61,119 nt of DNA from Deltaproteobacteria bacterium (lineage in GTDB: Bacteria > Myxococcota_A > Polyangia > Haliangiales > Haliangiaceae), in assembly GCA_029565465.1 (NCBI GenBank), contig JAKQOD010000652.1, positions 1 to 61,119 on the forward strand. Direction: 5' to 3'. Below are positions 1 to 61,119 of the stretch, one piece after another. The position numbers and the translations under genes are program-made. The notes under the pieces are model-generated. The model saw nothing but the letters and a program-made list of their open reading frames with translations, ran no database searches and was not told the DNA's origin. The first letter of the stretch is position 1. Each line of letters begins with the position of its first letter.

Positions 1-1006
1 TGTACGCTTTGCCCGACACCAAGTTTTCGCAGCAAGCAGCCACCGCGTGCACTTCGTGTTCCGAGCCAAGCGTTGCAACGGCATCCATCGATGCGATCAC
101 GGCAGCGGCGCCCGACATGTCGACTTTCATGTCTTCCATGCCCGACGATGGCTTGAGCGAATAACCGCCGGAGTCAAACGTGACGCCCTTACCGATGAGC
201 GCAATTTTCTTTTTGGCTTTTTTGGCTGGCGTGTATTTGATGTGAATGAAACGTGCTTCTTGATCCGAGCCTTGGCCAACCGCCAAGAACATGCCCATAC
301 CGAGCTCGGCGCACTTCTTTGGATTGAGCACCGTCACCGTCAGCGACTTGTGCTTTTTCGCCAGCGCTTCGGCTTCGTGCGCCAACGCCGTCGGCGTGAT
401 CACTGCAGCTGGTTCATTGATGTAGTTACGCGCAGTATTGATCGCGCTTGCCACCACGGTGCCGCGTTCGATTTGCGCAGCTGCGTGTTTGGCATCCGAC
501 GCGCTGATCTTGTGCGCTTTGGCTTCGACGAAGAAGTTGATGGTTTGCAACGAAGGCTTTTTCTTGGCGTCTTCCGAGGTCAAGTAGCGATCGAATTTGT
601 AACCGCCAAGGTGCACACCTTCGGTTGCATGTTGCAGCGCTTTTTCGTCGCGCTTGCCACCGAGCGATGGCAACAAACAAGCAACGTTCACCGCGCTGAC
701 TTTGTTGCCGTACGCAGCGATGCACGCCGTGACGTCACGCAGTTGCGGCGATGAGAAATCGGCTTTGTTACCAAGGCCAACCACCAAGATACGTTTAGCT
801 GGCAATTTGCCTGCAGTGTGCAACCCAAGCGTTTGCAGGCTTTTGCCTTCAAACCCTTCGGACGCCGCAGCTTCAAGCACCAAACCGCTGAGCGCAGCAT
901 TGAGCGCCTTTACGGTTGCGTCCTTCGCGGGGTCACCAAAACAGGTGACGGCGAGCACATCGCATTGAGTCTCAAGCAAATTTCCAGCGAGAAGGCGCAA
1001 CTCCAT
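1..1006 (-). CDS. pepA: Leucyl aminopeptidase (peptidase M17), N-terminal ~335 aa; the 3' end runs off the window
   Basis: Absent from the ORF track because it is open at the window edge. Reverse-strand translation from the ATG at 1006-1004 reads MELRLLAGNLLETQCDVLAV... and reaches nt 1 as ...KKKIALIGKGVTFDSGGYSLKPSSGMEDMKVDMSGAAAVIASMD. This matches the M17 signature GKG.TFDSGG.SLKP / MK.DM.GAA. Confidence 0.85.
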   Translation of the reverse strand, partial: MELRLLAGNLLETQCDVLAVTCFGDPAKDATVKALNAALSGLVLEAAASEGFEGKSLQTLGLHTAGKLPAKRILVVGLGNKADFSSPQLRDVTACIAAYGNKVSAVNVACLLPSLGGKRDEKALQHATEGVHLGGYKFDRYLTSEDAKKKPSLQTINFFVEAKAHKISASDAKHAAAQIERGTVVASAINTARNYINEPAAVITPTALAHEAEALAKKHKSLTVTVLNPKKCAELGMGMFLAVGQGSDQEARFIHIKYTPAKKAKKKIALIGKGVTFDSGGYSLKPSSGMEDMKVDMSGAAAVIASMDAVATLGSEHEVHAVAACCENLVSGKAY

Positions 1007-1094
1007 GGGGGTAAATTCCTTTGTAAAGTTGAAGTGTTATAGGTGAGGATCCCCGGGATGTAAAGCCAACCGCAAACAAACCCAAGTGCCTACA

Positions 1095-1124
1095 TTGACA
1101 GATCGACGCAGCGATCCTTAGAGT
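1095..1124 (+). promoter_or_regulatory. Candidate sigma70-type promoter for the 74-aa gene
   Basis: TTGACA at 1095-1100, an 18-nt spacer, then TAGAGT at 1119-1124. A G-rich Shine-Dalgarno GGGGGGAG (1144-1151) lies 7 nt before the ATG at 1159. Confidence 0.35.
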
Positions 1125-1158
1125 CAAAGTACAACAAAGCTCCGGGGGGAGTTTCAAT

Positions 1159-1383
1159 ATGCGGAATTCAGCGATGACGGCGCGTCCTGCTGCACGTAAG
1201 GCAGCTCAAGAAGTACCTGGTACCGGCACACCTCGCGCAAAGAAGACGTTGGCGGTGGCGGCGGTAACTCGAAAGTCTGAACCAATTATTGCGATGGTGG
1301 AGCGTAAATCGTCTCCTAACCTGCCGGGATTACAAAAGAAAGCCGGCGAACTGCCGACGCCTCTGGCAACTTTTACGTTCTAG
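1159..1383 (+). CDS. Small basic Ala/Lys/Pro-rich hypothetical protein (74 aa)
   Basis: ATG with a strong SD and a promoter-like upstream region. Low-complexity basic body with a hydrophobic C-terminal tail ...GELPTPLATFTF. No family recognised. Confidence 0.55.
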   Translation: MRNSAMTARPAARKAAQEVPGTGTPRAKKTLAVAAVTRKSEPIIAMVERKSSPNLPGLQKKAGELPTPLATFTF

Positions 1384-1583
1384 TTTTCAGCTCACTTGGT
1401 ACACCAACGCGTTGTGGCCTTTCATTTGGCCCAGCGCGTTGTTGGTTTTCGGACCATTTTCGGACAATCGCTTAACTAGCGGTGCCAATTAGAGTATTTC
1501 GCCCTCAGAACTGCCGACCGGCACCCCAAAAACTGAGCGCAACACGGTTCATCTGCCTACCTTTCCAGGCTACATTGGGGCCG

Positions 1584-2690
1584 ATGGAAGTTTCGTATGT
1601 GCGTCATGCGCTTAGCAGTGCCGATGCTAAGGCGTATGCCGAATTTATGAGCAGCGCTCAGGCTGGTCACTATTTACAGGCACTCGCATGGGCACCTGTG
1701 GCCTGCCAACCTGGGGTTGGCCAACGCTACATCTTGTTTCGTGAACGCGGCAAACTCGTTGGCGCAGCTCGGCTATTGCGCCGCACCAATGGGTTACTGC
1801 GCTCCCCAGCAGCCGTCATTGAACGTGGCCCAGTAGTCCGCGATGTTAGCGATCTTGAACGTGTTTTGCCTGCACTGCTGCGTGTCACCAAGTGGCATGG
1901 CATCGACCAGCTTCGAATTCAGCCTTACTTCACGGGCAGTGACGGTGCCGCAGCGGCCGCCGTCGCATCACGCCATGGCTTTGAAGCATCCACCGATTTT
2001 CACGGCCCGCATACCTCAACCGTACGGCTCTCGCTCAACGAGCCGACCGCCGAGACCATCTTCAACAAACGCGAACACGCCGACCTTCGTCGTGAAGCAC
2101 GCAAAGCTAAAAATGCAGGCCTCGTTGTTCGCCGTGGCACGCAACAAGACCTCGCTGCGGTCAGCGCACTGTATGCGACCATGATGGAAGCGCAAGGCGC
2201 CAACGACCGACCGCCTGCGTATTTCAATTCCTTTGCAACCTTGATCGCAACCGATGCTGTCGCGTTGTTCTTAGGCGAAAACGGCAACGAACTCGATAGT
2301 GCCGTGATGATTGCGCGCCACCACGGCCAAGCCACGTTTCACCTTGGCGCATCATCATCAACTCGTCGGACCTACGGCAAAACCTTGTTGCCATTGTGGG
2401 AAGCTGCCGAATGGGCGCATGGCCTAGGTGATAAATGGTTTGATCTTGGTGGCGTACCGTCGCCTCAGGACACGGATGCAAAACGCCAAAGCATTGCCAA
2501 ATTCAAACATTATTTCGCGCGTGAAACCATTAGCCTGACACCTGTGTTGTCCGCTGGACCATCCAAGCTCAGCACTGCCTTGCGCGGTCTCAAACGCAAG
2601 CTGACGAAGTTGAGTAACTTCGGCAAAGTCAGCCTCATGTTGTTGGCCAGCTATATCTCGCCATTGACCGAACTCTGCGAGATTGCGTAA
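1584..2690 (+). CDS. FemAB-family / GNAT-fold peptidoglycan-bridge-type aminoacyltransferase-like protein
   Basis: Start re-picked to the ATG at 1584 (MEVSYVRHAL...). Features include HYLQALAWAPV, FHLGASSSTRRTYGKTLLPLWEAAEWAHGLGDKWFDLGGV and KFKHYF, which are typical of FemAB/FemX-like proteins. Confidence 0.7.
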   Translation: MEVSYVRHALSSADAKAYAEFMSSAQAGHYLQALAWAPVACQPGVGQRYILFRERGKLVGAARLLRRTNGLLRSPAAVIERGPVVRDVSDLERVLPALLRVTKWHGIDQLRIQPYFTGSDGAAAAAVASRHGFEASTDFHGPHTSTVRLSLNEPTAETIFNKREHADLRREARKAKNAGLVVRRGTQQDLAAVSALYATMMEAQGANDRPPAYFNSFATLIATDAVALFLGENGNELDSAVMIARHHGQATFHLGASSSTRRTYGKTLLPLWEAAEWAHGLGDKWFDLGGVPSPQDTDAKRQSIAKFKHYFARETISLTPVLSAGPSKLSTALRGLKRKLTKLSNFGKVSLMLLASYISPLTELCEIA

Positions 2691-2791
2691 CTCGCGTTTG
2701 CTTAAAAGAGTTTTTCGACCGGGCCTACGGGCAGATCAGAAAGCTGATTCGTGTTTCGGCCCAACTGCCGATTGAGGTTGGCCCCCCAACA

Positions 2792-3262
2792 TTGGTTGCA
2801 CAGGCCTGGCGCAAGCGACCCAATGGTAACTGGTGCAGTCACGATACGGTGTCCACCGCCTGCATCATCTCGATCGTCGACACCGCAGCACAAGTTCGAA
2901 ACCTTCGGCGTTTTCGTCTAGCGCAACCAAGCCTCGCCCCGGCACAAAAAACGTTGCAGCGGCTCAACGATCCGCAGGCCAAAAATGCGCTGTTTGTCTT
3001 GGGTTTTGCGCTTGCGAATGTCAAACGCTACGCCGAAGCAATCGAACCCCTGGAACAGAGTTTGCGCGATGCAGCAACGATTAAAGACAGCGGCGCACGC
3101 AATACCGCGATGCTTGAATATGCACTTGCCCGCAGCCTGCGCGGCACCAAACGCGATCCCGCACGGGCAAAACAGCTCGCGCAATCCGCGCTGCGTAGCT
3201 TTCGCAGCCTGAAAATCCAAGACGAAGTGCGCGACGTTGAAGCGTTCCTGGCGCAGCCGTAG
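2792..3262 (+). CDS. Possible TPR-like protein or gene fragment; start unresolved
   Basis: Only the C-terminal ~100 aa look protein-like (KNALFVLGFALANVKRYAEAIEPLEQSLRD...AKQLAQSALRSFRSL, helical-repeat-like). The track start is TTG and there is no in-frame ATG until late in the ORF. Confidence 0.3.
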   Translation: MVAQAWRKRPNGNWCSHDTVSTACIISIVDTAAQVRNLRRFRLAQPSLAPAQKTLQRLNDPQAKNALFVLGFALANVKRYAEAIEPLEQSLRDAATIKDSGARNTAMLEYALARSLRGTKRDPARAKQLAQSALRSFRSLKIQDEVRDVEAFLAQP

Positions 3263-3270
3263 CCAAGCGG

Positions 3271-3660
3271 CTACGGCGTTGCGGGTGGCACAGCAGCGCT
3301 ACCGCTTCCGGTGGCGGCACTGCCACTGCCCGTTGCCGCCTTGGCGCCGACGACGCCAGGGCCACGCGTGATCGGTGGCGACTCGGCCTTGGGCACCATT
3401 GACGGTGGCACGCATGCACCAAGTCCGTCGATGTCGTTGGCTTTAGCCCAACAGTTGCGCAACGACGCCGGCCACTTTTCTTCTTCGCATTTGGCAATGG
3501 CTTCGCTCAAATTGCCAAGGCCTTTGCCGATGCGGCTTACGTTTGCTGCAACTTCACTGCAGGTCGCTTCGTGCGGCTTTGCGGCGGTCTTTTTTTTGCA
3601 GCCAGCTGCCGTGCTCATGCACAGTCCGAATGCCAAGGAAGTTATCAACGTTGCTTTCAT
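3271..3660 (-). CDS. Lipoprotein, function unknown
   Basis: N-terminus MKATLITSLAFGLCMSTAAGCKKK is a signal peptide plus lipobox AAGC. Its ATG lies 3 nt after the stop of the upstream gene. Confidence 0.7.
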   Translation of the reverse strand: MKATLITSLAFGLCMSTAAGCKKKTAAKPHEATCSEVAANVSRIGKGLGNLSEAIAKCEEEKWPASLRNCWAKANDIDGLGACVPPSMVPKAESPPITRGPGVVGAKAATGSGSAATGSGSAAVPPATP

Positions 3661-3662
3661 AA

Positions 3663-4082
3663 CTACTTCTTCTTTCCCAACATGCCACGCACCAGCTTGC
3701 GTGCGCCAAGCGCAGTGCGCAGCATCGAGCGCGGTTTTGCCGGCTCACCATCGAGCACGCGGTCGCGTCGAAACGTTGGCAACGCACCCAACGATTTGGC
3801 CAATGCGAGCGCTAGTTGCAGCGGACTATCACCACGCGCTTCGACCGTTACGCGCTGACCAAGCGCTGCGTCTTCGAGCCCGCCACGCGCGATCGTGCGC
3901 GAACCGTCGCTGCGGATTTCCACTACCAGGCGAGCAACAACAGGCAACTCGTCGTCATCGACGCGGGTGACCCGTTCGAGTTCGAGCGAGTCGGTCGGCT
4001 CGCCGTACGGCGTCAGAGGTCGCTTCACCGGTTTATCGCTCACCTGCGTAGTGTTGCGTAGATCGCGATCCGCTGCAACCAT
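3663..4082 (-). CDS. Hypothetical protein
   Basis: 139-aa ORF with coding-like composition, abutting the downstream lipoprotein gene (operon-like). Confidence 0.55.
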   Translation of the reverse strand: MVAADRDLRNTTQVSDKPVKRPLTPYGEPTDSLELERVTRVDDDELPVVARLVVEIRSDGSRTIARGGLEDAALGQRVTVEARGDSPLQLALALAKSLGALPTFRRDRVLDGEPAKPRSMLRTALGARKLVRGMLGKKK

Positions 4083-4115
4083 GTAAGCCGCGGCTCACGT
4101 GCTACGCTGCCAGTC

Positions 4116-4841
4116 ATGCAAGCGTCTCAACTCGTTGTACCAGCTATGTTTGCAAGCACCCTGCTCGGCGCTGCCGGTTGTGGCGAAAACGCGGTGCCGC
4201 TCGACGCCAACCGTCGTGATGCGCCCCGTGACGGTGCAGTTGTTGATGCGCGGCCAGCCGATGCAGCTACGGCCGACGCCGCGTTGTGTGCAGCGGGCAC
4301 GTTCACGATGGACGGCACCCTAGACAACAGCGCGCGCGTGGTAGGCGGTGGCGTCACCACGTTGCGCCTCGCATTTGCGGTTTCTTCCGACGGCAAACTC
4401 TACGTTGCCACTGACGACGCCGGCGAAGGTAGCGACCATTTCATCGTGATATCGGCGACCGCACCAGGTGGCGCAACCCGCGCAGCACCGTTTGCCAAAG
4501 CCGGTACCGTCGCTGCTGGCTCGGGCCCGCTGTTGGCGCTCGCCGACGAAAATGACAATGATTTCGCAGGCTGGTTCCGCATGGAAGCAGGCGGCGGCGA
4601 CACCGCGTTAACCGGCGCGAGCTATGTGCAAAGTACTGGCGCCAACGGCGGCGTGCTCGAAGGCGTCGTCGACCTTACGGCTGCATTTGGGGCAGTACCG
4701 ACGACGATTTATCTAGCCGCAGTGCCATACGCAACTGCCGACGCTGGCGCCATGGTTAGCGCAGCGCAAACGCCGCAAGGTAATAGCGACGGCAGCGTTG
4801 ATGCGATGGAGTACGTGGCCGTCAGTTTGACCTGCCGGTAG
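4116..4841 (+). CDS. Lipoprotein, function unknown
   Basis: MQASQLVVPAMFASTLLGAAGCGEN is a signal peptide plus lipobox. The mature part is Ala/Gly/Asp-rich. Confidence 0.7.
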   Translation: MQASQLVVPAMFASTLLGAAGCGENAVPLDANRRDAPRDGAVVDARPADAATADAALCAAGTFTMDGTLDNSARVVGGGVTTLRLAFAVSSDGKLYVATDDAGEGSDHFIVISATAPGGATRAAPFAKAGTVAAGSGPLLALADENDNDFAGWFRMEAGGGDTALTGASYVQSTGANGGVLEGVVDLTAAFGAVPTTIYLAAVPYATADAGAMVSAAQTPQGNSDGSVDAMEYVAVSLTCR

Positions 4842-4856
4842 GGTGACGCGCCTACT

Positions 4857-5237
4857 TCATCCGGCAAAAACAACGACTCCATAGTTAGCGAGCTTTCGAT
4901 CGACGCTGACGAGTGGCAAGCCTTCGAGTTCAGCTTGAGCCACCAACATGCGATCAAACGGATCACGATGGTGCATTGGCAACTTGCCTGCTCGTTCAGC
5001 GTGCGCAATTGAGATCGGCAGCTCCACAAAACCACTAGCCGCAATCCCTTCGGCGACGGTTTGCGGAATCGTAAGCTTGCCAAGTTGGGCTTTGATGCTG
5101 CATTCCCAGCCAGTTGCGGCACTCACGTAGACACGGTCGGCCCGCGCGATAAACATCCGCATGTTTTTCGAGAGTCGACGATCTGCAGCGCGCCACCACA
5201 GAAAAATGTGCGTGTCCAAAAGACATGAAGGGTTCAT
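4857..5237 (-). CDS. vapC: Type II toxin VapC (PIN-domain ribonuclease)
   Basis: N-terminus LLDTHIFLWW and C-terminal HRDPFDRMLVAQA are PIN/VapC hallmarks. Its ATG overlaps the antitoxin stop codon as ATGA. Confidence 0.85.
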   Translation of the reverse strand: MNPSCLLDTHIFLWWRAADRRLSKNMRMFIARADRVYVSAATGWECSIKAQLGKLTIPQTVAEGIAASGFVELPISIAHAERAGKLPMHHRDPFDRMLVAQAELEGLPLVSVDRKLANYGVVVFAG

Positions 5238-5488
5238 TGCTCGTCCTCCGCACTACCTTCAAAACCAGCCAGTAGCTCGGGTGACAATTCGTCATCAAAA
5301 TCATCGGACATGCGGACCTTACCCTGCCAGCCTCCAGGCTTGCGTTTCACGGTAGGTGCAAGCGGCATCAGTCGAGCCATCGGCACACCATCTTTTGCGA
5401 TGATGATCTCCTGCCCTTTCGCGGCTTGATCCACCAACGCAGACAACGAAGTTTTCGCTTGGTACAGGTTGTAGGTTTTGACCGTCAT
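5234..5488 (-). CDS. Type II antitoxin, Phd/YefM family
   Basis: Start re-picked to the ATG at 5488: MTVKTYNLYQAKTSLSALVDQAAKGQEIIIAKDGVPMARLMPL, a typical Phd/YefM N-terminal fold sequence. It has a 4-nt overlap with vapC. Confidence 0.8.
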   Translation of the reverse strand: MTVKTYNLYQAKTSLSALVDQAAKGQEIIIAKDGVPMARLMPLAPTVKRKPGGWQGKVRMSDDFDDELSPELLAGFEGSAEDEQ

Positions 5489-5639
5489 TCGGCAAGCGTA
5501 CCATGCTTGACCAACTTGACCAACAACAATGTCGAACAGGTAGCGTCGTGTCAACGTGTCAAGCTATTCGGCGGCTACGCACGCTACTCGATGTCCTCGA
5601 AAGACAACATTCCATATTCAGTTGCTTGCGCCATCGAAG

Positions 5640-6239
5640 TCAAGCCTTCCAAAATCCTGGTTCAAACTCTAACCGTCGCAACACTTGAGGAAAGTCGACT
5701 TTGGCTCGCAGCCAAATAGTATCTTCGACGGGCGGCTTGCCAGCATACCCTGCAAACGGATACGGAAACCGATCCGCTACCTCGACAGTTTTGCGCCAGG
5801 TTTTGCATGGCTTAAACGTTTTGCCGCTAAACGTCGCAGTGCCAGCACTGAGCTTTACGGGATACACGTAAAAAGAAAATGTCGGCTTGCCCGTGTAGAG
5901 ATGCAAAGCTTGGCGCAATTCTTCGAGCCACGCTTCCTGCGCATAACGAGCGCTGTCGTATACGCCGACCCACGGCTCGCTCGTCCCTTCGACATCCAAC
6001 GCAATCGCTAGCCCCGGCGGCAAAACCGCGTAGCCAATCTCACCGGTACTTTTCACATCGTCGCTGACACCGGGCTCGCCGGGCTGCAACTCGCCATGTA
6101 GCGTCGACCAAAAACGCGTTAGGCCAGCAATCACTTCGTCGCGGTTGGCGGTCTGTACATATACGCCGCCCATGCGCAGCTTGCTGACGTCGCCGCCGAA
6201 ACGCAGCATCGGCAATTTGCCAAGTTTGACTTCGCTCAT
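5640..6239 (-). CDS. Hypothetical protein
   Basis: Coding-like 199-211 aa ORF. The start is either ATG at 6239 (MSEVKLGKL...) or GTG at 6275. No motif recognised. Confidence 0.55.
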   Translation of the reverse strand: MSEVKLGKLPMLRFGGDVSKLRMGGVYVQTANRDEVIAGLTRFWSTLHGELQPGEPGVSDDVKSTGEIGYAVLPPGLAIALDVEGTSEPWVGVYDSARYAQEAWLEELRQALHLYTGKPTFSFYVYPVKLSAGTATFSGKTFKPCKTWRKTVEVADRFPYPFAGYAGKPPVEDTIWLRAKVDFPQVLRRLEFEPGFWKA

Positions 6240-6318
6240 ACGCCAATATAACCGCGCCGGCCTCGTTACCGGCACCTATTCGTTATGCAAACGTCACAAG
6301 CGCGACCGACGATGCGCC

Positions 6319-7971
6319 ATGCTTCTCCGAATTTCAGCGTGGCTCGCACCATTGCCTCTGTGCGCTGCATTAGCTTGTTCAAGCAGCCAGCCTGGCCACG
6401 GCGCGCACACGGCGCCGCCGGCGCGCTTGGTTGTGTTGATGGTGATTGACCAGCTGCCCGAATGGGCGTTTGAAGCAAAACAACCGCACTTCACAGGCAT
6501 GTTGCGTTGGGCCGTCGACACCGGCACCTGGACCGTAGGCCAACATCCGTCGGCAGCAACGATGACGGCGCCGGGCCATTCGCTGCTTGGCACTGGCATG
6601 CCGCCTGCGTACAGCGGCATCATTGCGAATGAATGGTGGCACCGCGATCTGGGAAAGTCGCTCAAAAGTGTGGAAGCGCTCGACGGTGGACGTTCCACGA
6701 TGTGGCTGCGCGTGCCTGGCATCGGCGACGCGATGGCGCGTGCCGTCCCTGCAGCCAAAGCCGTTTCGATCAGCCTCAAAGATCGCGCGGCGTTGCTGCC
6801 GCTGGGGCAAAGCGGCGGCACTGCCGTCTATTACGACTCACAAAAAGTAGCCTGGGCCAGCACCAAGCCAACATCCTGGGTGAATCAACTCAATCAAACC
6901 TCGCCGATTGCAGCGCGGCTTGACTACGAATGGACAGTCCGAAACCCGGACACGATTGCCACGCTGAGTGGCGGCCCTGACAACCAACCCGGTGAGCTTG
7001 GCGAAAAAGGTTTTGGCCCAACCTTTCCGCATCGTTTGCGCGACACCCAAGATCCTGCCGACGCTGTTTTCGCGACCCCGCTTGGCAACGAACTGGTGAT
7101 CGAAGCCGCCGAAGCCGCGGTGGTCGCCGAGCGCCTCGGTGCCGACGATGTTACCGACTATCTTGTCGTTAGCTTCTCCGCCAACGACTACGTTGCGCAT
7201 GGCTGGGGCCATGAATCGTGGGAAGCTTGGGATATCGCGCTGCGGCTCGATACTTCGCTGGCCGACTTCAAAGCGTTTCTCGACGCCAACGTCGGCCAAG
7301 ATCGCTGGTCATTGATCGTGACATCCGATCACGGTGCGGCACCACTACCCGAACGCCGCGTCGCAGTGGGTCGAGTTGGGGCCCGCTATCCTTATCAAAA
7401 GATCATCGATGCAGCGCAAGCCGCAGCTACCGCCGCCTTAGGCCCCGGTGCGTGGGTCGCCGACGCGCGCTACCCAACGTTGTATCTGTCGGCGGCTGCG
7501 CTTGCGCTTCCTGCAACCAAACGGGCTGCCGCGCTGCAAACCATGCGTGCGGCAATCGCGCGGGTGCCTGGTATCGCAGCAGCGCATCTCACCTCAGACA
7601 TCGCCGGCCATTGCGAGACGCGCAGCGGCGATGAGGCAGCCGTGTGTCTTGCGCTAGATTCCGAGCGCTCAGGCGAAATTGTATTTTTACCGTCGGAAGG
7701 CACGGTCCTGCACGAAAGTGATGAAGCGGTTGCCACCCATCACGGCTCGTTGTGGCCATACGATCGGTTGGTGCCGGTACTTCTCGTTGCACCAGGCTGG
7801 CGTCGCTCAGCCCTGCCCGCGCTGCCCGCGTCGTTGCGCCCAACCCGCAACATCGCAATGACCCAAATCGCCCCGACTGCTGCGATGTGGCTCGGCTTGC
7901 CTGGTGATGCCTTACGCAATCCTGCCGTGCCCGCTGGTTTGCTGCAAAGCGACCCGTTGCAGCCGAATTAG
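6319..7971 (+). CDS. Alkaline phosphatase-superfamily protein (nucleotide pyrophosphatase/phosphodiesterase type), lipoprotein
   Basis: Start re-picked to the ATG at 6319: MLLRISAWLAPLPLCAALACSSS (lipobox). VVLMVIDQLP, TMTAPGHSLLGTG, SFSANDYVAHGWG and IVTSDHG are metal-site motifs of this superfamily. Confidence 0.8.
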   Translation: MLLRISAWLAPLPLCAALACSSSQPGHGAHTAPPARLVVLMVIDQLPEWAFEAKQPHFTGMLRWAVDTGTWTVGQHPSAATMTAPGHSLLGTGMPPAYSGIIANEWWHRDLGKSLKSVEALDGGRSTMWLRVPGIGDAMARAVPAAKAVSISLKDRAALLPLGQSGGTAVYYDSQKVAWASTKPTSWVNQLNQTSPIAARLDYEWTVRNPDTIATLSGGPDNQPGELGEKGFGPTFPHRLRDTQDPADAVFATPLGNELVIEAAEAAVVAERLGADDVTDYLVVSFSANDYVAHGWGHESWEAWDIALRLDTSLADFKAFLDANVGQDRWSLIVTSDHGAAPLPERRVAVGRVGARYPYQKIIDAAQAAATAALGPGAWVADARYPTLYLSAAALALPATKRAAALQTMRAAIARVPGIAAAHLTSDIAGHCETRSGDEAAVCLALDSERSGEIVFLPSEGTVLHESDEAVATHHGSLWPYDRLVPVLLVAPGWRRSALPALPASLRPTRNIAMTQIAPTAAMWLGLPGDALRNPAVPAGLLQSDPLQPN

Positions 7972-8771
7972 GATTTCGGAAACTTGATCTCAAACGCCGC
8001 ACCGATGTTGCCATTACGATCGCCCATGGCAATCCAACGTTGCGCACCAGCGGCAACGCCACGCCACACCGGACCGGCAATCGTCATCGGTATCGCGGTT
8101 TCCAGTATCACACTGTCGCCATGGATCGCGCTGATATAAACCAGATGCGTACGTGGCGCAGCAGGGTCTGGTTTGGCGTCGTAGAAATACAACCAATTGG
8201 TATCGAGAGCAGCTGCGTAGTTCGCCAGTTTCGCGCGCGCAACCTTGCCACCTTTTATGCTGCATGAATTGCGCACACCTTCGACCGCCGTTGTCACCGC
8301 GCCAAGCCCCGTCCACGTCGCTGCGGCTTGACGCTCGCTGGCAGCCGCTGCGCGTTGCGCTTTGTTCGCTTTGTCGACGACAAACGTCAACAACGGCAGA
8401 TCTTTCGCCAGTTGATACGACTTGCCGGGTTGCAACGCTTGGGTCGGTTGCACAAACTTGCCAAACATCGATTCGCCTAGCACTGCCAGCTTAATATCGG
8501 CACCTGTGCACGCTTTGGTTGCGTCACACGACGCCGACGTTTGCCGAAGCGTCAGCCCGGCGCCGTCGTCGATCATTGTCACGAAGAAGAATGGCTGCAC
8601 ATCCACCGTGCGCTGCAGCTTCGTGCCATCCGCGTACGGCGTGGCCATAAACGCCGCATGTGGCGGCCCCTCTGGTGGGTCACACGCCTGCGCCGTTTTG
8701 CTTTGCGCAAAGGTTGTTGCTGCCATGGCGAGGCAAAGCGCCGAGCTGAACTTCACTTGATTGGGTCGCAT
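7968..8771 (-). CDS. Secreted hypothetical protein
   Basis: Signal peptide MRPNQVKFSSALCLAMAATTFAQS. The body is coding-like with no recognisable family. Confidence 0.6.
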   Translation of the reverse strand: MRPNQVKFSSALCLAMAATTFAQSKTAQACDPPEGPPHAAFMATPYADGTKLQRTVDVQPFFFVTMIDDGAGLTLRQTSASCDATKACTGADIKLAVLGESMFGKFVQPTQALQPGKSYQLAKDLPLLTFVVDKANKAQRAAAASERQAAATWTGLGAVTTAVEGVRNSCSIKGGKVARAKLANYAAALDTNWLYFYDAKPDPAAPRTHLVYISAIHGDSVILETAIPMTIAGPVWRGVAAGAQRWIAMGDRNGNIGAAFEIKFPKS

Positions 8772-8816
8772 GTAACCTTCGACGCGCTGGCAATCCTCCA
8801 GGTCTACCCGCAGACC

Positions 8817-8841
8817 AGATAAAATGCGCCTCGCGGCGCAT
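8817..8841 (-). terminator. Candidate intrinsic terminator downstream of the serpin gene
   Basis: On the minus strand: ATGCGCC-GCGA-GGCGCAT (7-bp perfect stem, 8824-8841) followed directly by TTTTAT. Confidence 0.45.
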
Positions 8842-8847
8842 CAGCCC

Positions 8848-10212
8848 CTACGTCTGACTTGGATCCACCACGCGGCCCATGAACAGCACAAGGCCGGTTT
8901 TTTTGTCGACGATCATGAATAGGAAGGGATGATCGACTTGAAACTCTTTGTCAGGCAGCCGCATGGCGCTCCGGGTGCCCATGACAACCGCGGTTGCGGC
9001 TGCAGCTTCGGTGCCTTTCTCGTCAACTTTGACGAACGCTTTGTGCACCACGGACGTGATGAACAAGCGCTGCTTGGCATCTTTGTTCTTGCTGATGCCT
9101 TCGAAGTTGGCCACTTTTTCGTTGAACGCATCTTTCATTCCGAGTTTGATTAATGCTTCGTTCAACATCAGTGAACCTGTTGGGTTCACTTCAAACTTTG
9201 GCAAACTCAGCGATAGTTCTTCGGCTTTGAGATTCGCATTCCACGTTGCTATCTGCTTGGCTGAAAGCCCGGCTTCGAGGGCGGCAAGGCCATTAACAGC
9301 ATCGGGCAAGATGATCCACATGGCGGTGTCGTCGCCACGATACGGCAATTCGAGCACCGAAGCTTTGCCGCTCTTGGTGGTGCGCAACGTGCCTTGCTGA
9401 TGCATGGTGGCAACGTTTTTGGTCGTGGTTTTGTCGACGATGAACTTTTCGTCTCGGGTTTGTTCGCGCTTAAACGGATTCGCCCAATCGGCCAAAAAGT
9501 AGATTGCGTTTACAAGCACGAGCTTGGTGTTGGTGTCGATCGTGCCGCTGGCCAGCAAGTCTTTGATCCGCGATTCGGTTTGTTTGGCGACCCAGTCGTT
9601 GATGTGGGCGCGTTGCGCTTCAGCGTTCGAGAGAAAGTCCAACTTCTCCAGCGGTGCGCCAAACCCGGCATCCGTTAGGTTGAGAAACGAACGTTCGAAC
9701 GCAAATGACTGCTCGCCGAATAAGCGATTGACCATGCGCAGTTTCAACTTGCGCGACGGGTCTTGCAGGCCGGAGGTCAATCTGCGCCAGCCTGCGGCCA
9801 CCAAATTGGTGGCATCTTGCAAATGCAGGGCAGTGCGCATCTGCGCTTCAGTTTTGCCTTTGGCGCCGCTCCACGTCATTGCCAACGCACCCGTAAGGCT
9901 CGTCGGCGACATAGCGAGGTTGCCACGCGTCGCGCTCTGGGTTTTCCATAGATCGAGCGCAAACGCGTTGCTTGCGGTAGTGAGCCTCGCGGCCGCGGCG
10001 ACGTCATCGATTGGCTCAACCATTTGCCCTGGCACCGGCCGCTCGCCGCCGTGCGGCGGTGGTGGCGCTGGCGCTGGCGTCGGCTTGACCTTAGGCATCA
10101 CAGCAGGAAGTGTTTCCGGGCCAGGCCCAGGCGCCTCGGCGAACACCGAAGGCGCACCCAAAGGCAGACACAACGCACACGCTGTCGCAACGATCGTTCG
10201 AATTGGTTTCAT
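8848..10212 (-). CDS. Serpin (serine protease inhibitor), secreted
   Basis: Start re-picked to the ATG at 10212 (MKPIRTIVATACALCLPLGAPSVFA, a signal peptide). Serpin hallmarks: NAIYFLADW, LELPYRGDDTAMWIILP, hinge/RCL GTEAAAATAVVMGTRSAMRLP, and C-terminal FQVDHPFLFMIVDKKTGLVLFMGRV. Confidence 0.9.
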   Translation of the reverse strand: MKPIRTIVATACALCLPLGAPSVFAEAPGPGPETLPAVMPKVKPTPAPAPPPPHGGERPVPGQMVEPIDDVAAAARLTTASNAFALDLWKTQSATRGNLAMSPTSLTGALAMTWSGAKGKTEAQMRTALHLQDATNLVAAGWRRLTSGLQDPSRKLKLRMVNRLFGEQSFAFERSFLNLTDAGFGAPLEKLDFLSNAEAQRAHINDWVAKQTESRIKDLLASGTIDTNTKLVLVNAIYFLADWANPFKREQTRDEKFIVDKTTTKNVATMHQQGTLRTTKSGKASVLELPYRGDDTAMWIILPDAVNGLAALEAGLSAKQIATWNANLKAEELSLSLPKFEVNPTGSLMLNEALIKLGMKDAFNEKVANFEGISKNKDAKQRLFITSVVHKAFVKVDEKGTEAAAATAVVMGTRSAMRLPDKEFQVDHPFLFMIVDKKTGLVLFMGRVVDPSQT

Positions 10213-10607
10213 GCGCCCATTGTAGCTGCCTCGGTCGCCGGATGCCGGACTAGTGTCCATTTTGTGACTGCGCAAACCATGCTTCGCTTGTTCAGAATTC
10301 CTGGCGTCAGCGCTTTTGCTTTGCTACGGCTTCGAGCTTCTTGCGCAACGCGATGACATCTTTGTTCCCGCGGTGCGATTCGAAATTCATCGCCACGTCT
10401 ATGTAAGCGCGCGCTTCGTCGAGATATCTACGTTTGGCAACAAGTGCTTTGACGAGGTCGAGGTTGAGGCCGCCGGTGTTTAGATGAGCACAGCCAGTAA
10501 CGGCCGCGGCTTTGGTGAGTGCCTCCGGAATCGCGGTCCATTTTTTGGCAGCGATCGCGCTCGTGCGGCAACGCTACACCATTCGTCGCAATAACGCGGC
10601 CGCTGCG

Positions 10608-11471
10608 CTATGGCTCTTCGCACTCGTGCTTGACGCCAGTGAACAATTTTTCAAATTCTTGTTCATCGAACGGCAAGTCTTCGACGAGGGCGTTGACGCA
10701 GTTGTGCCAGCCATAGTTGAGGATACTGGTGCGAGCCTGGTTTGCACCGTCGGGCGTCTTCGAGGCAGCAACAGCTTTTTGATATTCAACGTTGCCGCGC
10801 GGTTTTTCACCAGCGAGCCAAAAATCGATCGCGGCCTGGTCGCCGCCAAGCAACAAGTCGGCAAACTGTTTGCACTGCGGATACGACGGATTAGCTTTCA
10901 ACCGTTGTGGATCAGTGCGGTATTCAATTTCTGAAATCGCCAAGTAGTAGCGCTGCTGGGCGGCATTGAGTTTGGCTGCGCGGTACTGCTCCCATGTGGG
11001 TTCAGCAACGATTTTAAGTTCGGTCACCGTTTTGCGCATCGCTTCGTATTCTTGATCAAGCGCAGCACGCGTGGTTTTACCGTCGAGGATTGGCACATAG
11101 CTCGCCTGCATCAACGCTTCGGTAGCCTTGAGCTCCGCTTCGGTATAGCGCCCGGTGTCATAGATGCCCTTGTAGTCGCAGAGCCCTAAGCCCCAACCGT
11201 ATTTGCCTTTTTTGCCGCTCTTGGCACGCGGCGTTACCGTCGCTGCCACAAACGGCGTCAACACAATCGGCGTGATGACCGCCGCCGTTGAGGTTGGTGG
11301 TGTTGGCGGCGTTGGCCCAGGCGTCGGATCAACGACAGCCGAAGCCGTTCCAGTCGGTCCGGCGCCCGGACCTAAGGTCGAAGGTTTTGCGCTGCCACCA
11401 CATGCGGCCGTGCCCATGATTGCGACGCTAAGCAGCGTGGCGCAGGTTACGAAACGACTCGTGAAATTCAT
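10608..11471 (-). CDS. Lipoprotein, function unknown
   Basis: MNFTSRFVTCATLLSVAIMGTAACGGS (lipobox), then a Pro/Thr-rich linker and a globular C-terminal part. Confidence 0.7.
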   Translation of the reverse strand: MNFTSRFVTCATLLSVAIMGTAACGGSAKPSTLGPGAGPTGTASAVVDPTPGPTPPTPPTSTAAVITPIVLTPFVAATVTPRAKSGKKGKYGWGLGLCDYKGIYDTGRYTEAELKATEALMQASYVPILDGKTTRAALDQEYEAMRKTVTELKIVAEPTWEQYRAAKLNAAQQRYYLAISEIEYRTDPQRLKANPSYPQCKQFADLLLGGDQAAIDFWLAGEKPRGNVEYQKAVAASKTPDGANQARTSILNYGWHNCVNALVEDLPFDEQEFEKLFTGVKHECEEP

Positions 11472-11502
11472 TACCTACACGGTAGCACAACGACTGCGTG
11501 TT

Positions 11503-12897
11503 TTACCGATCCGGCCACACGCGGGCGATCGCACGAGCGAGGTCTGGCCGCGGCCCAATCTGCTGCTTGGTGTTGCCAGTTTGCGCGGTGCCCGTTGCGC
11601 GCAACACGTCACGCATCTGCACGGGCGTCATCGGCGCACCGTGCGCACGTGCCATGCTTTGCAGCAAAATTGCGGCGCCAGCGACGATCGGCGACGCGCT
11701 CGACGTGCCGGAAAACGCGTCGGTGTAATGTCGGTCGCCAGCTTCGCTACATTTTTGCAAATCACCATAATCCAACGTGGCCACGCCGCGGCCCCAGCCT
11801 TGCACATCAACCCGAGCGCCGTAGTTGGAGAAATCCAGCCGCGCACGGTCGGTAAATCCTTTGCGTGCAGGCCCACCGGCACCGACGACGATCGCGCCTG
11901 AGTCGCGCACGCGGCGATCGAATTTACCGCCATACGCTTTGTGTTCAAGATTTTCGCCGCCGTTGCCAGCCGCTTCGATCACGATCACGCCACGATCCGT
12001 TGCGGCGCGAATCACATCGTAAATGTCGTCCCAATATTCAACTGCAATGTAGTTGCGGCGCGGCCCCGCACCTTGCAGCTCAATCAACAGCACGTCGCCA
12101 GGTCGCAAAGCCATCTGCGCTGCGTTGATCGCATCGGCCACCGACGTGCCACCGATCGACGACGTGAACACGCGATCAACATCAGGCGCAATGCCAACGA
12201 CCCCTTTGCCATTGTCGACACCCACCACTTCGCCGAGCACGGCAGTGCCATGCGCGCGCCAACCGCGATCGTCGATGCGTTCGCCACCGACGTGCGTGAT
12301 GCGTTTCCCGTCGAGATCTTCGTGTGCTGGATTCCAATTGCCTTCGATATCGGCAAACCACACGCCAGCCCCACGCGAACCGCGTTGCCACGCAGCAGCC
12401 GCATCAATACCACCTGGCGCTGGAGCCAAATATCCTTGATACGACTCATACGATGGGGTTGCGATTGGACAACTTTCGCGTTGAACATCGCCGCCCATCG
12501 CATTCGGCACCGTCACAGCAAGCGCGATCGTCGGCGCCACAAATGCAGTCTCGACGGCAGGATCGGCCAGCAATGCCGCAACCATAGCCTCAGCTTCGTC
12601 AGCCGATGCATGCGTAACACGCCACCGTGCCCGTGCGTCGTGGACGTTGGCCGCAAGATGCAGCAACGGTGCGGTAGCTGCTAACAGCCCTATCGGCGAG
12701 CTTTCGCTCCGTAGTTTAAGATGAATTTCGACGCCATGCTGCATGACTGGACCGCTCGTCGGAGCATGTGCCGGCCCAGCTTGCTGCGGGCCAGCGGTGC
12801 GTGGCACCAATGTTAGCCCGACGCTGATGACCCCAACGGTTGCCATCATGAATCGCGGCAGCCATGGTGTCACCGCAAGCATTGTCGATTGTTTCAT
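11503..12897 (-). CDS. Secreted S8-family (subtilisin-like) serine peptidase
   Basis: Start re-picked to the ATG at 12897 (MKQSTMLAVTPW...). Catalytic-triad contexts: WFADIEGNW (Asp), HGTAVLGEVVG (His), GTSSASPIVAGAAILL (Ser). Confidence 0.85.
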   Translation of the reverse strand: MKQSTMLAVTPWLPRFMMATVGVISVGLTLVPRTAGPQQAGPAHAPTSGPVMQHGVEIHLKLRSESSPIGLLAATAPLLHLAANVHDARARWRVTHASADEAEAMVAALLADPAVETAFVAPTIALAVTVPNAMGGDVQRESCPIATPSYESYQGYLAPAPGGIDAAAAWQRGSRGAGVWFADIEGNWNPAHEDLDGKRITHVGGERIDDRGWRAHGTAVLGEVVGVDNGKGVVGIAPDVDRVFTSSIGGTSVADAINAAQMALRPGDVLLIELQGAGPRRNYIAVEYWDDIYDVIRAATDRGVIVIEAAGNGGENLEHKAYGGKFDRRVRDSGAIVVGAGGPARKGFTDRARLDFSNYGARVDVQGWGRGVATLDYGDLQKCSEAGDRHYTDAFSGTSSASPIVAGAAILLQSMARAHGAPMTPVQMRDVLRATGTAQTGNTKQQIGPRPDLARAIARVWPDR

Positions 12898-13164
12898 CAA
12901 CGTTAAGCGTAGCACGGCGGCCGCCGCGCATTGCCGGCAGCAAAGTTGGACACGCTCCGTTTTTTTGTGACATGGCGGCCGGCGCTCACACAACAAATTA
13001 TGAACAACCAACTTTTTGTTCGAGTACCGCGGTTGCCACTACCGAAGGCCAAAACTCGCAGCCAGCAATCCAGCCTAACCGCCCGCAATCATTCCAGAAC
13101 TACAACACATCATCGTCCACGATTAATTTGCGACTTTGCTCCCGCCATTGTGACTACCGAATAC

Positions 13165-14193
13165 ATGGACCAGCAAAGCCTAGCTTCCGAGGATGCGCAG
13201 CCGCCCGCCCCCGGCCTACATTCGGTCGCATGCTTCACGGTGGCGCATGCCGCCCACCGAATCGTTGCCAGACTTGGCCACAACGTGGCCGTGCCACGCG
13301 AATTCACGTCGACCGCGGCCGCAGCGTTTTGGCAAACTGCGGCGCAAGCTGTAGGTGAAGAACTCGCCATCATCATCGCACAGGACTTGCCGCTCGGTTC
13401 GTTCGGCCGAGCTGGCTACCACACCATCAGCGTAGCCACGCTTGGCCAAGCGCTTAATCTACTCGGCAGACAATACATTTCGCAGATGGCGGCCGGCCTA
13501 GCGTTGCACGTGATTCCGGTTTCGAAAGACGCCGTCGACATTGTGGTGCGTAGCGTCGGTGCGTCGTGGTTGTCCGTGCATCTCGAAGAACTAGCCATCG
13601 CTGTGTTGCACCACCAGTTGTTAAACCTTGCGGCGCGTGTCAGCGCCGAACAAGTGACGTTGCGCCGTTCCGCGCCCACGCGCGTGTTGACCTCGCGCTG
13701 GCGCTCGCTGTTTGGCCTGCTGCCAACGTTTGGCCACCACCAGTCGGCGATCCGAATCACCAATGCAGCGCTGCTTGCGCCGTTGCGCACCGCCGATCCT
13801 GACGTTGCGCGGCGCATGTGCGACGACCAACAAAGCGAGAGCTCGCACCTACGGCAACGCGTATGCGGTCTTGTGCGAGCTCGTTTACAAAATCCTCCTA
13901 ACGGCAACGAGCTGGCCGCAGCGCTGCGCCTGACGCCGCGTACCTTGCAACGCCGTTTGCAGCACGACCAAACGTCGATCCGCGATTTGATTTCGCAAAC
14001 GCGCATCGAGGTGGCGTGTGACATGCTGAGCAACACTAGCGTCGCCATTCAAGACGTCGCCGTTGTCGTCGGGTTTGCGCAACCCGCGTCGTTTACGCGC
14101 GCATTTGTTGCAGCCACGGGGCAAACGCCACAGGGCTATCGTAAACGGTGGCCAAGCAGCAGCACCGCGCCGGCAAGTTCGCATGCTGTATGA
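13165..14193 (+). CDS. AraC-family transcriptional regulator
   Basis: Start re-picked to the ATG at 13165. The C-terminal HTH pair (LAAALRLTPRTLQRRL ... IQDVAVVVGFAQPASFTRAFVAATGQTPQGYRK) is the AraC/XylS signature. Confidence 0.85.
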   Translation: MDQQSLASEDAQPPAPGLHSVACFTVAHAAHRIVARLGHNVAVPREFTSTAAAAFWQTAAQAVGEELAIIIAQDLPLGSFGRAGYHTISVATLGQALNLLGRQYISQMAAGLALHVIPVSKDAVDIVVRSVGASWLSVHLEELAIAVLHHQLLNLAARVSAEQVTLRRSAPTRVLTSRWRSLFGLLPTFGHHQSAIRITNAALLAPLRTADPDVARRMCDDQQSESSHLRQRVCGLVRARLQNPPNGNELAAALRLTPRTLQRRLQHDQTSIRDLISQTRIEVACDMLSNTSVAIQDVAVVVGFAQPASFTRAFVAATGQTPQGYRKRWPSSSTAPASSHAV

Positions 14194-14283
14194 GTTAGGC
14201 TGCACAGGGTGGGTGATGTGCACACATGCGCTCGGCAGCCAATCCGCTCACGAGCACCATGACTGACATGATATTTTGGAGCC

Positions 14284-16716
14284 ATGCGGATCTGGGCACT
14301 GTTGCTAGTGGGTTTTTGTGGATGTGTACGCTCGCAACTCGGCACGTGTGATGACGTGCTGTGCCCGACCGACCTGGTCTGTGTGCCCACCACCAACCGT
14401 TGCGAAAACGCCAATAACGTTGCGGCTTGCCAAGCGCAAGCAGCCAACACCGCGTGTGTTTCAGAAACGGTTAGCGACGGCATCTGCATTGATGCCGTAT
14501 GTCGGCCACGTGGCTGCGGCAACGGCGTTATCGAAGCCGACGAAGTTTGCGACGACGGCAACACCAACTCCGACGATGGCTGTGCCGCCGATTGCCGTTC
14601 GGACGAGCGCTGCGGCAACGGCGTGCTTGACCACGGCGAATATTGCGATTGTGGCGATAGCGCTGCGGCGCGCCCCGCTGGCTGCGTTGGCGCAAACTCC
14701 GACGACGTGGGCGCCCAATGTGACACCCGCTGCACCCGTTACTGTGGCGACGGCGCGATCACCGGCAGCGAAGATTGCGAACGCAATGTCGCCAGCACCA
14801 GCACATGTGCCGACTTTGGCTTTTATGCTGGCGAGTTGTCGTGCAGCCCGAGCTGTCGTTTTGAAACCGCGACGTGTGCCGGCCGCTGCGGAGATGGCGT
14901 TGTGCAGATCGACAACGGTGAAGAATGTGACCAAAACATACCCGACCAATCCTGCGTCGCGGTTGGGTTCGACTACGGTGCCATCGAATGCAACCCCCGT
15001 TGCTACGCCGACATCGCTTCGTTCTGCAAACGATTTGGCTGGCAACGGTTAGGCAACGGCTCAATCGATAACTTTTGGGCCTTCGGCTCGCGTCGCGTAA
15101 TGTACGACGAAGTGCATAGCATGCTCACCGTGCATGCCAACGGCACGGATGAGGTCAGCGCCGGCGCACTGCAGATGGCACGCAACCAAAGCGCTGCAGT
15201 GGTTGCTACCGCAACAACGTTTCGCGTCTTCGATGCGGCTGGAGAGCATCCAGTTGCGATACCACCTAGCCTAGTTGGCTCGATCTACGAGGTCGCAATC
15301 GACAGCGCAAGCCGCGTGTCGGCGGTAGACAATGCGTGCGTACTGTATCGCCAAAACGGCGCAACCTGGACGACGTGGACGATCACTGCACCTGATTCGC
15401 CTGAACCAGCACCGCGCTTGCTTGGTTGTCGGGGCTTGGCCGCCGTGGGGCCCGATGATTTCGTCGTTGCCGCCGGCAGCCAAATCGTCGCCGTTCACAC
15501 CGGAGCCGAAGGCCCCGTCGCAAGCAGCCTGATCCTTGCTGGCACGGCCCCTCAAGTTGGGAATGTTGCAAGCGATGGTTCGGTGATGGTGGCTGCGTAT
15601 GACAGTGGCCCAGGCCCTAACTTCTATGCATACCGAGCCGGGCAGCTATCACAAGTTGCGTTCTTTACTTCCGCATCCGCGGCCAGCATCGAGGTTGTTG
15701 CGGGCCGCCGCCTGTTTGCCACAACCGAAAACGGCTTCGAAGGTGGCGTCTTAGCGTTGCTGCGAATCTTCGACGGTGATCAAACCTGGCAGCTCAACGC
15801 ACCGCTGTCGATTCGGCTATTTTTGGCAGCTGACCAGAAGCTTTATGGCTATGGCAACGGGTTGTATGAAGCCGAGGAATTCATCGCGAGTGAGTCCTAT
15901 TTTTTCAGCGAGCGTTCGGTACAGGGCCTCGCGTTGGGCTCGCACAACGAAGTTTACGTGGGCCTTGATGACTACGCGTTTGGCATTCCAACCCCAAGTC
16001 CGATCACAGGGCTCGCAGCACGCGGCGATCAGCGCTTCGTGATTAGCAATGGCCTCTTGGAGCACACGACGGCCAGCCCCCAGTGGCTTCCCGTGGCAGG
16101 GGTGCCAACTGATGTGTCGATGGTTCGACGTTCCAGCTCCAACCAAGTGTTTGCGGCAAATCGGTTGGCACTTTACATCTCAGAAACCGAAGGCGCGGCA
16201 TTCATTTCGAATCGGCTGACCGCAGTGAGCGGCTGCTCGTCAACCCTGTGGGTCGAAGGTGCCGATTGGTACAACGTGTGGCAATGTCCAACATCAGTCG
16301 TTGTCCAAAAACACGTCAGCAACCGGTGGCAAACAATCGACACGGTGCCACGAACAGCCAACGACCAAGTCTCCTCAACGCAAGCGCCCGACGGCACGCT
16401 GCTGGTCCTAGCTGGACAGCAAATCTTTCGTTATGACCAAAGCGGAAGCGACCACTTCGACGCTCCAGCGATGGGCATCATCTCAGCACGCTCACGCGAC
16501 GAAGTATTTCTGTTGCCGCATCGCAACCAGTTTGAGGATGATGCACTTTGGCGATGGCAGCAGGCACGCTGGACTCCGATTGACATCGATCGTCATGAGA
16601 TCGCCGAACGCGACTACCTGCTTGCAACGCCGCTCGAAGTTGTGGTGGGCTCAGCGGTGTCAGGGCAATTCATTTTTCCCTCACAAGTAATTCGTTTGTT
16701 TCGCAGCAATCTGTGA
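14284..16716 (+). CDS. Large secreted/lipoprotein with an N-terminal cysteine-rich repeat region and a repeat-propeller-like C-terminal part
   Basis: MRIWALLLVGFCGCV (lipobox-like). Residues ~20-248 (nt ~14341-15027) contain CGNGVIEADEVCDDGNTNSDDGCAADC, CGNGVLDHGEYCDCGD, CGDGAITGSEDCE and CGDGVVQIDNGEECD. The remainder is Gly/Ser/Ala/Val-rich and beta-rich. Confidence 0.8.
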   Translation: MRIWALLLVGFCGCVRSQLGTCDDVLCPTDLVCVPTTNRCENANNVAACQAQAANTACVSETVSDGICIDAVCRPRGCGNGVIEADEVCDDGNTNSDDGCAADCRSDERCGNGVLDHGEYCDCGDSAAARPAGCVGANSDDVGAQCDTRCTRYCGDGAITGSEDCERNVASTSTCADFGFYAGELSCSPSCRFETATCAGRCGDGVVQIDNGEECDQNIPDQSCVAVGFDYGAIECNPRCYADIASFCKRFGWQRLGNGSIDNFWAFGSRRVMYDEVHSMLTVHANGTDEVSAGALQMARNQSAAVVATATTFRVFDAAGEHPVAIPPSLVGSIYEVAIDSASRVSAVDNACVLYRQNGATWTTWTITAPDSPEPAPRLLGCRGLAAVGPDDFVVAAGSQIVAVHTGAEGPVASSLILAGTAPQVGNVASDGSVMVAAYDSGPGPNFYAYRAGQLSQVAFFTSASAASIEVVAGRRLFATTENGFEGGVLALLRIFDGDQTWQLNAPLSIRLFLAADQKLYGYGNGLYEAEEFIASESYFFSERSVQGLALGSHNEVYVGLDDYAFGIPTPSPITGLAARGDQRFVISNGLLEHTTASPQWLPVAGVPTDVSMVRRSSSNQVFAANRLALYISETEGAAFISNRLTAVSGCSSTLWVEGADWYNVWQCPTSVVVQKHVSNRWQTIDTVPRTANDQVSSTQAPDGTLLVLAGQQIFRYDQSGSDHFDAPAMGIISARSRDEVFLLPHRNQFEDDALWRWQQARWTPIDIDRHEIAERDYLLATPLEVVVGSAVSGQFIFPSQVIRLFRSNL

Positions 16717-16760
16717 CGCACACCTAGCCTAACGCGCGTCCGCGCGGTATCAGCGCTGCG

Positions 16761-17699
16761 ATGTCAGCGCCCAAACGCTCGTGGTTTCTGTGGGTCAAGC
16801 TGATCGGCACGGCCATTGGCGTCGCGTACATCGCGCGGTTGATCAACTTCGCGCAGTTGCGCGCCGTTATCGCAGGTATGTCCGCATGGACGGTTGTGGG
16901 TGCAATCACTGCTGTATTTGGCGGCCTCGTCGTTGGTGCGTTGCGCTGGCGCATCTTGTTGCACGCGTACGGCGCCGACAAACCGTTGCCGTTTGCTACC
17001 GCGTTGCGCCTAACGCTGATTGCGACGTTTTACAACAACTACGTACCCGGCGGCGTCACTGGCGATTTGCTGCGCGGCGTTGCGACCCGCGAATGCTTCG
17101 TCAATACCGGCACCACCAGCGCGATTGCAGTGGTCTTGGTCGAGCGCGCATTGGGGCTGTTCTCTGTCTTTGCGCTAGTTGGCCTTGGGCTCTTGTTCGC
17201 ACGCGGCACGGCAGTCAACACCGACGGCATTGTGGTGTGGGTTGCGATCGGCATGGTCGGCGCCACTTGTTGCGTCGCAGCGTTGCCGTTTGCACGGCTG
17301 ATCGGGCCCAAGCTGCCAGCGCCGTTGGCAAAGATCGCTGCGCGGTTGCCTGCCGTCTCATCGCTGCCGGGTTTTGCTGCCGCCGTCGGACTTTCGCTCA
17401 TGAGCCAGCTCGCCGTTGCCATCGCCGGCTGGATCATCCTGCGCGATATCGCACCCGTCGCAACATTTCGCGGTGCCCTGCTCGTGGTGCCGCTTGCCGC
17501 CGCGACGGCTTACTTGCCGATTACGGTTGGCGGCACCGGCGCTCGCGAAGCCGTATTTGCCTCGATGTGCACTGGCTTGTTTGCCATGACCAACGATCAA
17601 AGCGTTGGCGCTTCGCTTGTGCTTTGGATTTCGATTCTCACGGTTGGCGCTATCGGCGGCCTATTGCAGCTCACCGGCCGCAAAGACGATATTGCCTAG
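16761..17699 (+). CDS. Integral membrane protein, UPF0104 / lysyl-phosphatidylglycerol-synthase transmembrane-region (flippase-like) family
   Basis: Multiple TM segments. YNNYVPGGVTGDLLRG is the motif characteristic of this family. Confidence 0.7.
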   Translation: MSAPKRSWFLWVKLIGTAIGVAYIARLINFAQLRAVIAGMSAWTVVGAITAVFGGLVVGALRWRILLHAYGADKPLPFATALRLTLIATFYNNYVPGGVTGDLLRGVATRECFVNTGTTSAIAVVLVERALGLFSVFALVGLGLLFARGTAVNTDGIVVWVAIGMVGATCCVAALPFARLIGPKLPAPLAKIAARLPAVSSLPGFAAAVGLSLMSQLAVAIAGWIILRDIAPVATFRGALLVVPLAAATAYLPITVGGTGAREAVFASMCTGLFAMTNDQSVGASLVLWISILTVGAIGGLLQLTGRKDDIA

Positions 17700-17808
17700 C
17701 CGCCACGAATCAATTTTCACAACAGCAAACAGCTGGTCGCCACCGGTGAGCACCGCGTAACGGCCATCGAATGAAAGCGCAGTTTCGCACGCCGCCGCGT
17801 TTAGGCAA

Positions 17809-18423
17809 TTACATGTGTCCCGGCGCTGGCAATGCAATCGGCACGGTCGGCTGCGCAAGGTCCGGTGCAGTGGGCACCGCTGGCTTTGGCGCGGCACTCG
17901 GCGCTGGCGCGGCACTCGGCGCTGGCGCGGCACCCGACGGCGCGGCGGCCACCACATAGCTATGCGTAATCTGAAAAATATCTTCTACCAACCGATCGGT
18001 TTTGCCATTGATCCAAGGCAACCAATCGGCACGGCTAGGATCCAGCGGCGTCAGCTTGACGGCATTGGCATCATGCATAAACGCGATCGGCGCAACCACG
18101 ATACGGCTACCTTCGGCTTCATCACCCGCAGTGACGGCGAACGCAAGCTTGACGCTGCCTGGATGATGCGAATCATGGCGCAGCTGCGAACGCAAACCCT
18201 CCGGCGTGTACCAATGTGCTTCCGTAATAAACGTAGGCTCATTGTTCGGCCGCCACACCACCACGCGGTTTGGCGATTTGAGTGCGCGTGCCACCAATTC
18301 CAAAATATCGTCGGCAGCAAGCCTGTAATGTGCGCTGCGCATAACCGCTAACTCGCGCTGCGACGCGCCGCAACCAAGCAACGCCAGCGCCATCATCAAA
18401 CCCATCCACAACCTGTTTCGCAT
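17809..18423 (-). CDS. Lipoprotein with a C-terminal Ala/Pro/Ser hexapeptide repeat
   Basis: MRNRLWMGLMMALALLGCGASQ (lipobox). The C-terminus reads ...AAAPSGAAPAPSAAPAPSAAPKPAVP. Confidence 0.7.
   Translation of the reverse strand: MRNRLWMGLMMALALLGCGASQRELAVMRSAHYRLAADDILELVARALKSPNRVVVWRPNNEPTFITEAHWYTPEGLRSQLRHDSHHPGSVKLAFAVTAGDEAEGSRIVVAPIAFMHDANAVKLTPLDPSRADWLPWINGKTDRLVEDIFQITHSYVVAAAPSGAAPAPSAAPAPSAAPKPAVPTAPDLAQPTVPIALPAPGHM
17888..17941. repeat. 18-bp tandem repeat, ~2.7 copies, in-frame in the lipoprotein gene
   Basis: GGCGCGGCACTCGGCGCT occurs at 17888-17905 and 17906-17923, with a degenerate third copy at 17924-17941. It encodes the (SAAPAP)n repeat on the minus strand. Confidence 0.8.
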
Positions 18424-18596
18424 GCGCGAAAACTAGAGCTCGCAGCCGCCAAAAACAATCCGTAACATTCTAATCCAGTCACGTGGTTGACAGGGAGTGA
18501 CCAAGTTTCACCACAAACGTTCACCACGAATAAGGGAAAACCTTTACATAACATGCACCTAGCAAATGGTCCGACCTTTGCAAATTCCAGCAGCAT

Positions 18597-19601
18597 ATGA
18601 AAGCCTCGCGCGCCCTCACCGAAGTTAGTGTTGCTGCCAAACTTGCTGCTGCAGCTTTTGATGTCACTCGGCCAGTGCTCGCAAACTTGATCGTGACGCG
18701 ACGCTGCAACCTAAGTTGTGGCTATTGCCACGAGTTCGATGCGGTTAGTCCACCAGTGCCGCTAGCAGACTTGACTGCGCGCATCGATCGCCTCGCTGAA
18801 CTAGGCACCATTTTGGTGACGTTGACCGGCGGTGAATCGTTATTGCACCCCGATATTGTGCGTGTGGTTGCACACGTCAAACAACGCGGCATGGTGCCGC
18901 TGCTTAACACCAATGGTTTTCTGCTAACCAAGCAACACATCCTTGCGCTCAACGCCGCAGGCCTGCATGGCATGCAGATCAGCGTCGATAATGTCACACC
19001 AACGGCAGTGAGCAAAAAGTCGCTCAAGACGTTGTTGCCCAAGCTGAAGTTGCTGGCCAAACACGCCGAGTTTCGCGTGCGCGTGGCCAGCGTGCTGAAC
19101 AACGATCGCCCCGCCGATGCGCTCGTCGTCGCCAAAACTGCGCTCGAACTTGGCCTCGAAACCAAAGCCATGTTGGCGCGTGACAGCCAAGGCGCATTGT
19201 TGCCAGTTGCCGACGAGACCGCAGCCGTCTACCGCGACATTCTCGCACTTGGGAAACGTAGTTCGAGTTACTTGAGCGAAGACTTTCAAAGCAAACTGTT
19301 GGCCGAAGGCAACTCGGCTTGGAAATGCCGCGCTGGTGCGCGCTACTTTCACGTGAGTGAAAACGGTGATGTGCATTTTTGCCCTGCACACGCCCATAAA
19401 CCTGGCATCCCGATCTTGGCGCTGACGCCCGACCACATTCGCCAAGCTTTCTATACGCAAAAGCCATGTGCCGAGCGCTGCACCCAGCCGTACGCACATC
19501 AAATCAGTGCGCTCGATAAATTTCGTAGCCAACCGGGCCGCGTAACGTTGCCAGCCCGGCTGCCGGCACCAAAAGTGGTGCGGTTGCCAGTGGTTCAGTA
19601 A
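18597..19601 (+). CDS. Radical SAM protein
   Basis: LIVTRRCNLSCGYCHE contains the canonical C-x3-C-x2-C cluster. It is followed by TLTGGESLL (a SAM-binding GGE motif) and a Cys-containing C-terminal region (KCRAGARYFHVSENGDVHFCPAH ... KPCAERC). Confidence 0.85.
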   Translation: MKASRALTEVSVAAKLAAAAFDVTRPVLANLIVTRRCNLSCGYCHEFDAVSPPVPLADLTARIDRLAELGTILVTLTGGESLLHPDIVRVVAHVKQRGMVPLLNTNGFLLTKQHILALNAAGLHGMQISVDNVTPTAVSKKSLKTLLPKLKLLAKHAEFRVRVASVLNNDRPADALVVAKTALELGLETKAMLARDSQGALLPVADETAAVYRDILALGKRSSSYLSEDFQSKLLAEGNSAWKCRAGARYFHVSENGDVHFCPAHAHKPGIPILALTPDHIRQAFYTQKPCAERCTQPYAHQISALDKFRSQPGRVTLPARLPAPKVVRLPVVQ

Positions 19602-19762
19602 ATCTCTGACTGGCCGAATATGTCGATGTCTACACACCGCGCTGGAGCCAACCAGCGCTGGCAAGTATAGGCGCCACCCGCGAAACGTCAGCGCTAAGCT
19701 CCTGACAATACGTCACTTTAAGCCGGCGATGGCTGGCCTCGGCGTTGCAATAAGCCAGCGCC

Positions 19763-20503
19763 ATGAAACACCTTCGCGCTGCAGCCATCGTAGTTTCACT
19801 GACGTCCAGTTTAGTCGGCTGTGCAAGCGAACCTCCAGCGCCTGCCGTCTGCGACGAAGTTGCAGCACAGCTCGAAGGCTGCAATGCCGAACAATCCGCG
19901 GCACTGCTCGAAAGCTGCCGCGCCCAGCCTGAAGATGCATCGTTCGAAGCGCTTTCCACCGAAGAAATTGGCGCTGCTTGTCGTCCAGCCGACGATGGCA
20001 AAGCCGATGTGTACGCCAGCTTGACGGCAGTTTGTGTTGCAACCATGTACGGTCTCAAATGGACCATCACCGCGTTGTCGCCAACCACACAGCCGCTTAG
20101 CGACGATGTCAAAAAACAGTTGCGCCCAACCTTTGGCGCCTTGGTTGATAGCGCGCGCATCACCACCGGTGGCGTGTTGCCGCCTGGAATCAAGATTGGC
20201 GATCACCAACTTTCCGTCACGCCCGGCGCGATGACGTTCGGCAACAAGATCTTCATCGACAAAGAATGGGGCGCCACCATCAGCAAACGTGAATTGCTGC
20301 TGACCACCGTCCATGAAATGCAACACGTGCAACAAGTCGAACGCGCTGGCGGCTTCTTAGGCTTCGCCCGCGAATACTGCCGCGAAACGATCGCCGTTGA
20401 CTTCGACTACTACGCCATTCCGCTCGAAATCAACGCAGCGTCGGTTGAAGACGTCGCACGGATCAATTTGCAAAAAGGCTGCACGACTGTGTTTTGCAAG
20501 TAG
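19763..20503 (+). CDS. Lipoprotein with a DUF4157-like putative zinc-metallopeptidase domain
   Basis: MKHLRAAAIVVSLTSSLVGCAS (lipobox). The C-terminal part reads ...PLSDDVKKQLRPTFGALVDSARI...GAMTFGNKIFID...LLLTTVHEMQHVQQVE, matching the DUF4157 pattern that ends in HE..H..QQ. Confidence 0.65.
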   Translation: MKHLRAAAIVVSLTSSLVGCASEPPAPAVCDEVAAQLEGCNAEQSAALLESCRAQPEDASFEALSTEEIGAACRPADDGKADVYASLTAVCVATMYGLKWTITALSPTTQPLSDDVKKQLRPTFGALVDSARITTGGVLPPGIKIGDHQLSVTPGAMTFGNKIFIDKEWGATISKRELLLTTVHEMQHVQQVERAGGFLGFAREYCRETIAVDFDYYAIPLEINAASVEDVARINLQKGCTTVFCK

Positions 20504-20510
20504 CCCGTTG

Positions 20511-21035
20511 CTACGGTTCGCCGTCCCAATAATCGAGCGCGTCGCCGCGGCGTTGCCGCAACGAGTGGCCATCGGCAAACGCCCCAAGCTTGTCAGAGTC
20601 AGGGTAGTAACAAATCTCTGGCCGCTCTTGCGTGCTGATCGAGAGATACTTCATTGGTGCGTCTGACGTATTGATAAACTGATGCGGATACGCTGGCCCC
20701 GGCGGAATAAACACCACATCGCCTGCGCGCACGGGCAACATTTCGCCAGCCACACGCAGCGAGCCTTGCCCCTCGAGAATCACAAACATTTCTTCTTGCG
20801 CCAAATGATAGTGATACGGGCAACTGCGTTTGCCTGGCGCCAACACGTCGTAGCCAGCGCCGAGCTTTTGCGCTGCGGTGCCGGCGGAAACTGCGCCGCT
20901 TGCCGAATCGTACAGTGGCGCCCTCGGCTCCCGCGCCAGCGCAACGTGGTCGACATTGCGGATCAACGCCGCGGCCAGGGTTGCGGCGTTCGCATGGGAT
21001 GATGGCGTAACAACCGAAGAATCTATGCTCGACAT
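20511..21035 (-). CDS. Cupin-domain protein
   Basis: ATG at 21035 (the track start at 21068 is GTG). PYHYHLAQEEMFVILEGQGSLRVAGEMLPVRAGDVVFIPPGPAYPHQFIN carries the two cupin motifs. Confidence 0.8.
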   Translation of the reverse strand: MSSIDSSVVTPSSHANAATLAAALIRNVDHVALAREPRAPLYDSASGAVSAGTAAQKLGAGYDVLAPGKRSCPYHYHLAQEEMFVILEGQGSLRVAGEMLPVRAGDVVFIPPGPAYPHQFINTSDAPMKYLSISTQERPEICYYPDSDKLGAFADGHSLRQRRGDALDYWDGEP

Positions 21036-21087
21036 ACCGATTCGTAGCCTGAATCGCGCTCGCGACACAAGCCAGGCTTGTTAGCCT

Positions 21088-21141
21088 CGCGTGCAACAAG
21101 TCGAACGTGCTAGCGGCTGCTCCACTGTGCTTTACAAGTAG
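21088..21141 (+). pseudogene. Degenerate 54-nt copy of the 3' end of the DUF4157-like gene
   Basis: CGCGTGCAACAAGTCGAACGTGCTAGCGGCTGCTCCACTGTGCTTTACAAGTAG aligns to 20324-20353 (CACGTGCAACAAGTCGAACGCGCTGGCGGCT) joined directly to 20477-20503 (GGCTGCACGACTGTGTTTTGCAAGTAG). It would read RVQQVERASGCSTVLYK* versus HVQQVERAGGF...KGCTTVFCK*. Confidence 0.6.
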
Positions 21142-21146
21142 CGCGA

Positions 21147-21563
21147 TTAGCGCTTTGCCAGCCCACGCAAAATATCAACGCGATTCGACGGCGCATCCGG
21201 CGCGAAAAAATCCGCTAACGTAGTCGCCGTGCGTCGCGGTCGAGACAAAAACGCCACGGGCCACTCAGTGATCCGCTCGGCCTTCACATGGATGAATTGA
21301 CCTGGCTCGGGCTCCGAAATGTATTCGCGCTGCAAAATCAACGCGAGCGGTTCGCCAGCGCCGCGGGTAGCCTGCGAAAAAGCTAACGCCTCCTCGTAGG
21401 TCGCGAAGGCACAGTAGTAGTCATCGCCGTCGCCATGGCACCACACGCGATACTCCAACACCGCGTCCCAGACATAGCCACCGCCGGCTTTGGCCAATGC
21501 TGGATATTTGCCAACTTTACGGCGATTAAGCACAACCGGATATTCTGCCATTTTATTGCTCAT
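21147..21563 (-). CDS. Hypothetical cytoplasmic protein (138 aa)
   Basis: Coding-like ORF. Its ATG directly follows the stop of the upstream M50-like gene (TGAATG). Confidence 0.6.
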   Translation of the reverse strand: MSNKMAEYPVVLNRRKVGKYPALAKAGGGYVWDAVLEYRVWCHGDGDDYYCAFATYEEALAFSQATRGAGEPLALILQREYISEPEPGQFIHVKAERITEWPVAFLSRPRRTATTLADFFAPDAPSNRVDILRGLAKR

Positions 21564-22769
21564 TCAAACTCCGTTAGGAAACGGCAACCGTGCCGCAGCA
21601 ACGTGTGCCCGTGCCAGCGGCAGCAAGTTACACAAGTGATCGAGCGCGGCTGCATCGGCTAGCCATTTGGCAGCAGCAGTGTGGTCGCCTAGCGCAGCGT
21701 AGTTCATGGCTACATACGCAGCGATATCGGCGCGCTCGTCGGCGCGAGTAGCCTCAGCAAAGGTTGGCAAGAGCAAATCAAGAGCGGCACTCGATTGACC
21801 TTGCCAGCCCAGAATTGCACCGTGGGTGCGGCGGGCATGGCGTTTGTCTGGCAGTGCGGCCAGCGCTTGCGCAATCAACGTGGCGGCTTCGTCGCGCTGC
21901 GCTTCGTTTTGTTGCTGAAACAAAACCCCTGCAAGCAGGCATTGCACCTCGGCGCGCAACTGAGGTGGCGCATCAGATGCCAGCACCTGGCGAAAACACT
22001 GTTCTGCCAGAACATGATCGTTGGCGCATTCAGCAACCACGCCACGAGCGTACTTCAAGAACTGGTCGTTTGGTGCTGCACGCAATGCGTCGTCGACGAG
22101 CGCTGCCGCCATGCCGAACGCCTTCTGCTCGGTTGCGTGGTTGATGGCAATGATCAGCCCTGACTGGCTCAGATCGTTGAGGTCGACGTCGTCCATGCGT
22201 GCATACGCGATGACTTTGTCGATGTCGGAATACGGCGCGCGTTTGCCCAGCACGTTGAATGGCGAAAGCGACACAAGCAGCGTGAGTGCGTTGGCCCAAA
22301 CCAGATTCGCCCACAACGCTGGCCCCGCGAGCATATCGTTGCCGGGCAGCCAATCACTCACCGGCGATTGGTTCATTTTCACTGACGCTAACCAGAGCCC
22401 AGCAGTAGCCGCCGGCCCTGCTAGGTACGTAATAACAAGGCGCCAACGTAAGCCAGTGCGCTTCGGCGACCACCAATGCGTCGTGCTGTATACGGGTACG
22501 CCGAAGATTATTACCGGGACTGTACCCACTCGGAACTTACGCCACTGTGGCCCAGCGCCAACTTCAATCAACGCCAGTCGAATACCGACGAGCCGACCGA
22601 CGGCATAGTGAGCAAATTCATGCACTGTTATTGCGGCCAGCATCGCCAACACGCCCAGCGGCGCGTTCCACCAACTGCTCGGATGTACTGGCCCTCCACG
22701 CAACGACACGCCTGCGACCAGTATCAAGGGCACCAGCAGCAGCAACAGTGGCCAAACAATCTTCCTCAT
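21564..22769 (-). CDS. Membrane metalloprotease (M50/site-2-protease-like) fused to a TPR-like C-terminal domain
   Basis: N-terminal TM helices with AITVHEFAHYAVGRLVGIRLALIEVGAGP (HExxH inside a TM segment, context like RseP VHEFGHF...SIGFG). The C-terminal ~200 aa are helical-repeat (TPR-like). Confidence 0.65.
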   Translation of the reverse strand: MRKIVWPLLLLLVPLILVAGVSLRGGPVHPSSWWNAPLGVLAMLAAITVHEFAHYAVGRLVGIRLALIEVGAGPQWRKFRVGTVPVIIFGVPVYSTTHWWSPKRTGLRWRLVITYLAGPAATAGLWLASVKMNQSPVSDWLPGNDMLAGPALWANLVWANALTLLVSLSPFNVLGKRAPYSDIDKVIAYARMDDVDLNDLSQSGLIIAINHATEQKAFGMAAALVDDALRAAPNDQFLKYARGVVAECANDHVLAEQCFRQVLASDAPPQLRAEVQCLLAGVLFQQQNEAQRDEAATLIAQALAALPDKRHARRTHGAILGWQGQSSAALDLLLPTFAEATRADERADIAAYVAMNYAALGDHTAAAKWLADAAALDHLCNLLPLARAHVAAARLPFPNGV

Positions 22770-22899
22770 CCCGCGCGCACCTTACCGGTCCACCGCCTTT
22801 AACACAGCAGCACGCGTGGCCATTTTGCCTACATCCAGGCACGTACGGCGCGGCATTTGATCGATTGCACCGCTGCGCCGCAACGCCTACCATCACAAC

Positions 22900-23751
22900 A
22901 TGGGGCAATCACACTGGTTCGCAGTGCTTGGTATCGGCTTGGCTATTAGCTGTTCGAAGCAAGCCAACAATGGCGCTGACGGCAATCCCAGCGATCCTGA
23001 TGGCGCAAGCAATCTGTCCGACGCCCGGACCGATGCACCGGTGCAAGCGTCGGCGGGCTGTGGCAAGCCGGCAACGTCGGGCTATCAGTGCTTCGACGAA
23101 ACGTTCGAAGGCGCGCCTCGGCGGTGGTGCATGTTTGTGCCACCTGGTTACGACCCAAACAAACCACACAGCTTAATGCTGGGTTTGCATGGTTGCGGTG
23201 GCTCGCCCGAAGGTGTGCATGGCAACGCTGCTGCGCCCCAAGAGATTTACGCTGCTGCGGACTTTGTGTTTGTGTATCCCAAATCGCTCGGCGATTGTTG
23301 GGAGTACAACAATCCCAATAGCTCCGATTTTCATTTCGTGAAACATGCAATCGCCACTGCGTCAGGCCAACTCTGCGTCGACCAAGCACGCACGTTCGCG
23401 CACGGCATGAGCTCCGGCGGCATGATGGCAAGCAAAGTGCTTTGCCAAAACATCGTTAAGGGCTCTGCAGCGATCTCACTCAACGAAGCGTGCAGCACGC
23501 AGCCTCGCCCCGTGTGGCTCTACGGCGGCACCAGTGACTCGTACTACGATAGTTACATTGCACCCGGCCGCGACGGTTGGATCCGCACCAACGGCTGCAG
23601 CGCAACGACGCAACCGTTAGGCACCGGGCCCTGCGTCGAATATCAAGGATGCCGCGCGCGAACCGTCTGGTGCTCCGATGCGCGTGGCCATGTCTGGCCG
23701 CGCGAACCGTGGGCGGCCGAAGGCATCATGGATTTTTTCCGCTCGTTGTGA
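22900..23751 (+). CDS. Secreted alpha/beta-hydrolase esterase (PHB-depolymerase/LpqC-like family), lipoprotein
   Basis: MGQSHWFAVLGIGLAISCSK (lipobox). SLMLGLHGCGGSP and the nucleophile elbow AHGMSSGGMMA (G-x-S-x-G). Confidence 0.7.
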   Translation: MGQSHWFAVLGIGLAISCSKQANNGADGNPSDPDGASNLSDARTDAPVQASAGCGKPATSGYQCFDETFEGAPRRWCMFVPPGYDPNKPHSLMLGLHGCGGSPEGVHGNAAAPQEIYAAADFVFVYPKSLGDCWEYNNPNSSDFHFVKHAIATASGQLCVDQARTFAHGMSSGGMMASKVLCQNIVKGSAAISLNEACSTQPRPVWLYGGTSDSYYDSYIAPGRDGWIRTNGCSATTQPLGTGPCVEYQGCRARTVWCSDARGHVWPREPWAAEGIMDFFRSL

Positions 23752-24231
23752 ATAGCGTCGACGTTGAATATCGTTCGACTGCGCGACAACAGCGCGACGG
23801 CAGCTGCAAACGTGTTGGTTTCACGCCACCAACGAAGCATAGCTTGATGTTTGGCGGTGCAGCCGAAAGCACCGTGCTCAAAGCGCAGCGGACTGCATCG
23901 TTGAGGTAATTGCCCGTACCACCGCCAACGACGCGCCGTCGCGCCTGGTCGTCCGGGCGGCTGTTCAAGCCACGGGCATGATGACGTGGGTGATTGCAAC
24001 CCACGATTGCGAGGTTCGTAGCAGCGACGAGCAGGCCGACATTGCCCGCTTAGCACTACGCTACGTTGAACGAGCCGCCCGGCAAACGTTGGCATAATTG
24101 TCAGCTCTTGCATCGCAAAGCGTTAGAAAATCATCGCAGCGGCGCTGCTAACACTTCGCAAATCACGCTCTGCCTCATCAAATTAGGTAGTTACACCGCG
24201 GCACGACTGTTGCTTTTGTCTTCGTGCAACT

Positions 24232-25560
24232 ATGAAACACCTATCATTGCTTGTGGGTTCGAGCATGTTCGCGTTGAGCCAAGGTTGTGTCGTCAACGAT
24301 ACCGGACCACAAACCCTCGATTGCAGCGCACCCGACGGACCACGCGTGGTGTTGACTCAACTCGACGGCACCACCCGCGAGTTGCCCGAGATTGCCGCCG
24401 CAACCTCCGCGGCGACTGCGACTACCGTCGATCTTAGCGATGCAGCAGGCACCTTGCGTGTTTGTCCGGGTAAGTACCATGTCAACCTGCACAACATTCA
24501 ACAAACGCTCACCATCGAAGGCCTTGGCACTGAGCGCAGCGACACCGAACTAGTTGGCGATGCCACTCGCAATGCAACCTATGGCGAACGCGCGGTGCTG
24601 CAACTCGGTGGTGACACGGCTTCGTTGCTGTTGAAGAATCTGGTCATTCGCGACGGCATTTCCCCGTGGGGTGGTGGAATTTCATCGCGCAAACCTGGCC
24701 AACGCGTGGCCGTTGATAATGTGCTGTTTCAAGACAACACGTCAGTGGGCTCAGGCCAAGCACTCGGAGGTGCGATTTTCGCTGCCGGCGAGCTGACCGT
24801 CACGAACTCCAACTTTGTGCACAATGAAACCTATGACGGGGGCGGCGCCATCTACGCACTGGGGCCGCTCAACATCGGCCAATCATCCTTTTCGCAGAAC
24901 CGTTCGCGCACTGGCGGTGCGGTGCTTGCGGTTCACGGTCCAGTCGAAATTCTCGACACGGAGTTCACTGACAACCATGCGTACGACGGTGGCGGTGCCC
25001 TCGAAATCGATGACGCCAGCGCAGCGTTGCACAACGTGCTAGCAGTCCACAATCGGGCCGACCACTACGGCGGCGCGCTCGCTGCGTGGGGTAGCAAGCT
25101 GGCGATCAGCAACAGCACCCTGAATGCCAACACCGCCATGGCTGGTGGCGCGCTGTATTTCGCGGGCGTCACGGCCATGATTGTCGACGGCGGCATCGAC
25201 AACAACACGGCAAACAGCCTGGTCTATGGCTTCGATAACTGGCGTGGCGGTGCGATGTATGCAACCGCCAGCGATGTTTCCTTCACGCGCACAAGCATCG
25301 CCGCCAACGCAGGCGGCAACGGTTTTGCGTTTTACCTCACCAACGAAGGCGCCGTGCCCATCAGTATTGGCGCAACCAAAGTTACCCTCGACAATTGCGA
25401 CTTCGGCTTGAACCAAGCGCCTGGCCAGCTCCCTGACGTTCGCTCCGGTGCGGTTGCAAATCGCCAAACCGAGCCGAGCTTGTTCACCCCCAACATGACC
25501 CCAACCAACACCGTGATCAGCTTCAGTTGCGATGCCCGCGCATGTTCGCAGACCAAATGA
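24232..25560 (+). CDS. Lipoprotein with polymorphic-membrane-protein-type (GGAI / FxxN) parallel beta-helix repeats
   Basis: MKHLSLLVGSSMFALSQGCV (lipobox). Repeated GGAIFAAG...NSNFVHN, GGGAIYALG...SSFSQN, GGAVLAV...TEFTDN, GGGALEI, GGALAAW...NSTLNAN, GGALYFAG. Confidence 0.75.
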   Translation: MKHLSLLVGSSMFALSQGCVVNDTGPQTLDCSAPDGPRVVLTQLDGTTRELPEIAAATSAATATTVDLSDAAGTLRVCPGKYHVNLHNIQQTLTIEGLGTERSDTELVGDATRNATYGERAVLQLGGDTASLLLKNLVIRDGISPWGGGISSRKPGQRVAVDNVLFQDNTSVGSGQALGGAIFAAGELTVTNSNFVHNETYDGGGAIYALGPLNIGQSSFSQNRSRTGGAVLAVHGPVEILDTEFTDNHAYDGGGALEIDDASAALHNVLAVHNRADHYGGALAAWGSKLAISNSTLNANTAMAGGALYFAGVTAMIVDGGIDNNTANSLVYGFDNWRGGAMYATASDVSFTRTSIAANAGGNGFAFYLTNEGAVPISIGATKVTLDNCDFGLNQAPGQLPDVRSGAVANRQTEPSLFTPNMTPTNTVISFSCDARACSQTK

Positions 25561-25566
25561 AGCACG

Positions 25567-26538
25567 CTAAAACGTCATGCCAACGCCAACCGTGATGCCT
25601 TTCGAGTCGTTGCTGCGCTTGAGGTTCTTCATCAGAATGTCGGCGTCGCTAGCATCGAGTTCGCGGGTAAAGGACTCCGCGTAGACTTCGACGAAGCGTG
25701 CGGTCTTCGGTGCGCCCAGCCGCCACCAAGCAGAGGCGCGGTACACGGTCTTGCGCAAATAATCCGACGACACCGCGACTGGCGACCAAATCGCAAGGAC
25801 TTCGATGTCGAGCTTGTCAGGGATAACCACCAACGCTACCCGCGGCTTGGCGTACGCGTACGAATGGATGTTGCCCCATGCCACGCCAAATGAATTCCCG
25901 ATGCGAATCGAGCCCGGCTGACCGCGCCCAATGTTGAGCAACGTCATCGGAAAGCCCATCGTAACCGCCACTTCGCCGGGGCCGGTGCGCAAGTAGATAC
26001 CACCTTCGATGCCGTGATAGTTGCCGTATAGCGAGGGCATTCCGAGATACGCACCTTCGACGGCGGCGGCAAAGCCGGTTTTGGTTTCAGCCACGCCCAT
26101 GTCATTGAAACCATCGGCGCTGATGATCCCCACGTTCACATGCGCACGGTGATACGAACCAAGCCCTTTGGCGCGGTTGTATTGCTCACTCCGAAAGGGG
26201 CGCGCCGGTTCAGGCTTTTTGACTTCAGGAGGTGGAGGCGTTGGAGGTACCGGCGTTGGCGGCGGCGTGGCCGGCACTGGCGGAGTCGGCGCGGGATCGG
26301 TCGCGGGTGGAGGCGTGGGCGTTGTTGGTGCTGTCGGTGCTGTTGTCGCCGGCGTTGTCGGTGCTGTTGTCGGCGGCGTTGGGCTCACCGGCGCTGTTGC
26401 CGGCGGCGTTGGGCTCACCGGCGCGTCACCGGGATTTGCGGCCCCAGCACCGGCCACGCTGACACACCATGTTGCCGCGGTTGCCGCCACCGCAACAGCC
26501 AAGCGTATTCCTGTTGATCGTTCGTTGGAATTCTTCAT
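25567..26538 (-). CDS. Secreted protein: Pro/Thr-rich linker plus a beta-barrel-like C-terminal domain (putative outer-membrane protein)
   Basis: Signal peptide ...VSVAGAGA. A ~70-aa PT-rich tract (PTPPATAPVSPTPPTTAPTTPATT...). The C-terminal part alternates hydrophobic residues and ends in ...GVGMTF (terminal Phe). Confidence 0.65.
   Translation of the reverse strand: MKNSNERSTGIRLAVAVAATAATWCVSVAGAGAANPGDAPVSPTPPATAPVSPTPPTTAPTTPATTAPTAPTTPTPPPATDPAPTPPVPATPPPTPVPPTPPPPEVKKPEPARPFRSEQYNRAKGLGSYHRAHVNVGIISADGFNDMGVAETKTGFAAAVEGAYLGMPSLYGNYHGIEGGIYLRTGPGEVAVTMGFPMTLLNIGRGQPGSIRIGNSFGVAWGNIHSYAYAKPRVALVVIPDKLDIEVLAIWSPVAVSSDYLRKTVYRASAWWRLGAPKTARFVEVYAESFTRELDASDADILMKNLKRSNDSKGITVGVGMTF
26371..26424. 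repeat. 30-bp tandem duplication inside the Pro/Thr-rich linker
   Basis: CGGCGGCGTTGGGCTCACCGGCGC occurs at 26371-26394 and again at 26401-26424. It encodes APVSPTPP(A/T)T twice on the minus strand. Confidence 0.75.
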
Positions 26539-26547
26539 GGTGGCCTT

Positions 26548-27429
26548 TTAAAACCGCAGTCCTGCCGATACCCAATACCCAGGCTTCGACACCTTGCCAA
26601 CGTTGGGCATTGTTAGCCCACCCATCAACGACACTCGACCAAACAGCGCAACCTGTGCTGCCGCGGTCAGCGGATGCCGTCGCACCAAATATTCCATGCG
26701 ACCGTCGCTGGTCATCTTCGTTGCAGGGTCGTCGCTGTACGCCATCCAGTTCCAGTCGACCTGCAGCATCGTGCGCACTTTGCTAAAAGCGTACTGCAAC
26801 CGGAACGGCATGCCGATGTACTCGTAGCCAACCACGGAATTGACGCCGTCCTTGACCACGTTCGAATCGACGTTGCCAATGCCAAAGCCACTTTCGAAGG
26901 CCCAGCTTTTGCCGCCAGTGCCAAGATAGAAGTTCATCTTGTAGCCCGATGCATCGCCACGGCCAAATCGGTCGCGCGAGAATACTTGCAGCTCAAAGTC
27001 GGCATTTCTCGTCGAGAAAACGCCATCGATCGCATTATTCGCCGACGCCCGCATCGCGGCTTTTTCCTCTTCCGAGTAATACGTCGTGCGAGTTTCGGTA
27101 ATGATGTAATCGCTGGTGACCGTGGTACGCGTTTCTACCGATTTCGGCCCCGACTGCGCCAACGCGGAGCTGACCGCAATCACCAACCCTGCCGTTGCGC
27201 GCGTTACCAAGCCGTTACGGTCGCGCCAATACAGCCCCTGCACATTCGGCGTCAGCCCCATTTCGGGCAATGAAAATTCGCCGGTGCCGGCGTACGCGAT
27301 ACCGCCAAGCTCCTCAGTGTACCCATTGATGAGCACATCGCCGTCTTCGAACACGCCTTGCGCAGCTGCGTCGCGCGGCAACGCCGCCAACAGCAGCCAC
27401 ATAATCACAGCAACCCCGATTGCCCGCAT
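26548..27429 (-). CDS. Putative outer-membrane beta-barrel protein
   Basis: Signal peptide MRAIGVAVIMWLLLAALPRDAAA. Alternating beta-strand pattern, ending ...GYWVSAGLRF (terminal Phe). Confidence 0.65.
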   Translation of the reverse strand: MRAIGVAVIMWLLLAALPRDAAAQGVFEDGDVLINGYTEELGGIAYAGTGEFSLPEMGLTPNVQGLYWRDRNGLVTRATAGLVIAVSSALAQSGPKSVETRTTVTSDYIITETRTTYYSEEEKAAMRASANNAIDGVFSTRNADFELQVFSRDRFGRGDASGYKMNFYLGTGGKSWAFESGFGIGNVDSNVVKDGVNSVVGYEYIGMPFRLQYAFSKVRTMLQVDWNWMAYSDDPATKMTSDGRMEYLVRRHPLTAAAQVALFGRVSLMGGLTMPNVGKVSKPGYWVSAGLRF

Positions 27430-27582
27430 ATCCTTCCATTAGATGGAACTTTGGGTCAGCTGTAAACGGCGGCGGTCACAAATTCTCGCACTACCGCTGC
27501 GACATTTGTGTGCGCTGCGTTGTGTGCAGGTTCCCTACGCTGTGCCTTTCGTGGTTACGTGCGCCGCGTGCATCCCAAGATC

Positions 27583-28218
27583 ATGGCAGTTGAAGGCGCC
27601 CCCGGCGTTGGCAAATCGACGCTTGCAGCAAGCCTTGTCGGTGCAACGGTGATTCCTGAAGTCAATCTGCTGTTTGCGCGCCCTCAACCTGAGCCGGCCG
27701 ATTGGTACAACGATCGCCAAACCGCGCGCTGGGAGATGGCAGCACTCGCAGCGGCGCGTAATGAATTCGTGATCCTCGACGGCGACCCGTTGCAACCGGT
27801 GTGGTTCAATCGAATGTTTGGCAACAGTGGCGCAAGCTGGCGCGATGCGTGGCAGTTTTTTCACGCTCGCATCATCGCTGGTCGCATGGCGCTACCCACG
27901 CACTACATCATCGCACACGTCGACGAAGCGACCCGCAACGCACGGCTGCTTGCACGTGAACGTGCGCGCGGCCTCGGCGACGAACGAGCGCAACGCAAAG
28001 TTGAACGCTATCGAACCTTTGCCGATACGCAGCTACCCTATTGGCGCGCACTGGCGGCGCAGTTTCCTGGCTGGGTGCATTTCGTCGAAACGACTGACAT
28101 CGCCAACGCAACTGCAACGTTGCGCGAACTCATAGCTCGCGCCGAAGCAAAACCACCGGCCGCTCTCGATGCTATGGCGTTTATCGAAGCCTGGCTCAGC
28201 AACGTGATCGTCGCCTAG
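27583..28218 (+). CDS. P-loop NTPase / nucleoside-kinase-like protein
   Basis: Start re-picked to the ATG at 27583: MAVEGAPGVGKSTLAASL (Walker A), with a later ILDGDP (Walker B-like). Confidence 0.65.
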   Translation: MAVEGAPGVGKSTLAASLVGATVIPEVNLLFARPQPEPADWYNDRQTARWEMAALAAARNEFVILDGDPLQPVWFNRMFGNSGASWRDAWQFFHARIIAGRMALPTHYIIAHVDEATRNARLLARERARGLGDERAQRKVERYRTFADTQLPYWRALAAQFPGWVHFVETTDIANATATLRELIARAEAKPPAALDAMAFIEAWLSNVIVA

Positions 28219-28250
28219 AATCTAGATGCTTCATCAGCTACGATCATGCA

Positions 28251-29393
28251 ATGAAGCTCGCCGTCTCGTTGCTGGTTGGAGCGTTGATATGGGCTACGTC
28301 GGCGCACGCCGACACCGAAATCAACGGCTGGGCACGTTGGAAACGTGCGACAGCGCCCGATGCTAGCGCCGAGCTGCCACGCAAAGTGCAAACCGGCAGC
28401 GTGCGCAATGGCCACATGGAAGGCCATTGGACCGCGCAAGATAAATATTATCGCGGCGAAGGCGATCTCAAAGCCGGCAACGGAGCGTGGCAAAGTTTTT
28501 ACATCGACGGCAAAGTGCTCGCGCGTGGCAACATCAAAAACGATCTACCCGAAGGTCCGTGGACATTGTTTCATCGCAATGGCCAAGTGGCCGCGACGGG
28601 AAACTTTAAACAAGGCGTGCGCGACGGCGCTTGGACATTTTTCTTCGACGACGAAGCCCACACCAAGCTTGCCGCCGGCACCTTCAAAAAAGGCGCGCTC
28701 GTCGGCGTTTGGCAACACTTTGGCCCCAAAGGCGAGCTGATCGCGACCACCGAAGTGCGCACACCCAAAGGTTGGCGCGGCAATGGTCATTTACTCACGG
28801 TCTCGAATCTGCCCGCCGGCATGCACCGGCAAGTGCACCAAGACGAATACAAAGACGACGCGCGCCGACTCGAAACTCTGTGGACGGATCAAGAACGCAT
28901 CTACGTCTTCGAATATGAAGATCCCAAACCCGAAGAGCGCACCATCTATATTGATCAAGACGGTTACCGCCTACGCAAACGCGCCAAAGGCTGGACGGCA
29001 GCGGCGTGTAGTTGGGATGCCAGCGAAAAACAAACTGCGCGCAAAGGCGACTTGGTCGCGTTTCACGCCAGCATAACGACGGCGCCTGGCCAAAGCGAAG
29101 CGCCGCAACGATACTGCGACAAAGAAGTTACCGTCGCCGCCGAGCGCAGCGCGCGGATCGAAGCGTTAGTCGCCGCCGCCGATGCCGATCGCATTCCGCC
29201 GCCTGAATTCATGCGCGACTACGTTCTATCCGGTTTTGAAACCGCCGCTAAAGCCGCCGAGCGCAAAGCCAGCGTTCCCGACATGGTGCAAATTCTCGAC
29301 AACGCGATGGGCGTCGACATCGAAATTGCCCACATCGATCAGCCGTTCATTCGCTTGTTTGCGACGCTGCCCGGCTATCAGATGCGCGACTAG
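28251..29393 (+). CDS. Secreted protein with MORN-variant (YwqK-like) repeats
   Basis: Signal peptide MKLAVSLLVGALIWATSAHA. Repeats GHMEGHWTAQ..., GNGAWQSFYIDGKVLARGNIKNDLPEGPWTLFHRNGQVAATGNFKQGVRDGAWTFF..., GALVGVWQHFGPKGEL. Confidence 0.7.
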   Translation: MKLAVSLLVGALIWATSAHADTEINGWARWKRATAPDASAELPRKVQTGSVRNGHMEGHWTAQDKYYRGEGDLKAGNGAWQSFYIDGKVLARGNIKNDLPEGPWTLFHRNGQVAATGNFKQGVRDGAWTFFFDDEAHTKLAAGTFKKGALVGVWQHFGPKGELIATTEVRTPKGWRGNGHLLTVSNLPAGMHRQVHQDEYKDDARRLETLWTDQERIYVFEYEDPKPEERTIYIDQDGYRLRKRAKGWTAAACSWDASEKQTARKGDLVAFHASITTAPGQSEAPQRYCDKEVTVAAERSARIEALVAAADADRIPPPEFMRDYVLSGFETAAKAAERKASVPDMVQILDNAMGVDIEIAHIDQPFIRLFATLPGYQMRD

Positions 29394-30607
29394 GGGGTAA
29401 GGCAGATCGTCTCGCCGGTAAGCGTCCACATGCCCAGATCATCCTGCAGCCAAACCAAATGTAGTGCGTTGCCATCGAGCGCCGAGTAGATGATTGAAGA
29501 TTTGGTTACCCTTGGCGCCGTGTAACGCGTGCGGCCCACCGTACCGTTGGGCGCAATTTCGATCACTCGAAAAGGAAAATCGCCTTTGGTCTGATACGCG
29601 AACACAAAATTGCTCGCGGTTGCCACGACGGCGGCAGCGGTCGGGTCATCCTCGAGGTTGAACAGTCGCGGTACGCCGTTGACTGAAACACCAGCTTCGC
29701 CAGCAACGCCGCTGAACTTCACATAACCCACGGCATTGCCCACTTTCGCCGTCGACGTCACGTGGCCACCCGTGCCCATATAGAATGGGCTCTTGGGCCC
29801 TGCACCCGTGGCTGTCATCGCAAATGTGTTGTACGTCGCAGCCGAAGTGTAGTCGTACGTTAGCGCAAACAACCCATCACCGTCGAAGCCAAACGCATCA
29901 ACCTGCGCTAGCAGCAAGTCGCGATCGCCACCTGGATTCGTGTTTTGAACCAAGCGTGCTTCGGTGCCACCAAGTACTTTGGCAAACGCGTTGTAGGTAA
30001 AATAGGTGTCATTTGCTTCAACCCGCATCTCTGACCAGCCCAGCGCAAACTGCTTGGTGCTGCGCAAGTAACCCAGCCGCGGCTCGTTGGCCTCGACCGA
30101 ATTGAGGCCAAACGTCGCCCGCGTTTGCACGGTGGCGGGCATCGTCACAGTGCCATCGCTAGCAAATTGGCTAACCGCCACTTGCGTCAACCGCGGCGCC
30201 GCATCGTCGAGGCGGACCTGATTCCATGCCACTGCAATGTTGCCTCCACCCTGCGCAAGTGCAACTCGCGGTGGGGTTTCGCCACTGTTAGTGTAGCCTG
30301 CTGCGCCTGCTTGCTTCTGCCATTGCTGCCCGTTGGCATCGCGCGCCGTTACGTCGATCGCATACGTGTCGTTGGCGCCGCGCACGGTTGCGACAAGCAA
30401 GCGGTTGCCGTCAAAGGTGGCAGCAATACTGTTGTCCCAGCTGTGTTGATACATCGAAGCATTGAACGTCACCTTCTGCGCAACGCATGCCGCGGTCGAA
30501 CCGTCGGTGCCGCCATCGTTGGTAGCCTGATTGCCGTCGCTGCCGCACGCGCTCCAAAGGCCAATGCTACCGCTCAACACAACGATGCCTCGTTTGCAAA
30601 GTCTCAT
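29390..30607 (-). CDS. Lipoprotein, function unknown (beta-rich)
   Basis: MRLCKRGIVVLSGSIGLWSACGSDG (lipobox). Long coding-like ORF, convergent with and overlapping the stop of the MORN gene by 4 nt. Confidence 0.7.
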   Translation of the reverse strand: MRLCKRGIVVLSGSIGLWSACGSDGNQATNDGGTDGSTAACVAQKVTFNASMYQHSWDNSIAATFDGNRLLVATVRGANDTYAIDVTARDANGQQWQKQAGAAGYTNSGETPPRVALAQGGGNIAVAWNQVRLDDAAPRLTQVAVSQFASDGTVTMPATVQTRATFGLNSVEANEPRLGYLRSTKQFALGWSEMRVEANDTYFTYNAFAKVLGGTEARLVQNTNPGGDRDLLLAQVDAFGFDGDGLFALTYDYTSAATYNTFAMTATGAGPKSPFYMGTGGHVTSTAKVGNAVGYVKFSGVAGEAGVSVNGVPRLFNLEDDPTAAAVVATASNFVFAYQTKGDFPFRVIEIAPNGTVGRTRYTAPRVTKSSIIYSALDGNALHLVWLQDDLGMWTLTGETICLTP

Positions 30608-30757
30608 GGCGAGGAGTTACCACAACCAATGAGCACTGTAAGCTGTGTAAAAATAGCGCAACGAGTAACCCTTGGTTCACAGCCGCTGTGCAAGCTGACG
30701 AGGCGCAGCGAAACTACAACGCGTGGCAGCACGAAGGACCGCAGCCCCGACGCTGGT

Positions 30758-31555
30758 ATGGCACTTGCACAGTCGCGGCTGGTGCAAGTTCGTCTATCCG
30801 TCTACTCGATCATTGCGTTAGGCCTCGCTGCGTGCGGCAACACTGACTCAAACTCAACTGCGCCCGACGCTGCGGTAAGCGGCTCCGATGCCGCAACGCC
30901 TGCCACCGCGCTTGGCACCGTTGAATTCTCCGTCGAAGAAATTGCGCGGGTGTCCCAGGTCGATGCAGTTTTCTATGCACAACAACCGTCATGCACCAAC
31001 GAAGTGATCGGTAAATGCCAGATCCGCACGTGCCCAACCCTGCCAACGCCAGTGTCTGCTGGCAAGCTACAGCTGTCGTGGACCGATTTCCAAGGTCCGC
31101 AAATGCAGTCGCTCGTTGCCGGCCCGCAAGGCAACTACTTCATGCACGTCACCGGTGCTGCGCTTTGGAAACCCAACACCAATGTCACCATCAGTGGCCC
31201 TGGCGACATTGTGCCAGCGTTTTCCGTTGCTGCGACCATGCCGCCTGGGTTTCAAATGGGTTTCGAAGATGGCATTTATCAAGCGCAACCATTTCGCGTT
31301 GCCGTCACCGCACTCGGCGCTACTGATTGGGAAATCCTGATCTCGCAAGCCACGACGCGTATTACCTGCACCTACGACGCGACGATGCGCGACGTGCAAG
31401 TGCCGGTCGCCGTGCTGGCAAAACTAGTGAAAGACAAGTTCGCTCATATTGCCGTGCGTGCAGTGCGCACCACGACGGTACGAGCCGGCGCGTATGACAT
31501 CGTTGTACGCACTGTACAAGAAGGGGTTGAGCCCTGGGATCGAGTTGTGCAGTAG
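30758..31555 (+). CDS. Lipoprotein, function unknown
   Basis: Start re-picked to the ATG at 30758: MALAQSRLVQVRLSVYSIIALGLAACGNTD (lipobox). The 5' 633 nt of the track ORF is antisense to the previous gene and not protein-like. Confidence 0.7.
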   Translation: MALAQSRLVQVRLSVYSIIALGLAACGNTDSNSTAPDAAVSGSDAATPATALGTVEFSVEEIARVSQVDAVFYAQQPSCTNEVIGKCQIRTCPTLPTPVSAGKLQLSWTDFQGPQMQSLVAGPQGNYFMHVTGAALWKPNTNVTISGPGDIVPAFSVAATMPPGFQMGFEDGIYQAQPFRVAVTALGATDWEILISQATTRITCTYDATMRDVQVPVAVLAKLVKDKFAHIAVRAVRTTTVRAGAYDIVVRTVQEGVEPWDRVVQ

Positions 31556-31559
31556 CAAC

Positions 31560-32213
31560 TCAGCTCGCTACGTTTGCCCGCGGCATGCGTTTGGGATTGG
31601 CGGTTGCGACTAAGGCGCCCATCAGTGCACGGTCGTCAGCGAAAACCAGCTGCTCGGCCTCGCTGCTACCGAAGCCAGTGATTTGCAAAATGCGATTCGG
31701 CGATTCCCGATACGCCGAGGCGTCGCGCGGGTGGCGCGGCTTATGCTCGTCGAGGATCCACGTCACAACGCCGCTAACCCACAATAAGTCGCCATCTTTG
31801 ACGGTGGTTTCACGTTCCAGCGCCAAGTTAGGCGCGTGAGTTTCGACCCAAACCGTGTGCCATGCCAACGCGTCGGCATTCTGCGGCAACGCGATTTGCA
31901 CCATGCCGGCATCGTCAAACAAGTAGAAGTGCGTCGCAGCGACATAGCTTACCTCACTACGGCTAGTGCCGCTGCTGAGCTCCATCTTCATGCCGCGCGC
32001 CGCAACACACGCCACCCCAAAATGCGGCGACTGCACAGTTGGGACGGCGAACACTTGGCCGTAGAGCTCGACGCGTTGCCCGTCTACTGCGTCGCGGGTT
32101 TGACTCGCAATGGTTGCAGCTGCCGGCAGTGCGGCAGGCATTCGCGACTTCGCTTGCAGCCGCGCGACTGCGCCAGCCACTGCAACGATCGCTACCAGCG
32201 CGAAGATCCACAT
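31560..32213 (-). CDS. N-terminally membrane-anchored hypothetical protein
   Basis: MWIFALVAIVAVAGAVARL is a single TM anchor. The rest is coding-like, with no family assigned. Confidence 0.55.
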   Translation of the reverse strand: MWIFALVAIVAVAGAVARLQAKSRMPAALPAAATIASQTRDAVDGQRVELYGQVFAVPTVQSPHFGVACVAARGMKMELSSGTSRSEVSYVAATHFYLFDDAGMVQIALPQNADALAWHTVWVETHAPNLALERETTVKDGDLLWVSGVVTWILDEHKPRHPRDASAYRESPNRILQITGFGSSEAEQLVFADDRALMGALVATANPKRMPRANVAS

Positions 32214-32264
32214 GCATGCAACGTACGAAAAAGCCGCAGCGACAACAATGCGCGAGCGCGCAGA

Positions 32265-33350
32265 TTAGCTCAACATCGCGGTAACGCGAGCGCGCTGTTC
32301 GTCGGACAGGCCAGTCAACAAGCTACCAGCGCCGATCTGAAGTTTGCCGTTCCAAGCATTGCCGTCGAGCCAACGATAAATTTCGCGGCGATCAGTAGGG
32401 CTTGCCATCGACCACAATTCGACTGCCAACGCTACGCTGGCATCATCGTGGCTACCAACCAACAGTCGCTGCATCAAATAGTAGCGATAGTCGATCGGAA
32501 ACTCGCGCAGGTTCGCGGGGTTGGCTTCGCGCATCAACAACACGCTTTGCCGCGTGTCGGCGCCGAGGTTGTTGCCGATGGTGGCAAGATTGTGTTTGTG
32601 CATTGCCGACACATCGCGTTTCACCTCAGCATTTTGGCCGTTGCGCCCGGGAGTTGCCACATTGCTGCTCCCTTCGATGCCTGGCAACCACATTTGTTGC
32701 GTAAGCCCCGCACGCACCCGCACATTCCAAAGCGTCGCGAGGTCGATCAACAATTTCTCGCCGCTCGTGCCAGCGCCAACGCTGCAACCATCTAAGACCA
32801 CTTCGGCATTGGCAGCAAAATGCGGCGCCAATTTTGCCAACTCGGCACGATCCGCTGCTGTCATCTCGTCGTTCATGGCGGCCCGCGTACCTACGCGTTG
32901 CGAACCGGCATGCCCGTGCCCAATAAACGTCAACTTATCAATCTTGCGCCCGTTCGCCCGCGCTAGCACGCCTTGCACCATTTCAGCAAACGTACCCGCC
33001 GATCGCCCCGGCGCAGGCGCAACTGCACCGGGATTGAGCAAGCGTTCAAGCGCCATGATGCCGTCATCACCATTGGAAACAAACGTAATCGACACTTTTT
33101 GCGTCGGCGTCATCGCGCCAACGATGCGTTGCACCACGCTATGGCCAAATTGCGCTTGCGCCCAGCTCACCAGTTGATTGGTGTTGGTTGAAAATGCCTC
33201 AACCAAGTCTTGGAAGCGTGACTCGTTGACCAGCTTGGTCGCATGCTGCGCCAGGCTAGGTGACATCGCCGGCGCCGCAGCGGCTGCATGTGCAGGCTCG
33301 GCGTTGTGTGCAGCCGTGGCTGCAGCGGCATCTCGGTCGATACGTTCCAC
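32265..33350 (-). CDS. Hypothetical cytoplasmic protein with a caspase-like (clan CD-like) His/Cys arrangement
   Basis: GTG start at 33350 (next in-frame ATG at 33266). KLTFIGHGHAG ... EVVLDGCSVGAG: each catalytic-type residue follows a hydrophobic strand, about 45 aa apart. No signal peptide. Confidence 0.55.
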   Translation of the reverse strand: MERIDRDAAAATAAHNAEPAHAAAAAPAMSPSLAQHATKLVNESRFQDLVEAFSTNTNQLVSWAQAQFGHSVVQRIVGAMTPTQKVSITFVSNGDDGIMALERLLNPGAVAPAPGRSAGTFAEMVQGVLARANGRKIDKLTFIGHGHAGSQRVGTRAAMNDEMTAADRAELAKLAPHFAANAEVVLDGCSVGAGTSGEKLLIDLATLWNVRVRAGLTQQMWLPGIEGSSNVATPGRNGQNAEVKRDVSAMHKHNLATIGNNLGADTRQSVLLMREANPANLREFPIDYRYYLMQRLLVGSHDDASVALAVELWSMASPTDRREIYRWLDGNAWNGKLQIGAGSLLTGLSDEQRARVTAMLS

Positions 33351-33463
33351 GGCCTATCAGCTTACGGCGAGAGCAACGAAAGGGTCAAGCCGAACTTGTT
33401 CGACATCGCGACAAAGCCCCGAAGCTTCCGCTCGGGGCTACGCCGTGCAAACAATGTTAGTGG

Positions 33464-36070
33464 TTAGTACGTTTGCATCGTTGCAAACACTTGGGCACCG
33501 ACGGTGAACACCACGGCAGCACCTTGATTGCCTGGCAGCGGCGTCACAATCGGCGAGCCACCGTTTGGACTGAGGCTACGCGGTGCCGCAAACGTTGTAG
33601 TGCCTACCGGCAGCTTATCAAGCTGCACACCACCGCCGTTGAGCTGTGATGCAACAAACGCGTTGCCAGCGGCGTCGGCTGCGACCGTGCGGGTTTGTGC
33701 AGTGCTAACGGCAGGCAATCCCACCACGCGAGTCGATGTTGTTGGGTTCGCAGCTGGAATTACATAGATGCTATCTGCATCGCCGGAAGCACCCAAGTTG
33801 GTGCCAACGGCGTAGATGACGCCAGCGCCGATTGCCCAATCCGAGTAGTACTCCTGACCGGGTGGGTTAACTTCGCTTGCGAATGTCACACCATTGTCCG
33901 CGCTTTTGCGAATATGAAAGCCTGGCGTGTCAGTAGCGACAACGACGGTACCTTCGACGATATCAAACATCACGTCGAAGAACGCAATTGATATCCCAAC
34001 GTTGGTTAACACGAAGGGACCAACACCTGCGGTTTGGTTGCGTGCAACGGCCACCCCACCTGACACCGAAAAGCCGATGTACACATCATCGTTGAAGGCC
34101 GCCAGCGACAAGCCCGACGAGGTCGATACAGCAGTGCCAATCAATGCTGACGCGCCCCAAGTAACGCCGCCGTCGGTCGTGATGCGCAGATACACGTCAC
34201 CCGTGTTCAACTGTACCGCAGCATACGCACGACCACTGCCACCCGCCGAGATGGCGACCTGCGCCACCGTAACTGGCGCATTTGGCAACGCGGCTGAGAG
34301 GTCAAACGGCGCCGAGAATGACACCCCGCGATCACGGCTAACCACGGCGTGCGCGCTAGTGCCGCACTGCATCACCGCATAAACGATGCCGCTACCGTCG
34401 ACCGCTACTTTGCGTGCGGCGTTAGCGACTGACGTGGTACAGGACAACGCACCGCTGATCAGCACTGGCGTTGTGGTGACAAACGGCGCCGTCTTACAGG
34501 TGTTGTCACAACCGTCGGTATTCACCGTGTTGCCGTCGTCGCATTGCTCACCAAGCGGGAATTGCACCAACCCGTCGCCGCAACGCTCAATTTTGCAGCT
34601 ATGGCCGCAACCGTCATCGTCGGCGGTGTTGGCATCATCGCATTCTTCACCTGCCTGCAACACACCGTCGCCACAAACTGGCAAGGCACACGAATTCGAA
34701 CAGGCGTCATTGTTGACCAGGTTACCGTCGTCACACGCTTCGATGCCGGCTCGGACAAAACCGTCGCCGCAGGTTGCGGCTACACACGTTGCTAGACAGG
34801 CGTCGGTATTGTTGGTGTTACCGTCGTCGCACGTTTCAACGCCAGCACGCGTGAAGCCGTCGCCGCACGCTGCCGCTGCGCAGGTGTTTAGGCACGCGTC
34901 GGTATTGTTGGTGTTGCCGTCGTCGCACGTTTCAACGCCAGCACGCGTGAAACCGTCGCCGCAAGCTGCCGCGACACACGTGTTCAAGCACGCGTCAGTA
35001 TTGCTACCGTTGCCGTCGTCGCACGTTTCAACGCCAGCGCGCGTGAAACCGTCGCCGCACGCTGCTGCTGCACAGGTGTTTAGGCACGCGTCGGTATTGT
35101 TGGTGTTGCCGTCGTCACACGCTTCGATGCCCGCGCGCGTAAAACCGTCGCCGCAGGCGGCTGCGACACACGTTGCTAAACAAGCGTCGGTGTTGCTGGT
35201 GTTACCGTCGTCGCAAGCTTCGATGCCCGCGCGGGTAAACCCATCGCCACAGGAAGCGGCCACACACGTCGTGAGGCAAGCATCGGTGTTGTCGCCGTTG
35301 CCGTCGTCGCAAGCTTCGACACCTGCTTGCACAAAGCCATCGCTGCAAGCTGCAGCAATACAGTTGTTCAGGCAAGCATCGGTGTTGTCGGTATTGCGGT
35401 CATCACACTGCTCCGCACCCTCGACAACGCCATCGCCACACGTCAACACGTTTGCAATGGTGATCGTCGCCGTCGCGACGGCAGATTCTCGGTCGCCGTC
35501 GGAAACTTTGTACGTAAACGTATCAGTGCCAAAGTAAAAGTCGCTCGGCGTGTACGTAAGATTTGGCGCCACGCCGGCAAGGGTGCCGTGCTCAGGAGGC
35601 GTCACCACGGTGAACGTCAGCGTAGTGTTATCGATGTCGGTACCAACCAACGGTACCAATACGCCTTGGTTTTCATTGGTGCTTGCGCTAACCGCCGACG
35701 CCACTGGCGCGTCGTTTACAGGCGTTACTGTTACAGCCACCGGAACATCTACCGAGCGACCGCCATCGTCGATCGTCACTGTAAAGCTATCGGCACCATT
35801 GTAGTTCGCAGTTGGTCGGTACTGAAACGTTGGGCCAGCGCCGCTGATCTCGCCGTGCGCTGGTGACGAAGCAGTAAAGGTCAACGCCACGTTTGGTGGT
35901 GCAACGGCGTGCGGGTTGATAGCCACGCTGCCGTCTTCCGCTACCGTTACCGAAACCGATTCATCCGCTTTGAGTTCTGAGGGATTATTGTCGCCACACG
36001 AAACCACGGCGGTGGTGCTGCTGCATAATAGAGCGAGCCCCATCCTTGTCATCCAAACTTTTTTTACCAT
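33464..36070 (-). CDS. Giant lipoprotein: cadherin/VCBS-like N-terminal domains, 10 cysteine-rich repeats, beta-propeller-like C-terminal domain
   Basis: MVKKVWMTRMGLALLCSSTTAVVSCGDN (lipobox). Two ~95-aa domains each ending in ...VNDAPVA / ...TATITIANV. Ten 32-aa units such as CGDGFTRAGIEACDDGNTSNTDACLATCVAAA. The C-terminal ~340 aa is Gly/Ser/Thr/Val-rich and propeller-like. Confidence 0.85.
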   Translation of the reverse strand: MVKKVWMTRMGLALLCSSTTAVVSCGDNNPSELKADESVSVTVAEDGSVAINPHAVAPPNVALTFTASSPAHGEISGAGPTFQYRPTANYNGADSFTVTIDDGGRSVDVPVAVTVTPVNDAPVASAVSASTNENQGVLVPLVGTDIDNTTLTFTVVTPPEHGTLAGVAPNLTYTPSDFYFGTDTFTYKVSDGDRESAVATATITIANVLTCGDGVVEGAEQCDDRNTDNTDACLNNCIAAACSDGFVQAGVEACDDGNGDNTDACLTTCVAASCGDGFTRAGIEACDDGNTSNTDACLATCVAAACGDGFTRAGIEACDDGNTNNTDACLNTCAAAACGDGFTRAGVETCDDGNGSNTDACLNTCVAAACGDGFTRAGVETCDDGNTNNTDACLNTCAAAACGDGFTRAGVETCDDGNTNNTDACLATCVAATCGDGFVRAGIEACDDGNLVNNDACSNSCALPVCGDGVLQAGEECDDANTADDDGCGHSCKIERCGDGLVQFPLGEQCDDGNTVNTDGCDNTCKTAPFVTTTPVLISGALSCTTSVANAARKVAVDGSGIVYAVMQCGTSAHAVVSRDRGVSFSAPFDLSAALPNAPVTVAQVAISAGGSGRAYAAVQLNTGDVYLRITTDGGVTWGASALIGTAVSTSSGLSLAAFNDDVYIGFSVSGGVAVARNQTAGVGPFVLTNVGISIAFFDVMFDIVEGTVVVATDTPGFHIRKSADNGVTFASEVNPPGQEYYSDWAIGAGVIYAVGTNLGASGDADSIYVIPAANPTTSTRVVGLPAVSTAQTRTVAADAAGNAFVASQLNGGGVQLDKLPVGTTTFAAPRSLSPNGGSPIVTPLPGNQGAAVVFTVGAQVFATMQTY
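34484..35440. repeat. Array of ~96-bp in-frame tandem repeats (10 cysteine-rich units), approximate bounds
   Basis: Codon-level periodicity of 32 aa. The central five units are near-identical at the DNA level (for example ...GTCGTCGCACGTTTCAACGCCAGCACGCGTGAA(G/A)CCGTCGCCGCA... recurs). Confidence 0.85.
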
Positions 36071-36196
36071 TCTGCCCAGGATACCGACCGGGAGCTAAAC
36101 GCAGCAACTCTCCGCCGACATCTTTTGCGAAATTTTTCGATTACATTAGGCGACACTGTACGCCATGTAATCCGGCGGCGAAGCTGACTAACGGTA

Positions 36197-37504
36197 TCAG
36201 CGCGCCCAGTACGCTTCTTCGTCGAGGCCGTCTTCGCGCTCGGGCAAGCCGCGCGTGAGCCGCGGCGCTGACTGAATCAGCACTTGGTAGCTCACCCGGT
36301 TGGCGTAGCGGCACACTTGGCTCATCGACGAGTACGTCAAAAAATCACGGGTGTGCTTCGACGAGTTCGGCACGCGGTTGCGGTGATAGCGGTTGGCCAC
36401 CAAGTCGTGTAGCAACGCGGCAAGCGCAGCGTCGCCTGCCCCGTTGGTGCTAGTGATGCGGGCTGGGCCACCGTGATACGGCGCAATGTGGGCGTAGACT
36501 TTGGTCGGCGTCGTGCACGCAGCGCGCCGCATCGGCCGGCTAAATTCGTAGCGATTGAACTCGGCGATCGCGCCCGGCAGCAACGGATAGCGGGTTTCGC
36601 GTTTCACTTCGTCGTCGGTGTACCCAGCCATGTACAAGCCAGCCGGGCCAGCGGTGCACAGCACCATATCTGCCCATTCAAGCGTGCGTTCACATGCCAG
36701 CAGCGGGTCGGACTCGCCAGTCAGCGCTTCGGCTTCTTCTTCGTTCATCGCCACCACGTTGACGTGCGCAGCGATGAACTCACGCCAAAACTCCGGCCGC
36801 TCGGCGATCAAAAAACGTGTGCCAAGCGTCAGCACCACCGGCACGTTGTTGGCTTTGGCCAACTCAATCGCTCGCAGCGTTGCATCCGGCATTGGTTGGC
36901 CAGCATCGCAGCGCAGCAAGTAAGCAGACAGCACTAGTGCACTGGCCTCGTCGAAAACCTTCGCTGGAATGCTTTCGGCACGCAGCTCGTTCATCTTGCC
37001 GGCGCAGATTGCAAACGTGCGTTCACCGTCGGGCGTCACCAGCGCAAAGCAGCGGCCAATCGGACCGTCTACTGGTTGCAAATGATCAAGATTCACCCGC
37101 GACGACGTGTTCGATAAATAACGATAGCCCGACGTGCCCAAGCGAATCTCTTCGCTCATCACCCCCAGCAAGATCGACGCGTCGTCGGCAAGCAAGCTGT
37201 AGTTGTGCAGCGTATTGCCAACCGTGCCGCCAGCGAATTCATACGCGATCAATTTGTTCGTCAGCAGTTCGTTGTACAGCGCTGCGGCTCGCGCATCGCC
37301 AATCACCGTCGACGCGCCCTTCGGCAGCTCATACCGCGCCAACAATTCATCTGGCACTCGCGCATCGATATCCACCAACGTTTGGTCGATCCCCACGATG
37401 TGCGTCGGCGCCGATGGCACATCCAACCCACTCGCAACGAACAACGGATCACGCGCTTGAACCGGAAAATAGTGCTTGTGCTTACGGCGTCCTGGAAATC
37501 TCAC
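36197..37504 (-). CDS. gsk: Inosine-guanosine kinase (PfkB family)
   Basis: GTG start at 37504. Full-length colinearity with my recollection of E. coli Gsk: (M)RFPGRRKHKHYFPVQARDP, GIDQTLVDI, FAGGTVGNTLHNYSLLADD, DGPIGRCFALV, NVPVVLTLGTRF, AMNEEEAEALTGESDPLLA, TNGAGDAALAALLHD, VCRYANRVSYQVL, RLTRGLPERED. Confidence 0.9.
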   Translation of the reverse strand: MRFPGRRKHKHYFPVQARDPLFVASGLDVPSAPTHIVGIDQTLVDIDARVPDELLARYELPKGASTVIGDARAAALYNELLTNKLIAYEFAGGTVGNTLHNYSLLADDASILLGVMSEEIRLGTSGYRYLSNTSSRVNLDHLQPVDGPIGRCFALVTPDGERTFAICAGKMNELRAESIPAKVFDEASALVLSAYLLRCDAGQPMPDATLRAIELAKANNVPVVLTLGTRFLIAERPEFWREFIAAHVNVVAMNEEEAEALTGESDPLLACERTLEWADMVLCTAGPAGLYMAGYTDDEVKRETRYPLLPGAIAEFNRYEFSRPMRRAACTTPTKVYAHIAPYHGGPARITSTNGAGDAALAALLHDLVANRYHRNRVPNSSKHTRDFLTYSSMSQVCRYANRVSYQVLIQSAPRLTRGLPEREDGLDEEAYWAR

Positions 37505-37648
37505 AGCGGGCCTCTGCGCCCCAGCTTACCAAACTGCACGGCGACAACTGTGATCTTGTGCCCACTAAGCTGCAGCGTGGAGTGATTTTCATATGGTTCG
37601 TAAGGCAATCCGATTGCACTGGCGACCCAGCTACGCGATACCGACGCA

Positions 37649-38560
37649 ATGAGCAGTTTTCTGCCAAACGCACCTATCGCGGCTCGCATCTTAAAAGCGC
37701 TTCGAGCGCAACAATCCGCCAAGGTCATCGACTTTTCTGCGTTCAAGCGCGGTCGAGAACAAGCGGAGATGCTCGATCAGTCGATGGTTACGCCCACCGA
37801 ACTTGAGGGATTCTACCCGGGGCATGCGATGTATATCGTCGCGCAAAATTGGGCGTCCATCATGATGGAAACATTAACGGCAATGGAAGAAGCCGCAAAA
37901 TTCGCAGCGCTGATCGGTGCCGCTGACGAAGCTTATATGCCGCAAGGCCCACCCATGAGCCCGATTACGACTTCATGTTTTTCTATGTGGGCGGCGTTTG
38001 ACGCTGCAGTTGGCCTACGCAATGAAACGCTCGGCAGTATTATCCTCCACCTAGGTCAGCACCTGGGAGTCGATGGCACGACGCTTCGGTTGGTTGGCGC
38101 CATGCAAGACTCGGCGATGCGAGTGTATAGCGCCATCAGTGTCGACATGGACGTGGTTAGGCTTCTCGACATTCTCTCCGGGCAAGAACTTGATGCATAC
38201 TGTTCAGCTGGCCGCCGAATTCAGCAACGCGAACTTTGGCTGGTACGCGTGTTACCGCCCGCCCGCGACGGCGAGCTCGCCATCGCGATGACAACGCCTT
38301 ACGTTCTGCAAAACGCCGATGCCCCCGCCTGGCGTGCTTACTTCCAGCGCGCGCTTGGCGCCGCGGCAGCAACACCTGCCAAAACCCAAGCCGCACTAAA
38401 GTTTCGAATCGATTGGCTTGAATACATCTTCGCTGCCTATGCAAGTCACAGTGATAGCGAGGTGTACCTAACAGGAATACCTGATCAACCAGCAAGCTTG
38501 CCGCACTACAGCGACTGCCATCCACTCGCACGATTTGGCCGCGGTCCGAAGAAGAAATAG
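37649..38560 (+). CDS. Hypothetical protein (303 aa), first gene of the defence-island block
   Basis: ATG-initiated coding-like ORF with no motif recognised. Same strand as, and ~100 nt upstream of, the ATPase gene. Confidence 0.55.
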   Translation: MSSFLPNAPIAARILKALRAQQSAKVIDFSAFKRGREQAEMLDQSMVTPTELEGFYPGHAMYIVAQNWASIMMETLTAMEEAAKFAALIGAADEAYMPQGPPMSPITTSCFSMWAAFDAAVGLRNETLGSIILHLGQHLGVDGTTLRLVGAMQDSAMRVYSAISVDMDVVRLLDILSGQELDAYCSAGRRIQQRELWLVRVLPPARDGELAIAMTTPYVLQNADAPAWRAYFQRALGAAAATPAKTQAALKFRIDWLEYIFAAYASHSDSEVYLTGIPDQPASLPHYSDCHPLARFGRGPKKK

Positions 38561-38659
38561 GCCAGCGGCCAAGCGCACCTGCGTCGCTTCCGTCTACCAA
38601 GTTGGCCTGAATCTCCATGGTTTTTGGCCGTACGTTGGCCTATTCTTGGACTGCTCATC

Positions 38660-39748
38660 ATGCCGGCCTTTCTCGAAGAAATTTCAATTCGCGGCTACAA
38701 GTCGATTCGCGAGTTGCAGTCCTTCAAAATGCTGGAGGGCCTGAACGTCCTCATCGGCGCCAATGGTTCGGGGAAGACCAACTTCATCCGGTTTTTTGAG
38801 TTGCTTGGCAACATCATCGATCCGAACAAAGGACTGCAGAACTACGTTCGCGCGCGCGGCGGCGCAGATGCCTTGTTGTTTCGCGGGATGAAGGTGACGC
38901 CAACCCTCAGTGCGAGTCTGAAGATTGCACGAAACAGCTACAATTTTACGCTCAAGGCCGCCGACGATCGTTCGCTCTTCTTTGAAAAAGAAGCCGCTCC
39001 GTTTGATGGGCCGATGTATGGCGTGACGAGTAACAATTTTGGCGGCGGTCACCTCGAAAGCAAGCTTGTACAGCGCGACAGTCCTTCAGCCAGCGAACTT
39101 TGGATCAGGACGACTCTCGCGCGTTGGCGTGTCCATCATTTCCACGACACGTCACCGGCGGCTGCGGTGATGGGGCGATGCAATATTGTAGATTCTGCCT
39201 CTTTGCAAGATAACGCCGGGAACCTCGCGGCTTTTTTGCTCGACATCGAAAAAAATCATCCCGCGCATTTTGCTCGCATCGTTGAAACGGTGCGGCAAGT
39301 GGCACCGTTCTTCGGCAGGTTTGAGCTGCGAGATGTGGGCGCTGGCCAAACTCAGTTGTTGTGGAAAGATCGCTACTCGGACCTAATCTATTATCCGCAC
39401 CAATTATCCGATGGCACGCTTCGTTACATCTGCTTAGCAACGCTGCTGCTGCAACCGAATCCACCCGAGATGTTGGTTATCGACGAACCTGAGCTGGGCC
39501 TGCACCCTTTTGCGATCAAGCTGCTGGCTAGCCTGCTGCAAGAAACCGCCCAAACGTGTCAACTCATCGTCTCGACGCAATCGTCGCTTTTGCTGGATGA
39601 GTTGGCTCCAGAACAAGTCATCGTCGTTAACCAACAAGATGGCGAATCAACATTTCAGCGGCAAGATCCAGCACGACTGGCGGCGTGGTTGCAAGAGTAC
39701 ACGCTCGGTCAACTTTGGGAAAAGAATGAGTTGGGTGGGCTGCCTTGA
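38660..39748 (+). CDS. ABC-type (AAA_15/AAA_21-like) ATPase
   Basis: Start re-picked to the ATG at 38660: MPAFLEEISIRGYKSIRELQSFKMLEGLNVLIGANGSGKTNF (Walker A). LSDGTLRYICLATLL (signature-like). EMLVIDEPELGLHP (Walker B/D-loop). STQS (H-loop-like region). Confidence 0.85.
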   Translation: MPAFLEEISIRGYKSIRELQSFKMLEGLNVLIGANGSGKTNFIRFFELLGNIIDPNKGLQNYVRARGGADALLFRGMKVTPTLSASLKIARNSYNFTLKAADDRSLFFEKEAAPFDGPMYGVTSNNFGGGHLESKLVQRDSPSASELWIRTTLARWRVHHFHDTSPAAAVMGRCNIVDSASLQDNAGNLAAFLLDIEKNHPAHFARIVETVRQVAPFFGRFELRDVGAGQTQLLWKDRYSDLIYYPHQLSDGTLRYICLATLLLQPNPPEMLVIDEPELGLHPFAIKLLASLLQETAQTCQLIVSTQSSLLLDELAPEQVIVVNQQDGESTFQRQDPARLAAWLQEYTLGQLWEKNELGGLP

Positions 39749-40437
39749 ATAGCGAGTGGGTTCGACTCTATGTCACGGTGGAAGGCCCCACCGAAAAGAA
39801 GTTTGCCGATGAAACCTTGTGCCCTCACTTGGCGCTTTTTTCCATCGATCTTCGCCCGCGCATCGTGATCACGAACCGCAAGCTGGGCGCCCGCGGCGGC
39901 GGCCAATACTATGAAACGATTCAAGGCGACCTCGCGCGGCTGATGCGTGAAGACGCTAGCAGTAAAGCGCGCTTTTCAACCATGGTCGATTTGTATGCAC
40001 TTCCGCTTCACTTTCCTGGCAAGGCCGACGCGGAGCGCATGACCGAAGCGGTAACGAAGGTTGAACACTTGGAGGCTGCTTGGGCGACAGCCGTCGCAGA
40101 CCGCCGATTTATTCCGTTCATCCAGCTTCATGAATTCGAAGCGCTGCTTTATTGCGATTTAGCGGAGCTAGAAAAGCGCATCGAAAACGCCACCGCTGGC
40201 ATCACCGCGCTCCGTCGAGAAGTTGGCCACTTGGCGCCGGAGGCGATCAACGAAGGCCCTACTACTGCACCGAGTAAGCGCATCATTCGCCATGTGCCTG
40301 CTTATCAATTCAACAAGCCACGTGTTGGGGCCCCCGCCGCATCCGCAATCGGTCTTTCCGTGCTGCGCCAGAAGTGCCCACATTTCAGTCAATGGATCAC
40401 AAAGCTTGAGAACCTAGGTTCGCCGATCCAGGCGTAG
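39745..40437 (+). CDS. DUF4276-like protein (Toprim-like acidic motifs?)
   Basis: TTG start overlapping the ATPase stop (TTGA). RLYVTVEGPTEKKFADE near the N-terminus, MVDLYALP, FIPFIQLHEFEALLYCD. This matches my recollection of DUF4276, which is typically paired with an AAA ATPase. Confidence 0.7.
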   Translation: MNSEWVRLYVTVEGPTEKKFADETLCPHLALFSIDLRPRIVITNRKLGARGGGQYYETIQGDLARLMREDASSKARFSTMVDLYALPLHFPGKADAERMTEAVTKVEHLEAAWATAVADRRFIPFIQLHEFEALLYCDLAELEKRIENATAGITALRREVGHLAPEAINEGPTTAPSKRIIRHVPAYQFNKPRVGAPAASAIGLSVLRQKCPHFSQWITKLENLGSPIQA

Positions 40438-40461
40438 CAACGGCGAGCGCAACTGTCCGGA

Positions 40462-40482
40462 CTTTCCGGATAGTTCGAACCA
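40462..40482. repeat. Copy 1 of a 21-bp direct repeat containing the palindrome GTTCGAAC
   Basis: CTTTCCGGATAGTTCGAACCA. The partner at 40727-40747 is ATTTCCGAATAGTTCGAACCA (19/21 identical). Confidence 0.8.
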
Positions 40483-40535
40483 AAGGAAATTGCACGGGTT
40501 CTTATTAGGTGGTGCCCATCAACGAGCATCCTGCG

Positions 40536-40562
40536 AATTGTGCAAGCACCACTTGCACAATT
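40536..40562. promoter_or_regulatory. Perfect 11-bp inverted repeat with a 5-nt loop, in the hsdR leader
   Basis: AATTGTGCAAG-CACCA-CTTGCACAATT. No T-tract follows, so it is an operator or RNA hairpin rather than a clear intrinsic terminator. Confidence 0.6.
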
Positions 40563-40726
40563 AGGCGGCAGGCGTGCGTCGGAGGGGCTCATCGGCTATC
40601 GCGCAGCGAGTACAGAGACGGTGTTAACCGCTCTTCAGTATGTTCCAAAATGGAACCTACTGCCGGAAACGCATTGCGGTGACAACAACACCGACGGTCG
40701 CCAACCCAAGCCGGCAACTATTAGGA

Positions 40727-40747
40727 ATTTCCGAATAGTTCGAACCA
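40727..40747. repeat. Copy 2 of the 21-bp direct repeat containing GTTCGAAC
   Basis: ATTTCCGAATAGTTCGAACCA, 85 nt upstream of the hsdR ATG. Confidence 0.8.
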
Positions 40748-40831
40748 TGGCATTGCCCGATTTGGGGGGCATCATGCGATTGCCCTCGATGGCGGTTGCT
40801 CGCCCGTCGACAACCGCCTATCGTTGAAGTG

Positions 40832-43261
40832 ATGGACAAACGGGGGCTTTCTGAACGGGACATTTGTACCAAGTTCATTACGCCTGCGTTGGAGCGAGCG
40901 GGTTGGGACGTGCACACCCAGCTACGTGAAGAAGTAAATCTTACCGATGGCCGCATCATCGTGCGCGGTAAGCTCGTCACGCGCGGCAAGAACAAGCGCG
41001 CCGACTATGTGTTGTATTGGAAGCCGGGCATTCCGCTAGCGGTGGTAGAAGCCAAGGACAACACGCATCCAATCTCGGCCGGCATTCAGCAAGCACTTGA
41101 ATACGCAGATATGCTCAACGTGCCGTTTGCGATTTCATCCAACGGCGATGGCTTTGTGTTGCACGATCGCAGCGGCCAAGCCGCCAAGATGGAAACCTCG
41201 CTCGCGCTTGATGAGTTCCCAAGCCCCGACGAGTTGTGGCTACGCTACCGGCGTTGGAAAGGCCTCGAAACCGTCGACGCGCCCGCACTTACGCAGGACT
41301 ACTATTCCGACGGCAGTGGCAAAAGCCCACGTTACTATCAGATGAACGCCATCAACCGCGTGATTGAAGCGGTGGCAAGCGGTCAAGATCGCTTGCTGCT
41401 TGTGATGGCCACCGGCACCGGCAAAACCTACACCGCGTTTCAAATCATCTGGCGCCTTTGGAAATCCGGCACTAAAAAACGCATCCTGTTTCTCGCTGAT
41501 CGCAACATCTTGGTTGATCAAACCCGCACCAACGACTTCAAGCCGTTTGGTGGCAGCATGACCAAGATCACCAACGCCAAAGCTGATCCGTCGTTCGAGA
41601 TCTATCTCGCGATCTATCAAGCCATCACTGGCAACGACATCAAAGAAGATCTGTTTCGGCAATTTTCGCCAACGTTCTTCGACCTCATTATCGTCGACGA
41701 ATGTCATCGCGGCAGCGCCAAAGACGACTCGGCGTGGCGCGATGTGCTGACCTATTTTTCAGCGGCAACCCAACTGGGCCTCACGGCAACGCCCAAAGAG
41801 ACCACCAGCATTTCAACCAGCAACTACTTCGGCGAACCGGTGTACACCTACTCGCTGCGCCAAGGCATCGACGACGGTTACTTAGCGCCCTACAAAGTTG
41901 TGCGGGTTGACCTCGACAAAGACCTCACCGGTTGGCGTCCCGAAGTTGGCAAAACCGACAAGTTCGGCGAAGAAATCGCCGACCGCGTTTACAACCAGCG
42001 CGACTTTGACCGCAACATCGTGCTTGAAAAGCGCACCGAGCTGGTCGCCAAAAAAGTCACGCAGTTTCTACGCGAAACCAACCCGATGGATAAGACCATC
42101 GTGTTTTGCGAAGACATCGACCACGCTGCGCGCATGCGCCAAGAGTTGGTCAATGCCAATCCAACTCACTGCGCTAAAAACAAAAAGTACGTGATGCAAA
42201 TCACCGGCGACAACGAAGAAGGCAAAGCCGAGCTCGACAACTTCATCATGCCTGAATCGCTGTATCCGGTGATCGCCACCACCAGCAAGCTGATGACCAC
42301 CGGCGTCGACGCCAAAACCTGCAAAGTCATTGTGCTCGATCAGACCATCAAATCGATGACTGAGTTCAAACAGATCATCGGCCGCGGCACTCGCGTCGAA
42401 GAAGACTACGGCAAGCTGTACTTCACGATCATCGATTTTCGCAAAGCCACCGAGCTGTTCGCTGACCCAGATTTCGACGGCGACCCCGTTGTGGTTTACC
42501 AGCCGCCAGTAGACGGAACGCTTGCACCACCCGACGAAGTGCGCGACGCCGATGGCAATCTAATTACAGATCCTGAACTACTTGCCCAAGCGCTGGCCGA
42601 ACGCGAAGCGGCACAGGCTGCAGGAGCACAAACTGCGCTCGCTGGCTCGTCCGACGCCAGCACCTACACCGGCGAACTCAATCGGGATACCCCGGCCCGC
42701 CGCGTGCGGTACATCATCAACGATGTCGAAGTGTCGATCGCGGCCGAGCGCGTGCAGTACTACGGCAACGATGGCCGGCTGATCACTGAATCGTTGCGCG
42801 ACTATTCAAAGAAAACGATTCGCATGCGCTACGCCTCGCTCGATTCGTTCCTCAAAACCTGGACCGCGTCCGACCGAAAACAAGCCATCATCGACGAGCT
42901 GCGCGAGCAAGGCGTGTTCTTCGACGAAATCGCTGACCAAGTGGGTAAAGACTACGCGCCATTTGACTTGGTTTGCCACGTAGCCTTCGACCAACCGCCG
43001 CTAACTCGGCGTGAGCGAGCCAACAACGTGCGCAAGCGCAACTACTTCACCAAATACGGCGACGCCGCCCGCGCCGTGCTCGAAGCCTTGCTCACCAAGT
43101 TTGCCAATGAAAACATGGACGAACTCGACAACATGGCCGTCCTCAAGATCAACCCGCTCGCCGCCATGGGCACGCCAGTCGAACTGGTCAAACGCTTCGG
43201 CACCAAGGCCCAATATCTCGAAGCCATCGCCGAGCTGCAGCTGCAGTTGTTCACAGCGTAG
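40832..43261 (+). CDS. hsdR: Type I restriction enzyme, R subunit
   Basis: Start re-picked to the ATG at 40832: MDKRGLSERDICTKFITPALERAGWD (classic HsdR N-terminus). PRYYQMNAINRV, LLVMATGTGKTYTAFQ (motif I), LIIVDECHRGS (motif II), LGLTATP (III), QIIGRGTR (VI). Confidence 0.92.
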   Translation: MDKRGLSERDICTKFITPALERAGWDVHTQLREEVNLTDGRIIVRGKLVTRGKNKRADYVLYWKPGIPLAVVEAKDNTHPISAGIQQALEYADMLNVPFAISSNGDGFVLHDRSGQAAKMETSLALDEFPSPDELWLRYRRWKGLETVDAPALTQDYYSDGSGKSPRYYQMNAINRVIEAVASGQDRLLLVMATGTGKTYTAFQIIWRLWKSGTKKRILFLADRNILVDQTRTNDFKPFGGSMTKITNAKADPSFEIYLAIYQAITGNDIKEDLFRQFSPTFFDLIIVDECHRGSAKDDSAWRDVLTYFSAATQLGLTATPKETTSISTSNYFGEPVYTYSLRQGIDDGYLAPYKVVRVDLDKDLTGWRPEVGKTDKFGEEIADRVYNQRDFDRNIVLEKRTELVAKKVTQFLRETNPMDKTIVFCEDIDHAARMRQELVNANPTHCAKNKKYVMQITGDNEEGKAELDNFIMPESLYPVIATTSKLMTTGVDAKTCKVIVLDQTIKSMTEFKQIIGRGTRVEEDYGKLYFTIIDFRKATELFADPDFDGDPVVVYQPPVDGTLAPPDEVRDADGNLITDPELLAQALAEREAAQAAGAQTALAGSSDASTYTGELNRDTPARRVRYIINDVEVSIAAERVQYYGNDGRLITESLRDYSKKTIRMRYASLDSFLKTWTASDRKQAIIDELREQGVFFDEIADQVGKDYAPFDLVCHVAFDQPPLTRRERANNVRKRNYFTKYGDAARAVLEALLTKFANENMDELDNMAVLKINPLAAMGTPVELVKRFGTKAQYLEAIAELQLQLFTA

Positions 43262-43325
43262 GCGCACGAGCGAGAATCAGCTTTCGAAGATGGCGCGTCG
43301 ATCGAAGGCGCAGTAAGCTTCGGCC

Positions 43326-44066
43326 GTGGTCTGGAACGCACCCGATAGGCACATTGAGACGTTTGTGCGCAACCCATTGATTCTTGTGGTTGCCGAGGCA
43401 AAGTTCGAACCGCTCCTCAAATTGGATCATCGAATTGCCGATATTCAAGATGCGCTGCGTGGCGCATTTCCGCGGTATCAGCGCGCTCCCATCAAAATGG
43501 TAGACCTTGCCCCCGATGGAATGCTTTCGGTTTTGGACGGAACGGTCCACACCTTCACTTCGTCTGATAGCGCCACTACTTTGAATTTGAGCAACAATTC
43601 ACTCTCGCTTCAAACCCGCGACTATCGCGACCGTGCGTTATTTGCCGAAGCCCTAAAAACCGGTTGGGTCGCCTTAAACGCGGCAATGCCTGGGGTCGTG
43701 CCAACTCGGCTTGGGCTTCGATATATGAATGAGTTGGTCCTCTCGACCATCGCAACGGATCTGAATCGTCAATTGACCTGGTCTGATTTGCTCAACGACT
43801 CATTGCTTGCTAGACCGTTGGGACACGCTCCGAGCGCTGTAGTGCAATCCGAAATACGAGATACTACGGCCAAAGGGGGCAACCTCACGTTCCGCTTCGC
43901 TAATCTACCGGATGGGAAATTTCGTTTAGATTACGATCGGTTCGACGAAGGGGCCTTTGAGCCAAACGATTTGTTTGCAAAGCTCTCGCACTTCGCAGAC
44001 GATATCTACGTGCTGTTCATGGCTAGCATCACCAGTGGCATGCTAGATTGGATGAAGAAGACATGA
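43326..44066 (+). CDS. Uncharacterised protein, TIGR04255-like (from memory)
   Basis: GTG start at 43326. ...FVRNPLILVVAEAKFEP... resembles the N-terminal pattern of TIGR04255-family proteins. No catalytic motif recognised. Confidence 0.6.
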   Translation: MVWNAPDRHIETFVRNPLILVVAEAKFEPLLKLDHRIADIQDALRGAFPRYQRAPIKMVDLAPDGMLSVLDGTVHTFTSSDSATTLNLSNNSLSLQTRDYRDRALFAEALKTGWVALNAAMPGVVPTRLGLRYMNELVLSTIATDLNRQLTWSDLLNDSLLARPLGHAPSAVVQSEIRDTTAKGGNLTFRFANLPDGKFRLDYDRFDEGAFEPNDLFAKLSHFADDIYVLFMASITSGMLDWMKKT

Positions 44067-44338
44067 CGTTACGTGGGCAACAATTGGGCGAACAAGTTGT
44101 TCAGGCACGCTGGATGTCGGCGCAGGACACCTCCGTGCCGCTTACCAACACGCAAGTTGCACAGTTCGCAAGTGGCACCGGCGTGAGTTGCTTTCATCAC
44201 GACTTGATTGCAGTGCCAGCGTTCCTTCGAAAAATCGCAGCGGTTCTCCCGGTGAACGAAGAAGCGGATCGAGCGCTTAACGCTGAGCTTAGCCGCGTCT
44301 ACGCAAACTTTCCGATTCGTAAAATAGTTCGCCGCTAG
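44063..44338 (+). CDS. Small hypothetical protein (91 aa)
   Basis: The ATG at 44063 overlaps the TGA of the preceding gene (ATGA). The track start at 44048 is TTG. Confidence 0.5.
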   Translation: MTLRGQQLGEQVVQARWMSAQDTSVPLTNTQVAQFASGTGVSCFHHDLIAVPAFLRKIAAVLPVNEEADRALNAELSRVYANFPIRKIVRR

Positions 44339-44349
44339 GTATCGATTTC

Positions 44350-44889
44350 ATGCCGGCGACAAACGAGCGATGGCCACCGGTCTATGATGAAAACGATCTC
44401 GAAGGCGCAATCGCTAGCGCACTGCGCCAGATCGGCAAAACGTTCTTCGAACCAACATTGCTCGATGGCTGGTGTCAAGGCGATATCGTCGGTCTAGCTG
44501 GAGCCGTGCCGATCGTTGGCCCGAACGGTGAAGTTAGTGTGCTCGACGTACCCTCATCATATTGGCTATTGCTTGGCAACAGTTGCGATCTCGACAGATC
44601 GCTCGACGAAGTGGCCTGGGCACCCGCCATTCCGCTGCTGCCATGCTCGCTGTTATCGCCACAACGCATAGCCACCATGCAAAGCTATCAAACAGTACGC
44701 ACGTTTTTTGTGCAGAGTTGGGGCGCGGAAACGGGCGACGCGTATGGCGATTTCACACTTATGGCGTCCGTTTCGAGACAGTGGCTTTTGCAACAAAAGC
44801 CCGTCGCGCGACTGCGCCAGGCAAGCTGGACACTGCTGAACGCGTGCTTGGTGCGCTACCTGGCCCGCAGCGACGGGCGCAATGACTAG
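44350..44889 (+). CDS. Hypothetical protein (179 aa)
   Basis: The ATG lies 11 nt after the previous stop. Coding-like (…WCQGDIVGLAG…WLLLGNSCDLDR…AIPLLP…). No family recognised. Confidence 0.6.
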   Translation: MPATNERWPPVYDENDLEGAIASALRQIGKTFFEPTLLDGWCQGDIVGLAGAVPIVGPNGEVSVLDVPSSYWLLLGNSCDLDRSLDEVAWAPAIPLLPCSLLSPQRIATMQSYQTVRTFFVQSWGAETGDAYGDFTLMASVSRQWLLQQKPVARLRQASWTLLNACLVRYLARSDGRND

Positions 44890-44955
44890 CACGGCCACAC
44901 GACTGTAGCCGCCAACCGTAGCGGGGCTGGGCGTTTTTTGCGTAAGCTGCGCGGC

Positions 44956-46404
44956 ATGTCACTCGGTACAACGATCAAAGGCATCCAAGACATCATGCGC
45001 AAAGACGCGGGTGTCGACGGCGACGCGCAGCGGATCAGCCAATTGGTGTGGATGATCTTTCTCAAGGTGTTTGACGACCTTGAAGAGCAGCGCGAACTCG
45101 AAGGCGATTACAAGTCGCCGATTCCGCAGAAGCTGCGCTGGCGCAATTGGGCCAAAGATGCCGAAGGCATCACGGGTGACGCGCTGGCGGACTTCATCAA
45201 CAACGACTTGTTCAAAACGCTCAAAGAGCTACCGGCCACCGGCAAAAATGCCGCGCTTGCAGGCGTTGTGCGCGGCGTGTTTGAAGATGCGTTCAACTAC
45301 ATGAAGTCGGGCACGCTGATTCGCCAAGTGGTGAACAAGCTCAACGAGATTGATTTCAATCGCTCGTCAGACCGCCACGAGTTTGGCGATGTCTACGAAA
45401 AGCTGCTGTCTGACCTGCAAAACGCAGGTAATGCTGGCGAGTTTTATACGCCGCGCGCAGTGACCCAATTCATCGTTGACCAAGTGGACCCGCAGCTCGG
45501 CGAAAAGATCCTCGACCCAGCCTGTGGCACCGGTGGCTTTTTGACCTGTGCCATCGAGCACGTGCGCGGCAAATACGTCAAAACCGCAAAGCAGGAAACC
45601 ACCCTGCAAGACAGCATCTTTGGCGTCGAGAAAAAGCCGCTACCGCACTTGTTGTGCGTGACCAACATGATGTTCCACGGCATCGAAGTGCCGTCGCAGA
45701 TTCGCCACGACAACACGCTGGCGCGGCCACTGCGTGACTACGGCGCCAAAGACAAAGTGGATGTCATTATTACCAATCCGCCGTTTGGTGGCATGGAAGA
45801 AGACGGCATCGAAAACAATTTCCCCGCCGCGTTTCGCACGCGCGAGACTGCCGACTTGTTCTTGGTGTTGCTCATCACCTTGCTCAAGCCCGGCGGCCGC
45901 GCCGCCCTGGTCTTGCCCGATGGCACGCTGTTTGGTGAAGGCATCAAAACCCGCATCAAAGAAAAGCTCCTCGAAGAATGTAACTTGCACACCATTGTGC
46001 GGCTGCCTAAAGGCGTGTTTGCGCCTTACACCGGCATCAAAACCAACTTGTTGTTCTTCACCAAAGGTGAGCCAACCAAACACGTTTGGTTCTACGAACA
46101 CCCGTACCCTGCTGGCGCCAAAAGCTATTCCAAAACCAAGCCCATGCGCATCGATGAGTTTGCGCCCGAGAAAAAGTGGTGGAACAAGCGCAAAGAATCC
46201 GACCAAGCCTGGAAAGTTAGCCTCGCCGACATCCAAGCCCGAGGCTACAACCTCGATTGCAAAAACCCACGCGCCGTCGAAGAAGGCGCTGGCGATCCCG
46301 ACGAGCTTTTGGCTCAGTATCAACTGGCGGTCGCCGAGGCTGCGAAAGTCAGGGAGATGCTGAAGGAGGAATTGCGGAAGGCGATTGAGGGAGGTGGGAA
46401 GTGA
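44956..46404 (+). CDS. hsdM: Type I restriction-modification system, M subunit (N6-adenine DNA methyltransferase)
   Basis: ATG at 44956: MSLGTTIKGIQDIMRKDAGVDGDAQRISQLVWMIFLKVFDD (HsdM N-domain). GEFYTPR, ILDPACGTGGFL (SAM motif I), IITNPPFGG (motif IV). Confidence 0.92.
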   Translation: MSLGTTIKGIQDIMRKDAGVDGDAQRISQLVWMIFLKVFDDLEEQRELEGDYKSPIPQKLRWRNWAKDAEGITGDALADFINNDLFKTLKELPATGKNAALAGVVRGVFEDAFNYMKSGTLIRQVVNKLNEIDFNRSSDRHEFGDVYEKLLSDLQNAGNAGEFYTPRAVTQFIVDQVDPQLGEKILDPACGTGGFLTCAIEHVRGKYVKTAKQETTLQDSIFGVEKKPLPHLLCVTNMMFHGIEVPSQIRHDNTLARPLRDYGAKDKVDVIITNPPFGGMEEDGIENNFPAAFRTRETADLFLVLLITLLKPGGRAALVLPDGTLFGEGIKTRIKEKLLEECNLHTIVRLPKGVFAPYTGIKTNLLFFTKGEPTKHVWFYEHPYPAGAKSYSKTKPMRIDEFAPEKKWWNKRKESDQAWKVSLADIQARGYNLDCKNPRAVEEGAGDPDELLAQYQLAVAEAAKVREMLKEELRKAIEGGGK

Positions 46405-47939
46405 GCTCGATCGATGCCTTCATCGACTTGATAGCGCAGAGCAACGACGTTTCCATTGTTCGGCGGGCAATGCACGACATTGCGATACTAGGACGCCTGA
46501 CAAATGACGCAGACGCACAACGGCCGATCGCCACGCAAGGCAGTGCAGGCGACCCCGCAATTCCTGAAGACTGGCAGTGGAGTGTGCTCGAAGACGTTAC
46601 AACCCGTGTGCATTACGGCTACACCGCGTCGGCGTCACGAACTAAGTCCGACGCAAAAATGCTGCGCATCACCGATATTCAAGATGACCGCGTTAATTGG
46701 GACACCGTTCCATACTGCGATATCGATGCAGAACGCGCGGAAAATTATTCGCTCGAGAACGGCGACCTGCTTATCGCAAGAACTGGCGGTACGATAGGCA
46801 AGACGTACCTAGCGGAAGGCATCGATTGCCGCGCGGTCTTTGCCTCGTATTTAATTCGCGCCACGCCGAACCATCGTGTGTTGCCGCGGTTTTTGAAGGC
46901 CTATACCTCAACGTCGCTATACTGGCAGCAGCTCTACGCTGGAGCCGCCGGGACTGGCCAACCTAACGTAAATGCTTCCACGCTAAAAAAGCTACGCATC
47001 CCCCTGCCGCCGCTTGCCGAGCAGAAGCGCATCGTGGCCAAAGTCGATCAGCTCATGGCCTTGTGCGATGAATTAGAAGCAAAACAAAACGCACAGCGCC
47101 AACTCGGCACTCGCCTCACCCGCTCCGCCCTCGACGCCCTCACAACAGCCACCACCCCCGACGAATTCACCACCGCCTGGCACCGAATTTGGCAGAACTT
47201 TGAAACGTTTGTAGCGAAACCCTCCGACGTTAATATTCTGCGTACACTAATTTTGTCATTGGCCGCATCAGGCAAGTTGATAGTCACCCCCAACCAAAGC
47301 AAACGTACGACACTGACGCCAGGATTGGCTTTTTCAATTCCGGATCACTGGCAGTGGACCACGGTTGGCAACGCCGGAGAATTAAAGCTGGGGAGGCAGC
47401 GTGCGCCAAGCAATCACCACGGCTCAAATATGGTGCCGTATCTGCGGGTCGCAAACGTCCATGAAAACCGATTGGCGCTCGATGATATTTTGGAAATGCA
47501 CTTTGAGCCAGAAGAGGCGAAGAGATTTGAACTCAAGCCCATGGATGTTCTCCTAAATGAAGGTCAAAGCTACGAACTGATTGGTCGGCCTGCGCTCTAT
47601 CGAGGAGAAATCCCCGGAGCATGCTTTCAAAACACCCTCATCAGATTCCGCGCACATGAAAACGTGGACCCGGAGTTCGCGCTTATCGTTTTTCGTGCCT
47701 ATTTGCGAATTGGGAGATTCATGAAAGAAGCGCAACAAACGACCAACATCGCGCACCTCAGCGCGGGACGATTGGCGGCGATCGAATTCCCGTTGCCGAC
47801 TCTTATGGAGCAGCGTGCAATCGTGGCCAAAGTTGCTCACCTAGCAAACATCTGCGACGAGCTCGAGGCAAAGTTGCAAAGCACAGAAGAAAAGGGCGGG
47901 AAACTAGCTGCCGCGCTCGTTCAGCAACTAGTTGTATAG
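46401..47939 (+). CDS. hsdS: Type I restriction-modification system, S (specificity) subunit
   Basis: GTG start overlapping the hsdM stop (GTGA). Two target-recognition domains, each followed by a conserved helix: LPPLAEQKRIVAKVDQLMALCDELEAK and LPTLMEQRAIVAKVAHLANICDELEAK. Confidence 0.9.
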   Translation: MSSIDAFIDLIAQSNDVSIVRRAMHDIAILGRLTNDADAQRPIATQGSAGDPAIPEDWQWSVLEDVTTRVHYGYTASASRTKSDAKMLRITDIQDDRVNWDTVPYCDIDAERAENYSLENGDLLIARTGGTIGKTYLAEGIDCRAVFASYLIRATPNHRVLPRFLKAYTSTSLYWQQLYAGAAGTGQPNVNASTLKKLRIPLPPLAEQKRIVAKVDQLMALCDELEAKQNAQRQLGTRLTRSALDALTTATTPDEFTTAWHRIWQNFETFVAKPSDVNILRTLILSLAASGKLIVTPNQSKRTTLTPGLAFSIPDHWQWTTVGNAGELKLGRQRAPSNHHGSNMVPYLRVANVHENRLALDDILEMHFEPEEAKRFELKPMDVLLNEGQSYELIGRPALYRGEIPGACFQNTLIRFRAHENVDPEFALIVFRAYLRIGRFMKEAQQTTNIAHLSAGRLAAIEFPLPTLMEQRAIVAKVAHLANICDELEAKLQSTEEKGGKLAAALVQQLVV

Positions 47940-47981
47940 CGCCAAATGTAGTGGCTATTAGCGCATTGGTGACGCGTGCGC

Positions 47982-49568
47982 TCATGGCGTTGCAGGTTTA
48001 ACAATATCGATCAGACAGACCGACACCCTGTAGTTACTATTCTTCAATTGTCGTGCCGCGTTCTTCAATACTACACGACTAAAGAACGGCAGCAATCTCG
48101 ACAGTTTTGTCGTCGATGTGTGCCGTGCAATGATAGCGTACACAACTTCAAATTCGGTCGTATCAATCGCTTGCACAAACGCGTCATCGAACTGCGTTGG
48201 CAAGAGCCCGCGCACCTTGGAACGAAAGCTCTCGTCCTCTTGCATACTAGTAGCCGACAGCAATCCCTGCTGGAACAGGTGACTCAACGTACTCGATGAC
48301 GTACCGCGTTTGACATGAATCATTTCCCTTGATGGCGAGTAGAGATCGCAAAACTCAAGCCTACTTCTGCCCCCGCCGTACACGATCGATCGCGCATCAG
48401 CGCACTGGTATCCAAGCTCTTTCTCGATTCGCTTATTGTACTTACCTTCAACTTCTTTGTGTTTAGCCGACGGCAGCGGTTTCTTTACCAATAGTTTATC
48501 GACGGCCTTGTTTACCTTTTGCACAAAGTTGCGCTCTACTTCGAACCACGTGCCGTTCGACAAAATAGACGTATTCACGTCGTCGCTAATTTCGCAATGC
48601 AACGATTTATACAGCGACCATTTCTTCACACAGTCACCATTGCCATCGAAGCCATAAAGATGGCGGCGCTTGAGAAATGCAACGCTAGTCTTGCTGGAGT
48701 CAGCCTCCAGCTCCTGCAGCAGGTCGTCGATTGAAGGATCAGCGCTTAACGTCGTGGGTGGCTGGTCAAACGCAAAGCCCTCAATCTCCTTCCAATTGAT
48801 CACTTCTGGTGGCCCAAGCCACATACCTTTCGTCTCTCGGTCGTTGAGTTTGGCAATCAACTCCGCGTCAAGCGATTCGATTTTTTGGGGATCGAGCACT
48901 TCCGAAATCTGATCAATACCATCGAACTTTTCTTTATATGCTTCCGATTCGAATTGCTGCAGATATAGGCCCAGCAGGAGCGGCAAACTCGATAGCTCCG
49001 TGCGGGCACGAATAGCCAGCGGGCCCTTGCCCACCATAAACACGCCTAACTTTGGATCCGCCGGTTGGCCGCTAATTGCACGTACGACTTCTTGCTCGTA
49101 ATCGATACCAAACTGACGGATTGGCCCGTGTTGAACGGACTGAGTTTGTTTGTGATTCGCAATTGCTTCCATGGATGTCACATTCACTGATCGAATGGCC
49201 GCTTCGGCGATCGAGTTCAGTGTCACGCGAAGCCCAAATTTCTCCTCGGCAACATCTTCACTTAGCAGCGTCCAGCCGTAACCAAACGTAACCGCGAACC
49301 ATCGCCCAGAGTTTTTCACCAATAGGACCGCAGAGTGACTACGATTTTTCAGCGTTGGGAACTTTAGAACATACGGTTTGAACATCGCCGCCCATGACGG
49401 CTCCCTGTCTGCTGCGAGCGCCATATACAACGTACCGATATAATGCTCGCCATCCACTACATCCATCTTCTTCAGGCCAGCTTGGCCTTTTAGGATGTGC
49501 TTGGGGTCAGTACCCTGCTTCACCAAATGAATCGTTAAACCAACCAGCGGCAGCTTCTTCTTCGACAT
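47982..49568 (-). CDS. TIGR04141 / DUF6119-like 'sporadically distributed' protein
   Basis: ATG at 49568, preceded by AGGAGG 7 nt upstream. MSKKKLPLVGLTIHLVKQG..., AVLLVKNSGRWFAVTFGYGWTLL, EKFGLRVTLNS, IRQFGIDYEQEVVRAISG. These match my recollection of the TIGR04141 family. Confidence 0.6.
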   Translation of the reverse strand: MSKKKLPLVGLTIHLVKQGTDPKHILKGQAGLKKMDVVDGEHYIGTLYMALAADREPSWAAMFKPYVLKFPTLKNRSHSAVLLVKNSGRWFAVTFGYGWTLLSEDVAEEKFGLRVTLNSIAEAAIRSVNVTSMEAIANHKQTQSVQHGPIRQFGIDYEQEVVRAISGQPADPKLGVFMVGKGPLAIRARTELSSLPLLLGLYLQQFESEAYKEKFDGIDQISEVLDPQKIESLDAELIAKLNDRETKGMWLGPPEVINWKEIEGFAFDQPPTTLSADPSIDDLLQELEADSSKTSVAFLKRRHLYGFDGNGDCVKKWSLYKSLHCEISDDVNTSILSNGTWFEVERNFVQKVNKAVDKLLVKKPLPSAKHKEVEGKYNKRIEKELGYQCADARSIVYGGGRSRLEFCDLYSPSREMIHVKRGTSSSTLSHLFQQGLLSATSMQEDESFRSKVRGLLPTQFDDAFVQAIDTTEFEVVYAIIARHTSTTKLSRLLPFFSRVVLKNAARQLKNSNYRVSVCLIDIVKPATP

Positions 49569-49685
49569 TGCAAATCCTCCTGTGCCCGCGCGGGAATGTT
49601 GGCCCCGCCCCAAAAGGAGCCTACCAAAGCCGCCACGCGAAGTGTTTGAACTGATTCACGATGCGACCACGCATGGACGAAGGCA

Positions 49686-50162
49686 ATGTTCAGACGTGAA
49701 CGTGAGATCTTCCCACGGCGCCACCAGGATATTTCGCTTGCTAGACCCGCAAATAGGATGAGAGGGTTTGGCGTGGCCAACGGGTTGCCAAAGATTGGGC
49801 GTCGCCTGGATTCGCTGCCAGTTAGGCTCGCGTGGGTGCGAGATCTCGAATTCTTTGAGGGTGCAATTCTGTCGGAACACCAAGCACCGAATGGTGACGT
49901 TTACTTGATGAAATGGTGCGCACAAACCGGTGGCACCACGCGATGGTTAGCAACGCAAGCTGAAGCAGGCGCGATTTCCGCGTATCTCGACGGAAAACGA
50001 AGCATGTTTGATTTGTTGAATACAGACGGCGGATTCTTGGTGGATCAAGTCGACAATCAGATTGTCGCGGTTTGGTCGGTCGGCCTGGCGGAGATTCCAG
50101 AAGCATACCTACCTACACGAAACGCAATGCACGATCCAACACTGCGGCCGGTGCAACTGTAA
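49686..50162 (+). CDS. Hypothetical protein; first gene of a four-gene operon; start uncertain (49686 or 49758)
   Basis: The C-terminal ~110 aa are coding-like ([30 protein letters not shown]...). The stop lies 5 nt before the DUF5131 ATG. Confidence 0.5.
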
Positions 50163-50167
50163 CGCCC

Positions 50168-50971
50168 ATGGCGCAAGGCTCAGGCATCGAATGGACGGAG
50201 TCCACGTGGAATCCGGTGACGGGCTGCAACAAAATCAGCCCGGGCTGCAAGCATTGTTATGCGGAGCGGATGTCGGAGCGGCTGCAAGCGATGGGGCAGC
50301 CGAACTATCGCAATGGGTTTGCGCTGACGCTGCAACCGAAGATGCTGGAGCTACCGCTAGGTTGGAAAAAGCCACAGCGGATCTTTGTGAACTCGATGAG
50401 CGACTTGTTTCACAAAGCGGTGCCAGAGGCGTACATCCAACAGGTGTTTGATGTGATGCGGCGCGCGTATTGGCACCAGTTTCAAGTGTTGACGAAACGA
50501 GCGGAACGAGTGGCGGCGCTGGATGCGCACATTGATTGGCCAGCAAATGTCTGGATGGGCGTAAGCGTGGAAAATGCGGACTACGTTGACCGCATTGAGG
50601 CGTTGCGGTCGACGCGGGCGCACGTGAAGTTTCTCTCGATCGAACCTTTGCTGGGGCCGCTGCCCAAGCTCAAGCTGCGGGGCATTCACTGGGTGATCGT
50701 CGGCGGCGAATCAGGGCCCGGTGCACGGCCAATGCAGCCCGAGTGGGTTGCGGGTATTCGCGAGCAATGCATCAAAGCCAACGTGGCGTTTTTCTTTAAG
50801 CAGTGGGGCGGCACCAACAAGAAAAAGGCTGGCCGGTTGCTTGAAGGCAGAACGTGGGACGAAATGCCGACGAGCCCAGCGGTGGCGAGCATGTCCGGCA
50901 ACGATGTGGATCGAAGGCCGCTGCCCAACCGCGCGCGCCGCACAGTGCGGCTGGCGATGGCGCAGGATTGA
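50168..50971 (+). CDS. DUF5131 (phage Gp37/Gp68) family protein
   Basis: Start re-picked to the ATG at 50168: [33 protein letters not shown] (three-Cys motif at nt 50225-50257). [51 protein letters not shown]. Confidence 0.85.
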
Positions 50972-51074
50972 TTCGTCGACGGTATTGCTTTGGCGGAACG
51001 CCACTCGCGGCGCCGGGCTTACAAGAATTTCAAAACGCTTGCATGGCGGTTTGTGAAAATGCGAGGGTGTGGGC

Positions 51075-51989
51075 ATGAGTCGGCCAGCGACGGTACTTTT
51101 TGAACGGCAGCGCCAAGCGTTGTTGTTGCTCGAAGCGTTGGGTGGCGAAGTTGGCAATGTCGATTTTCAAAAGTTGCTGTTTTTGTACTGCCAAGAAAAC
51201 AGCGCGACGGCACCGTATGAGTTTGTGCCGTACAAGTTTGGAGCGTTTTCGTTCACTAGCTACGCCGACCGGCGAAAGTTGGTCGAGGGGGAATTGCTAG
51301 ATGCAGATGATTCGCAATGGCGGCTAACCGAAGCCGGCCGCACGGCCTTGAAGCGCACGGATAAGTCGGCAGCGACGGCATTTGCACAGCGGCATCGCAG
51401 TATGCGTGGCGACGCGTTGGTAGCTGCAACGTACCGACAGTTTCCGTACTATGCCACGCGCAGTGAAATCGCTGCGCGGGTGCTCGACGGCGACCGGGTG
51501 GCGCTGCAGAACATCGAACGTGCAGCGCCAAGCCCGAAGGCCACGATCGGCCGAGTCTGCACGATTGGCTACGAAGGCCGCACGCTTGAAAACTATCTAA
51601 ATGCGCTGCTGGCTGCTGGCGTGACGCTGTTGTGCGACGTGCGGCGCAATCCGATTAGTCGCAAATATGGGTTTTCCAAGAGCACGTTGGCCAATGGCTG
51701 CGCCGGCGTAGGGATCCGTTATGAACACTTGCGCGAGCTTGGCATCGACTCAGAGCAACGCCAAAGCTTGGTGACGCAAGCCGACTACGATGCGCTGTTT
51801 GCCGACTACGAGCGACACAGCTTGCCGCTGCAACGATCGTCGCTGCAGCAAATCGTGGCGTGGCTCAAGGCAGGCCAGCGTGTCGCACTGACGTGTTATG
51901 AGTCTTTGCCGCAACAGTGCCATCGGCATTGTGTGGCGGAGACACTGGAAGCAGAAATGGGCAAAAGGTTTACTGCACTGCATTTGTAG
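51075..51989 (+). CDS. Fusion protein: N-terminal domain of uncertain identity plus a C-terminal DUF488 domain
   Basis: ATG at 51075. DUF488 motifs: VCTIGYEGRT, LLCDVRRNPISRKYGFSK, IRYEHLRELG, ALTCYESLPQQCHRHCVAE. In the N-terminal ~150 aa, KLLFLYCQ...YEFVPYKFGAFS is weakly reminiscent of DUF4065/Panacea-type domains. Confidence 0.75.
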   Translation: MSRPATVLFERQRQALLLLEALGGEVGNVDFQKLLFLYCQENSATAPYEFVPYKFGAFSFTSYADRRKLVEGELLDADDSQWRLTEAGRTALKRTDKSAATAFAQRHRSMRGDALVAATYRQFPYYATRSEIAARVLDGDRVALQNIERAAPSPKATIGRVCTIGYEGRTLENYLNALLAAGVTLLCDVRRNPISRKYGFSKSTLANGCAGVGIRYEHLRELGIDSEQRQSLVTQADYDALFADYERHSLPLQRSSLQQIVAWLKAGQRVALTCYESLPQQCHRHCVAETLEAEMGKRFTALHL

Positions 51990-52016
51990 AACTGCAACAT
52001 CAACGAGGGAGTGGGT

Positions 52017-52855
52017 ATGGTGGAGGTCAAGCAAGAGCGCATTCTTGTTACGGTAAAGACGTATCCGACGCTGTCGCGCAAATACGGCGAAACGGTATGC
52101 ACCGCTGGCGTGCGCGAAGATGGCACGTGGGTACGGATGTATCCGGTGCCGTTTCGGCGCATGGACGAGGAGCAGCAATATAAGAAATATGATTGGCTGC
52201 AGTGTCGGGTGGTGCGTAGCAGCACAGACCCGCGGCCCGAAACGTATCGGCCGGTTGATGAGCGCGAGCTTGTGGCAGTCGATCATGTTGGCACCGACAA
52301 CAATTGGCGCGAGCGGCGGCGATTGCTGTTGCAGACGGCGCCGGTTTACGATCGCTTGGATGAACTGATTGCTGGCGCTAAGGCGAATGAGATTTCGCTC
52401 GCGGTGTTTCGACCAACCCGTGTGACTGGGTTTATCTGGAGCAAGAAGAACGCGACTGGGACCCGCAGCGATTGCGGCAAATGCGCGAAACCACCAACCA
52501 GCATGACCTATTCGCCGACAACTCGTGGCGAGAGACGTTTAGGGTCGTACGGAAATTACCCTACAGCTTTTCGTATCGTTTTGAAGATGCGATGGGCAAA
52601 GCGAGCGAGCTGCAAATTCTCGATTGGGAAGCCGGCGCGCTGTATTGGAAGTGCTTGAAGATGACCAGTGGCGACGAAGCAAAAGCGCTGGCCAAAGTGA
52701 AACAGAAATATTTCGAGGAGTTCCTCAAAAAAGACCTGCACTTTTACCTGGGCACTACGCAACAGTTTCATTTACGCGGCCCAAACCCGTGGGTGATCAT
52801 CGGTGTGTTGCCGATACCGCATACGGTTACTGAGCCGCAAATGGCGTTGTTCTGA
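52017..52855 (+). pseudogene. Uncharacterised conserved-looking gene interrupted by a 1-nt frameshift near 52436-52441
   Basis: ATG at 52017, 7 nt after GAGGGAG. Frame 0 reads MVEVKQERILVTVKTYPTLSRKYGETVCTAGV...ISLAVFRPTRVTGFIW and then degenerates. The other frame is open from 52391 and reads ...LEQEERDWDPQRLRQMRETTNQHDLF...GPNPWVIIGVLPIP to the stop at 52855. Restoring one G in TGG(G)AG joins them into ~280 aa. Confidence 0.6.
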
Positions 52856-53049
52856 GCGCAATGTCGTGAGCGGGCTGAAGCGCGTTGCGAAAGGCCCGAT
52901 TCGGCGACAATGTCACTTCGGCGGACCGCCACGCGGCGCTTGCTTCCTTGTACCGGTGCACCGGGCGCCACCGCATGCGCGGGACCGGCCGCATTCAACA
53001 ATGTTCGATTTGTTGTAACATTTGGGGCCCAACGTCGCTCTGCTTCATT

Positions 53050-53697
53050 GTGACCCCATACTTGACCAAACTAGCTGAGCCCCACAACGCCACAGATCTT
53101 GAGCTGGTCGCAGCTGTATGCGCAGGTGACCGCGTTGTGTTCGAAAAGTTGGTACAACAGCACAACCAACGGCTCTATCGCGTAGTTCGCGCGGTCCTGC
53201 GCAGCGACAACGATGCAGAGGACGCACTCCAACAAACCTGGTTGGTGATCTATAGAAACTTGGCAAGCTTTCGCGGTGAGGCCGCTTTTTCCACATGGGC
53301 CACACGCATCGCAGCGCGCACCGCGATTGCGTTAGCACACAAAATCCCCGCGATCGCAGAGGTGGAGGACATGGTTGATGCCCGCGAAACACCCGAAGCA
53401 ATGACGGCGCGTTACCAGCTAGGCAGCTTGTTCGAAAAGCTCCTTGCGCAACTACCGCAAGGGCACCGAGAGGTGTTGGTGCTGCGCGACGTGATGGAAA
53501 TGGACACGGCAGAAACTGCCATCTGTTTGCAGATTTCCGAAGCAGCAGTCAGAGTCAGGCTCCATCGTGCGCGCGCCGACATCGCTGCGCTATTGACTAC
53601 CAGTTTAGCGCATGACGCCCAAGCTGTATATGCGTTTGACGGTGCACGTTGTGCTCGCATCACTGCGTTTGTCATGCGCGCCGTCGAATCTTTGTAA
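53050..53697 (+). CDS. ECF-type RNA polymerase sigma-70 family factor
   Basis: GTG start at 53050 chosen because the upstream part of the track ORF is not protein-like. Region 2: LVAAVCAGDRVVFEKLVQQHNQRLYRVVRAVLRSDNDAEDALQQTWLVIYRNLASFRGEAAFSTWATRIA. Region 4: LPQGHREVLVLRDVMEMDTAETAICLQISEAAVRVRLHRAR. Confidence 0.8.
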   Translation: MTPYLTKLAEPHNATDLELVAAVCAGDRVVFEKLVQQHNQRLYRVVRAVLRSDNDAEDALQQTWLVIYRNLASFRGEAAFSTWATRIAARTAIALAHKIPAIAEVEDMVDARETPEAMTARYQLGSLFEKLLAQLPQGHREVLVLRDVMEMDTAETAICLQISEAAVRVRLHRARADIAALLTTSLAHDAQAVYAFDGARCARITAFVMRAVESL

Positions 53698-53727
53698 CAG
53701 TTCGGCGCAACGCCCGCTCTACTGTGC

Positions 53728-54165
53728 ATGCGATACATTATGTTTCCTATTCTAATAAGCTCGATGGTTTCCTGCGCGAGCACTCCAACAGCCAATCCGA
53801 GCCCCGCAATCACGCACACCAATGACGGTGCGCTAGCCCAAATTGACCAAGGCAAAAAGCTCTACGTTCAATACTGCGCAGGCTGCCATGGCAATGGCGG
53901 CGAGGGCACGGCAAAAGCTCCGCCCGTTGTTGGGGCCGGCGCCTTCCCTTTGGTGGCAGCAACCGATGCCAAGCGGAATGTCCCATTCCATACAGCCGCT
54001 GATGTGTTTACGTGGACCGTTAAGCACATGCCCGCAGATGCGCCAGGCTCGCTGTCGACGGAGCAATACTTGGCGATCTTCGCGTTTGATCTAACCGCCA
54101 ATGGTGTGAAACTTTCGGCTCCACTCGATGCGGCAAAAGCAGCGGCGATCGTTTTGCACCCCTAG
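53728..54165 (+). CDS. c-type cytochrome (class I), lipoprotein
   Basis: MRYIMFPILISSMVSCAS (lipobox). Haem-binding CAGCHG (CxxCH) and a distal Met context TVKHMPAD. Confidence 0.8.
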   Translation: MRYIMFPILISSMVSCASTPTANPSPAITHTNDGALAQIDQGKKLYVQYCAGCHGNGGEGTAKAPPVVGAGAFPLVAATDAKRNVPFHTAADVFTWTVKHMPADAPGSLSTEQYLAIFAFDLTANGVKLSAPLDAAKAAAIVLHP

Positions 54166-54177
54166 TTCAGGTGATAC

Positions 54178-54774
54178 ATGACTATCGCTAACAATCCTAA
54201 GGCGCTCGCTTTGTTTGAAACCGCCTATGAAACGTTGCTAAGTGGCATGAGTGAACTAGGCTTCAACATTACTGATGCAAACTTCGATGGTACAGCCAAG
54301 CGGGCAGCAAAAGGTTTTCACGCGTTGGTGCTAGATCAATCGCAGACGAGTGTTGCGATCGATGAAATGTTGGCGACTTGTTTTCCAGCGAAATTTCGAG
54401 ACATGGTGGTATCGAAACACAATGTTGCATTTGGCTTATGCCCACATCATCTGTTGCCAGTGATCTACAAAATTTCGGTCGCCTACTTGCCGCAGCAACG
54501 CGTAATAGGTCTCTCCAAGATTTCGCGCTTGGTACGCATGCTGGCGCGCGCGCCAGTGTTGCAAGAAGACCTGACCGAGGATCTGGCGAATCTATTCCAT
54601 ACCCGATTGGCGAGCGATGGGTCTGCGGTTTTCGTTGAAGGAATGCATTTATGTATGGCGGCGCGCGGAGTTGGCGCACATGAGGCGCGGCTATCGACAA
54701 CCGCGGTCCGTGGGAAGCTGGCCGAGCCGGCTTTGCGCCAAGAGTTTATGAAACTCGCGACGACGGTACCTTAG
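54178..54774 (+). CDS. folE: GTP cyclohydrolase I (FolE) family protein, divergent active-site motif
   Basis: FGLCPHHLLPV (canonical is CEHH), RVIGLSKISRLVRMLARAPVLQEDLT, VFVEGMHLCMAARGV. The order and spacing match the FolE T-fold. Confidence 0.75.
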   Translation: MTIANNPKALALFETAYETLLSGMSELGFNITDANFDGTAKRAAKGFHALVLDQSQTSVAIDEMLATCFPAKFRDMVVSKHNVAFGLCPHHLLPVIYKISVAYLPQQRVIGLSKISRLVRMLARAPVLQEDLTEDLANLFHTRLASDGSAVFVEGMHLCMAARGVGAHEARLSTTAVRGKLAEPALRQEFMKLATTVP

Positions 54775-54861
54775 ATGATCTACTAGCTCGGCGTTGGTAA
54801 GCCACGACCGCGCCAAGCGTAGCAAGCTCATTCAACGAAGGAACATGCTAGCGTGCGGACA

Positions 54862-55860
54862 ATGAAGCGCTTTTTGCTGTTGCTGTTCGTATTGCTGTTG
54901 GAGCCAGGTTGTAAGAACGCAAAATTGCTACAGACAGCGGCGCCCCCTGCTACGCCAGTGACGGACGCACGTACGGTAGACCCTTGGTCGATTCCCGACG
55001 CGTTCATGCGAACTGAAATGTTCGAGGTTGCGCGCAGCAGGTTTACGACCAAAATATTGCAGCAAAAAAAAAAGAATCAAGCGGTTGATGTGCCACCGCC
55101 GCACACGCTGCAACAAATTTCTTACCGTGGGCCTCTCGGGGAAATGGCCGCGTACGTAAGCCCGGATCCGAACGATGGACGCAAGCATCCCGCGATTATT
55201 TGGCTCATCGGCGGTTTTTCAACAAGCATCAGCAAAGAAGCGTGGATGAAATCGCCACCGAGCAACGACCAATCAGCGGCAGCGTTTTGGCGCGCTGGCG
55301 TAATCACCATGTACCCATCGATGCGCGGCGGGAATAAGAATCCTGGCTACAAAGAGAATTTGTACGGCGAAGTCGACGACGTTGGCGCGGCCTACCAAAA
55401 ACTTGCAGCTTTGCCGTATGTTGATGCTAATCGAATCTTCCTCGGGGGCCACAGCGTGGGCGGCACCCTCGCGCTGCTTGTGGCCGAAGCCTATCCACAT
55501 TTCCGAGCGACGTTTGCGTTTGGAGCTGCGGAGCGTTTCCGCGACTGGGGGCCCGACAATGCTGGCTTTGATTTCGGCGATGCCACGGAACATCTGATGC
55601 GAGCGCCGATCGAATGGCTGCATAGTTTGCGAAGTCCAACCTACATTGCTGAAGGTGAAGGTGGCAACGGCAGCGCAATCAGCTCCTTTACATCGCAAAA
55701 TCGAAATCCGTTGGTACACACGCTGCTCTTGAAAGACCACGATCACGTAACGTATTTGTTTCGAGCCATGACGTTTCTTGCAAACAAAATTCTCGCCGAC
55801 TCCGGCACGGGTGCGTTCAGCTTCGATATCGCCGAACTTGGCGTTGCCGTCGCACCGTAG
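54862..55860 (+). CDS. Secreted alpha/beta hydrolase (S9/dienelactone-hydrolase-like), lipoprotein
   Basis: ATG at 54862: MKRFLLLLFVLLLEPGCKN (lipobox). HPAIIWLIGGF, nucleophile elbow FLGGHSVGGTLA, and a late DHDHV. Confidence 0.7.
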   Translation: MKRFLLLLFVLLLEPGCKNAKLLQTAAPPATPVTDARTVDPWSIPDAFMRTEMFEVARSRFTTKILQQKKKNQAVDVPPPHTLQQISYRGPLGEMAAYVSPDPNDGRKHPAIIWLIGGFSTSISKEAWMKSPPSNDQSAAAFWRAGVITMYPSMRGGNKNPGYKENLYGEVDDVGAAYQKLAALPYVDANRIFLGGHSVGGTLALLVAEAYPHFRATFAFGAAERFRDWGPDNAGFDFGDATEHLMRAPIEWLHSLRSPTYIAEGEGGNGSAISSFTSQNRNPLVHTLLLKDHDHVTYLFRAMTFLANKILADSGTGAFSFDIAELGVAVAP

Positions 55861-55876
55861 GAATGAGTGGGTCCCT

Positions 55877-56371
55877 TCACATCACTGGTGGCTCATTGCG
55901 CTCGGCGATCATTTCCAGGATGTCGGCGACTAGTTGGAAGGTTGCGGGGTCGTCGCTGGTGCGAAGGGTTTCGAAGCTAGGACGCAGGGCTTCGATGGCG
56001 TCCCACACCAAGCCACGCAGTTTTACGTTGCCGGTCGGGCGCTCAACATATTCGTGATCAGGGTCAGGATCAAAGGACAGCATATCGACCAGCACTTCAA
56101 GGGTTGCTCGGCGTACAGGTTGGCTGGTACCGACGAGCAGCTTACCGATATGCGGAATCACCAGCAGCGCTACCGGAAAGTAGCTGCCGCAGTGGTTGTT
56201 ACCAACGGCGTAGAGCATGGCAGAACAAACATTGTTCAGATCGGCTTCAGTACACTGCGCCAATTGCTCAAGCGCGCGTGCAACCGTAGCGCTATTGTTC
56301 CATGACGGTTGCGGAGCGGCGGCGAAGGCAGCCCGATCAGCGTCGGTGAGCTCCGTTGTCACTTCACCCAA
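55877..56371 (-). CDS. Hypothetical helical protein; start uncertain (TTG 56371 or GTG 56362)
   Basis: Coding-like helical sequence (…ARALEQLAQCTEADLNNVCSAMLYAVGNNHCGSYFPVALLVIPHIGKLL…). Overlaps the stop of the upstream gene by a few nt. Confidence 0.5.
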   Translation of the reverse strand: MGEVTTELTDADRAAFAAAPQPSWNNSATVARALEQLAQCTEADLNNVCSAMLYAVGNNHCGSYFPVALLVIPHIGKLLVGTSQPVRRATLEVLVDMLSFDPDPDHEYVERPTGNVKLRGLVWDAIEALRPSFETLRTSDDPATFQLVADILEMIAERNEPPVM

Positions 56372-57129
56372 ACATTTGCATCAGCATCAATGGAACGCAG
56401 TGCGGCGGCGGTGTCGCGGAGCATGCCGGCTGCGCTGGCGATGGGGGTTTTGGCGCGGCAGGCTTGGCGAAGGGCGTTGACGCCTTGCACGGCGAGGGCT
56501 CCGACGGCATGGAGGCGGGTGACATCGGCACCGACGTCGCCTTCTTTGGCTTTGCGATCGTTGTAGTTGACCAACGCGGTGGCTGCCGGCGAAAGCGCAC
56601 CGACGCTGAGGCAAACTTCGGGCTCGGCTTTGTTGGCGTTGTCGTCGACGAGAGCGACAAAGGTTGCAATCACAGGCACGCGCAGGGTTTTGCCGCCGGA
56701 GCCACCAGAGGCAGCGATCGTGTTCGTCGTCGCCGGCTTGCCGGCGCCCACTGAGGCTGGCCCCGTGTTCGTCGGCGCTGCCGGCGCTTGACCAAAGGGA
56801 TTGCGCACGCCCGACGCAGACTTGCTCGGCGGTGCGCCACCTGTAGCCGAGGCCGCAGCCGGTGCCGAAGTAGAGCCTGCTTGATCAAAGGGATTGCGAA
56901 TGCCAGAGCTTGGCTTGCTTGGCGGTGCGCAGCCTGTCGCCGGAGCCGCAGCCGGTGCTGAAGCTTGATCAAAGGGATTGCGCACGCCCGACGCAGATTT
57001 GCTTGGCGTAGCGCAGCCAGCCGCTGGGTCCGCAGCTGGCTTCACCGGTGTGCTGGTGGACGCAGAACCCGCAAATGCAGCAACCGGAACCGCTACAACG
57101 AAGACGCTGGTCAAGAACTTGGTGAGCAT
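56359..57129 (-). CDS. Secreted protein with three copies of a PSK.(A/S)SG(V/I)RNPF(D/G)QA motif and a C-terminal globular domain
   Basis: ATG at 57129: MLTKFLTSVFVVAVPVAAFAGSAS (signal peptide). An Ala/Pro-rich region carries the triple motif. The C-terminal ~110 aa are globular. Confidence 0.65.
   Translation of the reverse strand: MLTKFLTSVFVVAVPVAAFAGSASTSTPVKPAADPAAGCATPSKSASGVRNPFDQASAPAAAPATGCAPPSKPSSGIRNPFDQAGSTSAPAAASATGGAPPSKSASGVRNPFGQAPAAPTNTGPASVGAGKPATTNTIAASGGSGGKTLRVPVIATFVALVDDNANKAEPEVCLSVGALSPAATALVNYNDRKAKEGDVGADVTRLHAVGALAVQGVNALRQACRAKTPIASAAGMLRDTAAALRSIDADANVWVK
56788..57030. repeat. Three imperfect 84-93-bp tandem repeats, in-frame
   Basis: Units start at 56788, 56881 and 56965, each with TTGA(C/T)CAAAGGGATTGCG(C/A)A(C/T)GCC.GA.GC...TTGCT(C/T)GGCG. 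Confidence 0.8.
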
Positions 57130-57213
57130 GCGCAGAGTGAAGCATATCGCGGAGTACGACGCTGGGTAAAACGACCAAGCGCGCGTTAGAGGCTGCGACA
57201 ATCTGCCATGTAG

Positions 57214-60135
57214 CTACGGCGCACAGGTATACGCGCCGAGATCGCCGAAGGTGTCAACAGCGAAGCCGCCCCACTCAATGGTCGGATCAAACGCATCGGT
57301 CCGGTTGTTATCGCCGATGGTGAACGCGCATTTGCGGCGCAGTGTGTGATTCAGCGTGGTCACGCCGCCGGTGCCCCAGCCCTGCGCAGGCGCTTCACCA
57401 ACGCGGCCGATAGCGTCGATGGTGACACCGCCACATTGCAGCTCCACTACATCGTCGCCGTTGAAGTTGATCACTGACGCATTGATCAGATCACAATTCG
57501 CGCCGATGGCGGTGCCGACTGACGCGGTGCACGCAACGAACACATCGTGTGCTGCGATCGTTTGCGTCAACGCCAGCGAAGTCGGGGTGATCGCACCGTT
57601 GGAATACAACCGCAGCGAACAGCCAGTGAGATTCACGGGCGTGTTAAACGGATTGGCAATTTCAACAGCCTTGTTGGTGCTGCTGCCTTCAACGTACTCG
57701 CTAAAGAACAGGGTCTCGGCGCGGCAGACTGCGTTGCAGCCGTCGAATGCCGTACCATTGCCGTCGTCGCAGGTTTCGCCGCGCGAAGCTTGGGTCACGC
57801 CGTCGCCGCACGCGTTGGTTCGTATCTCGCAAATGCGGCCAACCACGCCAGCGTCGTCGCACGCGATGTCGTTCCACTCGCCGTTGCTGACCAACTGCAA
57901 ACAATCCTGTTCGATCACGCCACCGCCATTGTCAGGCTGACCAGGCATAAAATTGCTAAAGCCAAACGTTTCGCCAGTCAGCCAAGCAAACACACCTTCC
58001 GTGGTCGCGTCGGTGCCGCCGATCCACGGCGTTTGCGCTGGGTTTTGCACCGCGGCAACCAGCGCTTGCTCAGTTGCGTTGTTGACCGTCACCAAGTGGC
58101 CACCACTCGCAGCACACGCGTTGCTGGCGGCTGCAAACGTAGTGACTTCATCGTCGAACGACACGTAACAGTCGCCGCTGTTGGCATCGCCTGCAAAGCG
58201 ATCGCCACCGACCAGCAGCGGATTGCTGGCGTTGCACACTTGAACCACAACGCACGATGAAGAGCAGCCATCGGTATTGTTGCTGTTGCCATCGTCGCAC
58301 CGCTCCAGCCCGGTTAGTACAAAACCATCGCCGCACGTCGCTGCTGCGCAGGTGTTCAAACAGGCATCGGTGTTGCTGGCATTCGCGTCGTCGCAGGTTT
58401 CGACGCCGGCGTTCACAAAACCATCGCCGCAGCTCGCTGCGGTGCAGGTGACCAAACACGCATCAGTATTGCTGCTATTACCATCGTCACACCCTTCCAC
58501 ACCAGCGTGCACAAAGCCGTCGCCGCACGTCGCTGGTTGACACGTGGTAGGGCACGCATCGGTGTTGTCGCCGTTGCCGTCGTCGCACAGTTCCACCCCA
58601 GCTTGCGCAAACCCGTCGCCGCACGTCGCAGCGGCGCACGTCGTCAAACAGGCGTCGGTATTGCTGGCATTCGCGTCGTCGCAGGCTTCGACGCCAACTT
58701 GGACAAAGCCGTCGCCGCACGCGGCTACAACACACGTGTTCAGGCAGGTGTCCGTGTTGCTGGTGTTGGCATCGTCGCAGGCTTCCGTGCCAGCACGTAC
58801 AAAGCCGTCACCACAGCGCGCAGCTTGACAAGTGCCCGGACAGGCATCTGTGTTGTCACCATTGCCGTCGTCGCACGCTTCCACGCCCGCACGCACAAAA
58901 CCGTCACCGCAGGCCGCCGCCGCGTACGTCGTCAAACACGCATCGGTATTGTCGGCATTGGCGTCGTCACACGCTTCGGTGCCGGTACGCACAAAACCGT
59001 CGCCGCAGGTCGCAACCGCGCACGTGGTCAAACACGCATCGGTATTGCTCGCATTGCCGTCGTCGCACGCTTCCACGCCGCCACGTACAAAACCGTCACC
59101 GCAAGCCGCCGCCGCGCAGGTCGTCAAACACGCATCGGTATTGCTCGCATTGCCGTCGTCACATGCTTCCACGCCGGCACGCACAAAACCGTCACCGCAG
59201 ACCGCCGCCGCGCACGTGGTCAAACACGCATCGGTGTTGTCGGCATTGCCGTCGTCACACGCCTCGGTGCCTACTTGCACAAAGCCGTCGCCACACGCTG
59301 CGACTGCACACGTGGTCAAACACGCATCGGTATTGTCGGCATTGCCATCGTCGCAGGCTTCCGTACCGGCGCGCACAAAGCCGTCGCCACACGCTGCGAC
59401 TTCGCACGTACTCAAGCACGCATCGGTATTGCTGCCATTGCCGTCGTCACACGCTTCCACGCCAACACGCACAAAGCCGTCGCCGCAGGTCGCGGCCGCA
59501 CAGGTGATCAAGCAACCGTCGGTATTGTCGGCATTGCCATCGTCACAAGCTTCCATGCCAGCACGTACAAAGCCGTCGCCACACGTTGCTGGCATACACG
59601 TCGTCAGACACGCATCGGTATTGTTGGCATTGCCGTCGTCGCACCGCTCGCCGGCTTGCAACACGCCATCGCCACACGTTGCGGCTATGCAGTTATTCCG
59701 ACAAGCATCATTGTCGATTTGATTGCCGTCATCGCAACCTTCGCCGGTTGCCACAACGCCATCGCCGCAGCTCGCAGGCACGCAGCTATTGCGACACGCG
59801 TCGGCATCAACCCGATTGCCATCGTCACATTGTTCGCCAACTTGCACCACACCGTCGCCGCACACCGACGGTTTGCAAGCATTGCTACACTTGTCAACAT
59901 CGACTTGATTGCCGTCGTCGCATTGCTCGACGCCAGCGAGCACAATGCCGTCACCACAGCGCGCTTGTTTACAACCATTGGTGCAGCCATCGGTGTCAAT
60001 CGCGTTGCCATCGTCGCATTGCTCTGTGCCGGTCGCCTCACCGTCGCCGCAGTCTTGCGCCACCGGCGCAGGACCGCAGCCCCAAAACAAGAAGGTGCAA
60101 CACCAAAGCGCAAGCGCATGGGCAACGTATTTCAT
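57214..60135 (-). CDS. Giant lipoprotein: 19 cysteine-rich repeats, a C-type-lectin-like domain, one more repeat, and a lamin-tail-like domain
   Basis: MKYVAHALALWCCTFLFWGCG (lipobox). 19 consecutive 31-32-aa CGDGF.....E.CDDGN..NTDACL.TC.... units. CTLD-like region (nt ~57829-58170): CYVSFDDEVTTFAAASNACAASGGHLVTVNNATEQALV...WIGGTDATTEGVFAWLTGE...QPDN...DCLQL...GEWNDIACD. LTD-like region (nt ~57340-57714): LFFSEYVEGSSTNKAVEIANP...DVVELQ. Confidence 0.85.
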   Translation of the reverse strand: MKYVAHALALWCCTFLFWGCGPAPVAQDCGDGEATGTEQCDDGNAIDTDGCTNGCKQARCGDGIVLAGVEQCDDGNQVDVDKCSNACKPSVCGDGVVQVGEQCDDGNRVDADACRNSCVPASCGDGVVATGEGCDDGNQIDNDACRNNCIAATCGDGVLQAGERCDDGNANNTDACLTTCMPATCGDGFVRAGMEACDDGNADNTDGCLITCAAATCGDGFVRVGVEACDDGNGSNTDACLSTCEVAACGDGFVRAGTEACDDGNADNTDACLTTCAVAACGDGFVQVGTEACDDGNADNTDACLTTCAAAVCGDGFVRAGVEACDDGNASNTDACLTTCAAAACGDGFVRGGVEACDDGNASNTDACLTTCAVATCGDGFVRTGTEACDDANADNTDACLTTYAAAACGDGFVRAGVEACDDGNGDNTDACPGTCQAARCGDGFVRAGTEACDDANTSNTDTCLNTCVVAACGDGFVQVGVEACDDANASNTDACLTTCAAATCGDGFAQAGVELCDDGNGDNTDACPTTCQPATCGDGFVHAGVEGCDDGNSSNTDACLVTCTAASCGDGFVNAGVETCDDANASNTDACLNTCAAATCGDGFVLTGLERCDDGNSNNTDGCSSSCVVVQVCNASNPLLVGGDRFAGDANSGDCYVSFDDEVTTFAAASNACAASGGHLVTVNNATEQALVAAVQNPAQTPWIGGTDATTEGVFAWLTGETFGFSNFMPGQPDNGGGVIEQDCLQLVSNGEWNDIACDDAGVVGRICEIRTNACGDGVTQASRGETCDDGNGTAFDGCNAVCRAETLFFSEYVEGSSTNKAVEIANPFNTPVNLTGCSLRLYSNGAITPTSLALTQTIAAHDVFVACTASVGTAIGANCDLINASVINFNGDDVVELQCGGVTIDAIGRVGEAPAQGWGTGGVTTLNHTLRRKCAFTIGDNNRTDAFDPTIEWGGFAVDTFGDLGAYTCAP
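58228..60054. repeat. Array of ~96-bp in-frame tandem repeats (19 cysteine-rich units), approximate bounds
   Basis: 32-aa periodicity throughout. Central units are near-identical at the DNA level and also resemble the 34484-35440 array on the same strand. Confidence 0.85.
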
Positions 60136-60285
60136 AGGCCATTCCCTACCATTGAATGAAACCTAGCAACCACCATTTTTCGGCATTTTGGCGGCGCGCC
60201 TGCAGCCTGCAACCACCGTCGCTACCGTTTGTCGCCCCTCAACCCGGCGCATGTTCAAAGCTCGGCTGTCCGCGTTCCGGACGTG

Positions 60286-61026
60286 TCAACGCGCCGCTGG
60301 GTGTTCAATCAACTCACCAGGCTTGGGCGGCGATTGCGGATCTGCAGGTTGACACGCAAATGTTGCTGCATATTGGCTATGGCGCATCATCACGCCGTCG
60401 GGCGCGCCGCTGCATATTTGCAACTGCATGTAGTCGTAGATTTCCCGCGGCGACGAACTCTCCATCGACCACGTAGTGCCGTCAACATCGGTGACCGAGC
60501 ACACGATCCGCTTAGCACTCGAGCTGTGCAACGAGGCGCCCGAGCCACCGCCGTCGCAAATGCGGCCATCGTAACGCTGGGTTGCTTCGCCGCGTAGCGT
60601 GATCGTTGCTTTGCGGCTGTCGGTCAACGCGAATTCGACCTGCGACGGTGCAATGCCAAGTTGCACCTGCAGCGTTTGTTCACGTTTTTTCACTGGGGCA
60701 GCGGCGTTGCTGACAACCACGCGCATGGCGTAGTCACCGACGGGCAGGTACTGGTAATACATAGCTTCGCCTGCGCGGTATGGATAAACGCCACCTTTGA
60801 GCGCACCGACACAATGCGCTGGCCAACGATAACAATCGTCCTTGTCGACGAACGGAGCGTTCGGCGTGAAGGTGACCTCGATTGCGTAGCCAGCTGGCAC
60901 AACCTGCAGCGGCGCGAGCATCATGGTTGCAAGTGGCGTGGCTATGCTGTGCTGATGTACGGGCGGGACATGCGTTGCGCAGGCGATGGTAGCCAAGCTA
61001 GCCAACGCCGTGATTCGTGCGACCAT
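60286..61026 (-). CDS. Secreted hypothetical protein
   Basis: ATG at 61026 (the track start at 61029 is GTG). MVARITALASLATIACATHVP is a signal peptide. The body is beta-rich. Confidence 0.55.
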   Translation of the reverse strand: MVARITALASLATIACATHVPPVHQHSIATPLATMMLAPLQVVPAGYAIEVTFTPNAPFVDKDDCYRWPAHCVGALKGGVYPYRAGEAMYYQYLPVGDYAMRVVVSNAAAPVKKREQTLQVQLGIAPSQVEFALTDSRKATITLRGEATQRYDGRICDGGGSGASLHSSSAKRIVCSVTDVDGTTWSMESSSPREIYDYMQLQICSGAPDGVMMRHSQYAATFACQPADPQSPPKPGELIEHPAAR

Positions 61027-61119
61027 CACTGCACATTACCAGGTTAGCGCGCAAGCCATCGTCACCGACGCTAGTTTGTTCAGGTACCAGCGCACGCAGG
61101 CAACGTGGCACACGCCAGC

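What the first reader, a model, noticed from the sequence alone, without database searches (positions are those of the whole stretch)
43326..44889. Three tightly coupled uncharacterised genes nested inside the type I R-M operon, between hsdR and hsdM
**Seen.** hsdR (40832-43261) and hsdM-hsdS (44956-47939) are split by 1.6 kb that carries three same-strand ORFs.
- 43326-44066: 246 aa. Its N-terminus ...FVRNPLILVVAEAKFEP... recalls the unknown-function family TIGR04255.
- 44063-44338: 91 aa. Its ATG overlaps the upstream TGA as ATGA.
- 44350-44889: 179 aa, after an 11-nt gap.

I can find no nuclease, methylase, NTPase or HTH motif in any of them.

**Established precedent.** Accessory immunity genes can sit inside hsd operons. 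The PrrC anticodon nuclease lies inside the EcoprrI hsd locus, is silenced by the R-M complex, and is released when phage attacks the R-M.

**Inference.** The position and the translational coupling make this trio a candidate R-M-guarding or R-M-dependent defence module. I do not recognise it as a described system.
Basis: partly seen in the sequence, partly recalled or inferred. Interest (0 to 1): 0.8.

Follow-up and report, generated by a model that had tools for sequence, protein, structure and literature searches.

The report
Mobile three-gene toxin–antitoxin-like cassette in hsd
The three unknown genes between hsdR and hsdM are a real, self-contained mobile cassette that occurs in many bacteria without any restriction genes, and whose last protein has the fold of CcdB/MazF toxins, so it is most likely a new three-part toxin–antitoxin-type module that landed in the restriction locus rather than a dedicated guard of it.

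Summary
Three tightly coupled same-strand genes (A 246 aa, B 91 aa, C 179 aa) lie between an EcoAI-type hsdR and hsdM-hsdS. All three are under purifying selection (dN/dS 0.07-0.10).

- **B and C** match no Pfam, NCBIfam, PADLOC or PHROG profile.
- **C's fold:** a confident AlphaFold model of C (pLDDT 83) matches almost only CcdB/MazF/Kid/PemK toxins in two structure libraries. No sequence-level link to them is detectable.
- **Conservation:** the A-B-C order recurs in 19 of 20 species-level genomes, mostly Myxococcota.
- **Context elsewhere:** 23 independent loci have no hsdM or hsdS within 10 kb, and their neighbours are mainly housekeeping genes.
- **hsd embedding** is confined to one species-level group.
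- **Allele swap:** within that group, one block (B's C-terminal tail plus most of C) has been exchanged between otherwise near-identical loci. This points to a cognate binding pair.
- **Wider family:** more distant TIGR04255 genes head analogous three-gene arrays.

Best reading: an autonomous tripartite toxin-antitoxin-like module with C as toxin, B as antitoxin and A as an accessory protein of unknown role. A PrrC-like R-M guard is not supported. No toxicity or defence function has been tested.

The parts
43326..44066 (+). Gene A, 246 aa, a TIGR04255 family protein and the first gene of the cassette. Its role and fold are unknown.
   Evidence: NCBIfam TIGR04255 scores 86.1 bits against a cutoff of 30. 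There is no Pfam, PADLOC or PHROG hit. Homologues occupy the same position in 19 of 20 genomes. dN/dS is 0.068. The AF2 model failed at pLDDT 36.
44063..44338 (+). Gene B, 91 aa, the putative antitoxin or adaptor. Its start overlaps A's stop as ATGA. It has a conserved C-terminal motif, AVLPvnEExD....
   Evidence: Read from the sequence. The family alignment is A2. A B-like gene lies immediately upstream of C in every locus. Its last ~20 residues co-vary with the C allele. dN/dS is 0.10. It shows no similarity to MazE or CcdA.
44350..44889 (+). Gene C, 179 aa, the putative toxin or effector with a CcdB/MazF-like fold plus a ~45-residue N-terminal extension. Conserved motifs are ERWPPVYD, CQGD, WLLxN(S/T)CDLDR and CLVRYLARxDGR.
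   Evidence: The AF2 model has pLDDT 83.3 and pTM 0.81. In Foldseek against PDB, 47 of the top 50 hits are CcdB/MazF/Kid/EndoA toxins. PemK-like proteins top the viral library. The family comprises 273 clusters. Invariant residues across 108 sequences are G44, C79, W160, R169, R173 and R177.
44240..44780 (+). Allelic replacement block: B residues ~60-91 plus C residues 1-~143. It is only 52-77% identical at nucleotide level to locus L069, whose flanks are 97-100% identical.
   Evidence: Sliding-window nucleotide identity between the window and L069. Protein alignments. Per-gene identities: hsdR 100%, A 97%, B 84%, C 61%, hsdM 99.4%.
40832..43261 (+). hsdR (EcoAI/FtnUII type, family IB-like). 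This is the upstream flank of the insertion and is context only, not part of the cassette.
   Evidence: Pfam ResIII, HSDR_N and EcoEI_R_C. RefSeq naming of plasmid relatives at 55-62% identity.
44956..47939 (+). hsdM-hsdS, the downstream flank, given as context. hsdS is itself hypervariable between near-identical loci.
   Evidence: Pfam N6_Mtase, HsdM_N and Methylase_S. hsdS is 26-32% identical in L069 and L011 while hsdM is 97-99% identical.
43262..43325 (.). The 64-nt hsdR-A spacer, the left junction of the cassette.
   Evidence: No significant promoter, terminator or RNA structure. No flanking direct repeats. It is 98.6% identical in L069 and 77.5% in L071.
44890..44955 (.). The 66-nt C-hsdM spacer, the right junction of the cassette.
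   Evidence: A T-run follows a weak hairpin, but its folding energy is no better than shuffled sequence, z = 0.65. It is 96% identical in L069 and L070.

Best explanation
The trio is an autonomous, horizontally mobile three-gene module of the toxin-antitoxin type. In one lineage it has inserted at the hsdR|hsdM junction of a type IB-like R-M locus.
- **C is the effector.** It is a highly divergent CcdB/MazF-fold protein. Its conserved N-x-C-D loop and arginine-rich C-terminal helix probably form a new active or target-binding site.
- **B is its cognate neutraliser.** It probably binds C through its C-terminal ~30 residues.
- **A is an accessory third component.** It is a TIGR04255 protein, first in the operon and translationally coupled to B. 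It may be a regulator, a sensor, or a stabiliser of B.

What is shown:
- gene reality
- conserved order and coupling
- independence from hsd
- C's fold
- the co-exchange of B's tail with C

What is inferred:
- toxicity of C
- neutralisation by B
- any role for A

The module may stabilise the defence island or act as an abortive-infection defence, as many toxin-antitoxin modules do. It does not need the R-M system to function.
For: 1. **Fold.** The AF2 model of C is confident, with pLDDT 83 and pTM 0.81. Of the top 50 PDB Foldseek hits, 47 are CcdB/MazF/Kid/EndoA/MoxT toxins, with probability ~1.0 and TM 0.55-0.69 normalised to the target. An independent viral library also puts PemK-like proteins and an endoribonuclease at the top.
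2. **Architecture.** A small B gene ends within about 15 nt of C's start, or overlaps it, in every locus. A-B-C order is kept in 19 of 20 species genomes and in L003, L005, L006 and L038-L041. One genome keeps only B-C, so the pair can persist without A.
3. **Cognate pairing.** Between two loci with 100% identical hsdR and 99.4% identical hsdM, a single block has been swapped. It comprises B's last ~30 codons plus C codons 1-143. B's tail sequence tracks the C allele.
4. **Mobility and independence.** Contexts are unrelated to each other: next to dnaA, hem genes, oxidoreductases or radical-SAM genes. No hsdM or hsdS occurs in 23 loci. Decayed copies exist in L004 and L037.
5. **Landing site.** hsdR normally abuts hsdM at 18-115 nt in this family. 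One plasmid has an IS1380 element plus a PIN-domain protein and an adjacent small gene at that junction. Published cases describe toxin-antitoxin pairs inside type I clusters (PMC13515534; PMC5499597).
6. **Wider pattern.** Distant TIGR04255 genes head analogous three-gene arrays. Their third protein shares colinear motifs with C, and hhalign gives E = 8e-5 and 61% probability over 76 columns.
Against: - No sequence-level link to MazF/Kid/EndoA was found: hhalign probability is 0.13, and there is no Pfam PemK or CcdB hit. The toxin assignment therefore rests on fold alone, with Foldseek E-values of only about 1e-3.
- By inspection of the sequence against the model's strand pattern, the MazF catalytic Arg/Thr positions do not appear conserved. 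This is inference; no structural superposition was available.
- C is acidic, with pI 4.6 and about 5 across the family.
- B has no recognisable DNA-binding domain and no similarity to MazE or CcdA.
- The family is absent from 72,556 plasmids and 2.9 million viral contigs. That is unusual for classical addiction modules, though Myxococcota are under-represented in those collections.
- A's fold and role are undetermined.
- No experiment supports toxicity.
Confidence: 0.55

Rival explanations
1. The trio is a PrrC-like R-M guard. It is held silent by the HsdRMS complex and released when a phage anti-restriction protein attacks the complex, or it otherwise depends on the R-M system.
For: - It is embedded on the same strand between hsdR and hsdM, inside a defence island that also holds the HEC-01 pair and a DUF6119 gene.
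- The embedding persists across several cassette alleles within one species-level group.
- Genes embedded in type I R-M systems are often defence genes (bioRxiv 10.1101/2024.01.29.577857).
Against: - None of 23 independent loci has hsdM or hsdS nearby.
- The neighbours of 24 loci are mostly housekeeping genes.
- The sister allele at about 80% identity is followed by an oxidoreductase rather than hsdM.
- PrrC, by contrast, is found almost exclusively embedded in type I R-M systems.
- No ABC-ATPase or anticodon-nuclease domain is present, and no PrrC model hit appeared in PADLOC.
- A module that functions in at least 23 genomes without hsd cannot require hsd.
Confidence: 0.06
2. The trio is a stand-alone anti-phage abortive-infection system. 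A (TIGR04255) senses a phage cue and frees or activates effector C from inhibitor B. Its biological role is immunity rather than addiction or stabilisation.
For: - It shares all the architecture evidence of the best explanation.
- In the window it sits in a defence island.
- The B-tail/C block shows rapid allelic turnover next to a hypervariable hsdS, which fits arms-race dynamics.
- The cassette is more diverged than its flank: dS is 1.5 for A against 0.9 for hsdR.
- Payne et al. find that systems discovered by embedding show weak defence-island association and that a single embedded instance is worth testing.
- Two neighbours in other loci match DUF499 and mad6 defence models.
Against: - There is no general defence-island enrichment in 24 loci.
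- There is no PADLOC hit, even though that database includes the candidate PDC and HEC models.
- No phage-challenge data exist.
- One genome retains B-C without A.
Confidence: 0.25
3. The trio is not a toxin system at all. C is a non-toxic small barrel protein, for example a nucleic-acid- or ligand-binding or Cys-dependent enzyme. It would work with A and B in an unknown accessory physiological pathway, and the fold match to CcdB/MazF would reflect a common SH3-like barrel.
For: - No sequence-level homology to MazF or CcdB was found.
- The family has an invariant Cys79 and an acidic pI.
- Neighbours are mainly housekeeping genes.
- The family is absent from plasmids and viral contigs.
- Foldseek E-values are only about 1e-3.
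Against: - The top-hit list is homogeneous, 47 of 50 being toxins of one superfamily in PDB, with PemK-like proteins also topping BFVD. It is not a mix of SH3-like barrels.
- The distribution is patchy, with no conserved neighbourhood. Decayed copies and allelic block exchange are typical of selfish or defence modules rather than metabolic operons.
Confidence: 0.14

Closest known systems
CcdA-CcdB, MazE-MazF and Kis-Kid (PemIK) type II toxin-antitoxin modules
   Same: C has the predicted CcdB/MazF fold. A small upstream partner gene is tightly coupled to it. The partner's C-terminal tail co-varies with the toxin allele, as expected if the tail wraps the toxin. The distribution is patchy and mobile.
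   Different: There is no detectable sequence similarity for C or B. C is about 65 residues longer, with a conserved N-terminal extension and an N-x-C-D loop. The MazF catalytic dyad is not evident. B lacks an AbrB or RHH DNA-binding domain. A third gene (TIGR04255) is almost always present. The family is not found on plasmids or phages.
Tripartite type II modules with the third gene first, such as omega-epsilon-zeta and paaR-paaA-parE (from general knowledge)
   Same: The gene order is accessory, then antitoxin, then toxin. The antitoxin lacks its own DNA-binding domain, which leaves a role for a separate first-gene product.
   Different: A is a 246-aa acidic protein with no HTH or RHH signature. 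Omega and PaaR are small DNA-binding repressors. The toxin folds also differ: zeta is a kinase and ParE is RelE-like.
Toxin-antitoxin-chaperone (TAC) systems with a SecB-like chaperone (from general knowledge)
   Same: It has three components, in which the third protein could be needed to keep the antitoxin functional.
   Different: A shows no similarity to SecB: hhalign probability is 0.8% and there is no Pfam hit. The gene order also differs, since the chaperone comes last in TAC.
PrrC anticodon nuclease in the EcoprrI hsd locus
   Same: It is an accessory gene set embedded on the same strand within a type I R-M locus.
   Different: PrrC is an ABC-ATPase fused to a nuclease and is almost exclusively hsd-embedded. 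This trio has neither domain and lies outside hsd in all 23 independent loci.
Toxin-antitoxin pairs and candidate systems embedded in type I R-M clusters (Casimicrobium huifangae RM-C, PMC13515534; PIN-like toxins, PMC5499597; PDC/HEC candidates of Payne et al., bioRxiv 10.1101/2024.01.29.577857)
   Same: This is the same phenomenon: small toxin-type modules inserted between hsd genes, in arrangements not conserved between related species. The Pseudanabaena plasmid shows an IS element plus a PIN-domain protein and an adjacent small gene at the identical hsdR|hsdM junction.
   Different: The protein families differ, and none of the PADLOC candidate models matches A, B or C.

Membership tests
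TIGR04255 family (protein A) | Score at or above the curated NCBIfam cutoff (30 bits) over the full-length model | tested here: met
   86.1 bits, E = 3.3e-24, covering model positions 3-249 of 252. The upstream genes in eight other loci also pass at 57-95 bits, as does the one in L003.
CcdB/MazF (PemK) toxin superfamily (protein C) | SH3-like barrel with a C-terminal helix, the CcdB/Kid fold | tested here: met
   The AF2 model has pLDDT 83.3. In Foldseek against PDB, 47 of the top 50 hits are CcdB/MazF/Kid/EndoA, with TM 0.55-0.69 normalised to the target and probability ~1.0. PemK-like proteins top BFVD.
CcdB/MazF (PemK) toxin superfamily (protein C) | Sequence-profile membership (Pfam PemK_toxin or CcdB; profile-profile similarity) | tested here: not met
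   No Pfam hit at E <= 1. hhalign of the 108-sequence C profile against MazF/EndoA/Kid gives probability 0.13. The reference sequences were validated against PDB.
CcdB/MazF (PemK) toxin superfamily (protein C) | MazF catalytic Arg/Thr dyad, or CcdB's C-terminal Trp-Gly-Ile gyrase-binding residues | tested here: inconclusive
   No residue-level structural superposition was available. By inspection, no Arg-Pro precedes strand 71-74, no conserved Thr ends strand 90-98, and the C-terminus reads ...ARxDGRxD. The family's invariant residues are instead G44, C79, W160, R169, R173 and R177.
CcdB/MazF (PemK) toxin superfamily (protein C) | Growth inhibition (RNA cleavage or gyrase poisoning) neutralised by the partner | not testable with these tools
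   This needs expression and biochemical assays.
Type II toxin-antitoxin module (B-C) | Two adjacent, co-directional, translationally coupled small genes with conserved pairing | tested here: met
   The gap is 11 nt in the window. B ends within about 15 nt of C's start, or overlaps it, in all loci. B's tail and C are exchanged together.
Type II toxin-antitoxin module (B-C) | Antitoxin carries a DNA-binding domain (HTH, RHH or AbrB) for autoregulation | tested here: not met
   B has no Pfam or NCBIfam domain. It has no similarity to MazE or CcdA. Its N-terminal half is poorly conserved.
Type II toxin-antitoxin module (B-C) | Patchy, horizontally mobile distribution, often on plasmids or prophages | tested here: inconclusive
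   The module is patchy, with unrelated chromosomal contexts in Myxococcota, Gammaproteobacteria and Sulfurovum. It has no match in plasmids or viral contigs.
PrrC-type R-M-dependent guard | Near-exclusive embedding in type I R-M loci | tested here: not met
   None of 23 independent loci has hsdM or hsdS within about 10 kb. Embedding occurs in only one species-level group.
PrrC-type R-M-dependent guard | ABC-ATPase domain fused to an anticodon-nuclease domain | tested here: not met
   A, B and C have no ATPase or nuclease domain and no PrrC hit in Pfam or PADLOC.
PrrC-type R-M-dependent guard | Physical masking by the Hsd complex and activation by a phage anti-restriction factor | not testable with these tools
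   This needs pull-downs and phage challenge with and without hsd.
Toxin-antitoxin-chaperone (TAC) | SecB-like chaperone as the third component | tested here: not met
   hhalign of the A profile against E. coli SecB gives probability 0.8%. The SecB sequence was recalled from memory and not validated. There is no Pfam SecB hit.
Type III toxin-antitoxin (ToxIN/AbiQ; Kid-like toxin with an RNA antitoxin) | Tandem-repeat RNA antitoxin encoded upstream of the toxin | tested here: not met
   No tandem repeats and no Rfam match were found in 43000-45200. B is protein-coding under purifying selection.
Known or candidate defence systems in PADLOC-DB v2.0.0 (including PDC and HEC candidates) | A match to any of the 5027 models | tested here: not met
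   A, B and C match no families at E <= 1.

The most novel reading that the evidence does not exclude
TIGR04255-headed three-gene arrays would form a widespread, undescribed class of tripartite toxin or defence modules. In this reading, TIGR04255 is a generic sensor or regulator. The middle gene is a lineage-specific adaptor or antitoxin. The third gene is a radically diverged MazF/CcdB-fold effector that uses a conserved (S/N)-x-C-(D/E)-L loop and an Arg-rich helix for a new biochemical activity, neither canonical MazF RNase action nor CcdB gyrase poisoning. The window's cassette would be one branch. Its rapid allele swapping beside hsdS would reflect an arms race with phages.
Probability: 0.3. 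Interest if true: 0.65.

Novelty: new variant of a known kind. Interest (0 to 1): 0.45.

Why it matters
- **A testable role for an unstudied family.** TIGR04255 is a curated family with no paper in the held library. This analysis gives it a first testable functional context as the lead gene of a conserved three-gene array.
- **A possible new toxin branch.** It identifies a new, sequence-unrecognisable branch of CcdB/MazF-fold proteins with its own conserved site. If C proves toxic, this adds a new tripartite toxin-antitoxin family and possibly a new toxin activity.
- **A caution on method.** A gene set embedded in a defence system need not depend on that system. Here the hsdR|hsdM junction acts as a landing pad for mobile cargo.
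- **A ready-made experiment.** The natural allele swap of B's tail together with C offers a direct test of cognate specificity.

Tried and rejected
- **Profile searches.** B and C gave nothing in Pfam, NCBIfam, PADLOC or PHROGs. Sequence profiles of A, B and C against PDB gave nothing meaningful.
- **Sequence link from C to MazF.** I thought the motif layout of C resembled PemK/MazF. hhalign against a validated MazF/EndoA/Kid profile rejected a sequence-level link, with probability 0.13.
- **A against SecB, and B against MazE and CcdA.** All were negative.
- **RNA antitoxin (type III).** No tandem repeats or Rfam hits were found.
- **Insertion scars.** There are no flanking direct repeats. GC dips only mildly. 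No promoter or terminator exceeds chance, and the intergenic folds are no better than shuffled sequence.
- **Plasmid and phage carriage.** There are no plasmid hits for A or C and no viral contig hits for C.
- **Loci search with the large alignment.** The 108-sequence alignment was too diverse for the loci search, so I used the 14-sequence alignment instead.
- **Literature.** Searches for TIGR04255 under several aliases found nothing.
Full report
**1. Observation**

- A runs 43326-44066 (246 aa, GTG start).
- B runs 44063-44338 (91 aa). Its ATG overlaps A's TGA as ATGA.
- C runs 44350-44889 (179 aa), after an 11-nt gap.

The flanks are confirmed by Pfam. hsdR (40832-43261) has ResIII, HSDR_N and EcoEI_R_C domains. 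hsdM (44956-46404) has N6_Mtase and HsdM_N. hsdS (46401-47939) has Methylase_S. RefSeq names the plasmid relatives of this hsdR (55-62% identity) 'EcoAI/FtnUII family', which is type IB-like.

A is a TIGR04255 family protein, scoring 86.1 bits against a cutoff of 30. B and C match nothing in Pfam, NCBIfam, PADLOC or PHROGs.

All three are real genes under purifying selection. Against diverged relatives, dN/dS is 0.068 for A, 0.10 for B and 0.081 for C.

**2. The local island**

The hsd locus lies in a variable island from about 37.6 to 52.6 kb. Its contents, in order:
- an unknown 303-aa gene
- a HEC-01A/B pair, AAA_21 ABC-ATPase plus DUF4276 (PADLOC E = 1e-130 and 1e-66)
- hsdR, the trio, then hsdMS
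- a DUF6119/TIGR04141 gene on the minus strand
- DUF5131 and DUF488 genes

The island is flanked by a PfkB kinase on one side and by an ECF sigma factor and GTP cyclohydrolase I on the other. The window contains no tRNA.

**3. What protein C is**

The C family is rare but real.
- A word-indexed search of 5.8 billion proteins found 14 hits.
- An exhaustive profile search of 1.84 billion representatives found 273 clusters at 50% identity. Of these, 120 scored below 1e-30, and nearly all are stand-alone proteins of 176-200 aa.
- Across 108 members the invariant residues are G44, C79, W160, R169, R173 and R177. W8, Q43, D45, W72, N77, D80, R83 and P95 are nearly invariant.
- The conserved motifs are ERWPPVYD, CQGD, WLLxN(S/T)CDLDR and CLVR(Y/F)LARDDGR.

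An AlphaFold2 model built from a 14-sequence alignment is confident, with mean pLDDT 83.3 and pTM 0.81.

Foldseek gave a consistent answer from two libraries.
- **PDB:** 47 of the top 50 matches are CcdB, MazF, Kid, EndoA/YdcE, MoxT or PemK toxins. Probability is ~1.0, TM is 0.55-0.69 normalised to the target, E is about 1e-3, and sequence identity is 7-20%.
- **BFVD viral library:** the top hits are again 'PemK-like protein' and 'Endoribonuclease'.

The model adds a ~45-residue N-terminal extension (helix 14-28) and an extra hairpin to the toxin core.

I suspected a sequence-level resemblance to the PemK/MazF motif layout and tested it. hhalign of the 108-sequence C profile against MazF/EndoA/Kid gave probability 0.13. 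The reference sequences had been validated as exact PDB matches. The relationship is therefore at fold level only.

By inspection the MazF catalytic Arg/Thr positions are not conserved. The family's own conserved loop (N77-x-C79-D80...R83) and its Arg-rich C-terminal helix are the likely functional sites. This is inference.

**4. The trio is a conserved unit that does not depend on hsd**

Genomic contexts of C homologues show the same A-B-C order without hsd genes in L003, L005 and L006.

A scan of one genome per GTDB species found 20 loci. Most are Myxococcota. The others are Spongiibacter, Glaciecola, Sulfurovum and a Steroidobacteraceae MAG.
- HMM searches and NCBIfam show a TIGR04255 gene followed by a B-like gene and then C in 19 of the 20.
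- The one exception (L021, identical to L001) keeps B-C only.
- B's stop lies within about 15 nt of C's start, or overlaps it, in every locus. A-B coupling is similarly tight.

A phmmer search with the window's HsdR, HsdM and HsdS found no HsdM or HsdS within about 10 kb in any of 23 independent loci. One locus had a weak helicase hit.

I also surveyed 136 neighbour proteins within 5 kb of 24 independent trios.
- Most are housekeeping genes: AcrB, DnaB, DnaA, RNA polymerase beta-prime, alanine racemase, M16 peptidases and TetR regulators.
- Three are phage-type integrases and one is a transposase.
- Few match defence models: DUF499 twice, mad6 twice, plus generic kinase and helicase matches.

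C has no relative in 2.9 million viral contigs. Neither A nor C has a relative in 72,556 plasmids.

**5. Where the hsd embedding does hold, and a mosaic allele**

The hsdR-[A B C]-hsdM arrangement recurs in L007-L011 and L069-L072. All of these have hsdR at least 92% identical to the window's, so they form one species-level group.

The nearest sister allele (L012-L017: A ~80%, B 85%, C 78%) is followed by a pyridine-nucleotide-disulphide oxidoreductase rather than hsdM.

Within the embedded group, L069 is revealing:

| Gene | Identity to window |
|---|---|
| HEC-01 | 97% |
| hsdR | 100% |
| A | 97% |
| B | 84% |
| C | 61% |
| hsdM | 99.4% |

Nucleotide identity is 97-100% up to about position 44240. 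It drops to 52-77% from 44240 to 44780, then returns to 87-98%. The replaced block is B residues ~60-91 plus C residues 1-~143.

B's differences cluster in its last ~20 residues: 'ALNAELSRVYANFPIRKIV' against 'RMDKQLSGAYRDIPVRKII'. They track the C allele, while all of C's family-invariant motifs are retained.

Co-exchange of B's tail with C is what a cognate binding pair would show. It is the strongest in-silico support here for a direct B-C interaction.

The cassette is also more diverged than its flank. dS is 1.5 for A against 0.9 for hsdR in the L071 comparison. hsdS is swapped independently, at 26-32% identity.

**6. The junction as a landing site**

In related EcoAI-type loci, hsdR is followed directly by hsdM. 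The gaps are 18, 114 and 72 nt.

In a Pseudanabaena plasmid the same junction carries an IS1380 transposase plus a PIN-domain protein and a small adjacent gene.

Published work describes similar cases.
- A putative toxin-antitoxin pair lies between hsdS and hsdR in Casimicrobium huifangae (PMC13515534).

In the window I found no flanking repeats and only a mild GC dip. No promoter, terminator or RNA structure exceeded chance. The mechanism of insertion and the transcriptional organisation therefore remain open.

**7. A wider architecture**

A metagenome scan with the A alignment returned 27 TIGR04255 loci.
- The four with at least 32% identity to A are followed by B and C.
- The distant ones (28% or less) are not followed by B or C family members.
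- Seven of the nine distant loci with enough downstream sequence still show a same-strand three-gene array (two of the seven, L055 and L056, are near-identical). These are L047, L048, L055, L056, L059, L060 and L063. Each has TIGR04255 (239-272 aa), then a middle gene (95-247 aa), then a third gene (198-294 aa).
- The third proteins carry motifs colinear with C: (C)xQGD-I/L, h-h-h-S-Q-x-C-(D/E)-L, hhP(I/V), FY(L/I)P and hVD(F/Y)xQI.
- hhalign of the C profile against four of these gives E = 8.3e-5 and probability 61% over 76 core columns. None has a Pfam hit.

Taken together with the shared synteny, the window's trio appears to be one branch of a broader 'TIGR04255 + X + C-like' family. I rate this as likely but not proven.

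**8. Protein A**

No fold could be assigned.
- The permitted three-row alignment gave pLDDT 36.
- There is no PDB relative by profile and no similarity to SecB.
- No paper in the held library mentions the family.

**9. Mechanism and confidence**

My best explanation is an autonomous tripartite toxin-antitoxin-type module.
- C is the effector, a CcdB/MazF fold with a new conserved site.
- B neutralises it through its C-terminal tail.
- A is an accessory first gene. By analogy with regulator-first tripartite modules such as omega-epsilon-zeta or paaR-paaA-parE (general knowledge), it may be a regulator, a sensor, or a stabiliser of B.

My confidence differs by claim:
- that the cassette is autonomous and not R-M-dependent: about 0.85
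- that B-C is a toxin-antitoxin pair: about 0.55
- any specific role for A: low

A defence role through abortive infection is compatible with all of this and is not excluded. Payne et al. show that embedded genes are often defence genes even when they have weak defence-island association. They also report that HEC-01 itself gave no protection in their assay.

The PrrC-like guard model is contradicted by the distribution. PrrC is almost exclusively hsd-embedded, whereas this trio is almost always outside hsd.

A type III arrangement with an RNA antitoxin is excluded.

**10. Limits**
- The toxin assignment rests on one AF2 model and on Foldseek E-values near 1e-3, although the hit lists are strikingly homogeneous.
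- No structural superposition was available for mapping residues.
- C is acidic, with pI 4.6.
- B has no DNA-binding domain.
- The family is absent from plasmids and phages.
- Nothing has been tested experimentally.

**11. Verdict**

The 'R-M-guarding or R-M-dependent' part is not.

In novelty terms this is a new variant of a known kind: a tripartite toxin-antitoxin-like module with a CcdB/MazF-fold effector. Interest is moderate at 0.45. It would rise if the TIGR04255-headed triads prove to be a general new class with a new toxin activity.

Noticed in passing
window 38624-40437 (+): This is a HEC-01A/B pair: an AAA_21-type ABC ATPase plus DUF4276 (a TOPRIM-like protein according to Payne et al.), immediately upstream of hsdR. 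PADLOC E-values are 1e-130 and 1e-66. HEC-01 is a candidate defence system that gave no protection in its original assay. It is conserved with the hsd locus in L007, L008 and L069.
   Followed up: partly
window 47982-49613 (-): This is a DUF6119/TIGR04141 'sporadically distributed' protein (543 aa, E = 1e-131) lying convergent to hsdS. It has no PADLOC hit, and no paper mentions DUF6119. Its L011 counterpart is only 62% identical while hsdM is 97% identical, so it is another fast-turnover gene at this island.
   Followed up: partly
window 46401-47939 (+), compared with L011 4044-5627 and L069 7977-8414: hsdS is only 26-32% identical between loci whose hsdR and hsdM are 97-100% identical. The specificity subunit is being swapped in the same population that swaps the B-tail/C block.
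   Followed up: partly
window 43640-43880 (within gene A): A second, smaller mosaic patch lies here. Nucleotide identity to L069 drops to 85-93% inside an otherwise 97-100% identical gene A, which suggests a separate short recombination tract.
   Followed up: no
window 50072-51989 (+): Adjacent DUF5131 (299 aa, E = 2e-104) and DUF488 (306 aa, with an N-terminal extension) genes lie at the right edge of the island. Both are uncharacterised families and may be further island cargo.
   Followed up: no
window 37649-38560 (+): This is a 303-aa ORF (called as 263 aa in L007 and L008) with no family match, at the left edge of the island between the PfkB kinase and HEC-01A.
   Followed up: no
window 33464-36070 (-) and 57214-60135 (-): Two very large proteins rich in DUF4215 repeats, with cadherin-like, C-type lectin and LTD domains, bracket the region. 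From memory (not checked here), Pfam describes DUF4215 as a Myxococcus cysteine-rich repeat. They hint at the host lineage, which fits the C family being mostly myxobacterial.
   Followed up: no
L004 7432-8369 (4.98-Mb genome contig): This is a decayed copy of the trio: an A fragment of 84 aa, B, and an internally deleted C of 122 aa. It sits in a cluster of polymorphic-toxin immunity-type genes (Imm11, Tai4, AHH, DUF6880) beside a DDE transposase.
   Followed up: partly
L067 (Pseudanabaena galeata plasmid pPg_02) 8560-10725: An IS1380 transposase plus a PIN-domain protein and a small upstream gene are inserted at exactly the hsdR|hsdM junction of a related EcoAI-type system.
   Followed up: yes
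L048 4796-5539 (+): In one distant TIGR04255 triad, part of the middle protein reads by eye like an Xre-type HTH followed by an MbcA/ParS-like antitoxin C-terminal region ('...GVTRQAISAWQRR...RTPADLIENGQFDKARYY...'). Pfam did not detect it at E <= 1, so this impression is unverified.
   Followed up: no
L026 10755-10994, and L038 5874-6113: A short extra C-like fragment (79 aa, E ~1e-8) lies about 200 nt downstream of the intact C gene. It may be a remnant of a former allele left by cassette exchange.
   Followed up: no

Follow-up and report, generated by a model that had tools for sequence, protein, structure and literature searches.

The window analysed here is a stretch of 61,119 nucleotides of contig JAKQOD010000652.1 (GenBank assembly GCA_029565465.1) from a deltaproteobacterium of the family Haliangiaceae. 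Four genes (g1, g2, g3 and g4) are located on its plus strand, downstream of a type I restriction-modification (R-M) system (Table 1). The first-pass annotation described four same-strand genes with gaps of 5, 103 and 27 nt, and these values were confirmed with ATG starts. Its defence-island setting, with a divergent TIGR04141-like gene and a type I R-M system, was also recovered. The island around g1-g4 contains HEC-01, a complete type I R-M system (hsdR, hsdM and hsdS) and a DUF6119/TIGR04141 gene (Pfam, E = 1.7e-132; NCBIfam, E = 4.9e-131), and is a genuine defence island. Associations of defence type are common to g1, g2, g3 and g4. The dN/dS values across the four genes, including the N-terminal part of g4, are 0.04-0.33 (0.14-0.33 for g1), and this purifying selection indicates real genes rather than chance open reading frames. 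A promoter and terminator scan predicted no terminator between the four genes on the plus strand and was otherwise uninformative; given this result and the 5- and 27-nt gaps, g1-g4 could still be co-transcribed here.

Table 1. Positions of the genes and sites discussed, numbered from the first letter of the window.
Feature	Position	Strand	Description
hsdR	40796-43261	+	Type I R-M
Three embedded genes without assigned identity	43326-44889		Between hsdR and hsdM
hsdM	44938-46404	+	Type I R-M
hsdS	46401-47939	+	Type I R-M
Type I R-M (whole)	40796..47939	+	Upstream of g1-g4; Pfam and PADLOC matches
DUF6119/TIGR04141 gene	47982..49613	-	Divergent, upstream of g1; Pfam, NCBIfam
g1	ORF 49686..50162	+	158 aa; 134 aa from alternative ATG at 49758
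g2	ATG 50168 to stop 50971	+	DUF5131 (Gp37/Gp68), Pfam PF07505
Cassette junction	50972..51074	.	103 nt between g2 and g3
g3	ATG 51075 to stop 51989	+	304 aa, PDC-M19A, C-terminal DUF488
g4	52017..52855	+	PDC-M19B, ~279 aa, broken by 1-nt deletion
g4 frameshift site	52437..52439	+	Window GG, GGG in intact relative

The gene g3 encodes the 304-aa fusion protein that had been recognized from the sequence, in which a helical linker joins an N-terminal winged-helix-like (wHTH) domain to DUF488 at the C-terminus (PF04343, residues 173-293, E = 2.6e-26). Residues 11-305 match positions 2-293 of the 294 in the PADLOC model PDC-M19A (PDLC04505) with an E-value of 9.1e-100, and the motifs TIGYEGR, DVRRNP and C..E..CHRH are invariant across 18 homologues. 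The top Foldseek matches of an AF2 model of g3 (pLDDT 80.8) were PTP/DSP phosphatases and CbiL-type methylases, with probabilities of 0.97-0.99, E-values of only about 0.03 and TM scores of 0.3-0.6, and a comparison with BFVD gave matches to DUF488, DUF4326 and PTPs. The model thus suggests a phosphatase/rhodanese-like fold for the DUF488 domain. A computational study is said to place DUF488 in a RapZ-C/DUF488/DUF4326 clade of the rhodanese-phosphatase superfamily, and this clade and the predicted fold together point to the substrate class considered below. We know of no member of the rhodanese-phosphatase DUF488 clade with a known biochemical activity. The g3 protein retains the motifs of the family and resembles the clade in its model, but as a wHTH fusion with g4 as obligatory partner it represents a specific subfamily. 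Matches to wHTH domains at residues ~50-100 are weak. A Panacea/SocA identity of the N-terminal domain, considered from the string FQKLLFLY, yielded generic wHTH matches only and is not claimed.

The fourth gene is split into two open reading frames (52011/52017-52658 and 52472-52855), which match the PADLOC model PDC-M19B (PDLC04508) at positions 2-144 and 149-263, respectively. The frameshift reported earlier in this ~280-aa gene is the loss of one G from a GGG run. The window reads ATCT-GGAGCAAG, whereas a 96.4%-identical contig encoding an intact 279-aa protein reads ATCTGGGAGCAAG, and the alignment of the window with L174 locates the deletion (Table 1). An intact relative (P0121) shows 98% protein identity, and after repair the translation aligns with homologues across residues 4-279. 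Because g4 carries this 1-nt deletion, the PDC-M19 module is probably inactive in this genome, unless the deletion is an assembly error, and the frameshift makes the locus a poor test case. The 2484 homologues of g4 (~273 aa) occur in many phyla and none contains a Pfam domain. The protein is basic (pI 8.6), rich in Trp and Arg, and soluble, with no hydrophobic segment. Sequence and profile searches of PDB and Pfam with g4 gave nothing meaningful, the sole repeated signal being a weak match to DUF2716 in 12 of 22 members (best E = 0.0013). An AF2 model of g4 was discarded at a pLDDT of 43.5 (22-sequence alignment, ~73% identity), its Foldseek matches being noise. Comparisons with hhalign found no kinship between g4 and g3, or between either of them and PD-T4-10B-like proteins.

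The g3-g4 pair is widespread across phyla without DUF5131. A full-length g4 follows g3 in 56 of 80 g3-anchored genome loci, and a same-strand homologue, at least as a remnant, in 70 of the 80, from many phyla. The two open reading frames overlap or nearly overlap in this pair. The arrangement hsdM-hsdS-[g3-g4]-hsdR was found in eight of the 37 loci with both flanks, and in L170 the pair is nested in a type III R-M system (mod-[g3-g4]-res); the gaps to the R-M subunit genes are about 10-30 nt. By conservative clustering, ~80% of the g3-g4 loci lie outside R-M operons, and other neighbours include DrmD, PDC-S01 and PDC-S05. Only four of 2.9 million viral contigs carry g4, and the g3-g4 adjacency is kept in all four (33-49% identity). 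In the Gordonia phage Nymphadora, gp43 (PDC-M19B) immediately follows the immunity repressor and has gp42 (DUF488) as its neighbour. The pair is also found in Mu-like phages, as morons, and in prophage lysogeny modules. A correspondence of gp43/44 of phage CarolAnn to gp42/43 of Nymphadora was rejected, as the CarolAnn system is RexAB-like and belongs to a different phage cluster.

PDC-M19 is the cassette FAM_02799>>FAM_02993, which Payne et al. (2024, bioRxiv 10.1101/2024.01.29.577857) defined from its occurrence within BREX, DISARM or type I R-M systems. Full-length matches link g3 to its A model and g4 to its B model, gene order and strand are those of the candidate, and embedding in type I R-M was reproduced independently among their relatives. 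The window differs in two respects: its B gene is frameshifted, so that only one of the two genes is intact, and the pair follows hsdS, with hsdR upstream, and is R-M-adjacent rather than placed between subunit genes. In many relatives the genomic arrangement of the pair, as a small accessory unit flanked by hsdS and hsdR, is like that of the PrrC/EcoprrI-type modules of type I R-M operons, and PrrC is the archetype of embedded systems according to the same authors. However, g3 and g4 have no sequence or domain similarity to PrrC/EcoprrI, and nothing ties them to tRNA cleavage or to the sensing of R-M inhibition.

The gene g1 matches positions 6-120 of 353 in the PADLOC model PD-T4-10_B (E = 4.5e-12), with homology beginning near residue 34 of the 158-aa open reading frame. 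Exhaustive HMMER searching retrieved 400 relatives, of which a word-indexed search gave just three; the domain occurs as a standalone protein, at the N-terminus of ~350-aa proteins or at the C-terminus of ~1000-aa proteins. Sequence homology identifies g1 as a standalone version of the ~120-aa domain with which PD-T4-10B-like toxins begin. PD-T4-10 itself defends E. coli as a toxin-antitoxin system (Vassallo et al. 2022, PMC9519451). Its toxin, PD-T4-10B, is homologous to g1 over roughly the first 120 residues, but the C-terminal two-thirds are missing from g1, PD-T4-10A was not found among the window proteins scanned, and the partner of g1 is a radical-SAM-type enzyme.

That partner, g2, is the DUF5131 protein with a Cys-x6-Cys-x2-Cys motif that had been noted earlier (Pfam PF07505, E = 1.7e-104). 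It matches the PADLOC models PDC-M41B (PDLC04639, E = 4.2e-123) and PDC-M30B (E = 1.1e-116), and the NCBIfam model rSAM_mob_pairA with an E-value of 4.9e-23, which is under the cut-off of that model. The C-x6-C-x2-C motif and the GGES within VIVGGESGP may represent a cluster site and a Gly-rich SAM-binding site, respectively. DUF5131 has been listed as a radical-SAM subgroup (PMC9477430). TcmP, the 'three-Cys-motif partner protein' of NCBIfam TIGR04474, was correctly named beforehand as the usual partner: it is located upstream of DUF5131 in 60 of 67 close relatives with an upstream flank, which is the PDC-M41 arrangement. The window gene thus corresponds to the B component of PDC-M41/PDC-M30 (TcmP-like A, DUF5131 B) in profile and three-Cys motif, but the A component is replaced by g1, which is unrelated to TcmP and holds its upstream slot. 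Profile searches with g1 found no match to TcmP (TIGR04474) or PDC-M41A, and TcmP was not detected in the window, where tblastn reached a best E-value of only 2. On these matches, g1 and g2 are classed as a non-canonical DUF5131 cassette, with a partner outside current models. The first-pass annotation knew of no described system with this gene set; in fact g3-g4 corresponds to PDC-M19 and DUF5131 to the B component of PDC-M41/M30, while the statement holds in that these candidates are predicted only. Payne et al. (2024) list both cassettes as candidates in their supplementary material.

The pairing of g1 with DUF5131 is known from three lineages only and is seen in L081, L082 and L083. In L083, g1 and g2 are present without DUF488 in a different context (84% nucleotide identity), and its g2 shares 98.3% amino acid identity with that of L081, yet the flanks are unrelated. 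Four further standalone g1-like proteins lie in arrays of small open reading frames without DUF5131, so that a general link between g1 and DUF5131 was rejected.

The locus probably consists of two independently mobile two-gene cassettes, g1-g2 and g3-g4, placed side by side downstream of a type I R-M system. The earlier view, in which g1-g4 work together as a single operon encoding an undescribed system for defence or DNA modification that joins radical-SAM and DUF488 chemistry, is consistent with their shared strand, short gaps and lack of a terminator-like site on the plus strand, and with the synteny of g1-g4 and the DUF6119 gene in the nearest relative (L081/L082). It is nevertheless highly unlikely and has largely been refuted by the surveys. 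Among 80 g3-anchored genome loci, g1, g2 and DUF6119 occur beside g3 only in the nearest relative (L001), and g1, g3 and g4 are absent from all 80 of the closest DUF5131-anchored metagenome loci; across these two anchored surveys, co-occurrence of the two halves is 1/80 and 0/80. Even in L081/L082 a RhuM (PDC-S05) gene separates the two halves, with ~1.4 kb extra at the g2-g3 junction (blastn synteny break at window ~50870-51021 and L081 2808-4212). In addition, g1-g2 has moved alone to L083, and g3-g4 occurs without g1-g2 in R-M operons and phages. That the four genes are functionless leftovers of a degraded prophage is very unlikely. DUF5131 is the phage Gp37/Gp68 family, g2, g3 and g4 all match PHROG families, g4 is frameshifted, and g1-like proteins elsewhere lie in arrays of small phage-like open reading frames, all of which would fit such an origin. 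It is opposed by the scarcity of g4 in viral contigs, by the dN/dS values, which extend to the N-terminal part of g4, and by the nesting of the same cassettes within R-M operons in many phyla. No tRNA was found in the window, and no integrase or phage structural gene at 38.6-53.7 kb, where the flanks are defence, R-M and sigma-factor genes.

Two further explanations concern g3-g4 only. A housekeeping or repair module (e.g., DNA-end cleaning) that lies near R-M genes incidentally is unlikely. In its favour, single-domain DUF488 proteins are widespread away from defence loci, and most of the 80 g3 loci are not R-M-embedded. On the other hand, the pair is patchily distributed over phyla at 55-75% identity, which indicates horizontal transfer, is inserted precisely between R-M subunit genes, and occurs in lysogeny modules and as a moron in Mu-like phages. 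Moreover, g4 is disrupted or lost in about 18 of 75 g3-anchored loci, unlike a housekeeping gene, although collecting loci via g3 biases this count and frameshift errors in MAGs inflate it. The frequent inactivation of g4 beside an intact g3, read with that bias, would suit a toxin-antitoxin-like addiction pair, in which g4 is the toxin, g3 its neutralizer or regulator, and the proximity to R-M genes a selfish stabilization rather than dedicated immunity. The tight coupling of the two genes, the wHTH domain of g3, as in many antitoxins, and the PD-T4-10 precedent of a system that is both toxin-antitoxin and defence also favour this explanation, which is still rather unlikely; all conserved DUF488 motifs are present in g3, which therefore seems to be an active enzyme and not simply an antidote. 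An addiction pair is compatible with a defence role and does not exclude one.

For the two separate cassettes, we infer defence functions, substrates and partner roles as follows. Possibly, though this is tentative, PDC-M19 is a widespread new type of immune module in which a DNA-targeted, phosphoesterase-like DUF488 enzyme and a novel-fold partner would act together on nucleic-acid termini or a nucleotide signal, backing up restriction systems; separately, g1-DUF5131 may be an uncatalogued radical-SAM defence cassette, sometimes under damage-responsive CapH/CapP control. The PDC-M19 pair would contribute to anti-phage defence as an accessory module, usually from within an R-M operon or by expression from a prophage. 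In g3, the DUF488 domain may act on a phosphate-bearing nucleic-acid or nucleotide substrate, its wHTH domain may target or regulate that activity, and g4 may be the partner or effector of g3. A literature search found no defence experiment for PDC-M19, PDC-M41 or any DUF5131 or DUF488 protein. PDC-M19 offers a good and clearly delimited subject for functional studies of DUF488, for which no activity has been demonstrated, because it is very widespread, unusually conserved and found in type I and III R-M systems and temperate phages, with no published test found and with one protein that has no recognizable fold. In annotation, the apparent operon should be split in two, as PADLOC already recognizes g3 and g4 as PDC-M19 A and B, while in the other unit DUF5131 has a non-canonical partner, g1, and is not covered by current models in this combination.

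In the g1-g2 cassette, g2 could act on a nucleotide or nucleic acid by radical-SAM chemistry, with g1 as an adaptor or regulator in place of TcmP. The replacement of TcmP by g1 and the link to CapP offer a handle on the function of DUF5131 enzymes. In L083, a CapP-like peptidase gene is located upstream of g1-DUF5131, and the cassette there is apparently under CapH/CapP-type control.

The four same-strand genes at ~49686-52855 (g1, g2, g3 and g4) are two cassettes, g1+g2 (cassette A) and g3+g4 (cassette B), each pair being conserved by itself. The ORF coordinates confirm the intergenic gaps of 5, 103 and 27 nt (with the starts tabulated), and the Cys motif of the DUF5131 protein, the 304-aa DUF488 fusion and the frameshift in g4 had been correctly recognized in the first-pass annotation. 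The 134-aa version of g1 is nearer in length to its homologues (127-137 aa) than the 158-aa version. The protein encoded by g2 carries the motifs C-x6-C-x2-C and GGES. Insertion of one G after 52439 restores g4 to 279 aa, aligning with homologues over residues 4-279. A contig from another sample (L174, DNA 96.4% identical) contains the extra G and an intact g4 (ATCTGGGAGCAAG versus ATCT-GGAGCAAG in the window). The dN/dS values are 0.04-0.33 across g1-g4, and purifying selection acts on all four genes.

Coordinates of the g1-g4 block, its defence island and one compared locus (window positions except the last row)
Feature	Position	Strand	Description
HEC-01 A/B	38624-40437		AAA_21 ATPase and DUF4276 protein; PADLOC E = 1e-130 and 1.5e-66
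Type I R-M, hsdR	40796-43261		
Embedded hsdR-hsdM genes	43326-44889		Three genes of no assigned identity: TIGR04255-family protein (246 aa, E = 3.3e-24), 96-aa ORF, 179-aa ORF
Type I R-M, hsdM	44938-46404		
Type I R-M, hsdS	46401-47939		
DUF6119/TIGR04141 gene	47982-49613	-	543 aa, "sporadically distributed" protein; divergent from g1
g1	49686-50162	+	ORF of 158 aa; internal ATG at 49758 gives 134 aa
g2	50168-50971	+	ATG 50168, stop 50971; full-length DUF5131, Pfam E = 1.7e-104
g3	51075-51989	+	ATG 51075; 304 aa; DUF488 = residues 173-293
g4	52017-52658 and 52472-52855	+	Overlapping ORFs, split in two
L083 locus with HTH_3 and CapP-like M78 peptidase	1634-3784 (L083)		PADLOC capP E = 2.3e-33 for the peptidase; HTH_3 and peptidase genes directly precede g1-DUF5131

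PADLOC splits the block: g3 matches PDC-M19A (E = 9.1e-100), both pieces of g4 match PDC-M19B, g2 matches PDC-M41B and PDC-M30B, and the sole match of g1 is the N-terminal third of PD-T4-10B. A survey anchored on g3 covered 80 genome loci, spread over Myxococcota, Verrucomicrobiota, Nitrospirota, Gemmatimonadota, Planctomycetota, Chloroflexota, Proteobacteria and further phyla. In 70 of these loci, g3 is directly followed by a homologue or a remnant of g4, full-length in 56; contig ends cut several of the other loci. The genes g1, g2 and DUF6119 were found in one of the 80 only, the nearest relative (L001/L081, a Kofleriaceae MAG). Among the 80 closest metagenome loci anchored on g2, none contains g1, g3 or g4. 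In 60 of the 67 with upstream sequence, the DUF5131 start is overlapped by a ~295-aa gene encoding TcmP (TIGR04474, E = 9.9e-58; also PDC-M41A), as expected of the usual DUF5131 partner; the window itself lacks TcmP.

Window and nearest relative match to the left and right of the g2/g3 junction (77% and 75%), whereas the junction itself holds ~1.4 kb with a RhuM gene (PDC-S05) in the relative and ~150 nt in the window. Another contig, L083, matches the window only in g1+g2 (84% nucleotide identity), and the DUF5131 proteins of L083 and L081 are 98.3% identical despite unrelated flanks. From the surveys and these DNA-level comparisons, the four genes show no conserved co-occurrence. Of the reading proposed at first pass, the defence context is retained but the single undescribed four-gene system is not, and g3+g4 is the already catalogued candidate PDC-M19. 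The locus is a catalogued but uncharacterised PDC-M19 member plus a non-canonical DUF5131 cassette; what is of interest is the PDC-M19 family and the DUF5131 partner swap rather than the composite.

PDC-M19 (174 genomes) was derived from genes embedded in BREX, DISARM or type I R-M, and was listed as an untested candidate (Payne et al. 2024, bioRxiv 10.1101/2024.01.29.577857). The order hsdM-hsdS-g3-g4-hsdR, the genes being tens of nucleotides apart, occurs in 8 of the 37 loci with both flanks. At L170, a type III mod gene is followed by g3, g4 and res in overlapping ORFs. Further neighbours of g3+g4 include DrmD, PDC-S01 and RhuM. Among 2.9 million viral contigs, g4 occurs in only 4, two of them Mu-like phages, and in all four a full-length g3 (33-49% identity) lies directly upstream. 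The Nymphadora group of temperate Gordonia phages encodes gp43 (PDC-M19B, E = 2.5e-48) directly after the immunity repressor, and gp42, a DUF488-only protein, abuts gp43 convergently between integrase and repressor. Lysogenically expressed exclusion genes occupy the matching position in other actinobacteriophages (CarolAnn 43/44, unrelated to gp42/gp43).

The g3 family is large, and an architecture of ~310 aa is common to its best matches. The AF2 model (pLDDT 80.8) predicts an N-terminal helix/strand domain, a helical linker and a C-terminal α/β domain. Residues ~50-100 gave repeated but weak winged-helix matches (HemN_C, HTH_45). The predicted C-terminal domain is structurally closest to dual-specificity and PTP phosphatases and to CbiL-type methylases; among viral models, the nearest are DUF488, DUF4326 and PTPs. 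One published study reportedly places DUF488 in the rhodanese-phosphatase superfamily, which these neighbours fit. All DUF488 motifs of g3 are invariant in 18 homologues. The 2484 homologues of g4 (~273 aa) contain no Pfam domain; mean column identity is 73% in selected matches among the best-scoring 120, including Myxococcota, Gemmatimonadota and Planctomycetota. With a pI of 8.6, the g4 protein is basic; it is Trp- and Arg-rich and lacks a hydrophobic segment.

PDC-M19 is best read as a putative accessory immune module, in which the winged helix of g3 would bring or regulate a phosphoesterase-like activity of the DUF488 domain, directed at nucleic-acid ends or a nucleotide, and g4 would be the partner or effector. 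A TA-like pair is compatible with this accessory module, and glycosylase plus end processing is a speculative alternative. In ~18/75 g3-anchored loci, g4 carries a frameshift, is truncated or has been lost, which hints that g4 is costly; this count is biased by g3 anchoring and MAG errors. In the nearest relative (5208-5807), g4 is shortened to 199 aa and the DUF488 gene as called has 268 aa; both window and closest relative thus carry a damaged PDC-M19B, the damage differing between them. Judged from its reading frame, PDC-M19 of this locus is probably inactivated by the g4 frameshift.

DUF5131 counts among the radical-SAM subgroups (PMC9477430), and g2 matches "radical SAM mobile pair protein A" below the model threshold. 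Only two close homologues of g1 occur in a word-indexed database, and exhaustive search recovered 400 relatives of its ~120-aa core. This core is standalone, N-terminal in ~350-aa proteins resembling PD-T4-10B, toxin of a TA system that acts by abortive infection (PMC9519451), or C-terminal in ~1000-aa proteins; in P0322, the domain is fused to an M78 peptidase. No additional g1-DUF5131 pair was found among five standalone g1-like proteins: four are surrounded by small unknown ORFs, and a single-gene contig carries the fifth. The pairing is therefore rare, yet transferred as a unit. L083 has the order HTH_3, CapP-like M78 peptidase, g1, DUF5131, HTH_17 and PIN, lacks DUF488, and its peptidase gene overlaps the start of g1. 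This upstream CapP-like gene suggests that g1+g2 is under control typical of a defence system. The proposed role of cassette A is a radical-SAM reaction whose substrate would be a nucleotide or nucleic acid; g1 may act as an adaptor or regulator.

The g1-g4 block sits at the end of a defence island, and the island, the divergent TIGR04141-like gene and the neighbouring type I R-M noted previously were all recovered. Phage protection by HEC-01 representatives has been reported (including Payne et al. 2024). The nearest relative keeps the DUF6119/TIGR04141 gene in synteny with g1-g2; the product of this gene matches phrog_18579 and no PADLOC model. The GC content is 0.49-0.56 over ~37-50 kb, 0.57-0.58 over g1-g4 and ~0.58-0.62 across most of the window upstream. 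No tRNA was found in the window. The three same-strand genes embedded between hsdR and hsdM have no PADLOC match and, by guilt-by-embedding logic, are an uncatalogued candidate cassette. Between HEC-01B and hsdR (40345-40746), weak tblastn matches to the relative's RhuM protein (E = 0.011-0.044) may be a RhuM remnant, or chance.

An ECF sigma factor gene follows the block. In L174 (1191-1428), ~240 nt after g4 comes a homologue of window 54963-55778 (90% identity). By this alignment, the window has ~2.1 kb extra (52856-54962: the ECF sigma factor gene and ORFs 53728-54165 and 54178-54774), marking the island's right-hand border as variable. Two Cys-rich repeat proteins are encoded on the minus strand, one of 868 aa with DUF4215 repeats and cadherin/Ig-like domains (33464-36070) and one of 973 aa with many CGDG...CDDGN repeats (57214-60135). 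Large proteins of this kind are typical of Myxococcota and agree with a nearest relative from the Kofleriaceae.
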